The position numbers were made by a program, and so were the translations under genes. A stretch of DNA of 63,994 nt, the filler included, from Globobulimina sp. (Eukaryota), in the NCBI GenBank assembly GCA_003354225.1. It is 9 parts of 9 records of this genome, joined end to end, with 100 filler letters (N's around TTAATTAATTAA, not from the genome) between each part and the next. Parts side by side here need not be neighbours in the genome. Positions count along the whole stretch, not along the records: positions 57,169 to 63,994 come from PIVH01000231.1; 8 more parts are not named here. One strand, 5' to 3'. This document shows positions 1-63,994 of this stretch, piece after piece. Each line of letters begins with the position of its first letter. Positions within the stretch are counted from its first letter, which is position 1. The notes under the pieces were generated by a model. It had not been told where the DNA came from, made no database searches, and saw nothing but the letters and a program-made list of their open reading frames with translations.

Positions 1-3000
1 CGCCGTATGGAGAGGAGCAGTGGTTGCCGCATATAACTTGCGTATTGAAGATAGAAACCATAGAGAAATCTATCCCCAGGCCGATGGCATTATATCTGTT
101 TCAGTCATAATATATCTACAAAACAAGACAATTTTATCGTGTTTCTAGACGGCAAATGCATAGAACAGAAACTATCCGTATCGTATCCTAATTTTTCCAC
201 TATAAACAACAATGGAATCTTCCCATTGCATATAGGTGGTTTTTATGGCGATATCGGACAGTCGTTCATCTATGAAACTTCGCTGAATAACTTGACAGTA
301 TCTGCCTTATATTGCGTAGGCGCCACATATAACCCACCCATATATAATCGCAGTGGTACCACCAACAATTACTTTGATCGCATCGCCGCCTTTCCACGCA
401 GTGTACGACAAAGAGCGGCTCCGATGCAGCCACGTAAATACGGCTTATGTTAGACATTATACGGCTTATATCGACGGCTTTGTGTCCATTATATTGGACA
501 CAAATTATTGGATAAAATCGCCGCAAAATGTGCAGAATATGGTGGCGCAATACATTCATACTTTGATTCAAACTCAGCCCAAGATAATGGCCAACTGTTT
601 GTCCCCAAGTTTGTCCCTAACACAAATATTCGATGCTTTTTACCAGCAATCGTTTTCCTTCCACATCAACGACACAAAGTAAGTACTATATGTATATCTG
701 ATGTGTTTTTAATACTAAATATATAAACAAAGAGTGCCCAATGCCACCGAGTCTCGCCACATAGCTTACAAATTGTTAGAATCCGCGGCAGCTTTGGCCC
801 GCTTAAAGCCGTCCACAATTAAATACAGCTCGCATCGCTCCATATCCTTATTAATCTCGCAATGCGTGGCCAAGGCCAAAGATCTACGCTGCCAAATCCT
901 CTCCACCTACGCAGAAATGTGCCACAACGCTCCCGATATCATGTTCACGCAAATGGCGCAAAAGCCTGCTTTTATCAAGGTACTATGGGATATTCTGCAA
1001 GAGAGCGACGCGGAGACCGACCACATCTCCAATCAAATCCTGACCGATACCCGCGTCAAGACCGCCAAGATCTTGATGGCTTTCATCGGCAATCAACGCA
1101 AAGTCTACAGCTCCATCACCAGTCCCACGCCCGTGGTCGTCTCCGTAGTGACGCGTAGCGGCCATGTACACAGATCCGCGTTGGACGAGCTAATCTTTGA
1201 GATCGGCGTCTCTTTAGGCTCACTGCCGCCCTCTTTAGCGTCCTATGCCTCGTTATTAGACATTGTGTTAGGCAAATTTAAGCTAAATATGCCCTCGCAT
1301 TCCAATGCCATTACTTCCTATATTCAACAGCATATCAACAGCAATAAGGAAGACAATGCGAAGCAGACCGAGCCGGAACAAAGCAACCCGGTGCCTTCAT
1401 TCTCGCGCAATAAGTCACTGAATATGAATATGATCCCTTTGGTGTCTGATAAGGATCAGATAAACTTAGTGGGCGCCTTGGGAGGTTTAATGAACTTAAT
1501 CTCAGTGAGTGCGTACAGAATACGCACCAGAATGCTGATGGATATATTGTCATTGGTCTAGACCAGCGATTGCAATCAGAAATTATTGTGCCGGCAACGC
1601 AATTCCTGGGACAAATGGATGGTGAATTTGATCTCATTGGAAGCGGATAATGACGACAGCAGCGCCTGCAATCAATTGGTGTCACAAATTGCGGCCACCA
1701 TTGTCTGGCGCTTTTTGATCAAAGACGATAAGGGTTGGATTTCTGTCATGCAGTTACTAGAGTCCTTAAATCGGAGAATATTGAATCTAATCCGTGCAGA
1801 AAAACAGATAGAAATACAACAGTCACAACAGCAGACCAATGGACATGGCCACGGCCACGAAGAGGAGCACAAACAAACCGCACAGCCGCATAAAATCTCG
1901 ACGGCAACGAAACTAAAATGCCGCGTATTGCACGAGTTTTTAGTACAAGTGTTGGTGTTGGTGCTGAATAGATTTTTAATGGACCAATTACGCTCCGACC
2001 ATGGACCCAAAGGCGGCATTATAAAACGTTCAAATATGAACGATCTATCCGACGCGTCTGAGAATATAAAATCGCGCACGTCTAAGAATTTAATATCCAT
2101 TTTGGATATCACTGAATGGGTATTATTCAATCACAGATTCAGTATGTTATCCATACCACGCATACGCTTGAAACAGGACGCCAAAGAAAGTGATATCACC
2201 GCGGAAATGTTATTTGATACTCCCGACAGTGACATCGACTACGAACCGGAGCAAATCCGCAATGAAATATTGTTATTGAAACGCTTATTATCCTGCTCGT
2301 TGAAGTTCATATCCTTCAAAAACGAGCGACAATTGGTATTGCGCCGATTGTTGCGATACTTAAAGGAAATATTACCGCACAAAGGCTGCCATTTAGTATT
2401 CGACGATGTGGTGAACGCAGCGCGCGAATTTTGTAACCGTTTGCAAACAGTGAGCAAACAAAAAGGCAAAAACAAACCGAAAATCTCCATCAAATCGGAA
2501 AACAATATGAAAACTATGCGCATTGCATACTCGTTTTTAAAAAATGCGTATTTACGCTATACACGCCGTGGCGATGACACTTCAGACAACAAAGCAAAGA
2601 AAATCCGCGCATTACAGGAGGAAGTGTATGCCTTTTGGGGCCCGTTGTTGTTTGAAGATAAAATCGATCCGAACACGGCCAATCAAATGAGTCTGCCCTT
2701 GATATCGGCAGAGGAGTCGCTGGAAAATGGGCAACATCACATCCATTCGTTGTGGGTGTTTTTGCAGCATCAGAAATGGTGGGAATACCAGTTCCAAGAC
2801 AAGAACATGAAGAAGTTCAAAATCGAGTATTCCAACCACGAGAAGGAAGAAAAGAAGAAGAAATTGAGCAACAAAGAGCAATTCGACAAGTATTACAACA
2901 GCTGCACCCACTCATTCTCTCAAGTGCACCACGCGGAAATCGCGCGCATCACTGATCTCAGCAACACCAAACGCAAAAACAAGCGCGACAATGTACGCGA

Positions 3001-6000
3001 TTTGAAGAAGTATATGGATTTCTTCGACGAGGACTTTCAATGTCGATTCCCCAATGCAGATACGCCTGATTTTTGGGAGTTGGATCCGCGCGAATCGGCC
3101 AATAACCACACCCGCTTATTGTTGGTGCGCAACTTTAAAGGCAGTAAGCATCTCCATGCCGCAGTCAATAATGGTACTCGCAAACGCGGCGTATCGCGAC
3201 CCGGTTCGGCCAGGAAAAGGAACAGCGGATCGAAGAAGCAGTGGTCGCAACTGTCGCAAGGCTTGCTGAAGGACTTGAAATTGCACGATGGCTTTCCGCA
3301 GCAGAGCCCGAATGCAATGCAGCCGCATCTGAGTGTGGAGTCCATACCGGAGGAGAAGGAGAAGCTAATGAGTGAGAGTGAGGAGGTCGAGCAGGAAGAG
3401 CAGAGTATGAGTGAGGAGGAGTTGGACGAGGAATATGTCGAAACGAATGAAAAATATCAAAGTGCCAATCTGAGTGGAAAGAAAATATTGTCGTCGTTGG
3501 ATGCTACGTCCATTTCCCCGTTTTTTAAGATTAGTGGCAAGATGTATGTGACTGAGCATCATCTGATATTTGAGGGACATGAATATATCGAAAATGTGCA
3601 TGAGCAGAATGCAGCGGATCAGATCAAGCTAACACAGCAGAGATACGACAGGGAGAAGAAGACCTTATTAATGGGCGGGAGTGACGAATATGAGTTGATT
3701 AAGCAATTAGAATCTGAAAATAAGCAGCAGTTTGAGGAGATATTGGCGTTTAAAGATAGCAATGTCGGCAATAATATCATCGAATATGAGATCTGGTCCT
3801 TGGCGCATATCAAACATTTATATCCGCGGAGGTACTTACTACGCGAGAATGGTTTGGAAATCTGGATTGCTGGCACGAGTCGCTCCTTTTTCTTTACTTT
3901 CAAGAACAGAAAGCGGCGCGGCGAGGTTATCTCTGCCATTTGCAAACATTCGCCGCGGTTTATCAAAGCCAATGCGAATAAGGATTTGCTGGTCAATCCG
4001 CTGAAGATGTTGAAACATGTCGGCTTGACGGAGAAGTGGCAGAAGCGCAAAATATCCAATTTTGACTATTTGATGGAGTTGAATGTGTTGGCTGGGCGCA
4101 GTTATAATGATATCACACAATATCCGGTATTTCCGTGGGTGTTGACAGATTATAATGGCGCCTCATCGGGTATTGATTTGACGGATGATAAGAATTACAG
4201 GGATTTGAGCAAACCCATTGGCGCGTTGAATGCAGACAGACTGCAAACGTACGTGCAGAGATACCAGGACTCATTGCAAGATACAAGCGACTCGTTCCCA
4301 TCCTTTTATTACGGCTCTCATTATATGTCTGCAGGCATCGCATTGTATTATCTGTGCAGAATGGAGCCATTTGCTACGTTGTACATCAATTTGCATGGCG
4401 GCAGGTTCGAGATCCCGGACCGGACTTTTTATTCCATCAACAATGCCTGGGATTTGTCGCTGAATAATATGGGCGATGTCAAGGAGCTGATACCGGAGGC
4501 CTTTTATTTCCCGGAGTTTTTGCGGAATATTAATAAGTTTCCTTTAGGTCACCGTTCAGGCGCTGACGGCAAGGAAGTGAACGATGTTGAATTGCCACTG
4601 TGGGCCAATGGCTCGCCAGAGGAATTTGTCCGGATTATGGGGGAAGCGCTAGAGTCAGATTATGTGTCCAGTAATTTGCATCATTGGATAGATCTCATAT
4701 TTGGTTACAAACAACGTGGGGACGCCTCGGTGACTGCGCACAATGTATTCTTCCATTTGACGTATGCCGGCGCAGTGGATCCAGATACCATCACTGATCC
4801 GACTATAAAGGCCGCCACGGAACAGCAGATCTATCATTTTGGACAGACGCCCAATATCTTATTTCATCATCCACATCCGCAGCGTGTGCATTTGACCAAA
4901 TGTTATTGGCTATGCGAGCTACATTTGCCCTGTAAAATGGACACAAAACTCGATATGTTGCATAAAAAGGAAGAGCATGAAGCACAACGCTCTCATTCCA
5001 GCCACAGTTCGCAGCAATCGATATCTTTGGATGAGCTCATCAATGAGACGGGAATTGTTAAAAACAAACCCTTCGTGATCTGTGAGTTTAAATTGGTAGA
5101 ACAACCCTCACATTTATCCATCGTCCGCAGTGGGCAATGTTTAAAAATATTCGACACTACAGAACGGATATTAACTTTTGAACTGCCAATGTTGGCGTAT
5201 TTAGATTACGCACAACCGGCTAAATCTACGCAGCTACGGACTATCATCGATACTGCGGCCACGCAGATACCGCCGGATTTGCCCATCTTTGAGTTGATGC
5301 CACCGGATTGGAGCGAGAGTATCATCTATCAAACGTTTGTGATATCCTCCAATGGGTTGTATGGCATTACTGGAGGATATCTGGACTGTTCTATCAAAGT
5401 GCATTGGTTGAAGGACGGCTCCACTTTGGCCTCGGTGACAGGATTAGAAAACGGACATAATGACATTATCACTTGTTTGGCATTGGATCATTCATCGCAG
5501 GATATGCTGATTTCGGGCGCCAAGGATGGCAGCATTGTGCATTGGAGCGCGATATTAAAGTCGGCAAAGCCAGGCAGAACGCCACTGATTGGCAAACCAT
5601 ACCGACTGCTGTCTATTCATTACGATGCGGTGCGAGTGATTGCGGTGAATAGCAAAGTGGGCATTATTGTGTCTGCAGCGGATGACGCGACCATTGCGCT
5701 ATATTCTATTGCGCGGAAACGGTTTGTCAGAGAGTTGCTGTTCGAAGGACGTGGCGATAGCACGCATTATAATTATGAGGTATTATTAATTGTTATCTCG
5801 GATAATGGATATATTGTCATACATTCTATTGATGAACGGATACCGTATTTGCGCGTATTGTCGATCAACGGCATCTTGATTCGCAAAATGAAATTAAATG
5901 AGATCTTATTTTCAATAAAAATTGATCAATCCAATAAGATGTTGATTTGTGGCGGCCAGGCATGCAAATTAACGTTTCGTTACATTCATAATCTAGAGAG

Positions 6001-6907
6001 CATTCAGGAAATGCCCATCATTGACATAAATGCCAGTGGCTCCTATCTCGCCAGTAATAAATATAAGAAACCGGCGTCGAGAAAAGCAAAGAAAAATATA
6101 AATGCGCAAAGTATTACAGATTCACTTCTGTTGAGTCCGCGGATTGATAAAAATAAAGTGAGTCATTCGAGTGCGTGGAGGCAGCAAAGATATTCGTTTG
6201 TGAATCGTGGTGATGGTGCCCAGCACAGCCGGAAAGGGTCGAAATCCAATGAATTATTTGGACAACGCAGATCGATGCTAAATAATAAAAAGAAGTCGAG
6301 CAAGTTTAACCATCTTGTTTCGCCACGGATTTCTACCCATTTTCATGGTAGGTTTCATTCCGTCGATGGCAATGCAATATTGTCGGAGTCGCGGATCATT
6401 GATTTTGATTTGGACCCAGATAATACATTTATTATTGTCGTGTTATTGAATGTGAGCATAAACGCAGTGCAATTATTAGTTTATCCGTTGCCGAATACCA
6501 GACATATTCATCAATTTAATAAATTTGTGTATTGTTCAAATAAAGTTTTACAAACTGCGAAAAATACCATATGGGAAAATATTATCAATGTGATTCAATC
6601 GGACCAATCGTCATCGACACCACATCACAATATGAAAATTTCAGAGCTATATTTCAAAAATAAATTGGATTCTACACAGACTTCACTTTTGTCGCATCCC
6701 TCATCAAAAGAAAAGATTGTTGAAACCGGCAAAAACATCATATCAAAACTTAAAAAAACTACCAATAAATTGTCAGACAGCAGCAGCCACCACAGCAACA
6801 ATAATAATAATAACAATCAACATAATAATAACGACAATAATGACTCCTCTTCAATAAATAAATTAGGGAATGCATTTAAATCTTTTTTGCCATGGAAAAA
6901 ACAGTGA
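1..6907 (+). CDS. BEACH-domain protein (neurobeachin/LRBA/LYST family): ConA-like region, PH-BEACH, BEACH and WD40 repeats; 5'-partial with disruptions near the 5' end
   Basis: BEACH signatures WQKRKISNFDYLMELNVLAGRSYNDITQYPVFPW, YGSHY, DVKELIPEAFY and WIDLIFGYKQ. PH-BEACH motif RRYLLRENGLEIW. WD40 repeats (GHNDIITCLAL, HYDAVRVIAV). GT-AG intron 679..732 joins ORFs 353..682 and 734..1561 in frame. An in-frame TAG at 1559..1561 separates that part from ORF 1586..6907. Probable frameshifts near 75 and in 330-440. Confidence 0.93.
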
Positions 6908-7083
6908 ATTATGCACATATATGTATTTTCTTTTTGTATACAAATATAAATAAATATATTGTATCATTATTATTTTGTTGTTTTTTCTTCTATTTTGTAT
7001 TTTGTTGTTTTTTTGACCCCGTTTTTGTTTATTAAGCATATGTGTTGTTTATATGAACTGTACAATCAATTAATTCCAATTTC

Positions 7084-7183
7084 NNNNNNNNNNNNNNNNN
7101 NNNNNNNNNNNNNNNNNNNNNNNNNNNTTAATTAATTAANNNNNNNNNNNNNNNNNNNNNNNNNNNNNNNNNNNNNNNNNNNN
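7084..7183. other. artificial contig spacer
   Basis: 44 N + TTAATTAATTAA + 44 N. Confidence 0.99.
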
Positions 7184-8652
7184 GCAAATGAGTGAGAAAA
7201 TAAATATATCGCGGTATTCGTTGGATGGGTAACATTAAAAAGCTCGACAAAGGTTTCATTTCCTTCCTCTTACTTTTTAAAAATTCATCTAACTTTGCAT
7301 TGCCATGAAACATACAGCCAAATAACGAACAAATGGTTTGATAATCTTTAATGTATTCAATATTGATATCAATAAACGTTTTCTTGTTTTCATCAATATA
7401 ATCTTTAAACACATTTACTGCACTTTTTTCTTCGGTATTCTCATCACTAAAATATTCAAAATGACATAACAAATCTTTATGGAACTCTAACATGTTTGGT
7501 AACGATGATCGGATCTGTTTATAATATTTTTTATCAATATATTTGTTATCAAACATTGGTTGCAATAGTTCATCCAACAATGTTTGTAAAGCCTGACAAT
7601 ATGTTTCTTCTGAGGTCACGATTTCCTGTTCTATATATTTCCTTTTTTTGTTTCTTTCTTTCATTTCAGACTTATCGTTGTTTGCAATTAAAAAAGCTGC
7701 TCTTGCGGCTCTTCGTGGCGTATTCTCCGTACTCTCTGCATCCAATTTGTCCCGAATTTCATTGATATCGTTTGGATTTGTAACAGTATGCATTGCATTC
7801 AAAATTTCGTTTCTATTATATCCAAATATTTTTAACTGAGCAATGATATCTTCATCACATTCTTTCTCATCTATTATCTCATAAATCTAAATATGAATAT
7901 ATTATATATATATAAGTTGCAATTAGTTACATTATATATAATATGTTATAAACCTTATTAAAATCATCAGCGGTGTCAGTGTCAGTATCCGTATCATTTT
8001 CTTCATCACTAAAGTCAGGAAGTAGCTGTGAGTCGATTGTCAATGATCGGATCCTGAAATTATGAAAATTGTCACTTGTAATAGCAAGTTGCATCTTTCT
8101 CTTTGACATTTTTCTCTTTCTTGTGTGTTTTTTAATACGTTTATTGAAATTATCCTCAACATCAACATCATCATCACTTGGATCAGAATCGCTGTCATAC
8201 ATTTTAAATGCATTTGTGTCACTAATTTCACTCTCATACGTTGTCGTAATTGATAAGCCACGCGTTTTTCGTGTGTTATTTAGTTTGTTTTTACGCGCAA
8301 ACTTTTGGAGCGAAGCGATGACATTTCTAATTTTAAAAACCCATATTTGTCGATCTAATTCAGAAAAAGCTTTAAAAGAACGTGACTGTGAAATGGTTTC
8401 ATCAATTAAATAGAATTTTTCCTTGATTTTGTCGTGTGTTTCTATGCGATATTCATGCATTGATAAATCAAATGTTTCCGTTGGTGTCTCATGAGCTTTT
8501 TTGCCAAATTGAATGTTTTTATAACATAATAATTTAGCTCCTTTCAATTGCATAAATCGTTTATGATATTGTTTGATATGCTTTGATTTTTTAAGTATCC
8601 AACCTTCCTTTTTCACATTATCATGATGACTGTATGCAATGTACGGTCTCAT
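7184..8652 (-). CDS. PH + Dbl-homology (RhoGEF) protein, 3'-truncated by the contig end; tandem paralog of 8730..10745
   Basis: PH domain KEGWILKKSKHIK...RQIWVFKI. DH motifs EIVTSEETY and FLMLPIQRIPRY. Phase-0 intron 7887..7953 joins ORF 7927..8652 to the DH exon in frame. Confidence 0.88.
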
Positions 8653-8729
8653 TGTGTGTTGCTGTTGTTTTCTTCTTTGAGTGAACGAGCGGATGAAAAA
8701 AAAAAACTATTTATACTATTTACAGTTGA

Positions 8730-10745
8730 TTAATCATATAACAATGCTTGCCGTCCCAATTCCTTTTTCAATGATCCTAATGTATTATTTCTTTCTCTTA
8801 ACTCATCACTCATTATTTGCACTCTCCACTTTCCGATTAATTTCTTAAATTTATTTATTGTTTTCATATCTTGCCCAATATAAACAGCACTGCCACAGCC
8901 AGTTGATACTAATGTAAATTCTGGCAATATATCGCGTCCCTTCTTATTTTTATCAACTATTTCAATCTTAACATCCAATGAACAAACTTGCAAAATATGT
9001 TTAACGTTCCATTTTTCATTGGCAATAACAATGATATCATTAAATAAGAAAAATAAGCGTTGATGTTTTATAGATTTTTTTATAAAAATAAATTGTTGAA
9101 TAAATCTTCTTTCTGCTCTAACAATTGGTTGTTTTAATCCATTTAAACCTTGTTGAATCTGCAAACATTGGGCTAAATTCTCAATATTCTCCTTCCGTTC
9201 ATTTATTTGATTTGTTATTCCTTTCATCATTTCAATTGCATCATTTATATCTGCAGAATCATTACTTTTTTCATCCACATCCATTGCTATACTCTGCTTC
9301 AAATGTTTTAATAAATATATATATCGCGGTATGCGTTGAACCGGCAATATCAACAAACTCGACAAAGGCTTCATTTCTCTTCTTTTCTCTTTTAAAAATT
9401 CATCCAATTTCACATTACCATGAAAAGTAAAACCAAACAGATTACAAATACGTTGATAATCACATATATATTTAATATTTATGTCAATAAATTGTTGTTT
9501 GTTTTGCATTATATATTCATTAAAGACATTAATCACTGTTTTGTAATTCCCGCTATTTTTATTTTTATTAAACACTTCGTTCATTTCTTTTAAAAAACTT
9601 CGATGAAATTCAAATATTTTTGGTAGTGATGATCGAATTTGGTGATAATATTTTTTATCCACAAAATTATTATCAAATATTGGTTGTATTAATTCATTTA
9701 ACAAAGTATCGACACCTTCAAAATATGTCTGTTCTGTGCCAATTATTTGTTGTTGGATAAATATTGTATTTGTATTAATATTAGTAAAGTTACAATTGTT
9801 TGTAATTTGTTCATCCAATTTATCTGTAATCTCATTGATATTTTTTGAATCAATCACATTTTGCATAGCATTCATAATATCCTTTCTGTCATAACCAAAC
9901 ACTATCAATTGCTCAATAATTGCATCATCGTCAACTTCATCTTCATCTTCTTCTTCACTTTGATCATCGGCAAAATCTTCATTTTCTTCAAGCAAAGGAT
10001 TTAATTTTGATTCATCATCATCAGATTCGTCAGATTCATCGCTAAAATCAGGTATATCAGCATCGATTGACAAGGGTTCAACGCGAAAATTTTGAAAACT
10101 GTCCAGAGTGATTTGAATATGTTGCTTACGTTTTGATATTCGTCTTTTTCTTGTTTGTATATTTTGTCGATTTTGTAAAATAGAAACATGTACAATATCC
10201 TCATGCTCATTAAAATCATTATCACTTTGTTCGGATTCACTGTCATGTAAATCTTGAATACTTTTGCTTGCAATTTCGCTCTCAAATGTGGCAGTCGCTG
10301 AGAGTGACAAACCAATTGCACGTGTTTTCGGACCTGGAGCTTTATCACTAATTTTCAAATAAAGTGTATCGAATGATATTTCTCGTGAAATTGTGATACT
10401 ATCAGTTATTTTATAAACCCATTCATTACGATCCAATTCCGAAAATGCTTTGAATGTTCGTGAATTTCTCATTGTTTCATCAATTAAATAGAATTTTTGT
10501 TTTACTGTGTTATGTTTGTCAACGCGGTATCTATGAAGCGCCAAATCAAATACTTCTGTTGGTGATTCCTTTGTTTCTCTGAATTTTTTTGTTTTATAAC
10601 AAAATAGTTTGTAGCCTTGTAATGACATCCATCGTTTACGATAATTTTTGATGTGTTTAGATTTCTTTAATATCCACCCTGTTTTCAGTATTTGGTCTTT
10701 AAAACTTGCTTGTTTTGAGTAATTTGAGCTGTTACAGTTTGCCAT
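8730..10745 (-). CDS. PH-DH-PH RhoGEF protein
   Basis: N-terminal PH (KTGWILKKSK), acidic linker, DH (QIIGTEQTY, LILPVQRIPRYIYLLKHL), then PH-like QRLFFLFNDIIVIA. Single open frame. Confidence 0.9.
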   Translation of the reverse strand: MANCNSSNYSKQASFKDQILKTGWILKKSKHIKNYRKRWMSLQGYKLFCYKTKKFRETKESPTEVFDLALHRYRVDKHNTVKQKFYLIDETMRNSRTFKAFSELDRNEWVYKITDSITISREISFDTLYLKISDKAPGPKTRAIGLSLSATATFESEIASKSIQDLHDSESEQSDNDFNEHEDIVHVSILQNRQNIQTRKRRISKRKQHIQITLDSFQNFRVEPLSIDADIPDFSDESDESDDDESKLNPLLEENEDFADDQSEEEDEDEVDDDAIIEQLIVFGYDRKDIMNAMQNVIDSKNINEITDKLDEQITNNCNFTNINTNTIFIQQQIIGTEQTYFEGVDTLLNELIQPIFDNNFVDKKYYHQIRSSLPKIFEFHRSFLKEMNEVFNKNKNSGNYKTVINVFNEYIMQNKQQFIDINIKYICDYQRICNLFGFTFHGNVKLDEFLKEKRREMKPLSSLLILPVQRIPRYIYLLKHLKQSIAMDVDEKSNDSADINDAIEMMKGITNQINERKENIENLAQCLQIQQGLNGLKQPIVRAERRFIQQFIFIKKSIKHQRLFFLFNDIIVIANEKWNVKHILQVCSLDVKIEIVDKNKKGRDILPEFTLVSTGCGSAVYIGQDMKTINKFKKLIGKWRVQIMSDELRERNNTLGSLKKELGRQALLYD

Positions 10746-10898
10746 CTTACAAAGTGTTATTTAATATTATTATTTTTTTCTTAAAAACTTGTATAGTTTT
10801 GATAAAAACTGATCAAAAACTTGCACTTAAATACATTTACTGCATGATCAATTGATCTGTATCTGTATCTGCGAATAGATGCCGCATAAGTGGCAATA

Positions 10899-12340
10899 TT
10901 AACAACTTGCTGCTTCTTGATTGTCATTTGTTTTATTGAATTGTCCAACATCATCGGGTCTTTTCTCTTTTCTTGTATGTTTAACATGATGTTCCTCAAA
11001 TGTTGGCATCTCTGATTTTTTACACATTGCCGGTAATTCACCCGTAAAAAAAGGATGTAACAATGCGTTGGCTGCAGTTATCCTTTTGTTTGGGTCGTAA
11101 ATCAATAATTTTTTCAATAAATCAACTGTTTGTTCCGTAAATATCCTTTCTTCTTCGAGTTCTTTCTTTTCCTCCTCATTATTATTAATGTTATTTTCTT
11201 TCATTTCCATTTCCATTTCCATTTCCATTCCAATATCATCATCGTTTGTTCCTTGAGTCTCAGGTTTATGTTTTCCATTCATTTCAATATCCTTTAAATT
11301 GGTAGGAAATCTATCATTAATTTTCCGTTTGTACAGCCGCCATGAAAACTTATTTGGTCCATGCGGTAAATTTGGATATTCCTTCCATTGGCCCTCTGTT
11401 GGTGTCCCTAATAAAGCAAATATCTTATTTATATTATTGAGAGTTAAGAGCACAGCGCAAGGATTTATCAATAATACAATTAAAACTTAACAAGATTAAT
11501 CTGAGCAAACTCACCATCGCCAGGGAACAGTACATTGCCAGTCAATAACTCAGCCAATATGCAACCAGTGGACCAAAGATCAATCGGTGTATTGTATGTA
11601 TTGGCAGCTAATAATAGTTCGGGTGCGCGATACCATAAAGTAACCACATAATTTGTATATTGCGCGGTGGCCAAATGTGAAGAATTAGATTCAAACTGCC
11701 GCGCCATGCCAAAATCACATATTTTTACAATGCCATTATTTGATAGCAATAAATTGGATGTTTTTAAATCTCGATGCAAAATAAACATCGAATGCAGATA
11801 ATTTATTCCATCCAATAATTGATACATTAAACATTTGCATTCATTCAAGGGCCAGTACCATTTATTTGTTTTATTTGTTTTATTATTGTTGTGCATAATG
11901 GATTGAATATCATTTGCTGCATAGTCCATAACCATAAATATGTCAACAAAATCTTTATCAATTACAACCTCTCGGACTGAGATTATATTTTCATGATTTA
12001 GGTGCGATAAAATGTTTATTTCACGCAATGATGATTGCGGGAAACCACTTCGCGTTTTATGAACTTTAATTTTTTTTAATGCAACAATGTCACCGGTTAT
12101 AATACATTTTGCTCGATGTACCACACCATACACACCCTCTGATATCACATTTAAATACTTGTACGATTTAGACACAATACGACATCCATTACGGCCAATG
12201 TCCACACGATTTGTTCCAATCCATTCTTGTTTTTCTTCAATAGTCTTAATTTGTGGGCTAAAGTCACCAATTTGTGGGCTAAAGCCATCAATATTATTAT
12301 TACCATTGCTTAACATTGGACTGTCTTCAACTTGAGTCAT
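10899..12340 (-). CDS. cyclin-dependent kinase, CDK11/CDK10 (PITSLRE)-like
   Basis: ISEGVYGVV, VALKK, GFPQSSLREINIL, HRDLKTSNLL, DFGMAR, VVTLWYRAPELL. Intron 11424..11491 gives QINL|IFALLGTP. Confidence 0.9.
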
Positions 12341-12408
12341 GAGGAGGTATTTTTATCTAACGAATTAATTTGACTACCTTAAACTAAGAAACTCCGCTAA
12401 AGACTGGA

Positions 12409-13431
12409 ATGAATACAGAGAAGCCTCTTGAACTAAGTGGTAAAATGATATCAACCGGCTATGAAAAACCAATCATAGCAAATATATCATTGACAGATGT
12501 TCATTGTGATAATAAACAACTTCATTTTCGAGCAAGATCTTTTTTAGAAGGAAGGACGCCCGAAGAACAAAAAGAAATTGCAGCCGATATGTTTAGTCAA
12601 ATGAAACAATTACAAGCGCACAATGAAGTAATGGGATATAACGGATTTAGTGAATTATTACAACGGCATGACTCAGATATGAATATAACAGGGAATCATA
12701 ATAATTATGACAGTGACAGTACTTACAGTGATTCGACGACTGTTATTAATAATATACAGAAAACCAGAAATGAAAACAGTCAAAAAGTGATATTGTCAGA
12801 AACACAACCATTAAGAAGCAAACTTGAAACAATTTCTATGTCCATTGATAAAATGCAGCAAGACTTAGAGAGTGGGAATGCACAGCAATTGAATCAAAGT
12901 TTAACGAGGATTCAAGAGCAAATAGAAGATGCTGAACATGCTATTGACTCGCATGTCGATGTTACGTTTTTAAAATATATTCAAGAAATTAAAATTAATA
13001 AAGAAAAAATAAAAAATATGGCAAAACAGAGGGAAGAAAATGAAAAGCAATACCAAATTAATAAAGATAAAGAACAGAAAAATATTATCCAAATGCAAAG
13101 ATTACGAATTGAACAATTAATCCGTGCACAATCACCACGATCGACAATTGGAGCAGTTATTGATAATGATATTCATTCCAGCATTAATACGGAGGATGAT
13201 GATGATATTTATACTATGCAAACTATGGCTATGCAATATAGCCCAATTAGCCCAATAACTCCAATTAGCCCAATTGGCTATGGTTTAAGTGAAGGACTAC
13301 AGAGACAACAGCCATTACTGAGTGATAATGCTATTAAAATTATTGGAGGTTTTGCCATTATGCTATCTGGCATTTGGACAGTTAGTAAATATATAGATGG
13401 CGGAGGTAGAGGACCAAGGTTTAAATACTAA
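12409..13431 (+). CDS. hypothetical coiled-coil protein with a C-terminal transmembrane anchor
   Basis: 340-aa ATG ORF with Q/E/K-rich heptads and a hydrophobic tail AIKIIGGFAIMLSGIWTV. Divergent from the CDK gene across 68 bp. Confidence 0.7.
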   Translation: MNTEKPLELSGKMISTGYEKPIIANISLTDVHCDNKQLHFRARSFLEGRTPEEQKEIAADMFSQMKQLQAHNEVMGYNGFSELLQRHDSDMNITGNHNNYDSDSTYSDSTTVINNIQKTRNENSQKVILSETQPLRSKLETISMSIDKMQQDLESGNAQQLNQSLTRIQEQIEDAEHAIDSHVDVTFLKYIQEIKINKEKIKNMAKQREENEKQYQINKDKEQKNIIQMQRLRIEQLIRAQSPRSTIGAVIDNDIHSSINTEDDDDIYTMQTMAMQYSPISPITPISPIGYGLSEGLQRQQPLLSDNAIKIIGGFAIMLSGIWTVSKYIDGGGRGPRFKY

Positions 13432-13916
13432 CAACATGCTTTATTATGTTATTTTTATTGTATATGTTATATATAATCCAATGTTTTTTTATTTTATTTT
13501 GTAGTGTGACTTGGTTTTATATTGTATGCGCTCACGCATTGATTTGTGAATTGTGATTAATATTAAAAACTCATATTCTATTTAGAAATATTTGTCTGTT
13601 AACTCGGTTTGTATACACATCACTTTCCATAATTACTTTAGAATAGGACGTAGAAAACATTTCGTTTTTAAAAAACGAACCACTTACAACTATAATTTAT
13701 TAGGTACTCGATCATTATTAATCATCATCAATTTTGATGAAACGAAAACAAGTTTATCATCTTGAATTGATAACGATCATTCACTAAAATCAGTAAACTC
13801 TGCTCTTGTTATTTTCCCATCAAATAAAGCTAAACAATTTGACGTATTTGGGGAACTGCTATGAAACAGCTGCAGAAAGTAAGCATAATATAAATTATGG
13901 AATAAGCACAAAAGTA

Positions 13917-14228
13917 TTACCACATTTGAGAAATTTTAAATTCATATTTAGCAAAAGCCGGCGTTACAATACGTTTTGTTTGCGGGAAGAATTGTTTCCT
14001 AACAATCTTCGCATCATATTTTGGAATATCGTATTGATTTAACAATATCTCGCCCCCTGGAACATGCGATGGAAGAATACATTTTGATTTGTTTTCTTCT
14101 AATTTGGCCATATCGCGGAATAATGGTAAATGGCTCACTTGATTGTATTGCATTGGTGATACACAAAAACGAGTGCGTGGTTTCAACGAAAATGAAGCAT
14201 TTAATACTGTGTCATGATCAGATGACAA
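13917..14228 (-). CDS. hypothetical protein, probably the first exon of a spliced or decayed gene
   Basis: 103-aa ATG ORF with protein-like composition; no family recognised. Confidence 0.3.
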   Translation of the reverse strand: MSSDHDTVLNASFSLKPRTRFCVSPMQYNQVSHLPLFRDMAKLEENKSKCILPSHVPGGEILLNQYDIPKYDAKIVRKQFFPQTKRIVTPAFAKYEFKISQMW

Positions 14229-14255
14229 TTCATTCGAATTAGTTTTTTAATTATT

Positions 14256-14355
14256 NNNNNNNNNNNNNNNNNNNNNNNNNNNNNNNNNNNNNNNNNNNNT
14301 TAATTAATTAANNNNNNNNNNNNNNNNNNNNNNNNNNNNNNNNNNNNNNNNNNNN
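14256..14355. other. artificial contig spacer
   Basis: 44 N + TTAATTAATTAA + 44 N. Confidence 0.99.
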
Positions 14356-14357
14356 AA

Positions 14358-14420
14358 TGTTACGTGACAAAATTAGAAATAGTGTTACGTGACAGAAATA
14401 GGAATATTGTCACGTGACAA
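14358..14420. repeat. ~25-bp tandem repeat with a TGT(T/C)ACGTGACA core
   Basis: tgttacgtgacaaaattagaaatag / tgttacgtgacagaaataggaatat / tgtcacgtgaca at the contig start. Confidence 0.75.
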
Positions 14421-14461
14421 GTGTAACGTCACCATGTTACATAACACTTCATGCTGCCATG

Positions 14462-14526
14462 TTGCAATTAAGGATCCCTAGACATGCGCCCACTACGCTC
14501 CTTTAAACTAGTCTATTGCAATTAAG
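14462..14526 (+). repeat. left copy of a 65-bp inverted repeat (partner at 16015..16079)
   Basis: Reverse complement matches 16015..16079 with 4 mismatches. Confidence 0.92.
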
Positions 14527-14578
14527 GATGGCCTAGGTCCTAGGTCCAATTGTTATTGCGCAATATAAGAACAACCCC

Positions 14579-14677
14579 ATATGGGTGGAAGTTTCTGCCA
14601 TTCTCCACGAAAAGCTGTTTTTAAAAAACTTTTATTTTGCAGATCTCGTGGAGCATGGCAGAAACTTCCACCCATAT
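14579..14677. mobile_element. 99-bp hairpin / MITE-like element with 32-bp arms
   Basis: ATATGGGTGGAAGTTTCTGCCATTCTCCACGA (14579..14610) pairs with 14646..14677 with one mismatch. Confidence 0.7.
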
Positions 14678-14877
14678 TTGGAAGGAGTGAAGAAAAGTAC
14701 AACAGGTTCTTTAGAAATGTTATTTTTCTAAATTTAGAATAGATGTCGTCTATGAGGTGAGAACCATGATATTAAGATTTTCTTGAAGTGAGCTAGTCAT
14801 CGATGTAATGTCATAATTAAAACTTGAAGTGTATGATCGATGGGATATTAACTATATTGATTGCGTAAATATAAATA

Positions 14878-15933
14878 TTACTGAAATTTCAGACCCGTAC
14901 AATAATTGACGATACGCTGAAATTCCGTAAGTGTTTCATTTGTAATAAAAAAGTGAGGGTAGTTTTTCTCGATTTCAATCCATTTCTTGTTTTGCATTTC
15001 ATCATTCATTGTACTGTATTTTTGCTTATCAGATTTATTTTTTTGTTTCCAATGTTTTGCATTCAATGAAACATTAAATCTGCGAAAAAAATCAATAAAT
15101 TTATTTATTGGATCTGTTTCCACATTAAATATTAACAAGTTATGCATTAACTGATTTTGTTTAAAATATTCCAATACATTACAAATATACAAATACCAAT
15201 TATTTTTATATATTTTTAGTATATCAATATCTGTCAAATATCCTCTTTCTAATTTTTTAGTTTTATTATTTTCTTTAATAAATTCATTTATTTTGGTTTT
15301 ATATTCAGTCCAACGATGTTGTTTAAAATAAGGGGAACGATGTAAATATTTTGATTTTAACCAATTATTTATGTCTCTTATATTTAGTATAAATTTTGCA
15401 TTTCCATATTGTTTCGCCAATATTTTGGGCCATGTTTTCATCCATTTATTATATTCATGATTGAGCATCATATCTTTTTTCTGGATGACAGTGCGTTTAA
15501 AGAGGTAATACTCGCCGGCTAATTCAACGCCAAAATCAGAATAAAATTGAAAATAATTTGTGCATTCATCAGTAAATATAGTTTTATTTTTTTTATAATT
15601 GTCATACATTTTTTGTTTTAAATAAAAATATCCAACAAATGTATCCGATGCGTGAGATGGATACCAGGTACATACCACATTGTGAATGGATGGAATACCA
15701 TTTGATACCATAAAATTATATAACGATGTTGTTCCGCATTTATTGAAACCTATTTGAAATATTAAGAATGGAAAATTGCGTTTCGTAAATCCGATAAATG
15801 TTGATTTCAATGGTGATGGAAGGTATGCCATATCCATCGAACAATAAATTATGAATTGCAAAACAATGCATAAACATATCAATATCAAACATATTTTATA
15901 AGATGAGGCATTTGACTTTAGCCTGCATGACAT
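14878..15933 (-). CDS. type II membrane sulfotransferase (P-loop sulfotransferase superfamily)
   Basis: N-terminal TM segment, PAPS-binding loop IFQIGFNKCGTTSL, and AKFILNIRDINNWLKS. Likely start ATG at 15933. No intron. Confidence 0.82.
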   Translation of the reverse strand: MSCRLKSNASSYKICLILICLCIVLQFIIYCSMDMAYLPSPLKSTFIGFTKRNFPFLIFQIGFNKCGTTSLYNFMVSNGIPSIHNVVCTWYPSHASDTFVGYFYLKQKMYDNYKKNKTIFTDECTNYFQFYSDFGVELAGEYYLFKRTVIQKKDMMLNHEYNKWMKTWPKILAKQYGNAKFILNIRDINNWLKSKYLHRSPYFKQHRWTEYKTKINEFIKENNKTKKLERGYLTDIDILKIYKNNWYLYICNVLEYFKQNQLMHNLLIFNVETDPINKFIDFFRRFNVSLNAKHWKQKNKSDKQKYSTMNDEMQNKKWIEIEKNYPHFFITNETLTEFQRIVNYCTGLKFQ

Positions 15934-16014
15934 TATTAAATCAAAGTTTTCTTGCCAGCGAAAACAAAATATATAATAATTCGGTGTACTTATTTTGCGC
16001 AATATAAATTGGGA

Positions 16015-16079
16015 CTTAATTGCAATAGACCAGTTTAAAGGAGTGTAGTGGTCGCATGTCTAGGTATCCTTAATTGCAA
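16015..16079 (-). repeat. right copy of the 65-bp inverted repeat
   Basis: cttaattgcaatagaccagtttaaaggagtgtagtggtcgcatgtctaggtatccttaattgcaa is the reverse complement of 14462..14526 with 4 mismatches. Confidence 0.92.
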
Positions 16080-16230
16080 TGTCATGGTACATAGGTCCTA
16101 GGTCGCAATTTATATTGCCCCAAATCGGAAATACATAATTTGTGCAAAAGCATTTTTTAATAAAATTTATATATATTATTGTTTTAATTTAAGTTTTATA
16201 ACTTTTATGTTACAATTTTAGGAGCTGTGT

Positions 16231-17319
16231 TCATTCATCTGTAAGTGTAGTCTGTGTGGATGAATCATCATCAGTCCAACTTTCACCATGCTCCACAGAC
16301 AAATATGATTCTTCTGTATCTGTAGCTCGTTTTTGGTTTCCAAGCTTCGAATTCCGACGGTGTTTTCTACAGAAAAATGCTACAATCATTATGACCACCA
16401 TGGCAATACCAGTTATCAAAAACATTAATGCTAAGTCCACTTTGAGAGACCATGTCTTTCCAGACTCACCAACAGGAACCTCTTGTAAATCAGATATACA
16501 ATAATAATTTTCATAGATGCATCCATGTGATATACAACCATCCGCATTATCATCAAATGCTCTGCAACCTTTTGGTATGTACAATATGCAATCAATACAG
16601 CTCAAAAACAATGAAGAAATTACATACTTATACAAGCATTCAATACTTTTGAACATTTGAATTGATCTAATTTCATAACTGGCGAGACAGTCCATTCAGA
16701 TGTGTTACAATCACTATCTTGTAAACATTCTATAAATTAAATATTGTAAACAAATTAAATATTATGTTATCTTATTTGACGATATGTGCTGTATAATGTA
16801 TTACATACGATAGCAGATATTGCCATTATCCAATTTGCAGCTGTTCCCTTTGCTTTTGCAGGCTGCCGCGGTGTATGCATTGCAAGATTCACATAGACCT
16901 CCATTTGTCCAACAATTGTAACCAACGGGGCACTCAGTATTAACATTACATTCATGCGGTGTGCATCCCCAATAATTAGTCTCCTGCAGTCTGCCTTTGG
17001 TGAGCCAGGATTGCTGTGCTGCGCGGACCGAGTTATTGAGAATTCCAACAGAGTCTATACTGTGGCGATGGCTGTCTAAATAACACATCGCTGCGGCAGA
17101 TTCAACAGGTGATGGGACAACATTTTGTGTGGCAGTGGCTTGTGTAGGCACTTGAGATGGTGCATTCATTTGAGATAATTGAGAAGTTGGTCCATTTGCA
17201 AATTGAGAAATGTTTTGAGATTGAACAGGCATTTCAAGACGAGGCACAATTGACTGAATTGAGACGTACAAATGTGATAAAGATAGTTTATTTATTTCTA
17301 TTTTTATGTTAATTGTCAT
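16231..17319 (-). CDS. cysteine-rich single-pass membrane protein (three exons; start codon uncertain)
   Basis: Introns 16730..16808 and 16569..16627 join the Cys-rich repeats (CNVNTEC, CLQDSDC, CRAFDDNADGC) in frame to a TM helix LALMFLITGIAMVVIMIVAFFC followed by RKHRR. Confidence 0.65.
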
Positions 17320-17488
17320 AATCGATGAGTGTTACTTCGATAAAACAAGCCATAATTCATTGCGCTATAATTTATTGATCGTATTTGATTATTTTGAATT
17401 GAATCGTTTCTCCCACAAAACAAAAATTGTTAGATTCGGTCATCATAAATAGAATAATGGTGAGGAGTATGGTAGAAAAGAATAGCTA

Positions 17489-17561
17489 GCCCGCTTAGCT
17501 CAGACGGCAGAGCGTTGGCCTCTTAAGCCAATGGTCGTGGGTTCGATCCCCACAGCGGGTG
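17489..17561 (+). tRNA. trnK: tRNA-Lys (CTT)
   Basis: Complete cloverleaf: GCCCGCT/AGCGGGT acceptor stem, TTGGC-CTCTTAA-GCCAA anticodon arm, GTGGG-TTCGATC-CCCAC T arm. Confidence 0.96.
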
Positions 17562-17591
17562 TCAATGAAGAATTTAATTGAATTAAATTAT

Positions 17592-17665
17592 GCCCACTTG
17601 GTCTAGTTGGTTATGACATCTGCTCCACACGCAGAGGGTCGCGAGTTCGAGTCTCGCAGTGGGTA
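17592..17665 (+). tRNA. trnV: tRNA-Val (CAC), with C at position 33
   Basis: GCCCACT/AGTGGGT acceptor stem, TCTGC-TCCACAC-GCAGA anticodon arm, GCGAG-TTCGAGT-CTCGC T arm, followed by a T-run Pol III terminator. Confidence 0.92.
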
Positions 17666-17702
17666 CTTTTTTGTTTTTAACAACTCCTCGTTTTTTATTT
17701 AT

Positions 17703-18385
17703 ATGGCAAAACGTAGATTATGTCAGGAATGGAGAGATGTATTGGTAAAGCCTTCTTCGAATGTACTTCTTTATCCCATTGGATTGATGTTTGGAATTGA
17801 TCAGAAAAAAGGAAGAGAAATACTCGGCTTTAAAAGTAGAAATGAAATTGAATTGATATTCAATGGTTATTTTAGAACTCATTCGTCTCATTATTTTAGA
17901 ACTAATGATATTGTCAAACTATGTGCTAATTTCTATGATAATAGCAGTCATTGGAAAACATTGAGATCCTTTGTAGTATCGAATGATATAAATATTTGTA
18001 AGTGGAGGGCACAAATAAAAGGTCCAGAGGGTACATGCTATGAAGGTGGGATATTTGTAGTGGATATAGAATGTCCTCAGGATTATCCATTTAAACCTCC
18101 ACAAATTAGATTTAAATTGTAACAAAAATCTATCATAGCAATATTAATTATAATAGCAACGGTGGAATCTGTTCAAGATATTTTCTCGTTTATGATTGGT
18201 CTCCAGCATTGAAGTTGAAAAATGTAATGTCGATCATCGTTTCTTTGTTGTATATGCCAAATACAGAGCGAGACATTCCTTTGATGCCAGATATTGCAAA
18301 ATTATACAGATCAAATAGAAAAGAACATGATAAAATAGCTGTGGAATGGACCCAAAAATATGCTCAAATGAAGTTGTGTCATTAA
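17703..18385 (+). pseudogene. ubiquitin-conjugating enzyme E2 (UBC4/5-like) with an insertion and one frameshift near 18115
   Basis: MAKRRLCQE..., WRAQIKGPEGTCYEGGIF, DYPFKPPQIRF, then in another frame TKIYHSNIN..GGIC (catalytic Cys)..WSPAL..PLMPDIA..WTQKYA. The frameshift may be a consensus error. Confidence 0.85.
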
Positions 18386-18517
18386 ACTTACACTAAATTA
18401 CGGATTCGCATTAATTCAAATTTCAAATGGAACATTTCATGTTTGCTTTTCACTTTACTCACACTCAAAAACTTCACTTTACTCACACTCAGCATCTTAC
18501 ATCGGTACCTTTACATC

Positions 18518-18561
18518 ACCCACTTGGTCGTTGGTGGCGATTTCGAATCTCGCAGTGGGTA
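18518..18561 (+). pseudogene. internally deleted tRNA-Val copy (acceptor stem and T arm only)
   Basis: ACCCACTTGGTC...GCGATTTCGAATCTCGCAGTGGGTA matches both ends of 17592..17665; the anticodon arm is absent. Confidence 0.8.
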
Positions 18562-18594
18562 CATTTTTATTTCTGAAAGCAAGCAGTTTACATA

Positions 18595-19329
18595 TCACAT
18601 AATTACACAGTCTCTTTTTGGATTCAAAGTACATTCCATCCAATCTAATCCAAAGTAAATATTGTCCGAACCAAAAACAGTTGAAATTTCGACAATGCAA
18701 AAGTTTCTCTCTCCAATTTTCCCAATCATTCCTTCGCACGGAACAAAATCCACAATCAATTGACAGATTTCATTATTTATTTCAATAGCATATTGTTTCA
18801 TAATTATTCCATATATTACCACTTCATAATTATCGAATGGATACTGTTTTTTTGTAATACTAACTGGATATTCACTCAATGATGCAATGTCAAATAATTT
18901 GCTAATAATTTCATCAACAAACATACAGTCAATTAAATCAATTTTATTTGCATATATCAATAACGGCAATTTTTGCTGTAATTCCGGTTCATTGAAAATT
19001 AATGAATGAAATTCTTTTTTGCATTCAACAAATCTATCTCTATCATGTGAGTCGATGACCCAAATTAAGCCAGATGTATTCATAAAGTAATGTCTCCAAA
19101 GTGGTCTAAGTTTATCTTGTCCAGAAGTGTCAAATGTAGTGAATGAAAATGTTTTGTATGCAACCGTTTCCACTTGAAATCCTATAGTTGCAATTGTAGA
19201 AACAGCTTCACCCAATTTTATTCGATATAATAAGCTTGTTTTGCCAGCTCCATCCAAACCCACCATTAATATTCTATGATCGTTTTCAGTGCTTAGTACC
19301 CGTTGAGCAGTGCTCGCTGCCTCACCCAT
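18595..19329 (-). CDS. divergent Arf-family GTPase with an insertion and a C-terminal CaaX box
   Basis: MG start, [49 protein letters not shown]; ends in CVIM. Confidence 0.9.
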
Positions 19330-20127
19330 CATTAAGTCAAGTAACAAAAACTCAAAACTAATAGACTTTTTTTTTGAATTAAATGTAGACATAAAAAATA
19401 TTATAAATATAATACTCAATTATTAACAATTCTTATTTGAAAGAGGTTCCTTGCATTCACACAGAAATAAAAGGTAACAGGACAGGACACGACTGTTGTA
19501 ATACTCACATAATGTGAAATATAAAAGGAACACACGCATTGAAAAATAAAATAAAACAAAACATACTAAGAAAATAGTATGAAAAAAATATAACAACAGA
19601 ACTGTATTTGGATGCATGAACAAAAAATTAAAAGAAAAAAATAGCGATAAACATTAATGATTTTGTAACCAAACAAAATCACAATTACAACAAAAACATG
19701 AAAAAAAAATATTTCCCAAACATGCAAAAAGCAGTTTATAACGCTTAACAGCACACAGATTGAATTAAAAAACAAAAACAAACATTGGAATGGATGAGCA
19801 TTAATTTACCAAAACTCGCTGAAAAATATGAAATCATTGAAAAAAAAGATCATACGGAGGGGAGTAATATTTAATTATTTATATTGATAATGTTTTTAAT
19901 AAATCCGTTGAATGTTATTCGGTGGTTATGTAATTTGCATTTTTTGCTTTTGGAATACGGTGGAAAATATAAACAAAAACACAACAAAAATGTATATACC
20001 ATGAATTAGAATAAATTCACAGTGCAACACAACAAAAGTAAAAAAAAATAATAAACAAAAGGACGTACAATTAAATAAATAAAAAAACAAAAAAATAGTA
20101 TTTAATATACATACTGCTAAAATTTGC

Positions 20128-21420
20128 TTACATGTAAACAAATCCATCATCGTCAGGATACTGCACATAATTAACATTAACCGATTCACATAAAATATCA
20201 TTTTGTGCCGATATCTCAGCTGTTTTAAAATTTGAGCTGAATAACGATGGAATATCTGGTTTATTTTCATCATTTTCATCATTTTCTGCATTCTCAGCCT
20301 CAGAAATATCATCAAAATTGCAATCAAAGCCAAACGCAAACTGTAGTGGCGGCGCCATATTATTTTCTGAATACATAACTGATATATTTTGAATGTCATT
20401 AATATCTCGCAACTGTTTGTGTGACACAAATAATTCATCACAGTGTGTTACATCTATTGCAGTCAATGGATGTGTGTTATAGGTCTTATTAAAATAAATA
20501 ATAGCATCAAATATGGCATTACTAACACCTGTTTCTGACAAATTCAGTGTCACTAAATTTGGAAATTTATCTGCAATCAAATCGAACAACAACACATAAT
20601 TTAAAGTACCGCCAATAAACATATTTTGCGAGAAATTAAGCGTAGAGATATTGCTAAATTGTATACATTTTTTATTGTTTTTCATGGCTTTTAATATGTG
20701 CATAAAATCATTGTTATCCAATGAATTATCACTTAAATTAATATCGCATATTGTATTATATACAGAGGCAAAATCGCTATATTGTAATATATGACAGATA
20801 TATTTTAATCTGTCCAATTCCACAAATTGCCGGAACTCTGATATTGATTCACATTCATACTCGGAATCTATGTCAAACCTCTCCAACATTAACATTTGTG
20901 GCTTTATAAACGACTCAAAATTCAAATGTTTCATCTCAAATATAAAATGCATGGATTTATTGATTTTATCTAAATGGATAACATTGTACTTTGCTTGCAT
21001 TAATTGGGTGATATTCATCGATTTGATGGTGTGGATAAAATCAATTTTATGGCTTTGATAAATTGTACATGATTGTATATGGATTTAATGCAAATATGAG
21101 CGTGGATTGTTTTATTGATGGCGGCAATGCGATGTTGTTCGTAGGGCAATAAGTATGTGGATATACTGTGTTTAATAAATAATGTCTTGTGTTCTTTTTG
21201 TATGCTACAGTCAGTCACCGGTATTTGCGTGATTTTGCTCAATTGTTTGAGGCATTGTTGATAGACATCATCTGATTTGCAACCAAATTGAAGGTTGAGA
21301 TGGTTGATGGATATTATATGGTATTCGCCGCTGTGACGTAGTGAGATTTTAAAGTCATTCCGTAGTGGATATGAATACAAAGGTTGTAGTTTCTGTATCT
21401 TCCGTATACTTCATCTTCGA
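20128..21420 (-). CDS. leucine-rich repeat protein (RNI-like), 5'-partial, probable frameshift near 21060-21090
   Basis: LRR motifs INLSDNSL, LNFSQNMFI, LVTLNLSETGV, AIDVTHC. ORF 21015..21380 overlaps in another frame and runs towards the contig end. Confidence 0.65.
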
Positions 21421-21520
21421 NNNNNNNNNNNNNNNNNNNNNNNNNNNNNNNNNNNNNNNNNNNNTTAATTAATTAANNNNNNNNNNNNNNNNNNNNNNNN
21501 NNNNNNNNNNNNNNNNNNNN
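21421..21520. other. artificial contig spacer
   Basis: 44 N + TTAATTAATTAA + 44 N. Confidence 0.99.
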
Positions 21521-22220
21521 TTGATTGTAATAAATATTTTGATTGATAATCTGTTGTATTTTGAGATTTGTATCCAATTTGTATTGCGGGTATTGAATGT
21601 TGCGAAAATATTTCATTTCATTGTATTTGTGGTTCAAAGTTAGAAATATTTGCCACTGATTACTTCTTGACAGTGTATCCAATGTGCATCAGTTGAAGCT
21701 GACATGGTGTTTTCTAAATTATTAAATATGTGCAATGAGATTTTTTTTATTGAGTTGAAATAATCGGAATGTAAATCAATCGGAATTCGGAATGTAATTG
21801 AAAAAATAAAAAAAGCGCATGCAGTTGAAAAAGCAAAAAATGCTTTCAAATGAGGCGTCTTTTCTCGATTTGCGTCCTGTATCTAATGAACTTTTTGCCT
21901 CTCTTTCCTGGCGTAATTGCATTTGGATTGAGACCCATTCTTCTTCTTTTTTCTATTTGCTCTTTAAATAACCCATCCACTATTTGACCCTCAGATCTAT
22001 TCTTTGGTTTGCTTCTTGCAATAAATCGCTCAGTATATGTGTATGCACTCAGCGGATGTATTTCTTCATTGAATGTTCGAATCGAATGTTCGTGTATTAT
22101 GGACTAGTTTTGCTGTGTATTTGTTGTAAACAAATAAAATTAAAGCAAATGCGCTAAGTTATATATAATATTATAAAAATATTTGAATGCGAGCAAGTTA
22201 TATAAGTATAAAATCAAATC

Positions 22221-24549
22221 CTAAACAGCACTCGTAAATTGTGTAACATGTAAATGAGCCGGAGCAGCCAACACAACTTCGCCAACATCTTTAGCCTCAA
22301 TAACATCTTCGTACGTAAAATGCTTCACTAAATTATCTGCTTTGGCTATCAATTTGTGTGATTTAATATTAATATGTCGCAAATGCACTGTTTTATCCAG
22401 TTTCTTATATTTCTCTGCTATAATATTCAATGTCTGCATGGCAGAGTAATCATAAATATTTGCATCTTTTAAGTGTATTTCAACAATATTCGGATCTGTG
22501 CCAGGCGTAAACTGTGCCGATAATATACCACAATTACCAAAAAACAATGGTCCATCCAAATGGTACACTGCCATTCGATTGCACCCATTCCTTTTCTTCA
22601 TAACTTTCAATTTTTGTACCTCATAATCTTCCTCCACTCCATCAGCCCTCTTCGCCTTCGTACCTGCCAATAAATTCCTTAATGATGGATTTGAAGATGA
22701 TTTGAGATTATGTATGTCCACAATGCGAATATATTCTTTCTCGATTTTCAAATCAAAGCCAGACGTCCACGTATATAACAACGCGGAAAATAGTATTCCT
22801 GATATCACAGCATATGCTAAATTTGTAACTAATGTCATAACAGTTACTAGCACAATGACAAAGGCGTCACCTCTGTTGATTTTATTCTGTGCTGGAAACC
22901 TTTTGCGTGCTGCCGCAGGACACATGGACATGAATATGATTACTAGCGAATGCCACTCGAATGTATGATACACCACAACGCACATAACACCCACTAAAGC
23001 GGACGCAGGGATTGCTTCCAATGCAGGCGAGGCCGCTAATATTATTATCAATACCAAGAGTGAGGCAATGCAGCCACTAATACGGAATTTGCCATTGGAG
23101 CCAGTATGGCAGTTAATCATTGACAGGCCGATGGTGGCGTGGCCGCCCATTGTACCTAAAATACCACCGATGATGTTTGCGCTGCCCATGGCCACCAACT
23201 GCTGTTTGGTTTGGCGCAATAATTGTCGTGTTTTACTATAAAGTGCATATGGAAAACATCAATTTAATACTTATTGTATGTAAATTAAATATAGACAGAG
23301 GTACAGTATACAACAGCACTGATTTGATATGAGCAGAAATGAAGGATAACATGAACCATTTTTGAGAGTTTGCAGATGAAATAAATATATAAAATAAATA
23401 TTAACAATTTCCGATATCGATTATAATAAAATTATTCAAAATGGTTAATGTTTCACTTCATTTGTTTGCATATTATGCAGTTGCAATCGGTGTTGGTGTG
23501 TAAAAATACCTTAATTCAGCAACAACATCAATGGTCAATAAATCTTCTGTAATACTGACCAATGTAATTAATATCGAAGGAGTTATAATTTTATTAAAAG
23601 TGGCGGCATCCAGTTTGGGTAACTCATACAATGAATTATTCCATATTGGTTTCGGTATTCCACCCGATATCTCACCTAAATCACCAATCAATGGCGTCGA
23701 ATGTCCGACTGCTAAACGAATAATTACATATTCCACAGCAGTACACATACCAATGCCTGCTAACGACGACGGGATAATACTTGTCAGTTTCGGTAAGAAC
23801 TCAACAATACAAAAAGTTAAAAACGTTAAAAAAATGACCCATAACACTTCTGCGATGGAATGGGTATGCCCAAATATGTGAAACTGCGACATTCCTATAA
23901 TAATTGCCAAGCCATTGACAAATCCAATCATAACAGTTTCAGGTATTAATCGACCTAATTTTGACACATTGCAAAGTGCCAAAAAAACAATCAATACGCC
24001 AGCTAATATGATTATGAATGGTAAGTAATTGAGACCGATATTATCATCCAACATAAAAGCTGTTAACACAGCACCAATACCGCCCGTTGCACCCGATATC
24101 ATTCCAGGGCGACCTCCAAAAAAAGACACAATGCCACCAATCAGCCATGCACTGTGCAGGCCGATTATGGGCGGAACACCGGCCAATAAGGCAAAGGCAA
24201 TGGATTCTGGCACTTGTGCAAAAGCTACAATAAAACCGGATATTATTTCATTTAAAAGATGTTTCCAATTTGTTCGATATACATTTGGATGATAACATGC
24301 TCGCAATCCGTGGAATGTATAGGATGTTAAGGAGTTACTGCGGCTGCGAGGGCTGTCATCCTCAGTGTCGTCATACGTGTAATCGTCCATATCAGTGTCA
24401 GCATCGTCCAATAATATTCCTTTTTTGGTAACATTTTGCAGGTTTGGGTAATTGTGGTGGTCATCGCTGTCGTCATTTTTATCAATTTGTATGTGTTGCA
24501 TTGCCACGCCAGCGGTGTTTAATGGTGCTTTTTCTTCACCATTTTCCAT
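22221..24549 (-). CDS. sulP: SulP/SLC26 anion transporter with a STAS domain
   Basis: AQVPESIAFALLAGVPPIIGL, FGGRPGMISGATG, GFVNGLAIII, GGHATIGLSMIN, and STAS YHLDGPLFFG. Intron about 23236..23509. Confidence 0.92.
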
Positions 24550-25034
24550 TTCTGAGAACTGGTTGGGTCTTTAAGGTGGTTTAAGAATTGTGAACTGAGG
24601 TTGTGAAAAAAAAACAGCGGATTGACATATTATGGTATCTCCAGACAGCGATTGGGGAGTGTTGCGAAATTACGTTATTTACGTAATTAAAATTGGATTG
24701 CAATTTGTTACAATATGAAAAATCTGCTTCAACTGCTTTTCAACTGCTTTTCAACGATGTTTACTCCTCATATGTCTTTCAAAATCAATTGCAAACAGAA
24801 ATATTTGCTGACACTCAATACATTGTTTACATTTTGCTGATGTTCTTCTTTTGATTAATATTCTAAAGCATTTTCTGTATCTTCTTCTTTTATTGTTGGC
24901 TGATTTGGTTATCGATATTCGTATTTTTATTATATTTTGTGGGGTTCTGTTGATACTTGTTCTCTAATTCGAGGATAATTATCATTCAAATTCGGTTCAT
25001 TTACAATTTTATGCATTTCTTGATAAAATGTATG

Positions 25035-25093
25035 ACAACAGCAATATATGTTTAACAACAGCAATATATGTTTAACAACAGCAATATATGTTT
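25035..25093. repeat. 20-bp tandem repeat, three copies
   Basis: (acaacagcaatatatgttta)x3 with no spacers. Confidence 0.9.
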
Positions 25094-25321
25094 CTTGTAA
25101 ATCTTAATTAATATTCTTTGTGCTAGAAACATGCAATTAAAATCATTCTCATATTCTTTTTTTATAAATTGATTATTATTATTATTGAAAAAAATCTCGT
25201 TGAATCCGTTCATAATTTAATACCATACATTCTGAATCTAAATGATCATTCACTGTCTGGATTTCTTTAATAGTATGATCAATACAATTTTTTTTTACGA
25301 ACTTTCTTGTACTTTCACATC

Positions 25322-27026
25322 ATGTCGCACTCATCAATTGTTATTCCCCCTATTTGGCAATGTGTCTGCTGTGAGATGTATAATTTTGCACAATCAACCA
25401 GTTGCCAAGCATGTTGTAGTCCACGTCTACAAAGCCAAAAGCACTCCACATCGAATCCAAACAAACCAAATAAGCACAAACATACTAAAACCAACACAAT
25501 GAACACACGACACTTGATAATCAATTTACTGATATCGATGATTGTAAATCGGAATTAGATCTAAAACAAGACGTCACATTGAGTTTACGTACCATACCAG
25601 AATTCGACTCATATCCATACAATAAACCAAATGATAACTTTTTAATAATGACAAGCGTGAAAGCTCCATTCTTCCACAATACAAACAACCGAACCCCCAT
25701 TGATTTAGTATGTGTAATTGATGAAAGTGGCTCTATGAAAGGGGACCGCATCAAATTAGTTAAAGACACAATAATTTTCGTTATAAAAAATTTGCAAAGT
25801 ACAGATCGGTTTGGATGTATTGCATATTCATCCAACTCGCGACAGGTATTGCCCTTAACCAAAATGGATGAACATGGCCAAAATATGGCATTCGATGCAT
25901 GCAAAACCATCCATGCTGGCGGCGAAACAAATTTGTGTCAAGGATTGATTGACGGTATTAATATGTTACAAAATCGCAGCACTTCCAATGATGAATCAAA
26001 TGATGTTTCGTCAATTTTTTTATTTACGGATGGCCAGGCAACCAAAGGACCGCTGACGTATCAAAATATCATTCAAGCTGTAAAAAATAACAGTTATCTA
26101 TATGTTATTTTTAATTCAAATCACTTTTACAAATTGTATACATCTGACACATTTTTGTAGACAAGAAAGTGAAATCAAATTCGTTTGGTACAGTCAATAC
26201 ATTTGGTTTTGGCGGAGATCATAATGCCAAATTATTGGAAGAAATTGCAAATTATGGACATGGGATGTATTCGTTTATAAAAAATGTAGATATTATTTCG
26301 TCGACCTTTGCCGAAGCATTAGGTGGTTTAATTAGTGTTATTGGACAACAATTAAAAGTACGTATTGAGGCATTGAACGGCGTCGAAATAAGCCATTGTT
26401 TATCTAAAGGTTTTCGAGTGACGCAAGTAAAACATGGCAAACTATTCGAGATATTTATAGCTGATATACAATCCGAAGAATCCAGGGATTTGATATTCCA
26501 ACTAAAAGTGAATAAAATTGGTGCAGTTTGCTGTAGTTATCCAATTGTTCAATTTAGCGTGGAATATATGAATGTAGTGACACAAAAGAATGATGCATTG
26601 AGTGCTATTTGTACCATTGATAGGATTGTCGGGAGTGAAATTGGTGAAAGAAACATTGAATTAGATCTGCATAATAATCGGTTGATTGCTGCGGCAGCAA
26701 TGAAAAATGCAAATAGAATGGCACATGATAATGATTTGGAAGGTGTAAGAACAGTAATTGCCAGTGTACAACATCAGATTTTACAATCCCCATCGAGTTG
26801 TAATTCATTTTGTGTCGATTTGGTGGAAGATTTACATCGATGTAGTGAAGGATTGGTGAATAGAACAAGTTACAGTCAATTTGGAAATCAATATATGAGA
26901 ATGAACTCAAGTTCTCTTACATTGCAAAGAGCCTCTTCTTCTGTTTCATCTCCGATACAAAGGCATTATTCAAGTACACCACGGATAACAATGATAAGTA
27001 AATCACAGAAATTTACAAATAAATAA
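25322..27026 (+). CDS. RanBP2-type zinc finger + von Willebrand factor A domain protein (frameshift near 25490)
   Basis: WQCVCCEMYNFAQSTSCQAC. vWA MIDAS motifs DLVCVIDESGSM, GETNL and FLFTDG; TFGFGGDHN. Intron 26093..26160 is in frame. Confidence 0.85.
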
Positions 27027-27164
27027 AACATATTTGGAGAATTGTAGTTTTTCCTTTTAAAATATAGATGATTTTGCACGTGTTTTTTTTTTTGATTGTT
27101 ATATATAATATAGATTGACAATCAATACACGCACAAACATGATATTATAAGCAACCCAGCATAA

Positions 27165-28328
27165 TTAATCAAAAAAAAAAGGTGTTTCTGGAGTCGTTAA
27201 GTATTTCTCATTCTTATAATTGAAAATTGGCCAATACTCATAGTTGAAATAGTTCTCATTGATCCATGCTTTAATGCTCAAAAATGCTTTCTCCGAACAA
27301 TTGAGATATTTCTTCAATTCATTCCATTTATTTTGCGTTTTCATTAATTCAGATTCTTTTTTTTGCGGAGTTTTAATTATTGCTCCAAACAAATCTCGAA
27401 TCAAATGCTTATTTTCTTTATCATTGATCTGAATGTTTAGGAATTTAGACACAATGTTTGCATATTGTTTGGGTCTCTCAATAATATCATCGTAGTCAAT
27501 CATAATCCAATATCGCTTGTCTATGCTTGATAAAACTTTGTGCATTTCAGATAATACAAATTTGAACATATTTATCCTGGCAATGCATGCTTTATTGTCA
27601 GCGCCGTCATTTCTAAATTTCCCTTCAAACACTCGACGACAAACTGATGCGAATATATCAATGATTTGTCGTCGAACATAAATAATTTTAACAATTAACG
27701 GTTTTTGTTTCTGTTTTTCAAACATATTAATCAATGATAACACATTCGGATTATGTGACACTATGTTGTTCCAACTGCCTCGTGGATCTATTTAATGTCG
27801 ATTTATATTTGCAAAACAACAACAAATTAAATGCAAATTAAACAGTTAAACTAAACATGGATAGGACAATGATGGTAAATACAGCAAGGTGTTGTTTTCC
27901 AGATTACTGAAATGCATTACATTGCGAATGAAAGACGAAGTTAAATTGATGTCTGATTGAGTTTTTTTAATCCAATGATCTGCGCAGTCAACGCCGAAAC
28001 CGCTGAGATTGGAAATTATTTTTGTTTTTAATTGATGGTGTTTTGAATATGAATATAATGACTTTCTTATTGGTTTCCATAAATGATGGCCAGTCCCTTC
28101 TAAACCCATTATATGCCATCCATATATTTTATAAGTTGTGTCCGGATAAACATGAATGATATTATTTAATGCATATGATTCGGGATTGTTGTGGACGTCA
28201 CCAGAAAATAGCAGTTGCTGCGTTTGTGGACTGTCCTCGACGATAAATTCCAATAAGAAAAGAAAGAGTATTATAATGAAAAATACTCCGCAAAGTAAAA
28301 TATTGATAGTTGGGCTATATTTAGGCAT
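27165..28328 (-). CDS. type II membrane sulfotransferase-like protein
   Basis: N-terminal TM segment, P-loop-like IMGLEGTGHHLW, IIYVRRQIID, IDYDDII. An intron at about 27788..27856 joins the two ORFs (SYP|YPRGSW). Confidence 0.65.
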
Positions 28329-28389
28329 TAACTCAAGAATGCTTAAAATACAAGAATATCTAACCTAGTACAAAAGTAACAAAACCTAC

Positions 28390-28584
28390 TAAGTCTTTGT
28401 CGTTTATGAGTCAGAGTCAGAGCCGAGCCGAGTGTAGTGATCGAGTGTCATGGGTTTGGTTAGCTGATAATAATAGTAAAGTCACTCGGCTCGACTCGAT
28501 CACTAAAACCATGTCAACTCGATCACTACACTCTGACTCTGCTCGGCTCGACTCCGACTTTCACTCATAAACGACAAAGACTTA
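28390..28584. mobile_element. MITE with terminal inverted repeats and a putative TA target-site duplication
   Basis: TAAGTCTTTGTCGTTTATGAGT (28390..28411) is the perfect reverse complement of 28563..28584. A subterminal IR GAGTGTAGTGATCGAGT / ACTCGATCACTACACTC is also present. No coding capacity. Confidence 0.85.
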
Positions 28585-28684
28585 NNNNNNNNNNNNNNNN
28601 NNNNNNNNNNNNNNNNNNNNNNNNNNNNTTAATTAATTAANNNNNNNNNNNNNNNNNNNNNNNNNNNNNNNNNNNNNNNNNNNN
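28585..28684. other. artificial contig spacer
   Basis: 44 N + TTAATTAATTAA + 44 N. Confidence 0.99.
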
Positions 28685-31600
28685 CGGCAGCGGTGTTTGG
28701 ACATTTTGTGGAATGTGGTTCAGGACGAAAGTAAATGTCAGCAGTTGATTGTGACGCAGGCAAAGGGATTGATTAAAGAGTGCTTGTCGTCGATATTCAG
28801 CCAAGAATTGCGACTGCCCACTATGCAGAAATGCATTGCCAATTTGAAACAGCACAAATCGGTGTGTTCCTCGTTGCAATTATTGGTGAAAATCATTGAG
28901 CTGTATCCGACCTCCACGCATATGAGCAATGAGCCAGTGAGGTGGACCATTATTGGCCACTTGCACGATGAAGAAAAATTATTGGATAACTTCTTTAATA
29001 ATATAACGCATTTCAAACAGCAGAAAATCAACAATATCGATGAGATCAAGGAGAGATTGCAGTTTTTGCAGTATGTGTTGAGTAACAATCATACCATCAA
29101 ATTGACGGAAGAGTTCGCCAATACGTTGTGGGAATCGTTTGTAGTGAACGCAGCCACCTCCAAAGAGCGCGAATTGACGTTCAATTCGTTCAAAAAGATG
29201 GTGCATTCTGGGCGCCCGTTGAAATATATTTATTTACAGCCCGATGTGCCGGAGATATTGTTTACGAATCATATGATGAAAGACATCCCCATCGAAGATA
29301 TGATGCAATGCGCCTACGACTGCTTTGAGCGCTACTTTGTGTTTGTGAATTGTCAGAAGAACTTCTTGCAAATGTTGGAGAACAATAAGCAATTTATGGT
29401 GAATAACTATGACCAGTTGGTGGGATTGGACATGTTATGGGAAATCGCCTTGAAATCCAAGAACGACATCGTACACAAAAAATCGACGGATATGATCAAT
29501 AAAATCTGCAATCGCGTGTCCGCCGAATTGAAATCTGAAATTGGCCGCATTCGCGCCACCGTTTTGGATAAAATCATGAACGAATTATTGGATTCATTGA
29601 ACAACCAAAACAACAATAAATCCGATCGGGTGCTCAATTTATTACATCACTTCTTAAATGCGTCAGAATCGCGCGGTATGGGCGGGTTGCGACCGCACGA
29701 CGCCTTAAGCCGCGGCAAGAAATGGCATTTGACCGTGATTGACAAGATCCATTTTAATGGCTATGGCAAACCGCCTCAATTTAAGATCACCATCCATGAA
29801 AATGACAGTTTATGGGATTTGCGCCGCGCAGTGGGTAAGAAAGCGGATACCTACCCCGAATTAGTACGGATATACTTCAAATCGCAGTCATTGAATGAGG
29901 ATAAGAACAGTTTATCTTTGCAGCAATTAAATATGCGCGATAACTGCACCGTGCATTGCATGAAAAAGGACCAGAAATCGGAACGGGTGCCATTGTTAAC
30001 CGGGACGCCGGCGAGGTTGGTGCAGCCGGCCAAGAAGGCATTGACCGAAGTATTCCAAGGCTTCGCCTCCAATGATGATAACAGTATGTCTTTCGACGAC
30101 ATGAAGCGCTATATTTTGAAATGTGGCGCCGGCGAGAATAGTGCGTCCAAGACGCGCATCCAAAGCATATTCACGCAACACGGCACACAGCGCAGTGCGT
30201 ATCAGGACCGCTTGTCTTTGCAGGGCTTTTTTAATTTTTATCGCAGTGCGTGTATGGACCGACCTGATCATGTCTGGAATGACTTGAATGTGTTCAAATA
30301 TAGATACGATTTACACAAAGAAGACGAGGCTAGAAAAGAGGAGGAAGCGCTGTTAAATGCGAAACCAGAGACGTTGCCGCGACACATATTGACTACAAAT
30401 AACAAGTATTTTGATATTTTATTCCAGAATTGCTTGCAATGCAACAACCAGAAAATCAAGCAAATGGCATGGAAGTTGATCTTGCGATTACCCACAAACC
30501 CCGGCAGGAAGAAGGAAATTATGCAGCTCCATCAAGGCGTCAATTGGGAGCAATTATTGCCGACTTCGTCCGACTTATTTAGCTTAGTATACGGTGTATT
30601 GATCTGTGAGTCGTTGACGATTGAGCCAGAATCTGCGATCAGTGACAGCGAATTGGAAGAACGGTGTAATTGGAGAGCGGCATTTTTGGAGGAAAAGGGC
30701 TTCGAGCATTTGATTAAAATCTTATTTTCATTCAAGTACAGCGGCAGTAATACCAGCATCAGCGACATAAATGAGAGCAAAACCGGCGATAATAGCGATA
30801 CAGAAAAGGTAACGCAACAATTGGCACTGACCGCGGTGTTGAAGATGATTCAGTCCTTTTTCGTGGGCGCCATCTCGTGCAATCAGTCCATGGTCGACGT
30901 GGTGGACCAGATTCGCTCGCTATCCATGGCGGTGAGTGAGGAGAAGAAAGAAGACGAAGTGGATGAGGCCAAAGCCAGTGGCAAAGCGCCCGAGAAGCAG
31001 AAAGAGAAAAGACACAAAAACTATGGACATGGTGCGGCCGGTGGCAGCGCCGAATTATATGACATAGATTACGGGTATTTAGTGTCCGATGACGATGACG
31101 AGGACGACGAGGATGAGAAGGACGCCACGGAGGATTTCACCGCGTTGTTGGTGCAGCAGTTCGCCGACGCCGTGATGAAAGAGAGCGGTATGCCCGAGTC
31201 CATGTACAATGACATCAAGAACGAATGGGCACAGTTAGAGGGGCTAACGAGTGGCATTGGTGGCGGCGAAGGCGGGGAGAAATTCATTGGGCCGCGATTG
31301 CCGCATGAAATGGGCCCAGGGGCCGGCGGTCAGGGCACTGGCTCAAGTGTAGGAGTATCGGATGAGAAGGATGGCAAAGAAGAGAAGGGGCCGCCGCGGA
31401 ACCAGGACGATGTCAAGAATTATGGCGCTGGCGATGACGATATCGATGTGGATATGATCAGTGCGGAGTTGCCGGAGAATGAGGAGGAGGAGGAAGACGA
31501 TGATAAACCGCCGCCCGTTACGCATAGACAGACCAGTATCAAATTCCATCAGTTGATACGCAATGTGACGGAGAAATATGCAGATTCGCTGCTGAATTCG

Positions 31601-34600
31601 CTGGATTTTAGCAAGTTAATGAAGCAGTTGTTGAATATATTGCGGGTGGCATCGTCGGATCAATCGCCTACGGTTCAGCGCGATTTGGTGGTACGGTATG
31701 CAGTGCGGTTATGGGTCTCTGTGTTGCTGTACAGACCGCGGCTGTTATTGGATTTATTTGAGTTTCTACGCAAAGACCCGTCGTTCATATTGGCTGCCAT
31801 TCAGTCGACAGACCCGGAATTGGGCTCTGAATTTGCGAAATCGATCCGGAAATTGTGTCGATTTGTGGATGAGTCTCCGAATTATAAATCCGATGCGGAG
31901 TTAATGGCGAAATTGCCGGGCATTAACATTGTGAAGTTCTTTTTGCAGGAGATATTATTAAATAATCTGCCCTCTGCCGACCAGGATGACATCGACCCGG
32001 AGCAACATTTTTATTTATTAATCTCGTTAATGCAGGAATACAGCGACAAATACAATGGCTCTGTGTCGGAATTCAGCGATTTATTCAAATATCTAACCAC
32101 CGAATTACACTCTTACCACAGCCGCGAGATGGAATATTCCAACGGCGAATCGGATAAGGTATTGGTGGGATTAATGACTTTATTGTCGGTGTTGTTAGCG
32201 GGACATGTCCCATATCGCCAAGAATGTGGCAAATTAGGCATCATTGAGGAACTATTAAATAAATTCCTATTTGCCACTGGCAAAACCGATGCGGATAAGA
32301 AAGAAAATTTACCCAAATGCAAAACCAAAACCAGTCGCGAATTAGCGTACCGATTGGTGGTCCAATGCATCATTGGCGTGCCACAAAATTATGCCATTGT
32401 CAATAAAATATTATCCTCGTTACATAAGACGGTGCGCACACCTCCGGCCTGGGAATATTGCCCCGAAAAGTCTGTGAAATCGGATCGCGGCTTTGTGGGC
32501 TTAAAAAATTTGGGTTCCACCTGTTATATGAACTCGTTATTGCAGCAATTTTATATGATTCCGCATTTCCGCCACGCTCTGATCACTTCCGGCGTGGAAT
32601 TAGCCGATAAGATCTCGGACGATGAGGCCAAAGAATCGCTGTTATTCCAATTAATGCGCATGTTTTCCTTCCTGTCCTTGTCAGAGAAACAGGCCTTTGA
32701 CACCATCAATTTTTGCCGCGCCTATAAAGACGAGACTGGCCGCCCCGTCGACGTCCGGATCCAGCAGGACGCGCAGGAATTTTTTACCATTTTGGCCGAC
32801 CGCGTAGAGACCGAGTTAGCCGATACAAAGTATAGATATTTGTTGCAGGACATCTTTGGCGGACAAGTGGTGCACCAAATGATCTGTCAAGGCGGCTGTA
32901 ATAAGACTCGTGAGCGAAAACAGCCGATGCCGATGATATCGCTACCCATCAAGAACCGGACCAATATGAAAGAGTCGCTGTTAGCCTTCGTGCAATCGGA
33001 GTCTTTGGACGGTGTCTCATGCGATCACTGTGCCAAAAAGTGCCAAACCCTGAAACGCCAGGTACTGCATACATTGCCCAACACGATTTTCTTCCATTTG
33101 AAGAGATTTGAGTTAAATTTCGAGACTTTCCGGCACGAGAAATCCAACCAACGCTTCGAATTCCCCACGGAAATCTGCTTAGAGCCCTATACGAGAGAGG
33201 GATTGAAGCGCATTGAAAAGGAGAAGAAGAAGGGCGATGATGAGAAAAAGGAGGAGCAGAAAGGTGACGAAAAGGGCGATGATGCGGATATTTATACGGT
33301 GCATCCCAAGGAATATTATGCGTATCAATTGGTGGGCATTGTAGTGCATACTGGCTCTGCCGAGGCGGGCCATTATTACTCGTATATTAAGGACCGAGTG
33401 ACCGACGAATGGAACGAGTTCAACGATTCGTTGATCAAATCCTTTGATTTGAAGTTTTTAGATAAGGACTGTTATGGTGGCAAGAAAAAGGTGAAATCGT
33501 CGGCGAATTGGGGTGGTGATTGGGAGCACGATCAGGATAAAATCAAAAATGCCTATATTTTGGTGTATGATCGAAAGAAATACTTCGAGCCTTTGCATGA
33601 TGAGGATAAGAAGGAAGAGGAGGAAGAGACGCCGGCGCCGAAGAAGGAGCAAAGTGACAGCAAACAGGAACAGGATAACAAAGAACAACAACCGGAGCCA
33701 GAGCCGGAGCCCGAAGCAGTTGAAAAGACAGAGGAAGAGAAGGAAAAGAAGCCGTGGCCGCCAGCTATTAACGTATTGTCCTTATATGATGCCAATGTGC
33801 AGGAATATGTGGAGAAAATACCCAAAGTATGGGACGATATCTTGGATACAAACATGAAGTTTATGCGCGATCGACAGCTGTTTAATTTGCAGTATTTCCA
33901 GTTTATATATAACTTAATTTGTGTGGCTCCCACGCCGCAACGTATGCAAATCGAAGAGGATGACAACAAAGCGGAGGATAGCAATCCCGGCTTGGCGGTG
34001 ATCCAAATGGCTACGTTTGTGTGCTTTCGATTTTTAGCGCGGACCGCGGAGAAACGGGAGATATTTAACCGCTTTGTGACGTATTTAAAGTTTTTATATT
34101 CGTCCAATATCGTAGCGTGTAAATGGTTGTTGCGGTATTTGTCGACGCAGCGACAATATGTGGAGCAATATATATTGACCACGCGCGATCAGTTAGTAAT
34201 GCATGGTTTTAGTGACCTCATCATTCACGTTTTGACCCAGTTAAAGGACATCGAAGCGACGCAATTGTTGGACACTGAGACGATTATCGTCAAGAAAAAG
34301 TTGGACAAAAATAGTGATACTATGATCGAGCAACAAGTGGTCGTATCGTCGTGCTCCTGCAGCAAATTCATGGATTTGATGATCTCGTTAATCGACGTTG
34401 CGCCCAAACATTGGTTCCGCTTTAATTATTATTTCAAAGTCTTTTTCGAATATGCCAACATGGGCTATGCCCAACGAAACTATTTGATCGATAAGCAGAT
34501 GATCAACATTTTGGGTGACTTTTATTTGGGCGGCAATCGCTCGCCGTATGCCGACGGCAAAAAGCAATATCATATCATGGGTAATCGGATGTATCCGCCC

Positions 34601-35717
34601 AAATTCGATACGGTGGTCCAGATCATTTGCACCTTGTTATGTGCGTGTCACACGCCGCAAACTAAGAAGTATTTGAATTTTTATCAGAACAAAGCAAACC
34701 AAGACGAGTTTATAACGGATAAAGTGAAGAAAGGATGGTTGCAATTGTCGCCCACGGCGTTGTCGTATAAGGATCCGTTGAATAATCCAAACGACGCAGA
34801 TCGAGAGTGTTTGCATGCATTATCCGATACGGATGCAAAGTTGCCGCATTCTCGCCATTTGTATGACAAAATGATCGCCGAAGCGCATCACAGCACGGTG
34901 ATATTGGAGGCGTTGAACAAATTGGTGGTGCATTGGTCGTATGAGGATAAGACGTACAGCGAAGAGGTGATCCGAATGATCACGGAAGGAGTGGATAAGA
35001 GCGGTGCCGATCAAGTGCGGACATTCTTGTCCATAATGCACAAGTTTGTGATGATTGAGGATGGCCAACAGGAATTTCGATTGAATCAATTACATTCGCC
35101 CGCAGCGGACGGCAGCAATAAGGGCGTGTTGCATTTTATAAAATGTTATCGATTACAGCATCAACCATTTAGCTATGAGTCCATCAAAGCATTGACGTTA
35201 ATGATGATTGAGTCTGATAAGTATGCGGAATATATGATAGCTAAAAGGAAAGAGTGGGTGTTTTGGGATACGTGGTTGGATAATTTCTGTCATAGACCCA
35301 CCTATGTACATAATCAAAATAACCAACGATTGACCGCCGCAAAGATCGCATTTTATAAAGAAAAGTATATCCCATTGTTGAAGAAACATGGCATTGAATG
35401 TCAGAGAGCGCAGCATTTACAACATTCGCAGCATCATAATCCAAATTATGGCCACGGCCATGGTCATGGTGGACATGGCGGCCATGGGCACGGCGGTAAT
35501 TATAATGTGTATGACAATTATTATGGTACACAGCAAGGCGGTCATCATGGCCATCATGGTCCGGGTGCCGGCAATCAAAATATGTATGGCGATGCGTATG
35601 ATGCGACTGGCGCACAACGGCAAAACTCAAGAGATAACGACTCGGATTTGTACGGGCATCATAATGAGATTAATATTAATGAAGGCGGCCGGAATGAGAA
35701 TGATGGTGACAATGATG
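28685..35717 (+). CDS. large ubiquitin-specific protease, USP9X/USP24/USP34 family; partial at both ends
   Basis: Cys box GLKNLGSTCYMNSLLQQ, QQDAQEFF, FHLKRFE, His box HTGSAEAGHYYSYIK, WNEFND, NAYILVY. Upstream Ubl-like segment. The frame is open across the whole contig. Confidence 0.95.
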
Positions 35718-35817
35718 NNNNNNNNNNNNNNNNNNNNNNNNNNNNNNNNNNNNNNNNNNNNTTAATTAATTAANNNNNNNNNNNNNNNNNNNNNNNNNNN
35801 NNNNNNNNNNNNNNNNN
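35718..35817. other. artificial contig spacer
   Basis: 44 N + TTAATTAATTAA + 44 N. Confidence 0.99.
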
Positions 35818-36654
35818 ATGTGCAGCCACAGTGTCGTTACTTTGGTCGTCGTTTGCTTTCACCAACGTAAATGTGCTAAAATCACCACAATCGGTGGCAG
35901 TATAAACAGCCAATTGAGTATCGATACAAACACCGCCATAACACACCATTTCTAATTCTAACTCGGATGCTGTGACTTTGTACCATAACGAATTTTGCAC
36001 ATTTTGATCCTCACACCATCCACTTTGACCGGTACAATTGCTTTGATTGGTGCCGTACTGAGTCAATACATCAATGACAACATCTCCCACTGCAATTTGC
36101 GTGGCATCACAAGCATTGTCATTTGTCATTAATGACTTCTTCCATTCCCGCCACATCCATTTGGAAGGGACCTGTTTGACCGCCTGAATGTAATATTCTT
36201 GCGTTGCACACTCAGTAAAAGGAAAAATATGTGCAGCGCCACGACAGCCCCACGCATCATCATTTGCTTTGATCAATGTAAATGTGCTAAAATCTGCGCA
36301 ATCTGTGACAGTATACACAGCTAATTGTGTCTGAACACAAACACCTGAATATTCCACCATTTCTAATTCCAATTCAAATGCGGTTACTTTGTACCAGATG
36401 GAATGTTGAACATCAGTGTCGCTAAAGTATCCATCTTGGCCGTATCCATCTTGGCCGTATCCATAATCTGCATCAATACCGGGAGATATTTCGCCGGTCT
36501 CTTTGGTAGCTTCGTTGGTCATATCAGCTACGACAGATTCACCGATAGAAATAAGTGTGGCACCACAGGCATTATCATTTGGTGGCGGCTCTGCCTCTGT
36601 GACTACGGTGCACATTAAAAATAAAATGCAAAATGGGATGAACATTGGTTCCAT
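35818..36654 (-). CDS. secreted repeat protein with NDxAC / SxWY / TQLAVY / ANDD modules, 3'-truncated
   Basis: Signal peptide and two ~125-aa repeats (PPNDNACGAT..SIWYKVT..TQLAVY..KANDD). Confidence 0.75.
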
Positions 36655-36896
36655 GGTTGTAACTTGTAAGTATTTGTGGTTTATTTCAATGGTTTAGGTT
36701 CGCAGAGCAGTCGAGTAGGTTTGCGGAGTAATCGAGTAAGAATGGTTAAGGTGGAGAATTAAAAAAACTGTTAAAAAAACTGTCAACAACACTCAAGAAA
36801 TACAGAAAAAGAATGGGCGTACCAAGTTTCTTTCGTTGGTAATTAATTATTAATGAACACAAACTTTGTCACAAAGCGCAAAAGCATGGTAATATA

Positions 36897-37484
36897 TCAT
36901 AGGTTGATAACAGGATCCATAGCATCAATACTATTGCCTCCAAAATATAAAAATCCGAAAGCCATAAATATCCAAAACGGTGCATACGATAATTTTATGG
37001 TGCCATCGAACAGTGCATCTTTGCCATGATATTGCCAGGCTCGATTGTAACCAAATAAAAATATCAAAATATATCCTTCGATAATTTCTAAGAGCCATAT
37101 AAATATTGGGGCTGTTATGGACCGCGTTCAATAATCATCGGAGGGCATTGACATCGATGTGAAATCATTAAATATTGGCAGCAATATTGGAATAAAAATG
37201 ATATTTGAAATAAATTGTTCGGGAGTCGATAAAATCAAAGATTTGCCTCTGGACTTTGTCAGATTGCAAAAACACGTTTCTATGATGTAAAATGTACAGG
37301 AAAAGTAAATTGCGATAATCATGTTGTTGTACGGTGTTACACTTAGCCATACACTAAAAATTCCGATGACAAAGAGCCATTTCTGGAATGATAATGGTTT
37401 TATTTCTGATATAAATGATGATTCTTTTGCTCGTTTGTTTCGATCAATATTTAATACCTTGTTTTTGTACTGAATTATTTGCAT
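36897..37484 (-). pseudogene. multi-pass membrane protein (TMEM229-like) with an in-frame TGA at 37128..37130
   Basis: ORF 37128..37484 continues in the same frame after the TGA as TRSITAPIFIWLLEIIEGYILIFLFGYNRAWQY..GTIKLSYAPFW.. to a stop at 36897. Confidence 0.65.
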
Positions 37485-37925
37485 TGTATACTTTCAAAAT
37501 GCTAATCACGTGATGTAAATTATGATTATATGATGTAAATATACGCATCGTATTAGAATCACAAATTTATAATATGAGCTAGATAGAGAATGATACATAA
37601 AATGAGTGATAAGTTTGTTGATTTATATTTAAACCATAAATCAGATATCGATATTCCATAAATGGGGTTGATGCTAAATTTACGGTTTGATCAAACCCAT
37701 ATCATTGTATTGTAAATTGCATCGGTTCGCATACTGACAATAGGATTGACTTACATACAACAAAAAGCATAAATAATATTGCGTTTTTGTTTTGCGTTTT
37801 TAGTTGATTTGCCAGGATATCACAAGACTTATTGTATTTCGGTCCTTATTTTGTTGAGATTTGTTGTCGACAGCAGTAGTTTGTAAGAGTAGATCCATGC
37901 AAAGTCCAAACAAACAAGCTTAAGT

Positions 37926-39460
37926 TTAATATGCCATAGAATTTTCAAACAATTTTGCTAAAATATCGGGATTAATTGCGTTTGGTGCCAACTTTGTAAC
38001 TCTTTCCTGCGGAATAGTACCATTCACCAATTCATCAATATCGCTAAACCCAAACCCACATTGTTTCAAACCCAAAGGTACCTCCAATTCACTCATATAA
38101 TATAACAAAACATCCCTTAATTTTTTGCCAATGTCCTCCAAATCATTATATTTAATATTCTCTTCTTTGACACCTAACATAACAGCACCATCCCTATGTC
38201 GCTCTGGCTTCGCATCCACAGTGAAATCGAACACCGCCGGCGCTGACACAACGACACTGACACCATGCGGTATTATCGCATGTCCTAAACCCTCATAATC
38301 GCGATACACATACTCGCGGTGATGGTTCATGCCTGAAATGGGATAACTCATTCCATGGCACAAATGCACGCCGGCAGTGCCAAAGCCCATTCCCGCGAAA
38401 CACGAGGCATACTGCATTTGTTCACGTGCTTCGAAATCATCCTCATTCCGTGCTGCGCGAATAAAGTATTTCTGCAGTAATGGCAAAGCTACTTTGCACC
38501 ATATATCTGCTACGGGATTAGCGCCTATTTGTACATTGCAAAAATTACATATGTCAGCTTGTAAAAATGATATAAGATACCTTGATATGAAGGCCTTTCC
38601 TTTGGATTGTTAGGCTTCGGACATCGGTCCAAATAACTTAACGCTGTGTAACTCTCCAAAGCATGACACAATACATCAAAGCCGGAGGAGGTGACCACGC
38701 CATTTGGCTGATACTGCACATTGTTGCTGTCGACTAAGCCGAGTGTTGGTGTTAAGAATCTATTTGCAATGCCAGTCTTAGCACTCATTGATTCTATGTC
38801 GAATACAGCGACACCGGTTGTTTCTGAGCCGGTGCCGGTTGTGGTTGGTATGGCAATGAGCGGTGACAAAGGACCGGGCACTGGCAACCCTTTGCCAATG
38901 GGAGCATTTATAAAGTCATAAAACTCATTCTCCGCATGCGTGGAATATAAATTTGCTGCTTTGGCTGTGTCAATAACTGAACCACCGCCAACTGCTAAAA
39001 ATGAATCGAACTGCTTTTCTTTTGCAAAATCGATTGCTTCCATGAAAGATTTGTCTGTTGGTTCTACGCGCGTTTTGTCATAGACTTCGTATTTAATACC
39101 ATTCGAATGTAATGAATCTAATGCGGTTTTGACTGGCGGCAAATTGACCATATTGCTGTCTGTTACTAAACATACATATTTGGCACCCATGTTCAACAAA
39201 TCCGCGCCTACTTCACGTGTCACGCCACGACCAAACCGTAAATTGGAGGATTTAAATTCAAAGGCATAGTCGTGGGATTCTGATGTGTCGGTTGCGGTTT
39301 GTTGCGCTGTCGAGGAAAATGCATATGGATTGTGTTTGTGATGATGGCATGGTGATAGGATACTGTTTGTTGATGCCAGTCCAATTCCGTGTGATGAACA
39401 TGTTGAAGTGCTGTTGAAATATTGCATCAATCGCACTATATCTTGTCGTGGAGCGCGCAT
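37926..39460 (-). CDS. ADHFE1: hydroxyacid-oxoacid transhydrogenase (iron-dependent ADH family), mitochondrial
   Basis: DYAFEFKSSNLRFGRGVTREVG, AVGGGSVIDTAKAANLY, PTTTGTGSETT, SGFDVLCHALESYTA, GVHLCHGMSYPISG, PQERVTKLAP. Intron 38525..38580. Confidence 0.95.
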
Positions 39461-39846
39461 GGTAATAAATGAACGTTTTCTGTTCAAGTTTTTAAAACAT
39501 TTTTCATTTAGGTTTAAAGGCCGGAATTTATCATTGTTTTTTCGTTTCTATTTTATTATACTTCGATCTTGCAAACTTGTAAATAATAGTATTTTATGTA
39601 AAAATACTTATAATAATATACAAAACGTATTTTTAATATTGCTTAAATGTATTGATAGCAGTTCCTTTGTTAAATTTATATAGTTTGGTGTTCATTTACA
39701 TTGACAAACATCAAACATAATCACAAACAGCGACAAACAAAATGACAAACAACCATAATAAAAACAGTATTTATTACAGTTTTAATATACATAATTACAT
39801 ACGACACTATTATTTATAGCTAGACATTATTTATACTGTACAGCGT

Positions 39847-40830
39847 TTAAACATTTATATTCTCGGTATTTGTTGGTGTGCATGGGTCTTCAGAATGGAC
39901 TGTTTGTAATTCAATCTCTGCTCTAATCTTACTCTCATCATTGTTCATACCGCAACATGTTTTGCTACAAATTGCATGCAACCTCCCACAATATCTATCA
40001 TACGTACTTGCCGTGCCGTTCATTGTTAAATAAATGCACAAACAATTTACAAATACATCTATATTTTGCGCCATGCCATACAAATTCGCCACTGCAGCAC
40101 TATCTATAGCCAATGTAGCAAAAAGCAATGCCGGTATGGTTATCAAAAGCCATAACGCAGTTCCAATAAAACTAAACGATGATAATAATACATTTTTTAT
40201 CATTAGGTTTTGCAATCTTTGATGGGATATGGACTCGCCGCCATCACTCGAATTTCGAAGCACCTTTTTTAATTTCGACACAAATAAAAAAAATAATGAT
40301 TGATACACTAATCCAGAACAAAATAAAGAGACGAATACTATCCATAATATAATAACATAATGTTCAGGAACAGTACAAGCCGTCAAGAACATTGCTACAA
40401 ATAACACAAATAAGAAACATGATATTGCTTTGTAAAAATAAGATGAATTTGCTGAAAATGAATGCGATGTTCCATCGAATGATACCTTTACTCTGGTAAA
40501 TAGAACAATGATTAATGTGCAATAATGTATTCCATAAACACCATTTTGGAATGCTCCTAAAATAACAAGAACCGGAGGGTATGCTCCTACGCGTATTTCA
40601 AATGATAATTTTCCAAAACAAAGAAACAAAGTCTGAGATGTTGCATATAATACAAAAGTAGCAGATGATGTAAAGAAAATAACAGTGGTAATCGACATCC
40701 ATTTATATGATTTTTTCTTCTTCGCCGTCAAATATATTCCATGAATTCCAATGATGGTAATTAGCAATGCCAAGGGAAATTTAACAATCCCAGTTGCAAC
40801 CTCCCATTCCCACTCATCTTGACAACCCAT
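39847..40830 (-). CDS. seven-transmembrane (GPCR-like) protein
   Basis: About seven hydrophobic helices and a Cys-rich tail (DVFVNCLCIYL...YDRYCGRLHAIC). Confidence 0.7.
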   Translation of the reverse strand: MGCQDEWEWEVATGIVKFPLALLITIIGIHGIYLTAKKKKSYKWMSITTVIFFTSSATFVLYATSQTLFLCFGKLSFEIRVGAYPPVLVILGAFQNGVYGIHYCTLIIVLFTRVKVSFDGTSHSFSANSSYFYKAISCFLFVLFVAMFLTACTVPEHYVIILWIVFVSLFCSGLVYQSLFFLFVSKLKKVLRNSSDGGESISHQRLQNLMIKNVLLSSFSFIGTALWLLITIPALLFATLAIDSAAVANLYGMAQNIDVFVNCLCIYLTMNGTASTYDRYCGRLHAICSKTCCGMNNDESKIRAEIELQTVHSEDPCTPTNTENINV

Positions 40831-41082
40831 GGTTAACCACCTCACTGCGTGGATAAACCAAATACCCCCTACATCTCAAATCTGTCAACTGCAAAAGTCG
40901 AATTCCGACAATATCTATCATATTTGGATCATATTTTTATAAGAAACAGGACTGTAAAAGTAAAAAAAAACACGACAAAATCTTTTTATTCCCAACACAC
41001 TTAACAATTTTTTAGACATATATATTATATTTGCCCCAAACAGAAATTTCTAGAAACTCTCGCTTGAATTTCAAGATCACAC

Positions 41083-42397
41083 ATGGCAGCTGAGAAAAAA
41101 CGGGAAGCCGACGATTTCTTATTGATGATTCCCGGACCGATAGAGTTTGATGCCTCAGTGTATGAGAGCTTATGCCGTAAAACAGTGTCGCATGTCGCAC
41201 CATCATTTATTGATGAATTTGGACAAGCTTTGGAGAGATTTGGTGCTATCATTAAAGCAAACGACTCAACCGAATGCTTTATATTATCTGGCGGCGGTTC
41301 CTTAGGATGGGACTGCATCGTAACAAGTTTGACTGAGCCAGAATTATCGGATCGCGCATTAATATTAAATGGTGGATATTTTTCAGATAACTTTCGAGAA
41401 TGTGCCAAATCGTACGGCTTAAACATTGATGAAATAACGGCTTCGTGTGTTGGTGATGTGGTTACTCCGAAACAATTGGAAGCTTATTTAGTAAATGCAG
41501 CTAATCCAAAAGCAAAATTAATTTGTATAACACAAGTGGACACTTCGGTGGCTGCCTGCAGTGATGTTGAGGCTCTCTGTGAAATATGCCATAAATATTC
41601 GCCATCTTCGTTTATTGCGGTGGATGGTGTCTGTTCTTTTGGTGCAGAAGAATTCAAATTTAGTGAGTGGGGCATTGATATTTGTATGACAGCGTCGCAA
41701 AAAGCCTTTGGTACTCCGCCTGGTTTATGTATGGTGGCTGCCAGTAAACGGGCCATTAATTACATGCAAAATCAACGTAAAAACCCAATAAGATCATGGT
41801 ATGAAATACATATATCATAAATGGATGAGATCTGCACTGATTCGCTCTTAATTTTTAAGGTATGCAAATTTAAATCGTTGGTTGCCGATTATGAGAGCGT
41901 ACAAAGCGAGGAAGGCGTCGTATTTTAGTACGCCAAATGTAAACTTAATTATTGCTTTGAATCAGTCACAGAAATTGATGTTGGACGAAGGCATTGATAA
42001 TGTTATTAAGAGACATAGTGAGTTTAGCAATGCTTTTCAAAATGCCATGAAATCGATTGGATTGCAATTCGTTGCCGTCAGAGAGGATTGTTATGCTTCT
42101 TCGATCACTGGCATTTTATTTCCAAAAGGCGTGGATGGCAAACGGTTGTTGACATATATCAAAAATGATAAACATATTATATTTGCGGGAGGACTTCATA
42201 AGGAAATCAAAAGCAAATATTTTCGTGTTGGCCATATGGGCATATCTACGCGAATCGGATGCAATCATTTACTGCGATGTGTGGAAGCCATTGAGTATGG
42301 ATTACAAAAATGTGGATATAAATTTAGCAAAGGAACTGCCATCAATACATTTAAGCAACAAGCAAAATATTATAAATTGTTATCTTCAAAACTCTAA
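41083..42397 (+). CDS. AGXT: alanine-glyoxylate aminotransferase (class V PLP enzyme), peroxisomal
   Basis: LLMIPGPIEF, GGGSLGWD, VDGVCSFGAEE, TASQKAFGTPPGL (PLP Lys), YFSTPNVNLI, FRVGHMG. C-terminal SKL (PTS1). Intron 41799..41859. Confidence 0.94.
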
Positions 42398-42846
42398 GAA
42401 ATTGATATAAATACGTTGTATATAATTAATTATATCATTATGCATATTTTTATTATAAATGCAGTCACACGGCGCCAGGAACAGTTTAAACCGTTACTGT
42501 GGTGCCACATCTTCCCAATTTTTTGCTGCGCCACACTTTTCCATTTTCGTTCAGTGGATGAATCTGATCAAGATTAAGCCTTCACTGTTACGAATTTAGA
42601 TCGAATTTATGAAAGAGCATGCGGTCATTTCTGCATAAGTGTTCTATTTTTTCTATCCTCGCACATAAAGGGGATCTTCCAACAAATTGTACACTGAGTT
42701 TGCGTTCATTTCTTGATTTTCTTCGCTTACAATTAAGATAATTATGTTTGCGTTTCAGTTATCTCGATTTATGAACAAAGGAAAACTAAATACTAGTATA
42801 CACAAACTAAATTTACACTTTAACGATATATTCCAAAAGATAACCC

Positions 42847-42946
42847 NNNNNNNNNNNNNNNNNNNNNNNNNNNNNNNNNNNNNNNNNNNNTTAATTAATT
42901 AANNNNNNNNNNNNNNNNNNNNNNNNNNNNNNNNNNNNNNNNNNNN
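42847..42946. other. artificial contig spacer
   Basis: 44 N + TTAATTAATTAA + 44 N. Confidence 0.99.
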
Positions 42947-43489
42947 TATGGACTTTTTTCATTTCAATGTTCATTATTTGGTTTATTGGATATTTTAAGT
43001 GAAACAAGAAAAAGAAATAAAATAAAATGTTCATTATATGGCGTATGGAAGGATTCATTATATGGGAGACGAAGTTGGTTATATTATGTATATTCATCAA
43101 TATCATCATTATTAAATATGAAATATCCAAAAATTAAAATATCAATGGAACAAACAAGTACTAATTCTGGTTATAGGCAAGATTTATTAATGTTTGACTG
43201 TGTATGATTGAATGAGATTTTATTACATTTTTTGTGCAGTTCTCAATTTTGATTTTATTTTTGCAATTTTATACTTTTTGTTGTGTTTGTGTCTTTTTTG
43301 AATGGCTTTTTTTTTATAATTTTTGGAATCTTGTTGCATGAGCTTTTTTAGATCGTTTTTTTGCTATTTATTATGTACATTTTATACGTTTATCAAAAAA
43401 ATCATACATTGATCATACTTTTTTTTTGATGAAATCTGCCAAATAATGCACTGTCATTAACCGAGTGATACAGGGCTTCTTTGCGGAAA

Positions 43490-43691
43490 TTTGATCAAAA
43501 TGAACTTTTTTACTGGTTGCAATGGCCAATGATGTCAATAAGTTGCCAATAGTAACAGGCCTGATATCGGTGACCTTTTTATTTGCAGGAATGACTCTGC
43601 CGCCGTTAACGTACTGTACTACATCTTCGTTAATCTCACCGTTAATAAAGAGTAAAATGATTTGTTTGATCTCCGTGAAAACCTTACTAGC
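43490..43691 (-). mobile_element. fragment of a non-LTR retrotransposon RT, CRE/R2-like (motifs 0-2)
   Basis: A start-less minus frame reads ..IILLFINGEINEDVVQYVNGGRVIPANKKVTDIRPVTIGNLLTSLA, matching the pattern of RT motifs 1-2 (..K....RPI.IG). Confidence 0.55.
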
Positions 43692-43728
43692 TTACTTAAA
43701 ATCAGTGTTTTTAACCTTTGAGTCGACA

Positions 43729-44608
43729 ATGGCAGAGCAACAACAACCACAAAGTGAAGAACCGTTAAAAGTAATAGGTGCAGGTTTTGGCAGAACTGGT
43801 ACATTATCATTGAGAATAGCATTAGAATCAGTCGGTTACAAATGTCATCACGCTCATGCACTATTTGAACATGAAGAACAGTATGAAATATTCTATGATA
43901 TATTATCTCATTCAAAACAAGAACGCATTGATAAGAAACTATGGAATAAATTATTAATTAAACCATATAATTATAGTGCCACTGTTGATTGGCCGACATC
44001 ATTTTATTTTGATGAATTATTGAAACAAAATCCTTCCGCAAAAGTTATTTTATCCATACGAGATAACGGAGAGAAATGGTACAATTCCGCTCAAAATTCA
44101 ATTTATAAAAATAGTCGAATTACATCAGATTGGCCAACAAAATTATATTTATATTTTACAATGAATTCTAAAATGAGGAAGGGATTAAATTATGCGTTTT
44201 TTGACACCATATGGAATAATCCTCAATTGTTTAACGGTAATTTTGAGGATAAAAAATATTCCATCAAAGTATATAATGAATGGATTGAAACGGTTAAAAA
44301 AGCAGTGCCATCCAAACAATTGTTAGTATGGAATGTAAAGGAAGGATGGGAACCAATTTGTGCTTTTTTAAAAGTTGAAAGACCTGAAAAATATCCACAA
44401 TTTCCACGCTCAAATAGTACAAAAGAAAAATCGAAGGAAACACGAATGCAGTTAATTATATATATCATCTTCGATCATTTTGTATTTTTGTTTCAACGAA
44501 TAAGTTGAATATTATATACATAGAGTTGCAATGTGGTTTAATCGTATTGTTAAAAGTGTGGTTTATGCTGGATTTATTGCGTGTGTTGCTTATGTGTTGG
44601 TTCGTTAA
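43729..44608 (+). CDS. sulfotransferase (Sulfotransfer_4-like) with a C-terminal TM anchor
   Basis: LKVIGAGFGRTGTLSLRIALE, ATVDWP, AKVILSIRD, KEGWEPICAFL, FPRSN. Intron 44451..44523 adds the TM tail. Confidence 0.88.
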
Positions 44609-44840
44609 CGACTATACTCTCTATAGTTCATATTCGATATGAATTGTATACAGTTTCCGTCATACTAGTATTACAGTGTGTTTTTTTTTGTGAGTGAATA
44701 TTAGTTGATATAATTATAACGTTAAATAGTAATTATAACAAAATACGAAGGAGCTCGAGTCAACACGTCAAATTGAAAAACAATTTCGGTGAATGTGTAA
44801 TGTGTTAACAAGCAGCAACGAAATGTGCTAGACAGTGAAC

Positions 44841-46669
44841 TTATTTTTGTGGAAATGCCCACAAGAATGTATCATTTGGAGTTTTTAACCACGCATTGAC
44901 AGCTTCAAAACATGAATCACTGTTATATTGCCATGATTTACTCCAACGAATTTGTCGAGACATTGTTAGATTATATTCCGTTTCATTCATACTATCTCTC
45001 CATAACATAAACGAATCTTTATTGTACGATTCGACATTGCTGGCAACTGCAGGATAATCAATTACTTCTCTTAACATTTTATCCATATCATCAATCATTT
45101 GAGAATAAGATTCATTTGTGGCTAAATCATCCATTTCATCCGGATCTAAAACAATATTAAATAACCTCGGAGCTACCTCTTGACCCGAACCATATGTAAC
45201 ATATTTATATGCATTTTGTCTCAATAAAAACCAGGATAAATGTATTTCATCCCCATGGAATTGCGACATTACATAGTTTGGCCGATCCACAATGTATTCA
45301 TATTCGTCATACACCTTTGCTTCAGTATGACTGCGATCACTCAAATCTTCTACAAATCCACCATTACTTGAATTCACTACAAATGGCATTAAGGAGAATC
45401 CATCCAACTCCACTCCTTCACTGCTTTTATTCATATCAATCCCTGCCATATCCATCATCGTTGGGAAATAATCCAACAGCGATGAAATAACATCATTTCG
45501 AATTATATTCCGATTCATAGCAAAATTATTCCCGCCCATTATTATGCTCGGAACTCTTGCTGATGAGTCATAAAAAACCATTTTGTAAAACTGTTGATGT
45601 TCCATGTTCATATCGCCATGATCTGAGGTTGCAATAAACCACGTATTATTTAACACGCCTGCGGCTATCACAGCATCTATCAACACACCAATCATCGAAT
45701 CATATTCAGCTACGTTTGCATAATAATGTGCTCTGATTATCTTCTTAAAATCGTCAGTAATGGAATGATTAAACATCTTTTTCTTCATTGAAGATTGGTA
45801 ATCCTCTGGGTGCAATTTGTCAGCATCAATCCATTCCGGTGCAATTATGCTGGATTGATCCACAGTATTTAACCAATATGTGGTGGTGCCGTAGGGTGGA
45901 TGGACAATGGTAGATCCCCAATAAGCTAAGAAAGGTTGTTTTGGATTATTTTTGACAGAGGCTTGAATCCAATTAGCTGCATTTTGAACATCAGCCCAAT
46001 CGTTTGGATGTTTCGTACAATTTGGTCCAGCTTCGTTGCAATTTTTATCTGAATATGTTGCACCATCTTCGTCATACCACCCCCAACCTTGATTGTATCC
46101 ATTTGGATCTACAGTGTATGGGAAGTTCACCTTATTGCACCATGCTGTCACCCGACATGATAAACTGTGCAGTCCAGCCGTCCAATCAACTAAATATATT
46201 TTATGAAAGTGCAAAATCAAAATGGACATTTTAATGGAACCATACCTTTACCAAAATATTTATAGGTGTAATCTGCATATTTTTTTGTAAAGTTAAAGAA
46301 TGTATTGTTTTCGTGAGGATCTAAGCCTTCGTAGTTATTCCATGAACCATTCACAAATAAACCGGTATTTGGCGATAACTGCATATGTCCGAGTTTGTGG
46401 GCATGACGGCCAGTTATTGTTGTAGCTCGCGATGGATTACAAACTGGAGCTGCTGCATAAGTATGCGGGAATGATACACCATTTCTCATTAAATATTGTA
46501 GGTTCGGAATTGGAATCGGAGCTTTTTTACCAAAGAAATATGCGGATGATGCCACTGATTCTCCCATAATAAACACTATATTTGGCGCTTGAGGAGCTGC
46601 TGCTGCTCCCATGCATATCATTGGAATTAACAATGGCAAAATTACTAAAACAATTGTAAACGAACGCAT
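44841..46669 (-). CDS. ARSK: arylsulfatase K-like sulfatase, secreted/lysosomal
   Basis: Signal peptide, PNIVFIMGES, formylglycine motif VCNPSRA, WNNYEGLD, GK|VDWTAGLHSLSCRVTAW, SDHGDMNMEHQQFYKM. Intron 46190..46245. Confidence 0.88.
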
Positions 46670-46746
46670 GGTGCATTCAGTGTTTTTTTTTTACACTTTA
46701 CTTTAATGGGTAATAACGTAATATAATAGCAACACAAGACGCAAAC

Positions 46747-48054
46747 ATGAACGTAGATCAACCACTAAAGGAAGCAAACGAAGAATCCAAAGAGGAAGAA
46801 AAGAAAGAAGAAATCATTATTCCTCCGCCAAATCAAACAACGTTGCAAAAGTTAACCAAACAAATGTCAGAATTGTATAAATATAATGACGAAGCAAGTA
46901 AAAACATAAAAATAAATAACAATGGCTCAGTTACATTTTATCCAACACCACCACACCTTTGTCAACGTGGAAAAACAACATTTAAAACCACAAAAATGAC
47001 ATTAGGCGCTATGCTATTTGAACAAGAATGTGGCCAACCATTAGTATATTCCAATCCAAATGATGATATTGTCCAAAGTGATGTTATTTGCTCCTTCATC
47101 GACGCTGCAATTACGGCCTGGTCGCAACATTATCCATTCCGCTTCAAACCGCAGCATATTTGGTTATTAATACTGCAGTCTGTGGCAGTTCACGTCGACC
47201 AAAATGCAGAAAAATTACGAGCTAAATATGTCAAACATGAAGGCAAAAAAAAATTGCTGGTCGAAATTTCGGCCAATCCAACCTTACAAGAATGGGCCAA
47301 TGCCATTGATAATTTTGCTGCGCAAATTGATAAAAATACCGTGGAGGACACGTGTCAATTATTTGAGTCAGATTTTACAACTTCTACTGCCACGGACAAA
47401 ATTGCCACCAAAGTAACTATGATGGATATCTGTAAGAATTATTTTGATTATGGCTGTACCACAGATTGTGGCTTCCCACAAATTACATTGGACGGTACGA
47501 GAAGTGACTGGGTCAAATTAAAAGGCAAAGTGGCACAGCTTTTGGAGAGCAAAGTGGACGTAAAGTTTGGTAGGGAATGGCGAGACGCATTGTTGCCGTT
47601 ATTGGATAGATTTATTGTTGCATTTGACGGTGAAATTGATTGTGTTTTTTGGAATTCAATGATAAAACGAGGCGCGATTTATGGCAGCGGAGCGTATTCT
47701 TGGTTTGCAGGATGGTTTAATATTTTTTTCCCGCATATTGATAAACGCAGGAATAGATTTTGCGAGGCGTATAGTATGGATAAATCGTATGTAGTTCAAG
47801 GACTAAGCAATGAAGGCAATGGTTGTGAGAATGATACCGATGATTATCCAAAAGGACTGGCCACCGCACCGGTTGAATGGAATAATAATGGCAATATTAT
47901 AAAATTAAAATTTATTGCTGGCTTTATTGGTTATAAACAGGATGGAAAGTCGTTGGAAATTACGCCAAATGTTGGTTGGTGTGTTGCGCAGGAAATGAAG
48001 CCACAAGAACTTAAAGCAAAAAGAGAAAAGGAAGAAGAGGATGAAGATTGGTAA
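46747..48054 (+). CDS. DUF4419-like protein
   Basis: SFIDAAITAWSQHYPFRFKPQHIWLLILQ, FTTST, CGFPQITLDGTRSDW, FWNSMIK, GWFNIFFP. Confidence 0.8.
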   Translation: MNVDQPLKEANEESKEEEKKEEIIIPPPNQTTLQKLTKQMSELYKYNDEASKNIKINNNGSVTFYPTPPHLCQRGKTTFKTTKMTLGAMLFEQECGQPLVYSNPNDDIVQSDVICSFIDAAITAWSQHYPFRFKPQHIWLLILQSVAVHVDQNAEKLRAKYVKHEGKKKLLVEISANPTLQEWANAIDNFAAQIDKNTVEDTCQLFESDFTTSTATDKIATKVTMMDICKNYFDYGCTTDCGFPQITLDGTRSDWVKLKGKVAQLLESKVDVKFGREWRDALLPLLDRFIVAFDGEIDCVFWNSMIKRGAIYGSGAYSWFAGWFNIFFPHIDKRRNRFCEAYSMDKSYVVQGLSNEGNGCENDTDDYPKGLATAPVEWNNNGNIIKLKFIAGFIGYKQDGKSLEITPNVGWCVAQEMKPQELKAKREKEEEDEDW

Positions 48055-48440
48055 AAAGCACTTTTTCATGTTCATTGCTAATTTAATGATTTTAGGCTTT
48101 CACGTTCATGACATGTACCTTGTGAATTACTTTGCGAGCATGTACACGATCACATGTATACATAAAAGGCCGTAACTTTTGTAAATGTATACAAAAAATG
48201 CTATTGGGAAATACTTCCCGTACTTAAATAAGGCATTTAAGGCTCCGACAACGGTACAGAATGCAAGTGTTCCTCGATCGCATCTCAGTTTAACAAACAA
48301 AAACGGAAAAATCATCGTTAAATCTGATTGTGTTTGTTACAGAAAATATACAAAATCGGATTATTGGAATTTGTAGATGGTTGTTAAAAAACGTATAATT
48401 AATAAGATTACAAAGAAATAAAGTAATTTTTAACCAAAAG

Positions 48441-49705
48441 TTAAGTGGTTGGACGCCAATGATTATCGTCAGAAGTTGAAAATATTCTTCCTTCATCTTC
48501 TAAATGTTGCAAATATGATTTTATTTCGCTATGCGATGCGATAAATCTTACTCCTTTTTCAATATCTCTTAGTAAAACATCTTCTGCTTTTAAACCAAAC
48601 AATGTATCAATTACTCCAAAAATAATATTAATTCTTCGACGCTCTTCATTCAAATTACCATCTCCATTCTTATGGTTGTTATCATTGTTATTGTTATTAT
48701 TAAACCTATTAAATGGTGCACTTTCTCTTCTTTTCCTTTTTCTTTGTGGTAATTTCCTTGGTTTCGGTGTATTGTAATTGTAATTATTATCGTCATTTGG
48801 TGCGAAAGTGTTTGATCTCGGTCTTGAATTTCTTCTCAATTCATTACCAGAACGATTATTATTATCATTATTATAACTAAAATTATTTCTATTTTGAATG
48901 TTTCTTTTTTCCCTTATTATTTTGGATGGAATTTTATTATTATAACTAAATCCTGGCGGATCCGGACAATCATTATTTTTATTATTGTTGTGATATGATT
49001 GGGCTGCAATGGATTGATACGGATTTCTTCTTTCTTTTTGAATGGCTCTTTTTTCCCTATATTCTCTATCATAGTCATTCTGATTTCGTATCATTTCATT
49101 TAAATACATATTATAAATTTGTGGCTCATTTTGTTTTATTTCATTTATTAATTTATCAAATATCATTTCATGTCGATGTAATTCCATTTCATTTTGCCAC
49201 TGTTTTCCAGATATTCCATCTTCATTTAATGTCATATGATGGATTATTATTTTTATTTCGTTATTTTCTTCAAATATCTTTCCGATTAACGATACTTTAT
49301 CATTTATCTCAAAATTATGATATATTGAATTTGCACTATTTGTTTCTAAGAAGATTACTGCGGAAATACGTGATGTTGAACCATTTGAATCATTTGAATC
49401 ATTGGAATCTGATATTATGTATTTTGTTATTCTCGTTTCTCTTGATTTTGATTTAATAATACCCACAATTTTAACCTTAAACATAATTGAATTGAAACCC
49501 AATCATTTATTTTACAAAAAAAACAAAACCTATTAACCAAATAAACGTATGTTCCGTGAAGATATAAATCAGTGATATCTTGGCAGTTATTTGCGATTTC
49601 ATGCACTTGCTGGATCATTACGGATCTGATTGATCGTTCATAAACTCCTCTTTTTTGATTGTTATTTTGATACAGACCAATGGTAGATATTTGCGACAAA
49701 GACAT
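48441..49705 (-). CDS. RPA32/STN1-like OB-fold protein with a C-terminal winged helix
   Basis: RSVMIQQV, YL|VKIVGII, YIISDS, VSLIGKI; C-terminal LEDEGRIFSTSDDNHW resembles the RPA32 winged helix. Intron 49476..49537. Confidence 0.72.
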
Positions 49706-49961
49706 CGCTGATGAAAAGATGTTTTGACTTACTGAAGTACTACGAAACTTACTTTGGCGACACGATGCTTAAAGATGTTTTGTTGTGCAAGGATAATAAA
49801 AAAAATTTAAATACGCATACATTTATTTAATTCCGTATAGTGATTAACAATCGAGATAATGTGCAGCCATTAATAATTCTACAACTTTGTTTGGTGGAAT
49901 ATGTTTTGAACCAAAATCGGGTGGATCATCTTTGGATTTATCATATTTGTTTTTGAAATAA

Positions 49962-50061
49962 NNNNNNNNNNNNNNNNNNNNNNNNNNNNNNNNNNNNNNN
50001 NNNNNTTAATTAATTAANNNNNNNNNNNNNNNNNNNNNNNNNNNNNNNNNNNNNNNNNNNN
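49962..50061. other. artificial contig spacer
   Basis: 44 N + TTAATTAATTAA + 44 N. Confidence 0.99.
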
Positions 50062-50288
50062 TTTTTTCCAAATAAATCCAACTAGCTCCATATTAAGTAA
50101 ACAAAACCCATGGGAAGCTCAAAAAATCGCTTTTCCCAAGGGGATAAAGTAAAACAGCTTGATATACAATTCTTGTAACATCTTTTAGAGAAATAGAGAA
50201 AACCTGTCATGTATGTGGTTTATCACAATCAATTGGTGCAATTTATATTGCCAAAAAAGTGTAGGAACTGATGAATGTGGAGATTTAG

Positions 50289-50329
50289 GGAGTATTTCAT
50301 TGCTACAGTTTTTTGTGGATGTAAATTAT
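50289..50329 (+). repeat. ~40-bp direct repeat, copy 1 (copy 2 at 55800..55837)
   Basis: GGAGTATTTCATTGCTACAGTTTTTTGTGGATGTAAATTAT versus GGAGTATTTCATTGTTACAGTTTGTGGATGTAAATTAT. Confidence 0.88.
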
Positions 50330-50331
50330 TT

Positions 50332-53300
50332 AACAAATACATTTCGTGACACTCAAAAACTTTTACAGATCCATTATAAAAACCATTCATCTCAAAACAA
50401 ACTCTGCCTTAATAAATGAAATACTGTGCACGCTTTTTAATGTCTGGAATAGCACATATTGCATCCCGTATTACTTCCGCCTGGGCTCTATAATCCCGAT
50501 ACTAAAAACACCAAAAGGATGCACGCCAAACCAGTATCGTCCCATAACTCTCCTACCTATAATATTTAAAGCGTACGAAAGATTGGTACTGTGGGAAATG
50601 TGCATCAAATACAAGTTCCGAGCAAACCTGCATATCTTGCAAGGTGGCAACCGCTCTAAGAGAGGTGTGCCAGAACAGATAGGTGCACTAAACTTAATCG
50701 CTGAGACTGCCAAAATGCGTGATGTCCCTCTATACTGTGCACTGTTGGACATACGCAAAGCCTTTGACACCGTTTGGAGGAAAGGCCTTATATAAACTGC
50801 ACCACGACTTCGATATTCCTGTCCATATTTGCAAAATAATAAAAGCTATTTATAATGATTCGCATGCGGCAATACGTGACATTCCATTCATATCCAATAA
50901 ATTTATACTGCATAACGGAGTGTTGCAGGGATCTGTGCTATCTCCGGTGTTATACGCCGCGTTTCTAAATGATATGATCTACAAACTACAGGCCTCCGGG
51001 AATGGTGCTTTCTCGCCCAATGAAAATGAAAAAATAGCATGTAAATAAAATATCGCACCTGAATAAGTCAATAAAAATATGTGAGGAGCACAGCGTTAAA
51101 TGGAATTATCGATTCAATAACAAAAAATGTATGACCATGATATACAATGACGATTCAATCAATAAAAACAATCTCAATACGTACAATATAAATGATATAA
51201 TCCTAATAAACCATGAATACCATGAAACTGATGCAATACACAAAAATAAACCCGCTCCAATGATACTAATACAGAAACCGATAAACAATCAGATATTGGC
51301 AGTAAATATACATAACCAAATCCAAGCATACAGTAAAGAGGAAATACCCCCAAATCATCTAAAAATGTTCCTAAATCATATTAGTTTCTATAATGACATT
51401 ACAAATAAACCATTCCCGACAATGTGGAATAATATGCGTTATGATCGCACATTTACGATTAAACAATGAAAGACTAAACTGCACAACATTCATGCGGTAC
51501 TTAGGTGCCATGCTGTGCAGCTATGACGCCACGAACTTAGTCTCCACTGAATACACCAATAAACACTTTCTGAAAAAACTTGACAACAAAGCCCGTATAT
51601 TATCTGCATTGGATTTCAATCACGAGTATATATCCCTTGACGATAAAATCCGTATACTAAAAACGTTTTATTTGGTTTATACTGAGATCTTCGCTCAGGT
51701 CCTGGACAGTGATCAAATAAACCTAAAAGAGGCGACGCAAAAACAACTTGAAGCGATACGTAGACAGACCAATATCAAAAAGTTTATTCCAAAACAACTT
51801 TATCTGTGGGCTGGAATACCCACACCATCCGAAAGATGGATTTCCTTGAAACTTGTCTTTTATTGGAAACTACTAAATATGCCCAATGTCTCCTTAATTG
51901 CATAAATGGGCGCAACTGTCGCATATTAATCACCATAAATTATATAAACAGTATGCAGCGTTGAGAGATAGATGGCTGCCGCCAGCCAACCAAATAGTAC
52001 ATAATGGTGTCCAAATGATAGATCCCTTTGAAAGTGTTGCTGAACAGCATGAGCTACGACCAATTATAATAAAAGCGCAGCACAAACACATCCTAAGCAC
52101 GTTAAATGAATATCACCCTCTAAAAATAATTAATCATATAACAAGTGATTATAAACCAATGAATATGTATGAAATGGAAGAATTAGCGGATTATATTAAA
52201 TTAACAATGATTGAATCTTACCGTGCGTTATTCTATAATTTTAACCAAAAAGATCCATTCTGTAATCTATGCAATTGTAATATTAACAAACCATTGGAGC
52301 TGCACCTTGCAGTACTTTGTCCCATATTGAATGAACTACGCCAAGAATATTGGTATCATGCGAGCTTCACCTTTGCCAAAAATGGATCCGAGATAAACAA
52401 AATCCACAATCAACTGTATATGCAGAGATTGATTGAACTTTGCCGTAATGTTAATGTCAATAAATCGCAATTCTGGAAGCTTCTCTGTGGCGCCAATATC
52501 TACAAAACAGAGTCCAATGAGTTTGTATACCAGCACCAGCAGATAAATATAAATATCAACAAATACACTTTATATCGCAATTTAATATCCCAAACACACC
52601 GATGGATCCATAATGTATACCGCATCAATCAGAACACATTGAACTTAAACAGAATGAGAAATCAGCACATAACCATGATGTCCATGATGCCATTATACCA
52701 TACACGCAGCAGAAATATCAGAGAATGGAACGCTGCTAAACATCGATTAAAACAAAGTGACCTCATAATAGCCACAGACTCCTCACATGAACCAAGGACA
52801 AATACCACGGGAATTGGCATTTTCATATTAGATAATAATACAATTCACTGTTTTGCACAACCAATTGGTGCCCAAACTAATCACTTTGGCGAATTATTTG
52901 CGATCCATAAATCCAAATTCCTTATCAATTACTGTAAGATTGATACAAGCAATCGCAGGAAAGTCATATTTACTGATTCTTTGTATAATTTTATGCCACT
53001 AATAACTACGCCTCGCAACCTAGATAAATTAGCACATTCTAATCTGTTCATAAACACACAAAAATACATAAAAAGAAGTGAAAGTATATTATGGAAAGTA
53101 AAATCCCATACCAAACCAAAGCAGCAACCATTTAATAATGTAGCAGATAAACTAGCAGAGATTGGAAGAATGCATTCCAATAACTCAAACTATATCGATA
53201 TCACTTTTAACTCTGTACAATATGCCAAATACAAATCATTCCACTTTACAAATGGTATCTCCTTTGATACCATAAACAACCTCGCCGGGATGTTCAAGCA

Positions 53301-53360
53301 ATCGGTGAGTATGGAGCCAGACTTACTACCTGGCTGAATGTGCCCCTACTACCATTAAGT
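50332..53360 (+). mobile_element. 5'-truncated, frameshifted non-LTR retrotransposon (LINE): RT, CCHC zinc knuckle, RNase H
   Basis: YRPITLLPIIFKAYERLV, LLDIRKAFDTVWR, GVLQGSVLSPVLY, KWNYRFNNKKC, RYLG; CNLC..HLAVLC; RNase H IATDSS/GELFAI/FTDS/KVKSH/NNVADKLA. About four frameshifts; the YADD motif is missing. Confidence 0.93.
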
Positions 53361-54064
53361 AAACGATATATTCCAAAAGATAACTATATGTTTGCTATAG
53401 GTTTGTCTTCAGTTTGTTCTGGGTTTGTTATAACTTTGTCTTGGGTTTGCAAATCCATAGAGTCAGTCGGTATAAGTATTTATGCATTAACGCAGGATTA
53501 TAATTATCATGGTTGCATGCACTGTTATTGCAACTTATTGCTATGGATATACATTATATTGCGATGCATTGAAATCATCATTCAGGAAAAACAGGCAGCT
53601 TGAATCCAAGCAATATATATTTCTGCCATCCTTTTTTGCATGTGTATTACCATCTGATGCATGCATATTTGCATTGAACAATTTTTATTGTTATGGGAAA
53701 TAATCCATTGATGTATCATCATGATTATGTGTATCCGCGTGATTGAAACTTTGTCGATACAAAAAAACGTACTTTAAGCTTGATTCAAACAAAATACATA
53801 TAATTATTATATAACATATATAGTCACTTTATCAAGAATAGAACATGCTAAATGCAGATGCAGTGAAACAACAGAAAAACTGTATACTGTATACAGAAAC
53901 AACATTGTTCACGGTTCACCATCAGAATAATATAAAATTAAAGAGTTTGTATGAATTGTAATATGAATAATTTTGCTTTTTAAGAAATTAAAATTAATTA
54001 TGAATTAATAACATCTACGAAAAAAAAAATAATGAAAAAACATAACGTAATTAAACACTTATTC

Positions 54065-55216
54065 TTATTTTTTATCATTAACACCTTTTCCTTCTCTTTT
54101 CCAATAAAAATATTCCTTTTTATCTCCATAATATTCCTCTGCTTTAACTAATTTTTGTCTTTTTTTTTTATTTTGGATTTTTTGATTTTTATCAATTTTA
54201 TTTGAATCATTCTTCGATTTCGCATTTTCTTTCCTTTCATTAAATTTATTCGTTTCTTTTTTTAATTCTTTCTGATCATTGATTAATAAATGTTTCCTCT
54301 CTTGTTCTAAAATTTTATGTTTATTTATCAATTGTTTTTGATGATGTTTGTACATCGTAACATAAATAGTTTCATCTCTATTTATTACATCATGACTAAC
54401 ATTATTATCAGTCATCCATTCATGATTTAAGGCTTTCTTTGCAGTCATTTGATTGGATAATAATTTAGTTATAAAGTCATTTGCTAAATTACTAATTCTC
54501 ACGTTTTCAGATACAATATTTAATTGCCCGGTTAACAAAAACAATGTCAATTTACCGATACTCCACAAATCAAATGATTTTAATTCCCTTCCTTTAAAAT
54601 AATTTCTTTTATTTTTGATTGGCGGTAATTGCCAACAACAATTTAATAATTTATTATTTACATCCATTATTAGAGTATGATTGGTTGCAAATTGAATGGT
54701 ATTAAACTCAGTCAATAACACTTTATCGATATCTTTATTATTCATATCAATTTTGACAGATTCCGGTGATATATCCAAATGAATAATGTTGTTTTCATGC
54801 AACACATTTACAGCAACTAATAACTGCCCAATCCACGACCTAATGATATATTCATTCATTATAATATTTTTATTTTTATCTTTTAATAAAATATCCCATA
54901 ATGAATATGTATGTTTATGTGCATTATTATCACTATTTATTCCCTCAAATAATACACCATCTGAACCTTTAATGAGTTTTGAAAATATTAAATTATTCCG
55001 ATTATATCTTAAAACGGGAGATATATTATTTACATTCTTAATTATTTTACTTATTAATAATATATTTTCTAACTCGTTACCATTTAATGATAATAAATGA
55101 TTGATAAATTGATTAATTTTCATATATTGTACTCGTAATTGCTTTTTCTTTATACCTTCAATGTCAGTTTTATTTAATTCTGATCGAATTTGTTTATGTT
55201 TTGTTAGGTTTGTCAC
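54065..55216 (-). pseudogene. degenerate protein kinase-like ORF
   Basis: QLLVAVNVLHENNIIHLDISPESV, FDLWSIG, MTAKKALNHEW. No DFG or APE. No ATG at the 5' end; may be linked to 55231..55737. Confidence 0.6.
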
Positions 55217-55230
55217 AAATTAATAAATAT

Positions 55231-55737
55231 TTAACTTCGTTTTTTTAGTTTTTGTGGTTTGGAACCCATTTCATTGCGTTTTCTTTTCCTGTTTTTTAAT
55301 TTTCTAATTGGATGTATTGAATATTGAAGTTTATTATTATTTGTAATGGTATTTGTGTTTGTGTTTGTATTCGTATTCTTGTTGTTGTTGTTTTGTTTCT
55401 CATCCATAATATGATCGATATCATCATCCTCGTCATCAGACGCATCGCTGTCATCGTAGCCGTCATGATTATCATTGTTGTCATCAGACGTATTATTATC
55501 ATCGCTGTCATCGCTGTCATCGTTATCATGGTTGTGATTATTATCATCTTTTGCCTCGTTGTAAAATTGGATAATTAAATTATTATCTCCGACGACATTG
55601 TAATCGCCACAGAGAGTCATACTATTGCCATCACCAACTACAGCATTGTGAATATAGTAATCGCCAAACACAGTATTTTCGCCTAATGCCACTTTAGCGT
55701 TATCTATAAGATTCGGCAGAGATAACTTTTTGCCCAT
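55231..55737 (-). CDS. hypothetical low-complexity D/N-rich protein with a basic NLS-like end
   Basis: ATG ORF of 168 aa with short xxGDxN repeats, an acidic tract and KLKNRKRKR. Confidence 0.45.
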   Translation of the reverse strand: MGKKLSLPNLIDNAKVALGENTVFGDYYIHNAVVGDGNSMTLCGDYNVVGDNNLIIQFYNEAKDDNNHNHDNDDSDDSDDNNTSDDNNDNHDGYDDSDASDDEDDDIDHIMDEKQNNNNKNTNTNTNTNTITNNNKLQYSIHPIRKLKNRKRKRNEMGSKPQKLKKRS

Positions 55738-55799
55738 TGAGAATAAATGTTTTCGAGACTAAATAAAGTCAGACAACTTGACACACAATCATCTTTTAC

Positions 55800-55837
55800 G
55801 GAGTATTTCATTGTTACAGTTTGTGGATGTAAATTAT
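55800..55837 (+). repeat. ~40-bp direct repeat, copy 2
   Basis: Matches 50289..50329 with one substitution and a 3-T indel. Confidence 0.88.
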
Positions 55838-56051
55838 AGTAAACAAAAAGATATTATGTTTATATTTTATATTATGTAGATAATGGGATATAGATAATGT
55901 ATATGCCGAAGTGGGCAATTATGACTTTACATGGTCCTCCAAATCATCTAAATTTAAATCAAACGATGGAACTTCAGTACCATTGAAATGTCAGTACCAT
56001 GTGTATTGGTGGTGGTTATCGGTGAAACAGTTTTAAAAAGATTTGATTTAA

Positions 56052-57068
56052 TTGGAACGATGCTTCGGCTTCACGCATTGGGCTGGAAATATGGCCGGCG
56101 ATGGTCCTCAATATGGCAAATTCGATGGCAGTCCGTCATTGAGCGGCGGCAGAGATAAGACCGGACCGCTCGCGATCTACAACGCAGCAATGAGTAATGC
56201 AGTGGTCATCTCCGCATTGACGAATCATATGACAATGTCCGATTACACCAAAACAAACAGCAACAGACAGAAGGAAATCCAGTGGGGCATCATTGGTCAA
56301 GTGGACGATGTGGCAGTTGGCTTTAATACGTCGTTTATAATTGCCACCCATCCAAACGGTGGAGGAGTAAATCGTGCTTTTCAAGCTTGGGGTACTATGA
56401 TTTAAACAAATATTTTTATTTATATGTTTATATATATCTGTGTGTTTTAATTTTATTTCAGGTGATCGCCAGTTGCAATATTATGGCAAAAAAAGAGGTA
56501 ATGCGCATTCCAGAGATTATACACTTCAATATATTGGATATTCCACTGATAATGGTATGTTTTTTAGCCTTTTTGTAATAAAAAACAATGTAATATTTTT
56601 CATAATGTATCGAAAACGTTGAGGTGCGTACTATTATTACGAGACTGAGCCAAATAAGAATTATCAAGAAACCATGATTGATGTCAAAAATTATCATAAG
56701 CAGATCAACGTACCCACAAAATGGTTATTATTGGATTCCTGGTGGTATTATAAAGGTGTTATATTATTCATTTTTGCCGTATATTATATTGACTGTAAGT
56801 TCTAAAATAAATAAGGTGTGAACAATGGCGTTAAGAATTGGACTGCAATGCCCTCAGTTTTCCCAGGCGGAATCAAGGCTGTTCAGCAGGCGACGCAATG
56901 GAAAATCCAAGCTCATAATAGATATTGGGATATAGATAATGTATATGCCGACAACATACCAAACCAACACGAAGTGGGCAATTATGACTTTACATGGTCC
57001 TCCAAATCATCGTTGCCGTTAACTAGAGCTTTCTGGAAATATTTATTCGATGCAAATACTGATTGGGG
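56052..57068 (+). CDS. putative glycoside-hydrolase-like protein, partial, multi-exon
   Basis: Introns 56392..56461, 56555..56623 and 56756..56815 give a continuous frame: ..AWGDRQLQYYGK..IGYSTDNGAYYYY..LLDSWWYYKGVNNGVKNW..VFPGGI..AHNRYW. Confidence 0.7.
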
Positions 57069-57168
57069 NNNNNNNNNNNNNNNNNNNNNNNNNNNNNNNN
57101 NNNNNNNNNNNNTTAATTAATTAANNNNNNNNNNNNNNNNNNNNNNNNNNNNNNNNNNNNNNNNNNNN
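57069..57168. other. artificial contig spacer
   Basis: 44 N + TTAATTAATTAA + 44 N. Confidence 0.99.
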
Positions 57169-57380
57169 GGTGAAATAAATCCGAATGAACAAAGTTGTCA
57201 GATGCTTTATTCTCCGAATCGATCCAATGATATTAAAAACATAGTTAATAATTTGGATCTCCTCCCTGTGTGTCCCCTGTGTGTTGTGAAGGTCTATTTA
57301 AATTGTAAAGTTTCTTTCAAATTAAATCATCGAACGTGTAAATAGCAAATGGTAGTTATATGTCAACCAACTTATATTGA

Positions 57381-58669
57381 TTAATTATTTGGGTTAAATA
57401 ATTGTTCACAAGTTTTGCCTTCCCAGAGATTATATGTTACTAAATTCTTACGACTCCTATCAATGGTCATTGAGCCTGGGCGATTTCTGCCATGAATCAT
57501 CTCAAAAGGTACTATCCGTAGGTCTTTAATCTTGAACATGATATAACGATTTTGTACGTGTGGTAAATTGTTAACAGACCAAACCACATATCGTAAAACC
57601 TTCAATAAATCAATTTTTTGTTGATGACATAAGGAAGTTGCTCCGATTCGTATACAATATGGTGGATATGCTTTCGGCTTTTTAATTTTTAAAACTTTCA
57701 CAAAATGTTTTAAAATTTCCGCCAATTTGGAAGGGCGCCATATTACTCCATTTAATCCTACAAAGACATAATTAAAGTGATTTGTATTCAAATTACAAAC
57801 TCGTTTAATTAATTTTTTCTTTCGTTTATTTTCTGATATTGATAATAGTTTTGAATTTAAATGGCGATGTATGACTCTTCGCCTGTTTAAAAGCACCATA
57901 TATATTGCATAGAAATCCAAGTACCGACAATGACAATTTTTTACGTTATGGCATATTGGCGGAGACATATAAATCCGCTTTGGTTCACCTCTAAACTCCT
58001 GGTTTTTATACCAATGAACCAAGATTTGTAAATATTGTCTGTGATATGGTTTGTTTAAGTTATGCTGTGAAATATCACCCCATCGTAAACCTGTGGTTAT
58101 ATTCTCCCAATCCGCATTTTCTGTACTGTCGGTATACAAAATCTCTGCGGGACGGCTTATAGTGAAAAAGCATATTAATAATAATAATGCTCTTGTCAAG
58201 GATTCCAATGGGGCAATTTGCCATGTTTCAGGGGTAATATTTATAAATTTTAAATAATCCACCAACCAATAAATCCGCATTGGTAATCGAATTTGTCTGG
58301 GTTTTTTATATAATTTCAACATGGTGGTATGGATTGTATCATAAAACCCATCTTCATAAAAATTAGGTTTCCCTCCACATGATTTGACCCACCAAGATAA
58401 GGCCGATGACCATGTTTTATGCGAATTGCACGATCCCAAACGTATACTACGATCATATTGCCAATATATTGCAAATGCAGGATTTATATTTGGTAAAAAT
58501 GGATTCTGTCCATGCTCGATATTGTAACCCCACCAATCCTTTAAAACTGACACATAATTTGTTTTTGTGGTGATTCTCCTGCTTCTGAATATATCTATTA
58601 AAATCCGTTTGGTAGTCGTCGGGTCATATTTTGCTACTTCACGATTCCAGAAGACTCGGCGTGTTATTC
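57381..58669 (-). CDS. tyrosine recombinase (YR) of the retrotransposon
   Basis: LLICFFTISRPAEIL (catalytic R), LRWGDI, WYKNQ (K), YCIRIGATSL (HxxR position), VVWS and NRYI (W, Y). The frame is open up to a candidate acceptor at 58670. Confidence 0.88.
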
Positions 58670-58806
58670 CTGAACAAATTTCATACTATTTTATATATAT
58701 TATAAGACGGAACGTGTAAAAGCGTTTTTGTTAAATAAACAGACACTGCTACAGTTTTTAAGTCAGTTCACTTCAAATCAATGTCAAGAAGGTGGTCGGC
58801 AGTTGG

Positions 58807-60542
58807 TTAGTTATATAGATTATGTAACAATCTCAGATTAGGATAATATTCCAATTTAGATTGATTTGCATTAATTTCCAAATCAAACATATCCACAATT
58901 CGATGAAATCTTGCCATCTCAAATCTGGATAAAGAATCAGCTAAACCGTTGAAATCAGATGGGATGAATTCTACTCGTAAATCAATACAATAAATACACA
59001 TTAAAAGTACAATTTCTTGTATATACTGCATCAATTTTGGGCTGCCTGCCCAACATTTATAGATACTGAAAAGCACAGATTTATTATCAATATATAATAA
59101 TAGTTTGCGCCCAGTTAAAATATCTCTATAATTGTATAATAGCATAATTACAGCATGAGCTTCTTGATAATTAATGGACATTGTTCGATGATTTATATTA
59201 TTTATATTTAATTTATTTAAGAAATGATAATTCGCAAAATGTGATCCTACGATAAAGCCACCACCTTCGTTACTTGCATCCGTTGCACCTGTTATTGTGA
59301 TTGATGGTTGATTTATGATTGAATGCATAGTAACGGTTTGCATATGCAATGTATATTGTAGCCAAAAACGTAAATCCTGAATTATAGGATCTGGAACCCA
59401 AAATATTTTATTTTTCATTCTTGGATTCTTACGGATTTTTTCATGAATCAAGCGAAGTAATCTGTAGCATAGGATTTTGGCTGATTTTCTGAATTGTGCC
59501 CAATGCATTATTTTGCCACAAATGGATTCTAATGCATGTCCTGATGCATATCGATGTAGTATTATTAGTTTTATTCCATGACATAATTGTTTATATTTAT
59601 GAGTCGGTATGTGTACATTTTTCAATTTTAAATTAAAACCAAAACCATGTACAACACCCTCAGTTATAGCCGTTTCATCCTTTGCATGAGAAACATTTAC
59701 TTTTAAATCATCACACATTTGATCAAATTTATGAGCCATTTCTTTTGCTTCTCTCTCTGAATGAGAGGCAATTAAGAAATCATCAATGTGTACTAAAAGT
59801 CGATCTTTCTTTAAGAAATGTAAATATTTATTCTCAAAAATCCAAATTAAAATCTGTGCAAAGTGTTGACAATTTGCGGCTGCTGACGCTAAGCCATATG
59901 CTTGGCGTAGATCACCAAAAGAAAGACCAAAAATGCAATATTGGATAAATTCACAATCATTTGAGGCTAATTTTAATTGTCTAAAAGCATCCTTTAAATC
60001 ACGTAACGAAACATATTCATATTTTATTAGGATTTCAATATATTTTCGGATATTTGGAAGTGTTGGGATTTTGCATTTTTCTTTCTCAATCAATTCGTTT
60101 ATGGATACTGTCCTCTGAGTGCTATATGAACCATGTCTGGCAACTCTGATTTCAGTCATTTGTTGTGTATCATTATTTCGTTTTGGTACACATAATAAAT
60201 TCAGATTATAATGGAAAGTCTTATGATTTGCAGTGATATAACTTTTCTTCGCTTCTTTTACTATCCGATTCAAAATTTCTTTCAATTCCTTTTTATTTCT
60301 AACAATATTTGATACATGTTTTGATAGTTTGGATGGGTCGCGATCTTTCAACCATAATGGATATCCATCCTCAATTAACACAATTTCTATGTCTCCATTT
60401 GGGTGATCGCTTAAATAGTCACGGAATAAATTGATATTAAAATGATGAGGGATTTCCGGCGGATTTATCCATAACTCTACCAATTCTTGGAGTAGATTGG
60501 CACAGTCATCATCAATATCGCGTAATTTTGGTAGTATTGTTT
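58807..60542 (-). CDS. reverse transcriptase + RNase H of the retrotransposon
   Basis: CVPKR, SLRDLKDAFRQL, QAYGLASAA, VHIDDFLI, LESICGKIMHW; RNase H ATDAS, INYQEAHAV, YIDNKSV, NGLADSLSR. The frame is open up to a candidate acceptor at 60543. Confidence 0.94.
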
Positions 60543-60795
60543 CTATATATTATTGGGTTTATATTATTGTATACGATTATAAATATAATTATTGATTATG
60601 AGTTATTTTTGTTGAGTGTAAATATGAGTCACCACGTTGACTCACTTTTACATAACGATTTTGAGTCAATAGGAACAGTTATTTGTTAGTTATTTGTTAA
60701 GTGTTTCTAACTTGATACAAACTAAACGCTTATGTTGGAAAAAATGAGTTAGATTTAATAAATCAAGGATTTTTATTTTAAAATTTAAATATATT

Positions 60796-63700
60796 TTACG
60801 AGAATATTTTCGGACAATTTGGGATGGTGTGATTTGCGTCACCACAAAGACAATCATGATATCGCTCAACACCGCCATTTCTGCATCTTGGTCCTCTTGA
60901 GACACAATTTTCATTTGGCATATGATATGCAGCACAATATCGTCCTGTTAATTTACGTCTAAAATCCTCTTTTAATTTAGGACGTGTAGTTATCATCCAA
61001 TCCTTGAATCGTTGTACTCTCCGTTCCTTTTGTTCTGATGTCAATCGACCACCATTTGATTGACTCCGACTCATTAATTTATTGGGAATGCGATCAGATA
61101 CATTTACATTTTGAAGCGACTCATTTTGCGTATTATTGTCGTTCCGCAAATGTTTCTGCGTTTTTATGAATTTTACATGGTCATAATCTCGGAACATCAG
61201 TTGTAACCACATAGGGTCAACATAACGCGATCCTTTTTTCTCAATTTCCAAATTTGATCTAAGATGTGAGTCTTGTATTGCTATCACAATTGACTTTGTT
61301 TGCCTCATTGCAGTCTCCATTGATTCATTGATAAATAAATAAAATAATTGTTCATTTAATTGAACATCAAAAATTAATGTATTTAATGCAAATTTCCATT
61401 GTTGCCAATCATTTATTGCAACATTTAACATTCGATTATATCTCGCAATTTCATCCAATGGTTTTATACGGATCGCTTTCTTTTTATAAAGCACTTTCAT
61501 TGAACGTAATAATTCCGATTCGTTGTTATTTACATATAATTGCCATACATTCAGAAGACGGAGGACTTCATCGCCAAATAGGAAGATATTTCTCTTTTGT
61601 GTAAATATCGTATTTATTGTTGTTGTGGGATTTGCTCGGACCAAATGAGTTGAGTCCTTCGCATTTTTTAAGACTGCCAACATGATATCAGTGAATTGTT
61701 TGGGTGAACATCGCCAAATAAACATCAAAACATCAGTCTCCGCATCGTATCGTTTATCTTTTGCGGATTTTTTGCCTTTCTTTTTCTTCTTCGGAGTTTC
61801 ATCACTGTCATCCGATTCTATTTAAATCACAACAACAAAAACAATCAAATTCATTCTAAGATTATGATATTTTGTGTTGACCGGTAAACAACATTCAATG
61901 CACGGTATCACATTTTATATTGTTACCTATTGGTCAGATACACAACTTTTTATATTTTTAATTTACATTTTTACGATTTCTGAGTGATAAATTGTGAAAT
62001 TTTATGTATCACTCTCATTGTGAAGATATGATGAAAAAAACGTTTCTGATTCAACGTCTTACAAACAATACAAAAACGTTTTATTACTCCAACTAAAAAC
62101 GTTTTCGTTCTGAAATCTACGAATTTACTCAAAGTCTGACCAAAGCCATACAGTTAGATTGTATACAAACTCATTCTATACACGGCTCACATGTAAAGGA
62201 GACAGATCCACAAACCTTGAATATTATCGACAATCGCTTTGTTGCTACCGCTATTCATCATATCTTGATATACATTTTGGTGATTTGACACTTGTTGTTG
62301 TTTATTTGTATATTTGCCAATTAATTGAAAACCAAGTGTGGTTTTATGGACATGATACTCTTTACTCCACCTTTCCATTCCTCGTTGTGTGTCTTTCAAC
62401 ATTTCATCCACGGACTGTTTCTGTGGTGATTTCTGATTTGACGAATTCGAGTCTTGTTTTGATTGCATTATACCAAATTGATTGGATAATGTGTTTATTG
62501 CTGGGATGATATCTTTGGCCCATTCTGGACACTTTGAAGGAACGCGATATTTCGAACTGTCCTTCTTATCATTCTCTATTTCATCATCATCATCGGAATA
62601 AATCTCAATTAAACGGCGTTTTTTCTTCGGAGGGATATAATCCAAATCATCCCATGGATCACGAATTCGTTTCTCTGAGTTCTCTGCTTTATCACCAATG
62701 AATTTTATTTTTCCTTTCTTTGTTTGATATAATTCGCTCGGAATCACATCCAAATCCTTATAATTTTTGATACGTTCACCAGCTTTGTTTATATATCCTT
62801 TCTTTTCAAGGAATATGTACTGTTTATAATATGTGTCCACAATAACATTTTTTGTTTCGTCTTCACTCAAATTCAATAAACGAATAAATTTCTCGGCTGC
62901 TGGTGGTAAATGATAATAAACCCGATAATTTACCAAAAATTGTGTCATCCGATGATTATACGCATTAAATTTGTGCTTGACATCTCCATATTTGATGGAA
63001 TCCTTTTTCTCAAATTGTCCGATGTTTTGAATCATTTCTTTTCTGTATTTAATTACTTTTTTAATTCGGGCTTTCCAATCAGATTCATATTCTTTTGATT
63101 TGTCAGCCTTTACGAAATTCGAATCTTTGAATTTCTTTATTCGTTTTTTAATTTGATTCACATCGTTTCCACGCTTATTCGCATCGACTTCATCCTTTCT
63201 CTCAATTTGTATTATATCATCTTCCACATTAAAGACACTGTCATTGTCCGATTCTTGTTCATGAACTGGAGTCGCTTCCCGATCGTTGTCATTGCTCTTA
63301 CCATCACTGTCCGAAGAGTCTGCGTCTCGACCTATCGCATGTTGTGGTGGTACGTCATTGGGAGGATTTGGAAAATCCCAGTTATCGACGTGCGCACCAA
63401 TATCAATTTCGTTATCACGTTTATCCCAATTCCTCTTCCTTCTGACCGATAATTCCTTATCGAACCATAAATCATTTGCTAATAAATCCACAATTTGATT
63501 ATGTTGAGGTTTCTCATGATCTTCATGGTCTTCCTCAAATTTCAATGCTTTTTCATATGCATCATTGAGGTCAATGAGTTCCCCTTTAACACCATTGGAA
63601 TTTCCATATGGATTTATCAATTTCTGTTTAACCATCGCAGCAATGGCCGCTATGGTTTCACTTGAAATGCCACCTCTTTTTGCTGCAGATTTAATCGGTT

Positions 63701-63803
63701 TTATTATTAAATAATGACCAAATTCTGCCTCTGGTGGGTATTGGAATTGATCATTTGGTACATGTGTACCATTGACATAAGTGTGATTTGGCTGGTCTGC
63801 CAT
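60796..63803 (-). CDS. gag-like ORF1, two predicted exons (63803..62216 and 61817..60796), 869 aa, with C-terminal Cys/His zinc fingers
   Basis: ATG at 63803. Phase-1 intron 61818..62215 (CAAG|GTTTGT...TTTAAATAG|AA) joins ORFs 62187..63836 and 60796..61728 in frame. C-terminus CAAYHMPNENCVSRGPRC..HDCLCGDANHTIPNC. Confidence 0.75.
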
Positions 63804-63994
63804 CTGACGCTGAGGACTGCTTTGGTTAGTTTGCAAGTTTGCTTTTTGTTTACGACGACGGTATTGATGACTAGAGTGCTTTTTGAGTTTAGGTAAAATC
63901 TAAATATCAAAAACACTTTTGAACACAACAATAGTTTGTTCTCTTCTGTCATATTCAATACCGGGATGATTTCTGTAAACCGAAATATCCACAA

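Follow-up and report, generated by a model that had tools for sequence, protein, structure and literature searches.

How does a retrotransposon make a reverse transcriptase (RT) and a recombinase when their reading frames have no usable start codon? This question is raised by a locus of Globobulimina sp. (assembly GCA_003354225.1) at positions 57169..63994 of the window, by which we mean the whole 63,994-nucleotide stretch of DNA that was analysed. The minus strand carries RT/RNase H and a tyrosine recombinase (YR) in four co-oriented, stop-free frames (A, B, RT and YR; Table 1), and the locus is almost certainly a YR retrotransposon. A usable ATG is found in ORF A alone of the four; RT and YR are without one, a point missed by the sequence-only reading. 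The interpretation we prefer (probability about 0.7) is that of an intact Ngaro-like YR retrotransposon whose downstream genes would be expressed via the host spliceosome, not by frameshifting or overlapping frames.

Table 1. Features of the Globobulimina element, with positions counted along the window; a slash marks a splice boundary.
Feature	Position	Strand	Remarks
5' leader	63804..63994	-	no long frame; cut by window end; may hold part of a terminal repeat
ORF A	62187..63803	-	538 aa from ATG; Gag-like by position; proposed shared 5' exon
Candidate phase-1 donor AAG/GTTTGT	62210..62218	-	first intron base 62215; Gly562 of A frame
Proposed intron 1	61818..62215	-	398 nt; holds the A-B spacer; T-rich tract and TAG at end
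ORF B	60796..61817	-	basic/acidic N-terminus, C-terminal Cys/His finger
Compound Cys/His finger	60814..60936	-	residues 296-336 of B frame; spacing read directly
B-RT spacer	60543..60795	-	ends in phase-1 acceptor ATATAG/ at 60543
RT + RNase H	58807..60542	-	HIDD active site; neither protease nor methyltransferase
RT-YR spacer	58670..58806	-	ends in phase-1 acceptor TTCAG/ at 58670
Tyrosine recombinase	57381..58669	-	Cre-like fold; first Met at codon 122
3' tail	57169..57380	-	truncated at contig end; may reach a terminal repeat

Gag, RT/RNase H and YR had been described as three co-oriented blocks free of stops. This stands for the frames and not for the gag block, which consists of two frames, A and B; the three-ORF picture was wrong in detail, the four frames being set apart by spacers that hold stops in every reading frame. 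The A frame runs from 63899 to 62187 (570 codons). Two relatives of ORF A, at 41% and 44% identity, share its starting Met and align along its length, and on this comparison ORF A is taken as conserved coding sequence. It matched no Pfam family above the cut-off, its fold model was unusable (pLDDT 35), and an Atlas search with the relative P0234 returned no usable match. For the B frame (61821-60796, 341 codons), none of 641 candidates was a homologue. The compound finger claimed earlier was located near the C-terminus of ORF B (C296, H300, C306, C313, H322, C324, C326, H331 and C336) and presumably resembles the Ngaro ORF1 finger; by inference, ORF B would be nucleocapsid-like. Neither ORF of the gag-like part was assigned a family or fold.

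The RT frame (60549-58807, 580 aa) matched Pfam RVT_1 (E 1e-6) and RT_RNaseH (E 0.011), and the same families were matched by 45/54 and 43/54 of the aligned family members. HIDD or HVDD replaces YxDD in 64 of the 76 rows of the RT family, and D538, S541, R542 and Y568 are invariant in RNase H. Dam methyltransferase was matched by none of the 54 members, and the frame ends about 38 residues past the RNase H motif DSLSR, in agreement with the earlier claim that no methyltransferase follows RNase H. The YR frame (58685-57381, 434 aa) had no Pfam match of its own, and Phage_integrase was matched by 7 of the 39 aligned members. Its model (pLDDT 91) matched Cre at E 3e-7. R178, K227 and Y381 are the putative catalytic residues, their roles following from the family pattern, and Y-x-x-R (343-346) is found where H-x-x-R is expected. 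Both an RT and a phage-integrase-type recombinase are therefore present, as had been noted; this pairing is the hallmark of the DIRS order as a whole and nothing new.

The lineage itself is divergent, as the sequence-only reading proposed: identity to the closest proteins beyond the family is 19-24%, and the RT clade (83 relatives at 30-72% identity) sits on a long stem of 2.58 substitutions per site. By sequence, the element's RT belongs to this large unnamed clade. The RT tree comprised unnamed sequences only, and cluster look-ups of 20 proteins returned no informative names; no described family came up for the RT. Of the RTs outside the family, P0086 comes nearest (HHalign probability 99.8 over 491 columns); it falls in with unnamed RT clusters of molluscs, basidiomycetes, cnidarians and oomycetes (TM 0.78-0.84) and more loosely with a Dam-bearing cluster (TM 0.70), which lends a Ngaro placement indirect support. 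A locus scan for relatives yielded one locus from metagenome contigs, none from viral contigs and none from prokaryote genomes. The Rfam search of the element gave no match at E 0.1, and the window held no second copy. Linkage of the ORFs may hold in other copies: nothing spoke against it, and one ORF A relative and one RT relative lie on contigs of equal length (6559). Going by its intact frames, the copy may be young, as proposed; the preceding contig's LINE is decayed as described, with a confirmed frameshift.

Terminal repeats had been said to be cut off, and none are visible. Leader and tail did not match each other, and neither a split direct repeat pair (A1-ORFs-B1-A2-B2) nor a terminal inverted pair was present in the 6826 nt examined, both ends of which are cut; repeats within the element were at chance level. 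In run X1, depth was 61.8 in the last bin versus 17-30 in most others and reached 40.3 in the first bin, over the 3' tail. The long X1 contig ends at 63866 on the leader side and 57258 on the tail side. That depth rises and the contig breaks at either end fits repeats but also other copies; contig depth in X1 is not copy number, and the assembly may itself derive from X1, which is hence not independent support.

We then return to the missing start codons. The first Met of the RT frame (codon 131) and that of the YR frame both fall inside the conserved domains. Gene calls of 71 RT relatives begin at scattered positions, from ahead of the acceptor to position 92, indicating that no start codon is conserved. 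Stops per reading frame number 8, 14 and 8 in the A-B gap (365 nt), 9, 6 and 9 in the B-RT spacer, and 1, 5 and 5 in the RT-YR spacer. A phase-1 YAG stands at the opening of ORF B, RT and YR alike, and all three join ORF A in frame. The 38 nt preceding the 61818 acceptor are free of AG; support for this ORF B acceptor comes from the element's own copy and is not comparative. The B-RT spacer is 77% AT and runs 98 nt without AG, and a phase-0 TAG lies 16 nt upstream of the YR acceptor.

Conservation of the acceptors was assessed in relatives. Among YR relatives (19-54% identity), a YA/G-compatible residue pair occurred at the predicted offset in 12 of 15 testable sequences and within one residue in 15/15, against a background of 0.10. 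Among RT relatives, a YAG-compatible pair occurred within three offsets in 19 of 23 testable sequences, 4/23 falling outside these offsets (background 0.11). The p values of 4e-10 and 2.5e-7 are overstated because related sequences are not independent, and the test, which also peaks at conserved protein motifs (RT offset -10, 31/41; YR offset -22, 11/28), is not specific by itself. Residues upstream of the site were enriched in F, Y and C (F 11.7 vs 2.6%) and almost devoid of D and E (D 0.6 vs 7.5%), a composition as would be given by a translated pyrimidine/AT tract. The host has short GT-AG introns with similarly loose donors, as judged heuristically; candidates measure 56-118 nt, far shorter than the 0.4-3.5 kb introns proposed for the element. 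Judged on these sequence features, RT and YR are very probably reached by cis-splicing.

Since the RT and YR frames lack start codons of their own and open at conserved putative splice sites, the proteins probably derive from alternative splicing of one RNA. The unspliced transcript would be both the genome and the mRNA from which ORF A is translated; a phase-1 donor in ORF A, likeliest at 62215, would join one of three acceptors. Choice of 61818 would give A+B, a Gag with finger (869 aa); choice of 60543 would give A+RT/RH (1107 aa), and choice of 58670 would give A+YR (958 aa). The common A part would carry both enzymes into the particle, with no protease needed. In this class, RT copies the unspliced RNA into cDNA, which is circularised and integrated by YR. 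Among 15 of the 23 joints from sequencing runs X1-X3, none matched a predicted splice; X2 gave nothing and X3 only four short pieces.

The position of the donor is a closer call, and we lean only slightly towards 62215. Its consensus score (5/7) is joint best among the 27 phase-1 GT sites downstream of the ATG, and of the two top-scoring sites only this one fits the relative P0234 (QGKW), although GTTTGT is a weak consensus match. W and C past Gly562 are shared with P0234, and the frame could still be coding there. Support for the acceptors is much stronger than for the donor, and splicing may be real with the donor near the start of ORF A or in a leader outside the window, where up to about 180 nt of contig would lie if the size ordering holds. 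B, RT and YR would then carry a short leader peptide only, and ORF A would be the complete Gag. Ten upstream phase-1 GT sites in ORF A fit both of its relatives, with Ser80, Arg161 and Gly374 scoring 4/7. We regard this arrangement as unlikely: the early site with the best consensus, G/GTAAGA at 63301, was dropped because it is kept in neither relative, the visible leader has a single phase-1 site preceded by an ATG, itself weak (TGT/GTTCAA), and similarity to P0234 reaches Gly562, both frames ending 8-9 codons further on.

A polycistronic RNA was also considered, from which RT and YR would be translated by non-AUG initiation, reinitiation or ribosomal shunting, with the residue pairs reflecting protein constraint. 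No spliced form was seen, and conserved pairs elsewhere do have protein causes. Nevertheless, the first residue of the pair is S, T, L, I, V or A, which are chemically unlike yet remain YA-compatible, and alignability of the relatives stops right at the acceptor site. The related DNA locus L001 (RT 55% identical) has CAG where the element has TAG at the aligned RT acceptor, preceded by 58 nt without AG and by no in-frame ATG. Simple frameshifting is ruled out by the stops in all three spacer frames. These observations make polycistronic translation quite improbable. Serial short introns yielding an A-B-RT-YR polyprotein, or spliced-leader trans-splicing of a polycistron, can hardly be maintained: a GTGAGT at 60645 would give a host-sized intron of 103 nt and phase-1 GT sites lie near the ORF B end, but no ATG is in frame upstream of 60645, the last RT phase-1 GT (Gly535) precedes the invariant RNase H residues so that an RT-YR join would cut RNase H, and a non-coding leader neither gives a start codon nor sets the phase.

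With cis-splicing from ORF A as the preferred reading, a wider proposal can be made tentatively, at somewhat less than even odds: a deep undescribed YR clade would build its whole proteome on a single Gag exon, choosing among alternative 3' splice sites to make separate fusions of Gag with the finger, with RT/RNase H and with the recombinase, and needing neither frameshift nor protease. If so, host splicing ratios would set particle stoichiometry and could toggle transposition, and the clade could rank as a further group next to DIRS, PAT, Ngaro and VIPER. The family makes a precise prediction of one donor and three junctions. Confirmation would reveal a splicing programme of retroviral type in a retroelement that has no protease and delivers each enzyme as its own Gag fusion. 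It would further imply that these proteins are cut short by ORF-based annotation, the relatives' gene calls beginning at scattered internal codons, and that the named families miss a large clade. If splicing fails, a divergent yet ordinary Ngaro-like family remains. Introns are reportedly mentioned for some YR elements by Goodwin and Poulter in 2004, and if so there is less novelty in introns as such. Published ORF layouts of YR retrotransposons, as far as the accessible text of the papers goes, are overlapping, in frame or frameshifted. The same partly accessible literature gave no account of the way in which pol or recombinase frames without a start codon are translated, and a search mostly short of full text found no paper in which YR retrotransposons depend on splicing for their expression.

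How does the element compare with known systems? In the accessible parts of the sources, Ngaro-like elements have gag-like, RT/RH and YR regions on one strand, no methyltransferase and mostly non-overlapping frames (PMC3266345, PMC8547959). The Globobulimina element has the same order, co-oriented and without a methyltransferase, which bears out the earlier claim that its domain order fits Ngaro. It differs in its four spaced frames, three of which open at phase-1 acceptors, and in the RT and YR motif replacements given above; no description of splicing in Ngaro elements was found in the partly accessible literature searched. DIRS-like and PAT-like elements, as described in the available text, share RT/RH and YR and the lack of a DDE integrase and a protease (PMC3783388), as in our element. 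The Dam-type methyltransferase of DIRS-like elements is placed after RNase H, with about 284 aa in Xenopus, in the portion seen of PMC9210276. DIRS-like elements have this methyltransferase, overlapping ORFs, inverted repeats and an ICR, whereas our element has no methyltransferase, as had been argued against DIRS/PAT. Domain order, missing methyltransferase and non-overlapping frames support a build closer to Ngaro than to DIRS; the label Ngaro-like is one of architecture, the tree having no named DIRS, PAT or Ngaro references, and a PAT-like placement, marked by split direct repeats and an RT sister to that of DIRS-like elements, could still apply.

In VIPER, the YR lies ahead of the RT. The available ORF listing likewise has YR first and RT after (PMC6681497). 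In our element the YR was found downstream of RT/RH, upholding its separation from VIPER, although it shares with VIPER/TATE the nature of a YR retrotransposon without methyltransferase, those elements having split direct repeats in the text accessible to us (PMC6681497, PMC3266345). In Ogre, EVADE, Cer1 and retroviral subgenomic mRNAs, as far as the available text describes them, the genomic RNA keeps its introns and splicing makes particular proteins (PMC12786077). Unlike our element, these systems rely on a DDE integrase and encode a protease-containing Gag-Pol polyprotein. None of them is known to make RT and integrase as two separate spliced proteins, each fused to one shared Gag exon. 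By analogy, the Globobulimina element most likely works like the spliced LTR retrotransposons and retroviral subgenomic mRNAs.

The nine contigs of the window are ~7 kb each and descend in size; provided that this ordering holds, at most ~180 nt of DNA lies beyond the element outside the window. Judged heuristically, the eukaryotic host has short introns of the GT-AG type, and host-type genes also occur in the window. The element is a real, intact tyrosine recombinase (YR) retrotransposon. Three co-oriented stop-free blocks had been claimed in the sequence-only reading; long frames were found together on the minus strand, and they number four, not three. The C-terminal end of ORF B is a nine-residue Cys/His cluster, in agreement with the compound finger noticed earlier, and may resemble the finger of Ngaro ORF1. 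Upstream of ORF A, a T-rich tract with TAG (63900-63930 (-), phase 0 to the A frame, 97 nt 5′ of the ATG) could be the end of a 5′-leader intron.

Coordinates of the element, its frames and the candidate acceptors
Feature	Position	Strand	Details
Element	57169-63994		occupies entire last contig
ORF A	63899-62187	minus	570 codons, ATG at 63803
ORF B	61821-60796	minus	341 codons
RT/RH frame	60549-58807	minus	580 codons
YR frame	58685-57381	minus	434 codons
ORF B acceptor	61818	minus	phase-1 YAG, 38 nt without AG upstream
RT acceptor	60543	minus	phase-1 YAG, 98 nt without AG upstream
YR acceptor	58670	minus	phase-1 YAG, 16 nt without AG upstream

In Pfam searches, the RT/RH frame matched RVT_1 and, weakly, RT_RNaseH, and no family above the cut-off was found for the ORF A, ORF B and YR frames. 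Among 54 aligned RT family members, RVT_1 was matched by 45, RT_RNaseH by 43 and Dam methyltransferase by 0, which supports the earlier claim that no methyltransferase (MT) follows RNase H. At the RT active site (59788-59774 (-)), HIDD or HVDD replaces YxDD in 64 of the 76 rows of the family tree, with YIDD in 7; the replacement may affect RT fidelity or processivity. The fold model of YR (pLDDT 91) matched Cre recombinase (E 3e-7, TM 0.72 on target), and Phage_integrase was matched by 7/39 YR family members; a recombinase of the phage-integrase type had been proposed. The expected motif residues R, K, R and Y are all retained in YR, with Y-x-x-R here versus H-x-x-R in Cafeteria Ngaro (PMC8547959).

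The first Met stands at codon 131 in RT and codon 122 in YR, deep within family-conserved regions, and the gene calls of 71 RT relatives begin at scattered positions, up to 92. A simple frameshift into the downstream frames is ruled out by the three spacers (A-B, B-RT, RT-YR), which are AT-rich and carry 8/14/8, 9/6/9 and 1/5/5 stops per frame. The acceptors were compared among relatives, where a phase-1 acceptor that is read through gives an xYA-codon residue followed by a residue with a G-initial codon. For YR, 134 relatives were reduced to 46 with the anchor motif (two false motif matches excluded) and to 15 reaching far enough upstream; the pair was present at the window-predicted offset in 12/15 and within one residue in 15/15 (background 0.10). 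For RT (83 relatives, 50 aligned at the anchor, 23 reaching far enough upstream), it was found within three offsets in 19/23 (background 0.11); among the four others, the pair is missing from one and displaced inward by a few residues in the remaining three. The relatives in these counts are not independent of each other, and conserved motifs give pair peaks too (RT offset -10, 31/41; YR offset -22, 11/28). F, Y and C are enriched 5′ of the acceptor site, and D and E are nearly absent. At the RT acceptor, the one related DNA locus (L001, RT 55% identical) carries CAG in place of the window's TAG; this is where the alignable region starts, AG is absent from the 58 nt before it, and no ATG precedes it in frame. 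Several imperfect ATTTGAA(T)-like repeats, then a C-rich stretch, were seen in its pre-acceptor RT spacer (L001:250-430).

A donor was required to be in phase 1 and 3′ of an ATG. ORF A has 27 such GT sites, two of which (63301 and 62215) reach 5 of 7 consensus matches. The former was rejected, being kept in neither ORF A relative. At the candidate donor 62215 (AAG|GTTTGT), the relative P0234 has QGKW, compatible with a perfect donor. The other relative, P0235, probably carries a frameshift before this site, judging by its last 25 residues, which look like the conserved end of ORF A read in the +1 frame. With 62215 as donor, the frames joined at the ORF B, RT and YR acceptors stay open over 869, 1107 and 958 aa, respectively. 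The donor position is uncertain, because both relatives are also compatible with ten GT sites that lie earlier in ORF A. Donors in the B-RT and RT-YR spacers lack an upstream ATG in 9/11 and 6/6 cases, and RNase H would lose invariant residues if RT were joined to YR. These sequence features make expression by splicing probable, the RT and YR acceptors being well supported and the donor and ORF B acceptor weakly so. The unspliced RNA would double as genome and ORF A mRNA, and choice among alternative acceptors would yield Gag-finger, Gag-RT/RH and Gag-YR fusions, whose shared A part would build the particle and bring in both enzymes. In the life cycle of the class, the RNA is reverse-transcribed, a circular intermediate forms and the YR carries out integration (PMC5633606, PMC7192593).

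The RT search gave 88 proteins, 83 with 30-72% identity and five with 19-24%. In the RT tree (76 sequences of at least 480 aa including the window's RT; 13 shorter matches left out), the family stem has a local support of 0.87 and a length of 2.58 substitutions per site. The divergence claimed for the element is supported by this stem and by its nearest non-family RTs, which are 19-24% identical. The YR search gave 134 representatives, ORF A two relatives (41% and 44% identity), and the homologue search with ORF B none. The contig of one ORF A relative is as long as that of the 72%-identical RT relative, only a hint of linkage between the two frame types. No informative names were found for 20 proteins looked up in cluster records. 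The nearest RT outside the family aligns over 491 columns. Unnamed clusters from animals, basidiomycetes and oomycetes stand closer to it than a Dam-bearing cluster does, and the host range described for Ngaro is comparable (PMC3783388). This grouping is indirect evidence of Ngaro affinity, the RT tree consisting of unnamed sequences. The clade is unnamed, divergent and, judged by build, Ngaro-like.

Contigs of the sequencing run X1, possibly the source of the assembly, cover all 30 bins of the element, long ones at depth 11-22. Since 74 of 120 aligned contigs are <90% alike, many related families are present in the sample. Eleven differences that seemed to come from the long near-identical contigs, picked by eye among 40 of 233 rows, were classed (6 silent, 2 Asp->Glu, 3 in spacers) and fit a constrained second allele or close copy. 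Near both ends, depth increases and contigs break (57258, 63866), which would fit terminal repeats.

Elsewhere in the window, the decayed LINE reported on the preceding contig was recovered at 50334-53337 (+) as RT fragments in shifting frames, then a 479-codon frame with an RNase H-like end by eye and no Pfam match. Near-identical stretches at 55900-55940 and 56930-57000 (GGATATAGATAATGT..., GAAGTGGGCAATTATGAC...), separated by ~1 kb within a host gene that has introns, suggest local duplication. Two intron-free host frames, labeled by eye, are BEACH-domain-like (1562-6907 (+), 1781 codons) and USP-type deubiquitinase-like (28685-35717 (+), ~2370 codons).

One key review of YR elements reportedly mentions introns in some of them. 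No report of splice-dependent expression in the YR retrotransposon order was found in the literature searched, two key reviews lying outside its scope. The comparison drew on PMC8547959, PMC6681497, PMC3783388, PMC3266345, PMC9210276, PMC7192593, PMC12477816, PMC12786077, PMC5633606, PMC3212892 and bioRxiv 10.64898/2026.05.21.726589. The Ngaro-type build is without MT and ORF overlaps (PMC3266345), and in these two features of build the element is Ngaro-like. With its putative splicing, its mode of working would be closest to that of the spliced LTR elements Ogre, EVADE and Cer1 (PMC12786077).

Follow-up and report, generated by a model that had tools for sequence, protein, structure and literature searches.

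A tyrosine-recombinase retrotransposon of Globobulimina sp. with a predicted shared 5' exon and three alternative splice acceptors

Retrotransposons normally lose introns, and they usually settle the ratio of gag to pol by a frameshift, by readthrough or by overlapping ORFs. A locus of Globobulimina sp. raises the question of how an element could make its proteins from an arrangement of another kind: its minus strand carries four ORFs without overlap, namely ORF1, a Cys/His-rich ORF2, an RT/RNase H and a Cre-like tyrosine recombinase (YR). From the sequence and its relatives we propose that this is a YR retrotransposon with introns, in which one shared donor would be joined to three alternative acceptors, giving ORF1-ORF2, ORF1-RT/RNase H and ORF1-YR proteins, and we place the probability of this reading at about 0.65.

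The element and its four ORFs

The window, by which we mean the whole stretch of DNA that was analysed (63,994 nucleotides), is a chain of unlinked contigs of ~7 kb whose joins have the form N44-linker-N44. The element part is bounded by the N44-TTAATTAATTAA-N44 linker at 57069-57168 on one side and by the window end at 63994 on the other. As this single short contig is truncated at 57169 and at the window end, the true genomic neighbours are absent here and the termini of the element are missing. No terminal repeats were found inside this part of the element, the contig being cut at both ends, and no long repeats in it or in three related loci (L001, L004 and L005). All four ORFs are intact (Table 1). 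An upstream ORF in the leader, from an ATG at 63952 to a stop at 63707, overlaps the start of ORF1. On other contigs of the window, ORFs as long as 1781 and 2378 aa run without interruption, a hint that the host has few introns.

Table 1. Features of the element, in window coordinates
Feature	Position	Strand	Remarks
Element part in window	57169..63994	(-)	single short contig, both ends cut
Partial 5' leader	63804..63994	(-)	
Exon 1	62216..63803	(-)	first 529 codons of ORF1 plus 1 base; proposed shared N-terminal exon
Shared 5' splice donor GT (predicted)	62214..62215	(-)	CAAG/GTTTGT; phase 1, after conserved Gln codon
Intron 1	61818..62215	(-)	398 nt
Acceptor 1 (tAG), opens ORF2 exon	61818..61819	(-)	phase 1, exon from 61817
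ORF2 exon	60796..61817	(-)	stop TAA at 60798-60796
Spacer, ORF2 stop to RT acceptor	60545..60795	(-)	unconserved; window/L001 identity 0.56 vs 0.54 shuffled
Acceptor 2 (tAG), opens RT/RNase H exon	60543..60544	(-)	phase 1, exon from 60542
RT/RNase H exon	58807..60542	(-)	578 codons plus stop
Spacer, RT stop to YR acceptor	58672..58806	(-)	unconserved; identity 0.37 vs 0.38 shuffled
Acceptor 3 (cAG), opens tyrosine-recombinase exon	58670..58671	(-)	CAG 58672-58670; phase 1, exon from 58669
Tyrosine-recombinase exon	57381..58669	(-)	429 codons plus stop; Cre-like two-domain fold
3' untranslated part	57169..57380	(-)	cut by contig end

The RT ORF (580 aa) consists of RT and RNase H domains only. 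RVT_1 matches at about 60084-59668 (E 1e-6, 29.0 bits, just below the cut-off of 29.6) and an RNase H-like region lies at about 59193-59023, with RT_RNaseH matching the ORF at E 0.011. Many RT homologues carry precomputed PF00078 and PF17917 annotations, and their alignment shows an invariant DD as well as D/E/D columns of the RNase H type. The YR gave no Pfam match and a weak match to an integrase in a profile search against the PDB (E 0.12). The best Foldseek match of its structure model (pLDDT 82) is Cre (1ma7_B, E 4.1e-7, 380 columns), followed by XerH, Tn1549 Int and lambda Int, and R173, W364, H371, Y376 and an R in the Y-x-x-R box vary little or not at all. Both enzymes had been named in a first-pass annotation of this locus, and both names hold, the former through Pfam-level matches and the annotation of homologues, the latter through the Cre-like fold of the predicted model.

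The same annotation called ORF1 a Gag, a label that agrees with the position of the ORF and gains nothing from its predicted fold: two domains are modelled with confidence (residues ~10-150 and ~215-370), and structure comparison returned no match. A homologue, P0089, aligns to ORF1 over 2-536, and in unspliced RNA ORF1 continues to a TGA at 62189-62187, for a length of 538 aa. ORF2, also with no Pfam match, begins with an acidic/Lys-rich stretch, is helical in its middle part and ends in a conserved C-terminus that is rich in Cys and His and resembles a zinc finger.

Splice sites in the window and in its relatives

The sites were read directly from the sequence and then recomputed. Within the window element, no site but the predicted shared donor reaches 9/9 against the donor pattern, and joining exon 1 to ORF2, RT and YR gives frames of 2610, 3324 and 2877 nt (870, 1108 and 959 codons with the stop), none of which contains an internal stop. 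Upstream of the acceptors the reading frame is closed 2 codons before the RT AG and 5 codons before the YR AG, and the first Met, counted from the junction codon, is residue 129 of the RT exon and residue 117 of the YR exon. The RT N-terminus ahead of this Met is conserved family-wide and the corresponding part of YR forms helices of the Cre-like N-terminal domain in the predicted model, so these regions must be translated. Splicing to the RT and YR acceptors would remove long introns of 1673 and 3546 nt, and the pyrimidine tracts at these acceptors in the window are weak (Y = 0.43 vs 0.45 overall); both points weigh against the scheme, as does the apparent scarcity of introns in the host. Intron 1 shows coding-level conservation over its first ~100 nt. 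The first-pass annotation had described an exon from the ATG at 63803 to 62216 followed by a phase-1 GT (62215-62214), three phase-1 acceptors, open frames of the lengths given above, separate ORFs, and RT and YR frames closed shortly upstream of their AGs, and all of this was reproduced. Its estimate that the first ~115-125 codons lack an ATG was about right for YR and slightly low for RT.

For comparison we used related loci retrieved from metagenome contigs. At the RT boundary, a phase-1 YAG is found exactly at the onset of amino-acid conservation in all 13 loci with an RT 5' end (the window, L001, L003-L007, L009, L010 and L012-L015, among which L006 and L007 are near-identical), and it falls at the identical aligned codon in 11 of the 13. 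The A of this AG occupies the third position of a codon that is itself not conserved (Ile, Thr, Leu, Ser or Pro), and the genomes that share the AG range from 31 to 62% GC. At the YR boundary, a phase-1 YAG lies 36-37 codons ahead of a conserved [GT]TK motif in 10/10 loci with a YR 5' end. When the sequences are stacked on these AGs, the AG is the sole fully conserved dinucleotide, and mean pairwise amino-acid identity rises from 0.086 upstream to 0.219 downstream for RT and from 0.075 to 0.129 for YR. These counts are positional and anchored on conserved motifs, as MAFFT did not align the boundary AGs into one column. Across 9020 codon boundaries in these ORFs, the background is 519 for phase-1 AG (5.8%) and 233 for phase-1 YAG (2.6%), and in 7 full-length RT ORFs none of 580 aligned columns elsewhere has a phase-1 AG in all sequences. 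Because every relative that holds the homologous boundary has the AG, against a background of 2.6-5.8%, its conservation in these sequences exceeds chance.

The ORF1 donor, CAAG/GT in phase 1, is present in all four loci that hold the end of ORF1 (the window, L001, L004 and L013), and its footprint, [QH]/G[KLMTI] followed by a non-conserved tail, in 20 of 21 ORF1 homologues that cover the C-terminus. No conserved phase-1 GT was found at the ORF2 or RT C-termini. An equivalent of acceptor 1 was found in L001, L004 and L013, with a candidate in L010. Two database proteins, P0111 (1175 aa) and P0121, pass without a break from the C-terminal motif of ORF1 into sequence resembling ORF2, at the junction predicted here, and support ORF1 and ORF2 being made as one spliced protein. 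Spacer identity is at the shuffled level and exon identity above it. The comparison of relatives bore out the expectation that the donor GT and the three acceptor AGs would persist in their phases while the gaps diverge. The frame relations from ORF to ORF differ between the window and L001, and neither readthrough nor a fixed frameshift fits this well. Distant YR retroelements (21-27% RT identity) keep gag and pol separated by one stop and pol/YR ORFs that overlap, indicating that the split, non-overlapping layout is derived.

Two features of the relatives qualify this pattern. Every intron of L004 is in phase 1, including two extra ones, so that identity of phase is a weaker pointer to one donor. 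L004 also carries a further phase-1 donor within its ORF2, and in that lineage this second donor could feed RT and YR too. A Met codon stands immediately after the RT acceptor in L006/L007 and L013, and after the YR acceptor in L004 and L009; in these relatives translation may be initiated independently. In-frame ATGs in other copies had been named in advance as evidence against splicing, and they do occur directly after the acceptor in these relatives. In most members, more than 100 conserved codons pass before any ATG.

Predicted expression and its alternatives

With the gene order ORF1, ORF2, RT/RNase H, YR and spliceosomal introns retained in the genomic copies, one primary transcript would have several uses. 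Unspliced RNA would yield ORF1 alone and, since genomic copies retain introns, would probably also be the template for reverse transcription. Joining the donor after 62216 to acceptor 1 would give a gag-like ORF1-ORF2 of 869 aa with a zinc-finger-like tail, to acceptor 2 an ORF1-RT/RNase H of 1107 aa, and to acceptor 3 an ORF1-YR of 958 aa. For the shared ORF1 part we infer a role as a common 529-residue N-terminal module, through which all three products could co-assemble on the element RNA or particle; this would need no frameshift, readthrough or protease. The pattern of splice sites itself is well supported as real, and its use at the RNA level is predicted. The junctions 62216^60542 and 62216^58669 are assigned to the ORF1 donor by elimination, because no other conserved phase-1 donor was found, and this pairing is accordingly the more conjectural part of the scheme.

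The RT and YR acceptors could instead be true 3' splice sites joined to another upstream exon, in which case the enzymes would lack the ORF1 module. Candidates are a short ATG-bearing leader exon past the window end and lineage-specific donors such as that in ORF2 of L004. The conservation of the two acceptors agrees with this as well, the 5' end of the element lies outside the window, and no contiguous ORF1-RT protein occurs among 88 RT matches or the database proteins >1015 aa, nor a contiguous ORF1-YR protein among 22 YR matches or those same long proteins. We consider this unlikely all the same, as the ORF1 donor is the only one conserved in all lineages examined, and in the required phase, and the 190 nt of leader in the window, read by eye, have no comparable arrangement of an ATG plus a phase-1 GT.

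Less probable still is that intron 1 alone is spliced, with RT and YR made either on unspliced or subgenomic RNA (through reinitiation, internal entry or a non-AUG start) or on transcripts started in the spacers. The separate and individually intact ORFs, the few relatives with a Met codon right after the boundary and the weak pyrimidine tracts would suit such a mode of expression. It leaves unexplained a conserved YAG that is in phase 1, has its A at a synonymous position and marks the onset of conservation (13/13 and 10/10 loci); the scarcity of early ATGs noted above speaks against it too, and the spacers offer no conserved sequence to act as promoter or entry site. That the copy is decayed and inactive, its GT/AG pattern a coincidence in AT-rich sequence, we find hardly credible: the element does sit on an unplaced, collapsed-looking contig and ORF1 of L001 has a frameshift, but the four ORFs of the window are all intact, the pattern recurs in relatives at 30-72% RT identity with a chance rate of only 2.6-5.8% per site, and the comparative data already contradict coincidence.

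A broader form of the shared-donor reading, which we advance tentatively and at somewhat less than even odds, is that regulated, retrovirus-like alternative splicing is common to a whole clade of YR retroelements spread among environmental eukaryotes (31-62% GC). The three fusions to the same 529-residue module would then replace frameshifting, readthrough and proteolysis altogether, and the conserved nucleotide block just 3' of the shared donor, present on unspliced RNA only, might act like a retroviral packaging signal that marks intron-containing RNA for copying.

Relation to known systems

The element has a retroviral-type RT with RNase H, and a tyrosine recombinase instead of a DDE integrase, as in the DIRS order. 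No Pfam family of aspartic protease or DDE integrase was found in the four ORFs at E <= 0.1, and no methyltransferase domain was found in the element by Pfam. Within that order, DIRS1 elements bear inverted terminal repeats together with an internal complementary region. With DIRS-1 of Dictyostelium and DIRS1-like elements our element has in common RT/RNase H plus YR and the absence of integrase and protease. The DIRS1-like elements, as outlined in PMC6681497 and PMC3783388, have YR and RT ORFs that overlap extensively and often a methyltransferase domain, neither of which occurs here, and in the portions of a DIRS-1 study that concern introns (PMC7192593) an artificial marker is the only one.

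Judged by published descriptions, the closer match is to Ngaro, with which the element shares the order gag-like ORF, RT/RNase H, YR and the absence of methyltransferase, protease and DDE integrase; this agrees with the account of Ngaro elements with three ORFs in PMC8547959 and with the domain list of PMC3783388. In the members described in the relevant parts of PMC3783388 and PMC6681497 the YR ORF shares the frame of the RT ORF, is frameshifted relative to it or overlaps it. Here non-conserved spacers keep the ORFs apart, an intron interrupts gag, and every downstream ORF begins at a phase-1 acceptor that is conserved. As for the split direct repeats that define Ngaro (A1-[ORFs]-B1A2B2), the contig with the element is cut before the termini. 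The YRs of Cafeteria Ngaros and of the outgroup loci match Pfam PF00589, which the YR of the element does not.

We found no paper describing a shared-exon splicing strategy in tyrosine-recombinase retrotransposons. In the early region of polyomaviruses the T antigens share an N-terminal exon, so that one 5' coding exon, alternative acceptors and a common N-terminal domain are found there as well; that system belongs to a DNA virus, and its shared part is short and carried by regulators rather than by a polymerase and a recombinase. Foamy viruses likewise make their polymerase from a dedicated spliced mRNA and not by frameshift or readthrough. Their Pol, in the passages of PMC3196705 that treat it, is a separate precursor without Gag fusion, whereas in our element the phase-matched donor sits within a coding exon, and the enzymes would for that reason be N-terminal fusions to ORF1. 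BARE and the Arabidopsis Ty1/copia elements, as far as the descriptions in PMC3735527 and PMC5580714 extend, also keep splice sites and put spliced and unspliced RNA pools to different uses; in those descriptions splicing or subgenomic RNA mainly raises Gag output from a single gag-pol ORF, the elements have an integrase where ours has a YR, and one exon is not grafted onto three downstream ORFs.

If the shared-donor reading is true, it would add to the DIRS order an expression logic that is new there, with introns kept and one coding exon grafted onto three ORFs; it would mean that unspliced RNA came to be chosen selectively as template in elements other than retroviruses too, and it would explain how enzymes reach the RNA of an element that has no protease. 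Gene callers split such elements into ORFs that seem to have no start codon, and the family is therefore likely mis-annotated in protist and metagenome data.

Layout of the element and its predicted splice sites

The element lies on the minus strand of the last contig of the window, from 57169 to the window end, and is cut at both ends. It carries four separate ORFs that do not overlap, as the first-pass annotation had described, and the sequence confirms one donor and three acceptors, each in phase 1, at the positions collected in the table. Joining exon 1 of ORF1 to the ORF2, RT/RNase H and YR (tyrosine recombinase) blocks gives frames of 870, 1108 and 959 codons, respectively, with no internal stops. 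The frames of the RT and YR blocks are indeed closed just upstream, being open for only 2 (RT) and 5 (YR) codons before the AG, and the first Met is residue 129 of the RT exon and residue 117 of the YR exon. This feature, a donor with three phase-matched acceptors, is real, and the best-supported model, predicted from sequence, is alternative splicing from a shared donor, in which exon 1 of ORF1 would be joined alternatively to each of the three downstream blocks. Two features speak against this model: the predicted introns to the RT and YR acceptors are long, 1.7 and 3.5 kb, and the pyrimidine tracts at these two acceptors are weak in the window. The element is of a known kind, a YR retroelement, with a predicted expression layout that is probably new.

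Positions of features in the element and in related metagenome loci (L numbers)
Feature	Sequence	Position	Strand	Remark
Upstream ORF	window	63952-63707	minus	82 codons including stop
ORF1	window	ATG 63803, stop 62189-62187	minus
Donor GT	window	62215-62214	minus	exon 1 ends at 62216
Conserved intron-1 block	window	62215-62100	minus
Conserved intron-1 block	L001	2091-2200
Conserved intron-1 block	L004	1261-1360
ORF2	window	61821-60796	minus	conserved Cys/His-rich C-terminus
ORF2 acceptor	window	AG before 61817	minus
GTAA at ORF2 stop	window	60799-60796	minus
RT/RNase H ORF	window	60549-58807	minus
RT acceptor	window	AG before 60542	minus
Fourth ORF (YR)	window	58685-57381	minus
YR acceptor	window	AG before 58669	minus
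Direct repeat, two copies	window	57321-57342 and 58699-58720
Met after RT acceptor	L006	775
Met after RT acceptor	L013	2264
Met after YR acceptor	L004	5265
Met after YR acceptor	L009	2286
Extra intron in ORF1	L004	1098-1161		64 nt, read by eye
Extra intron in ORF2	L004	2020-2080		61 nt, read by eye

The 5' leader contains an upstream ORF in a different frame that overlaps the start of ORF1. No terminal repeats were detectable in the sequences examined, which are cut. A 22-nt direct repeat with 77% identity (core TTTACACGTTC on the element strand) has one copy shortly before the YR acceptor and the other in the 3' untranslated part, and may be due to chance.

Window positions 7084-57168 consist of unplaced contigs concatenated in descending size, from about 7.08 to about 7.0 kb, through linkers of the form N44-TTAATTAATTAA-N44 with stops in six frames, so that the apparent neighbours of the element are unlinked to it. 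Ordinary eukaryotic genes (BEACH, USP, RhoGEF-PH, sulfatase, kinase) are found on these contigs, and some of them have unbroken ORFs of 1781 and 2378 aa within AT-rich DNA, which points to an AT-rich eukaryotic host that looks intron-poor.

Conservation of acceptors and donor

A metagenome scan returned 63 loci, of which L001-L015 are close relatives (RT identity 32-71% over the best tblastn segment, GC 31-62%), and none was found in the viral and genome contig collections. At the RT and YR boundaries the acceptors and their phases are kept among these relatives while the spacers (from the ORF2 stop to the RT acceptor and from the RT stop to the YR acceptor) have diverged, which is the outcome of a comparison that the first-pass annotation had proposed as a check. 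A pyrimidine followed by AG in phase 1 (YAG) stands where conservation starts at the RT boundary in 13 of 13 sequences (the window, L001, L003-L007, L009, L010 and L012-L015, with L006 and L007 near-identical), L002, L008 and L011 being left out as each is cut before the boundary. In 11 of the 13 it occupies the identical aligned codon, two residues ahead of an I-L-P-K-type motif, and L010 and L012 have it a few codons deeper in the ORF. At the YR boundary a phase-1 YAG is found 36-37 codons ahead of a conserved [GT]TK motif in all 10 sequences that include this boundary. In each boundary AG the A occupies the third position of a codon that is not conserved, and retention of the AG is therefore not explicable by selection on the protein.

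When sequences are stacked on this AG, it is the sole fully conserved dinucleotide, and amino-acid identity, which is about 0.08 on the upstream side, where stops are present, reaches 0.22 (RT) and 0.13 (YR) downstream. The background per codon boundary is 5.8% for a phase-1 AG and 2.6% for YAG, and in a control of 7 full-length RT ORFs a phase-1 AG is shared by all sequences at 0 of 580 aligned columns elsewhere. In the automatic codon-column alignment the upstream extensions, which are not homologous, misalign and keep the boundary AGs from sharing a column, so that this alignment serves as a background control only; the positional count of YAG thus depends on the use of conserved motifs as anchors. 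The exons of the window and L001 are 0.63-0.71 identical against about 0.55 when shuffled, whereas the two spacers do not differ from shuffled sequence (0.56 with 0.54 shuffled for the first, 0.37 with 0.38 shuffled for the second).

The donor follows a Gln codon and reads CAAG/GT in phase 1 in each of the four sequences that reach the end of ORF1 (the window, L001, L004 and L013). The C-terminus is covered in 21 ORF1 homologues, 20 of which end in [QH]/G[KLMTI] plus a short non-conserved tail, which is the footprint of G/GT[AT][AT]G read through by the gene caller. The 21st, the database protein P0121, passes without interruption from the C-terminal motif of ORF1 into sequence resembling ORF2 exactly at the predicted junction, as does P0111 (1175 aa). 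Since the window, L001, L004 and L013 also have an ORF2 acceptor in phase 1, and L010 has a candidate, intron 1 is well supported as genuine.

Over its first ~100 nt, intron 1 is conserved like coding sequence between the window and L001 (0.66 against 0.54 shuffled), with the blocks CATGTGAGYC..GTA and TGA-CTTTGG, and this stretch is visible as G[KLMT]W-V-C tails in several ORF1 homologues. RNAalifold on three sequences proposes a stem in which 5 pairs covary. The block is a candidate cis element, present on unspliced RNA only, that could act as a packaging or splicing-control signal.

Donor usage for RT and YR

We infer that the ORF1 donor also supplies the RT and YR acceptors. In the window element no other site fully matches the family donor pattern, and no conserved phase-1 GT was found at the ORF2 or RT C-termini; we therefore rejected an RT-YR fusion through a donor at the RT C-terminus. 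A gag-RT link through a donor over the ORF2 stop (G/TAA) was likewise rejected, since its phase 2 breaks the frame with phase-1 acceptors. Inter-ORF frame relations differ between the window and L001, which argues against readthrough or a fixed frameshift. In RT and YR the stretches ahead of the first Met are conserved, and in YR the stretch is modelled as part of a folded N-terminal domain, so that both must be translated from an upstream start. Against the inferred joins, no fused ORF1-RT or ORF1-YR protein occurs among the protein homologues found. Run X1, consisting of DNA-like contigs of unknown kind, covers 30 of 30 element bins and has 0 of 10 listed joints matching the predicted junctions; as it reveals no spliced and no intron-free form, it weighs neither for nor against the model.

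Several side features touch on these boundaries. In 4 of 6 loci (the window, L005, L006 and L013) the base before the ORF2 stop codon is G, so that GTAA spans the stop. A Met directly follows the acceptor-split codon in four loci (see table), in three separate lineages and above the expectation from a Met frequency of ~2%; such members might initiate independently. L004 has two extra short introns, and as every intron in this locus is in phase 1, a different donor could serve RT and YR there.

Known systems and the encoded proteins

The more distant YR retroelements on soil-type metagenome contigs (L016-L050, 21-27% RT identity) have the classical layout and form a useful outgroup. Among the 16 loci listed, we read 13 as carrying an ORF that overlaps the RT ORF at its 3' end, and 6-8 as having gag and pol in one frame with a single stop between. 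All five downstream ORFs scanned match PF00589 (E <= 1.2e-3, one above the cut-off). Ngaro, DIRS and VIPER ORFs are described as overlapping, frameshifted or in-frame, and the available portions of these papers make no mention of native splicing (PMC8547959, PMC3783388, PMC6681497, PMC7192593). In our literature search no account of native introns, or of splicing, in such elements came up, although an earlier description may exist. The nearest functional analogues are foamy-virus Pol, which is spliced yet, unlike the proposed ORF1 fusions, not fused to Gag according to the portion available (PMC3196705), and copia/BARE-type elements, in which, in the text available, splicing serves Gag (PMC3735527, PMC5580714).

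In Pfam, RVT_1 falls just below the cut-off for the RT/RNase H ORF and the RNase H match is weak; its identity is confirmed by 88 homologues (19-72% identity), for many of which PF00078 or PF17917 is precomputed. Pfam gives no match for the fourth ORF. Its AlphaFold model, built from 21 homologues (pLDDT 82), matches Cre recombinase best (~380 columns, E 4.1e-7), then XerH, Tn1549 integrase and lambda integrase, and the columns of the catalytic-type residues R, R, W, H and Y show conservation. Pfam searches found no protease, integrase or methyltransferase in the element ORFs. ORF1 has 34 homologues, no Pfam family above the cut-off, no protein-atlas match and no Foldseek match at E <= 0.001, where its N-terminal domain was barely covered; its best VIA Z (5.2, to a helical bundle) is within the noise range, with that domain again barely covered, and it is called 'gag' by position only. 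In the database protein P0140 (430 aa) the N-terminal half of ORF2 is linked in frame to the recombinase's C-terminal half at a point other than the splice sites; it is probably an internally deleted, non-autonomous copy.

Follow-up and report, generated by a model that had tools for sequence, protein, structure and literature searches.

A probable conserved intron between the first two reading frames of a tyrosine recombinase retrotransposon in Globobulimina sp.

The element and its reading frames

The window (the whole stretch of DNA that was analysed, 63,994 nt with filler) carries on its minus strand a retroelement whose four reading frames are all open and follow each other in the order ORF1, ORF2, RT/RNase H and recombinase (Table 1). 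A second copy of the element was not found within the window. By means of a 4-sequence alignment, two related loci were found in metagenome contigs, L001 and L002, with about 44% protein identity, and none in viral contigs or in prokaryote genome contigs; the DNA comparison thus comprises three sequences, the window included. Of the two, L001 is decayed, its ORF1 being frameshifted near 1916, and L002 has lost internal sequence.

Table 1. Positions of the features of the element in the window
Feature	Position	Strand	Remarks
5' leader motif, 22-23 nt, upstream of ORF1	63949..63971	-	L001 350-372, L002 24-45
Candidate second intron in the 5' leader, 62 nt, host-sized	63900..63961	-	G/GTATTG...TTTAG, by eye
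ORF1, coding part, ~529 aa	62216..63803	-	first ATG 63803-63801 to last base before the donor
ORF1 read-through tail and stop on unspliced RNA	62187..62215	-	TGA 62189-62187
Putative intron, 398-nt GT..AG, phase 1	61818..62215	-	counterparts L001 2091-2510, L002 1798-2169
Conserved 5' part of the putative intron	62066..62215	-	identity in the 3-sequence alignment
ORF2 exon, ~340 aa	60796..61817	-	stop 60798-60796
ORF2 C-terminal Cys/His motif	60814..60936	-	ends C-x-C-x4-H-x4-C
RT/RNase H ORF	58807..60542	-	counted from candidate acceptor AG 60544-60543
Tyrosine recombinase ORF (ORF4)	57381..58669	-	counted from candidate acceptor AG 58671-58670
3' non-coding motif, beyond the recombinase ORF	57256..57290	-	L002 3607-3640

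The RT frame matches the Pfam family RVT_1 with an E-value of 1e-6 (29.0 bits, 0.6 short of the 29.6 that Pfam sets as cut-off); for RT_RNaseH the E-value is 0.011. The same two families were matched by the corresponding frame of L001, and many of the 72 RT homologs carry a precomputed PF00078 or PF17917. Searching the PDB by sequence gave nothing meaningful for the RT, and for the recombinase all sequence-only searches, Pfam and PDB included, gave nothing. The structure model of the recombinase (pLDDT 82.7) matches Cre recombinase (E 3.5e-7, TM 0.62) and also XerH, the integron integrase IntI and the Tn1549 integrase, and PF00589 is found on 30-86% of the members of its Atlas neighbours. Judged from the RT matches and this model, the element is a retrotransposon with a tyrosine recombinase, of the order DIRS in the wide sense. 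No methyltransferase match was found in any of the four ORFs. An RT/RH upstream of the recombinase and the lack of a methyltransferase are given as marks of Ngaro-like elements in the accessible part of PMC13465315, and the gene order and missing methyltransferase of the present element fit such an assignment.

The ends of the element were also compared. The 5' leader motif is 95% identical over 22-23 nt in blastn within non-coding DNA that otherwise cannot be aligned, and the 3' motif is 91% identical over 35 nt to L002, with an AATAAA-containing block after it. No long inverted repeats were detected in the three elements, of which those of the window and L001 may be cut at their ends, and the best candidate was 28 nt at 82%. 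It appears that the features of the DIRS1-like class (inverted terminal repeats, an internal complementary region and a methyltransferase) are not present. With regard to the split direct repeats of Ngaro-like elements (A1 at the 5' and B1-A2-B2 at the 3' end), the assembly of L002 closes to a circle through a terminal overlap of 118 nt at 100%, which fits either terminal redundancy or tandem or circular copies. In the window segment and in L001 the sequence stops within the element or close to it.

ORF1 and ORF2 were spoken of as a retroelement gag in the preliminary description, which is a tentative identity. For ORF1 nothing above the cut-offs was seen in Pfam or NCBIfam, and there was no usable Atlas match and no match to a known fold; its single homolog among 7236 candidates is P0036, which is 44% identical over 477 aa, and positions 105-1829 of L002 hold an intact counterpart of 574 codons. 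ORF2 has 31 homologs in 1.84 billion representatives and no Pfam, NCBIfam or Atlas match. Its model is helical (pLDDT 86.5), and against the PDB Foldseek gave nothing at E 0.001 or better, the best VIA-align hits being generic helical chains at Z 5.7. At the C-terminal end, cysteines are invariant or nearly so at alignment positions 296, 306, 313 and 336 in 19 ORF2 sequences. The terminal motif is one residue short of the spacing of the CX2CX4HX4C box, which is described in the accessible part of PMC6681497, and its likeness to a zinc knuckle was judged by eye. The gag label would consequently be positional only, from the location upstream of the RT together with the knuckle-like ORF2 C-terminus.

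The interval between ORF1 and ORF2

On the minus strand, the interval separating ORF1 and ORF2 begins with the donor CAAG/GTTTGT (GT at 62215-62214) and ends with the acceptor ...TTGTTTTTGTTGTTGTGATTTAAATAG/AA (AG at 61819-61818), where a T-rich tract precedes the AG. Its 398 nt leave a remainder of 2 on division by three, the three frames contain 14, 8 and 10 stops, and the T content is 36.7% as compared to 24-27% in the flanks. On excision the 570-codon frame 63899-62187 and the 341-codon frame 61821-60796 merge into a single open frame of 901 codons; the codon formed across the junction is GAA. The coordinates, strand, splice-site motifs and in-frame joining given in the preliminary description were thus all recovered. 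Frame restoration in the window alone is not beyond chance, since 26 GT..AG pairs in the element achieve the same (10 GT fall in the last 50 ORF1 codons, and the first 33 ORF2 codons hold 8 AG); when the whole window was scanned loosely, 60 donor sites had in-frame candidates.

The two relatives have an interval at the same place. It reads CAAG/GTAAGT...CCTTAAG/AG in L001 (420 nt) and CAAG/GTAAGT...ATATTTAG/TG in L002 (372 nt), in both cases in phase 1 and after the codon aligned with ..IQ of the window. All three joins are in frame despite the different lengths, which do not differ by multiples of three. The intron ends are GTTTGT...TAG in the window, GTAAGT...AAG in L001 and GTAAGT...TAG in L002, the donor of the window being the weaker one. 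Conservation at the protein level reaches both junctions, through the last ~50 residues of ORF1 and the first ~35 residues of ORF2, where the conserved start consists of a Ser/Asp run, a Lys run and DKR.D.ET. In-frame GT..AG pairs number 26 in the window element, 23 in L001 and 22 in L002, and the pair at 62215-61818 is the only one common to all three, so the junction exceeds what is expected by chance. A second in-frame pair in the intron region, with a donor GTGAG[CT] 25-28 nt downstream and an AG within the Ser/Asp codons, was observed in the window and L002 and not in L001; its occurrence is about what chance would give.

An intron-less form was not seen among the 31 ORF2 homologs, none of which has an ORF1-like N-terminus. 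In the homologs that cover the N-terminal part of the domain the match begins 37 residues or less from the N-terminus of the hit, and the few that start later align to the C-terminal part only. Contigs of run X1, which is not on record as RNA, are colinear over both junctions (records 7 and 8), and among the best 15 of 29 joints in the contigs of runs X1-X3 none skips 62215-61818. Run X2 contigs had no match on the stretch and those of run X3 gave four short partial pieces only.

From the alignment of the three copies, we consider it probable, at roughly 0.78, that 62215-61818 is a real and conserved U2-type GT-AG intron of a tyrosine recombinase retrotransposon. The earlier proposal of a spliceosomal intron, with unspliced RNA as the template, thereby gains the agreement of position, phase and frame in two relatives, and from these we infer the splicing itself.

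The interval is not uniformly conserved. Pairwise identity is 52-76% in columns 1-100 and 40-67% in columns 101-150, and it falls to 14-57% in the 3' two-thirds as compared to 53-67% in the exons. In this alignment the first 100-150 nt are conserved like exons and the remainder is near random. The conserved part contains the blocks TGTGAG, a short stretch capable of forming a hairpin, a GACTTTGG-like block and GGAG..AAACGTTTTT. The read-through tail of ORF1 lies here too; it has 9 residues in the window and a similar run of 10 in L002, and the ORF1 stop sits within the conserved GTGAG motif. Fold z-scores of the conserved part were -0.59, 0.05 and -1.47 and gave no stability signal, and in the alifold consensus 5 of 33 pairs have two-sided changes, from three sequences, which are too few for covariation. 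The suggestion that the intron holds packaging or regulatory signals is thus favoured by the conservation of its 5' 100-150 nt and not by its folding. It is probable that this part either tunes the splicing efficiency or marks the unspliced RNA. The interval does not seem to be a copy of the element termini in the manner of an internal complementary region, as the matches were only 7-15 nt long at E 0.04 or higher.

Host introns had been put at 54-79 nt. Four convincing short candidates were found, at 679-732 (54 nt), 1505-1561 (57 nt), 24021-24071 (51 nt) and 56795-56857 (63 nt), all with strong donors, by heuristic scans which are too noisy to give a length distribution. An element intron about five times the host length, as first described, is in keeping with these four (51-63 nt), the difference being about 7 times, and this difference in length counts against reading the interval as an intron. 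The candidate second intron in the leader is of host size. On inspection by eye, GTATTG lies within the leader motif in all three elements and is followed by YAG 44-62 nt further on, and the L002 leader also carries GTAAGT at this place.

Possible further acceptors and alternative readings

It is possible, and to us a tentative idea rather than a favoured one, that the ORF1 donor, with 62216 as the last exon base, joins not only 61817 (ORF2) but also 60542 (RT/RNase H) and 58669 (recombinase). In the window there is no ATG for 130 codons of the RT and 121 codons of the recombinase frame, the ATG-free stretches of L001 are roughly 93 and 118 codons, and the N-termini of both enzymes are conserved although they are ATG-free. 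Each of these ORFs opens 0-5 codons past an in-frame stop, at an AG which requires a phase-1 donor. The frame is kept in each of the four joins to the ORF1 donor, of which two are in the window and two in L001, and no frame of the spacers is free of stops. Such an AG was found in 14 of 54 ORFs in the host segments. The four joins amount to only about two independent tests, or roughly 0.26 squared, because the window and L001 are homologous. Furthermore, the phase is favoured by NNA-GNN codon pairs, and 12 of the 22 AG in the zones have it. Introns as long as this requires, 1673 and 3546 nt, would be extreme in the host, and about 530 aa fused to each enzyme would be unusual. Serial introns from ORF2 to RT and from RT to recombinase, giving a giant polyprotein, are unlikely, since the donors are not conserved at the end of the RT ORF; at the end of ORF2, the last 10 codons of L001 lack a GT and the window has only a phase-2 GTAAAA.

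Should the additional joins be used, the products would be ORF1-ORF2, ORF1-RT/RH and ORF1-recombinase fusions, each enzyme would enter the particle via the shared ORF1 moiety, and the unspliced RNA would be both ORF1 message and genome. In this order of retrotransposons, alternative splicing would then play the role that frameshifting has for Gag-Pol, an expression strategy that we have not seen described for retrotransposons.

Improbable in our judgement is that ORF1 and ORF2 are separate cistrons without splicing, the interval being a spacer between them that may hold an internal promoter, and ORF2 being translated from Met33 or a non-AUG start. ORF2 opens with its acidic Ser/Asp run and the Lys run and has no ATG for 32 codons, codon 33 being its first Met in the window. 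Of the homologs whose N-termini were read, several begin at or beside the Met aligned with Met33 (e.g. P0006, P0011, P0004), and L002 has an ATG two codons past the acceptor. The conserved stop and tail of ORF1 just within the interval would suit separate cistrons as well, and the conserved 5' part could be a promoter. However, the homolog start sites come from an ORF caller which takes the first possible start. The 32-40 residues before Met33 are conserved in the window, L001, L002 and apparently P0013 and P0004, and they hold no ATG in the window or L001; L001 has a Leu in the place of Met33, and its first Met lies beyond the conserved F.WR with which the domain starts. Separate cistrons would also leave unexplained why GT, AG, codon and phase are conserved across three different lengths. 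As a counterpoint to the intron, ORF2 may still be translated alone in part of the family, because several homologs begin near the Met33-aligned Met. That the interval is a functionless chance pair in a decayed element is hardly credible, common as in-frame GT..AG pairs are in the element and in the loose window scan, for both relatives, at ~44% identity, carry this pair at the corresponding codon, in the same phase and with better donors, and the four ORFs of the window are all open.

Proposed expression of the element and comparison with known systems

With the interval taken as an intron, unspliced RNA would give ORF1 alone, ending 9-10 codons into the intron at the conserved stop, and would also serve as the template for reverse transcription. 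That the unspliced RNA is the template is suggested because the intron has persisted through retrotransposition, and we propose that every copy retains the intron for this reason. The spliced fraction would give an ORF1-ORF2 fusion of ~870 aa with the zinc-knuckle-like end. Splicing, which would affect a fraction of the RNA, may thus set the ratio of ORF1 to ORF1-ORF2, a control that resembles frameshifting or splicing in other retroelements.

The protein expression of tyrosine recombinase retrotransposons is poorly known. Should ORF1 and ORF2 be fused by way of a conserved intron, one lineage or more would depend on host splicing, and intron-containing RNA would therefore have to leave the nucleus and reach reverse transcription. 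Retroviruses export such RNA with dedicated export signals, and a candidate for a signal of this type is the conserved block in the 5' part of the intron. The ORF2 and RT homologs found in public data lie on short contigs and were called separately without introns; therefore annotation pipelines probably truncate these proteins.

The present element is similar to Ngaro-, PAT- and DIRS1-like elements in having RT/RNase H and a tyrosine recombinase and no integrase, and in an upstream gag-like ORF that is defined by position; surveys define the 'gag' of these elements by position only, according to the accessible part of PMC6681497. It differs from them in having four ORFs instead of three, which do not overlap and are separated by spacers of 137-398 nt, in the lack of a start codon in all of these ORFs but one, and in the conserved intron. 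A report of an intron in DIRS, Ngaro, PAT or VIPER elements was not found in the accessible parts of PMC8547959, PMC3783388, PMC3266345, PMC5718144, PMC6681497, PMC4157794 and PMC13465315; the papers of Goodwin and Poulter lie outside this literature and could contain one. In the accessible parts of four surveys of tyrosine recombinase retrotransposons the term 'intron' is absent.

The arrangement has a parallel in other retroelements, where an intron in the coding region may separate two ORFs and splicing gives one long frame, as in the element described here. This is the case in Ogre, Ty3/gypsy LTR retrotransposons of legumes with an intron between ORFs of the pol region, for which splicing has reportedly been shown experimentally. 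Splicing would be partial in both, and the intron would be kept because it is the unspliced RNA that is copied. Ogre is, on the other hand, a plant LTR element with an integrase and has its intron in the pro/RT region, whereas the present element has a tyrosine recombinase and an intron between the upstream ORFs, and is known from its sequence only. Penelope-like elements, which have a GIY-YIG endonuclease, likewise retain spliceosomal introns in their genomic copies. They belong to another RT clade, and we know of no Penelope-like intron that joins two ORFs.

Ty1/copia elements (Drosophila copia, Arabidopsis EVD-type, barley BARE) splice a gag-only RNA, as described in the accessible parts of PMC5580714 and PMC3735527. 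As far as these sources go, the likeness is that host splicing sets the ratio between structural and other products and that the unspliced RNA is the genome. The direction is different: in Ty1/copia splicing removes pol to give more Gag, whereas in the present element it would add ORF2 to ORF1.

The interval between ORF1 and ORF2

On the minus strand the donor side reads CAAG/GTTTGT (62219-62210; a slash marks the junction) and the acceptor side ...GTGATTTAAATAG/AATCGG, and the GT..AG interval between them, 62215-61818, is 398 nt long. When it is removed, ORF1 and ORF2 become one frame of 901 codons with a GAA codon at the join. The three frames of the interval contain 14, 8 and 10 stops, and its T content is higher than that of the flanks. 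The preliminary description of it was exact; coordinates, motifs and in-frame join were all reproduced. Taken alone, the interval is weak support for an intron, since 26 different GT..AG pairs could fuse ORF1 and ORF2 in frame and a loose window-wide scan gave in-frame candidates at 60 donor sites.

A search of 1.84 billion representatives gave 31 homologs of ORF2 at E 0.001 or better, nearly all of them 280-380 aa long. The matches to the N-terminal part of ORF2 all start at most 37 residues from the N-terminus of the hit, and an ORF1-like part was fused to none of the 31. ORF1 has a single homolog, the protein P0036 (44% identity over 477 residues). When metagenome contigs were scanned with an alignment of four sequences, two related loci were obtained, L001 and L002; the same kind of scan gave no loci in viral contigs and prokaryote genome contigs. 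L001 (6559 nt) has all four ORFs in the order of the window. Its ORF1 changes frame at about 1916-1982, some 58 codons upstream of the donor; the homology to the window then follows frame 1916-2164, and the copy is therefore a decayed one. L002 (3960 nt) retains an intact leader, ORF1 and intron, and its ORF2 continues, across an internal deletion, into the terminal part of ORF4. The resulting protein, P0003 (2163-3464), has the first ~200 residues of ORF2 in frame with ~230 C-terminal residues of the recombinase and lacks the RT, which makes L002 an internally deleted derivative with the pattern expected of a non-autonomous copy. The 118 bases at its two ends are identical (1-118 and 3843-3960), and it closes as a circle or tandem unit of 3842 nt; possible causes are split direct repeats, copies in tandem, and DNA in circular form.

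The three elements agree on where the interval lies. In L001 the homology to ORF1 extends to ...DELQ, followed by G/GTAAGT at 2090/2091, and ORF2 begins with CCTTAAG/AG at 2510/2511. In L002 ORF1 ends with ...NDIQ, followed by G/GTAAGT at 1797/1798, and ORF2 begins with ATATTTAG/TG at 2169/2170. The interval (398 nt in the window, 420 in L001 and 372 in L002) is placed after the same aligned codon in all three, with one exon base ahead of the GT (phase 1), and its removal restores the frame each time. In-frame GT..AG pairs number 26, 23 and 22 in the three elements, and the only one at common offsets is the 62215/61818 pair. Conserved protein sequence reaches the junction from both sides, as RWS.E[YH][HY]V.K.T.GF.LI...Q in ORF1 and as a Ser/Asp run, a Lys run and DKR.D.ET in ORF2. 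The conserved start of ORF2 in the window extends over 32 codons without an ATG, and in L001 the first Met of ORF2 is found downstream of the conserved F.WR motif; a protein begun there would therefore miss conserved sequence. Nucleotide identity drops from 53-67% in the exons on either side to 14-57% over the 3' two-thirds of the interval. We read the interval as a real, old intron that has survived many rounds of retrotransposition, and we infer its splicing from the conservation of position, phase and frame in L001 and L002. The earlier interpretation largely stands. Contigs of X1, the one sequencing run found to contain the stretch, which is not on record as RNA, run colinearly over both junctions (records 7 and 8), and none of the 15 joints listed of 29 skips the interval.

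The first 100-150 nt of the intron are exon-like in their conservation, with 52-76% identity in alignment columns 1-100 and 40-67% in columns 101-150. This part holds the read-through tail and stop of ORF1, 9-10 codons that are alike in the window and L002, and the stop TGA sits within a conserved GTGAG. It also carries the motif GGAG..AAACGTTTTT, with three copies of AAACGTTTTT in the window, and a short hairpin-capable stretch whose sequence differs between the window and its relatives. No signal of RNA folding stability was found in it (z -0.59, 0.05 and -1.47), and its consensus fold is based on three sequences. That it is a copy of a terminal repeat was rejected because the intron did not match the ends of the element. 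The conserved part is a concrete candidate for the putative regulatory or packaging signal proposed with the preliminary description. A second donor-like motif, GTGAG[CT] (62187-62192, minus strand), overlaps the stop codon of ORF1; joined to an AG inside the Ser/Asp codons (61800-61805, minus strand) it would keep the frame in the window and in L002 and lose it in L001.

Identity of the element

The window is a concatenate of nine segments of ~7.1 kb, and between neighbouring segments stands a spacer made of TTAATTAATTAA with 44 N on either side. The element occupies the last segment, 57169-63994, whose length is almost exactly that of one element, and there is no second copy within the window. 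Its four minus-strand ORFs do not overlap.

Coordinates of spacers, reading frames, conserved motifs and candidate acceptors
Feature	Window	Strand in window	L001	L002	Remarks
Spacers	7084-7183, 14256-14355, and so on to 57069-57168				
ORF1	63899-62187	minus			570 codons stop to stop; first ATG 63803
ORF2	61821-60796	minus			341 codons
ORF3	60549-58807	minus			580 codons
ORF4	58685-57381	minus			434 codons
Region of 22-nt leader motif with GGTATTG	63900-63971	minus	350-403	24-93	conserved in 3/3
Region of ORF2-RT spacer motif ACTCATAATC	~60594-60645	minus	3659-3739		one copy in window, two in L001
3' motif	57169-57290	minus		3607-3700	span holds the motif (conserved at 91% over 35 nt), then AATAAA-containing block
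Candidate acceptor AG, ORF3	60544-60543	minus	3821-3822		
Candidate acceptor AG, ORF4	58671-58670	minus	5801-5802		

ORF3 matches the Pfam families RVT_1 (E 1e-6, 0.6 bits below the curated cut-off) and RT_RNaseH (E 0.011), its counterpart in L001 matches the same two, and many of its 72 homologs have precomputed PF00078 or PF17917. No family was found for ORF4 at the sequence level. A model built from 19 homologs (pLDDT 82.7) matches Cre recombinase (E 3.5e-7) as well as XerH, an integron integrase and the Tn1549 integrase; the neighbours of ORF4 in the protein cluster resource Atlas bear PF00589. Because of the RT and RNase H matches of ORF3, the match of the predicted ORF4 structure to Cre and these neighbours, we assign the element to the retrotransposons with a tyrosine recombinase. 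The RT precedes the recombinase, a methyltransferase is absent from the element, and neither inverted terminal repeats nor an internal complementary region was found in it. By the criteria of PMC13465315 and PMC6681497 it is closer to the Ngaro-like than to the DIRS1-like type. The contigs stop at or near the ends of the element, where split direct repeats would lie, and the circular assembly of L002 is compatible with such repeats. Over the RT region (59449-60588) the summed depth of X1 contigs rises from ~20-30 to 45-76, and 98 of 144 contigs are less than 90% identical; the sample thus contains many diverged relatives of this RT.

ORF1 and ORF2 had been labelled gag, which agrees with their position only. 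Neither Pfam nor NCBIfam nor Atlas gave a match for ORF1. The ORF2 model (pLDDT 86.5) has a helical domain and a small C-terminal Cys/His module; Foldseek found no match to it in the PDB, and VIA-align gave generic helical matches only (Z up to 5.7). ORF2 ends with C-x-C-x4-H-x4-C, one residue fewer than the CX2CX4HX4C box that PMC6681497 reports for some tyrosine-recombinase retrotransposons. A fusion of ORF1 and ORF2 with this terminal knuckle would resemble a large Gag.

Other conserved signals and the start-less frames

In all three leaders a YAG follows the leader motif at 44-62 nt, and these signals could belong to a further intron of host size within the 5' UTR; alternatively, the motif may be a recombination or terminal site. 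The spacer motif ACTCATAATC borders a short, GC-containing hairpin that reads GAGTCA..TGACTC in the window; its counterpart in L001 reads GTCCAC..GTGGAC. The region of the 3' motif is probably that of the transcript 3' end.

ORF3 and ORF4 of the window lack a start codon for 130 and 121 codons, and in L001 the gaps before the first Met, read from translations, are ~93 and ~118 codons; the N-termini are well conserved between the two despite this. The window spacers ahead of ORF3 and ORF4, counted from the preceding stop codon through the candidate acceptor AG inclusive, are 253 and 137 nt long and have stops in all frames, so frameshifting or read-through cannot reach either ORF. Each opens at an AG, 0-5 codons past an in-frame stop, and this AG requires exactly one base from an upstream exon. 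The ORF1 donor provides one base, and all joins to these candidate acceptors are in frame. Such an AG also occurs by chance at 14 of 54 host-segment ORFs of 120 aa or more, and codon pairs favour this phase (12 of 22 AG in the start zones of ORF3 and ORF4). Since the window and L001 are homologous, the pattern amounts to about two independent tests. The hypothesis that one ORF1 donor serves three acceptors, at ORF2, ORF3 and ORF4, is possible though less likely than not; a broader splicing-based expression scheme for the element is a testable possibility.

N-terminal extensions rich in F, L, S, C, Y and V (T-rich codons) were observed in the RT homologs P0058, P0064, P0065, P0066 and P0073 and in the ORF2 homologs P0004, P0032 and P0013. 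The conserved part after them often opens with E, D or G following S, L, I or T. These N-termini were seen as protein sequence with starts set by an ORF finder, and they look like translated pyrimidine tracts with a phase-1 NAG/G acceptor, which would fit the one-donor pattern.

Comparison with known retroelements

In the full-text literature searched, early Goodwin and Poulter papers aside, introns are not reported for any DIRS, Ngaro, PAT or VIPER element, and the word 'intron' is absent from the surveys of such elements that were searched. Other retroelements with introns or splicing are known, namely copia-type elements and BARE, Penelope-like elements and Ogre elements. Retroelements that keep an intron and fuse ORFs through splicing are a known kind. 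What is new, if the interval is spliced as its conservation suggests, is the presence of such an element within the tyrosine-recombinase order.
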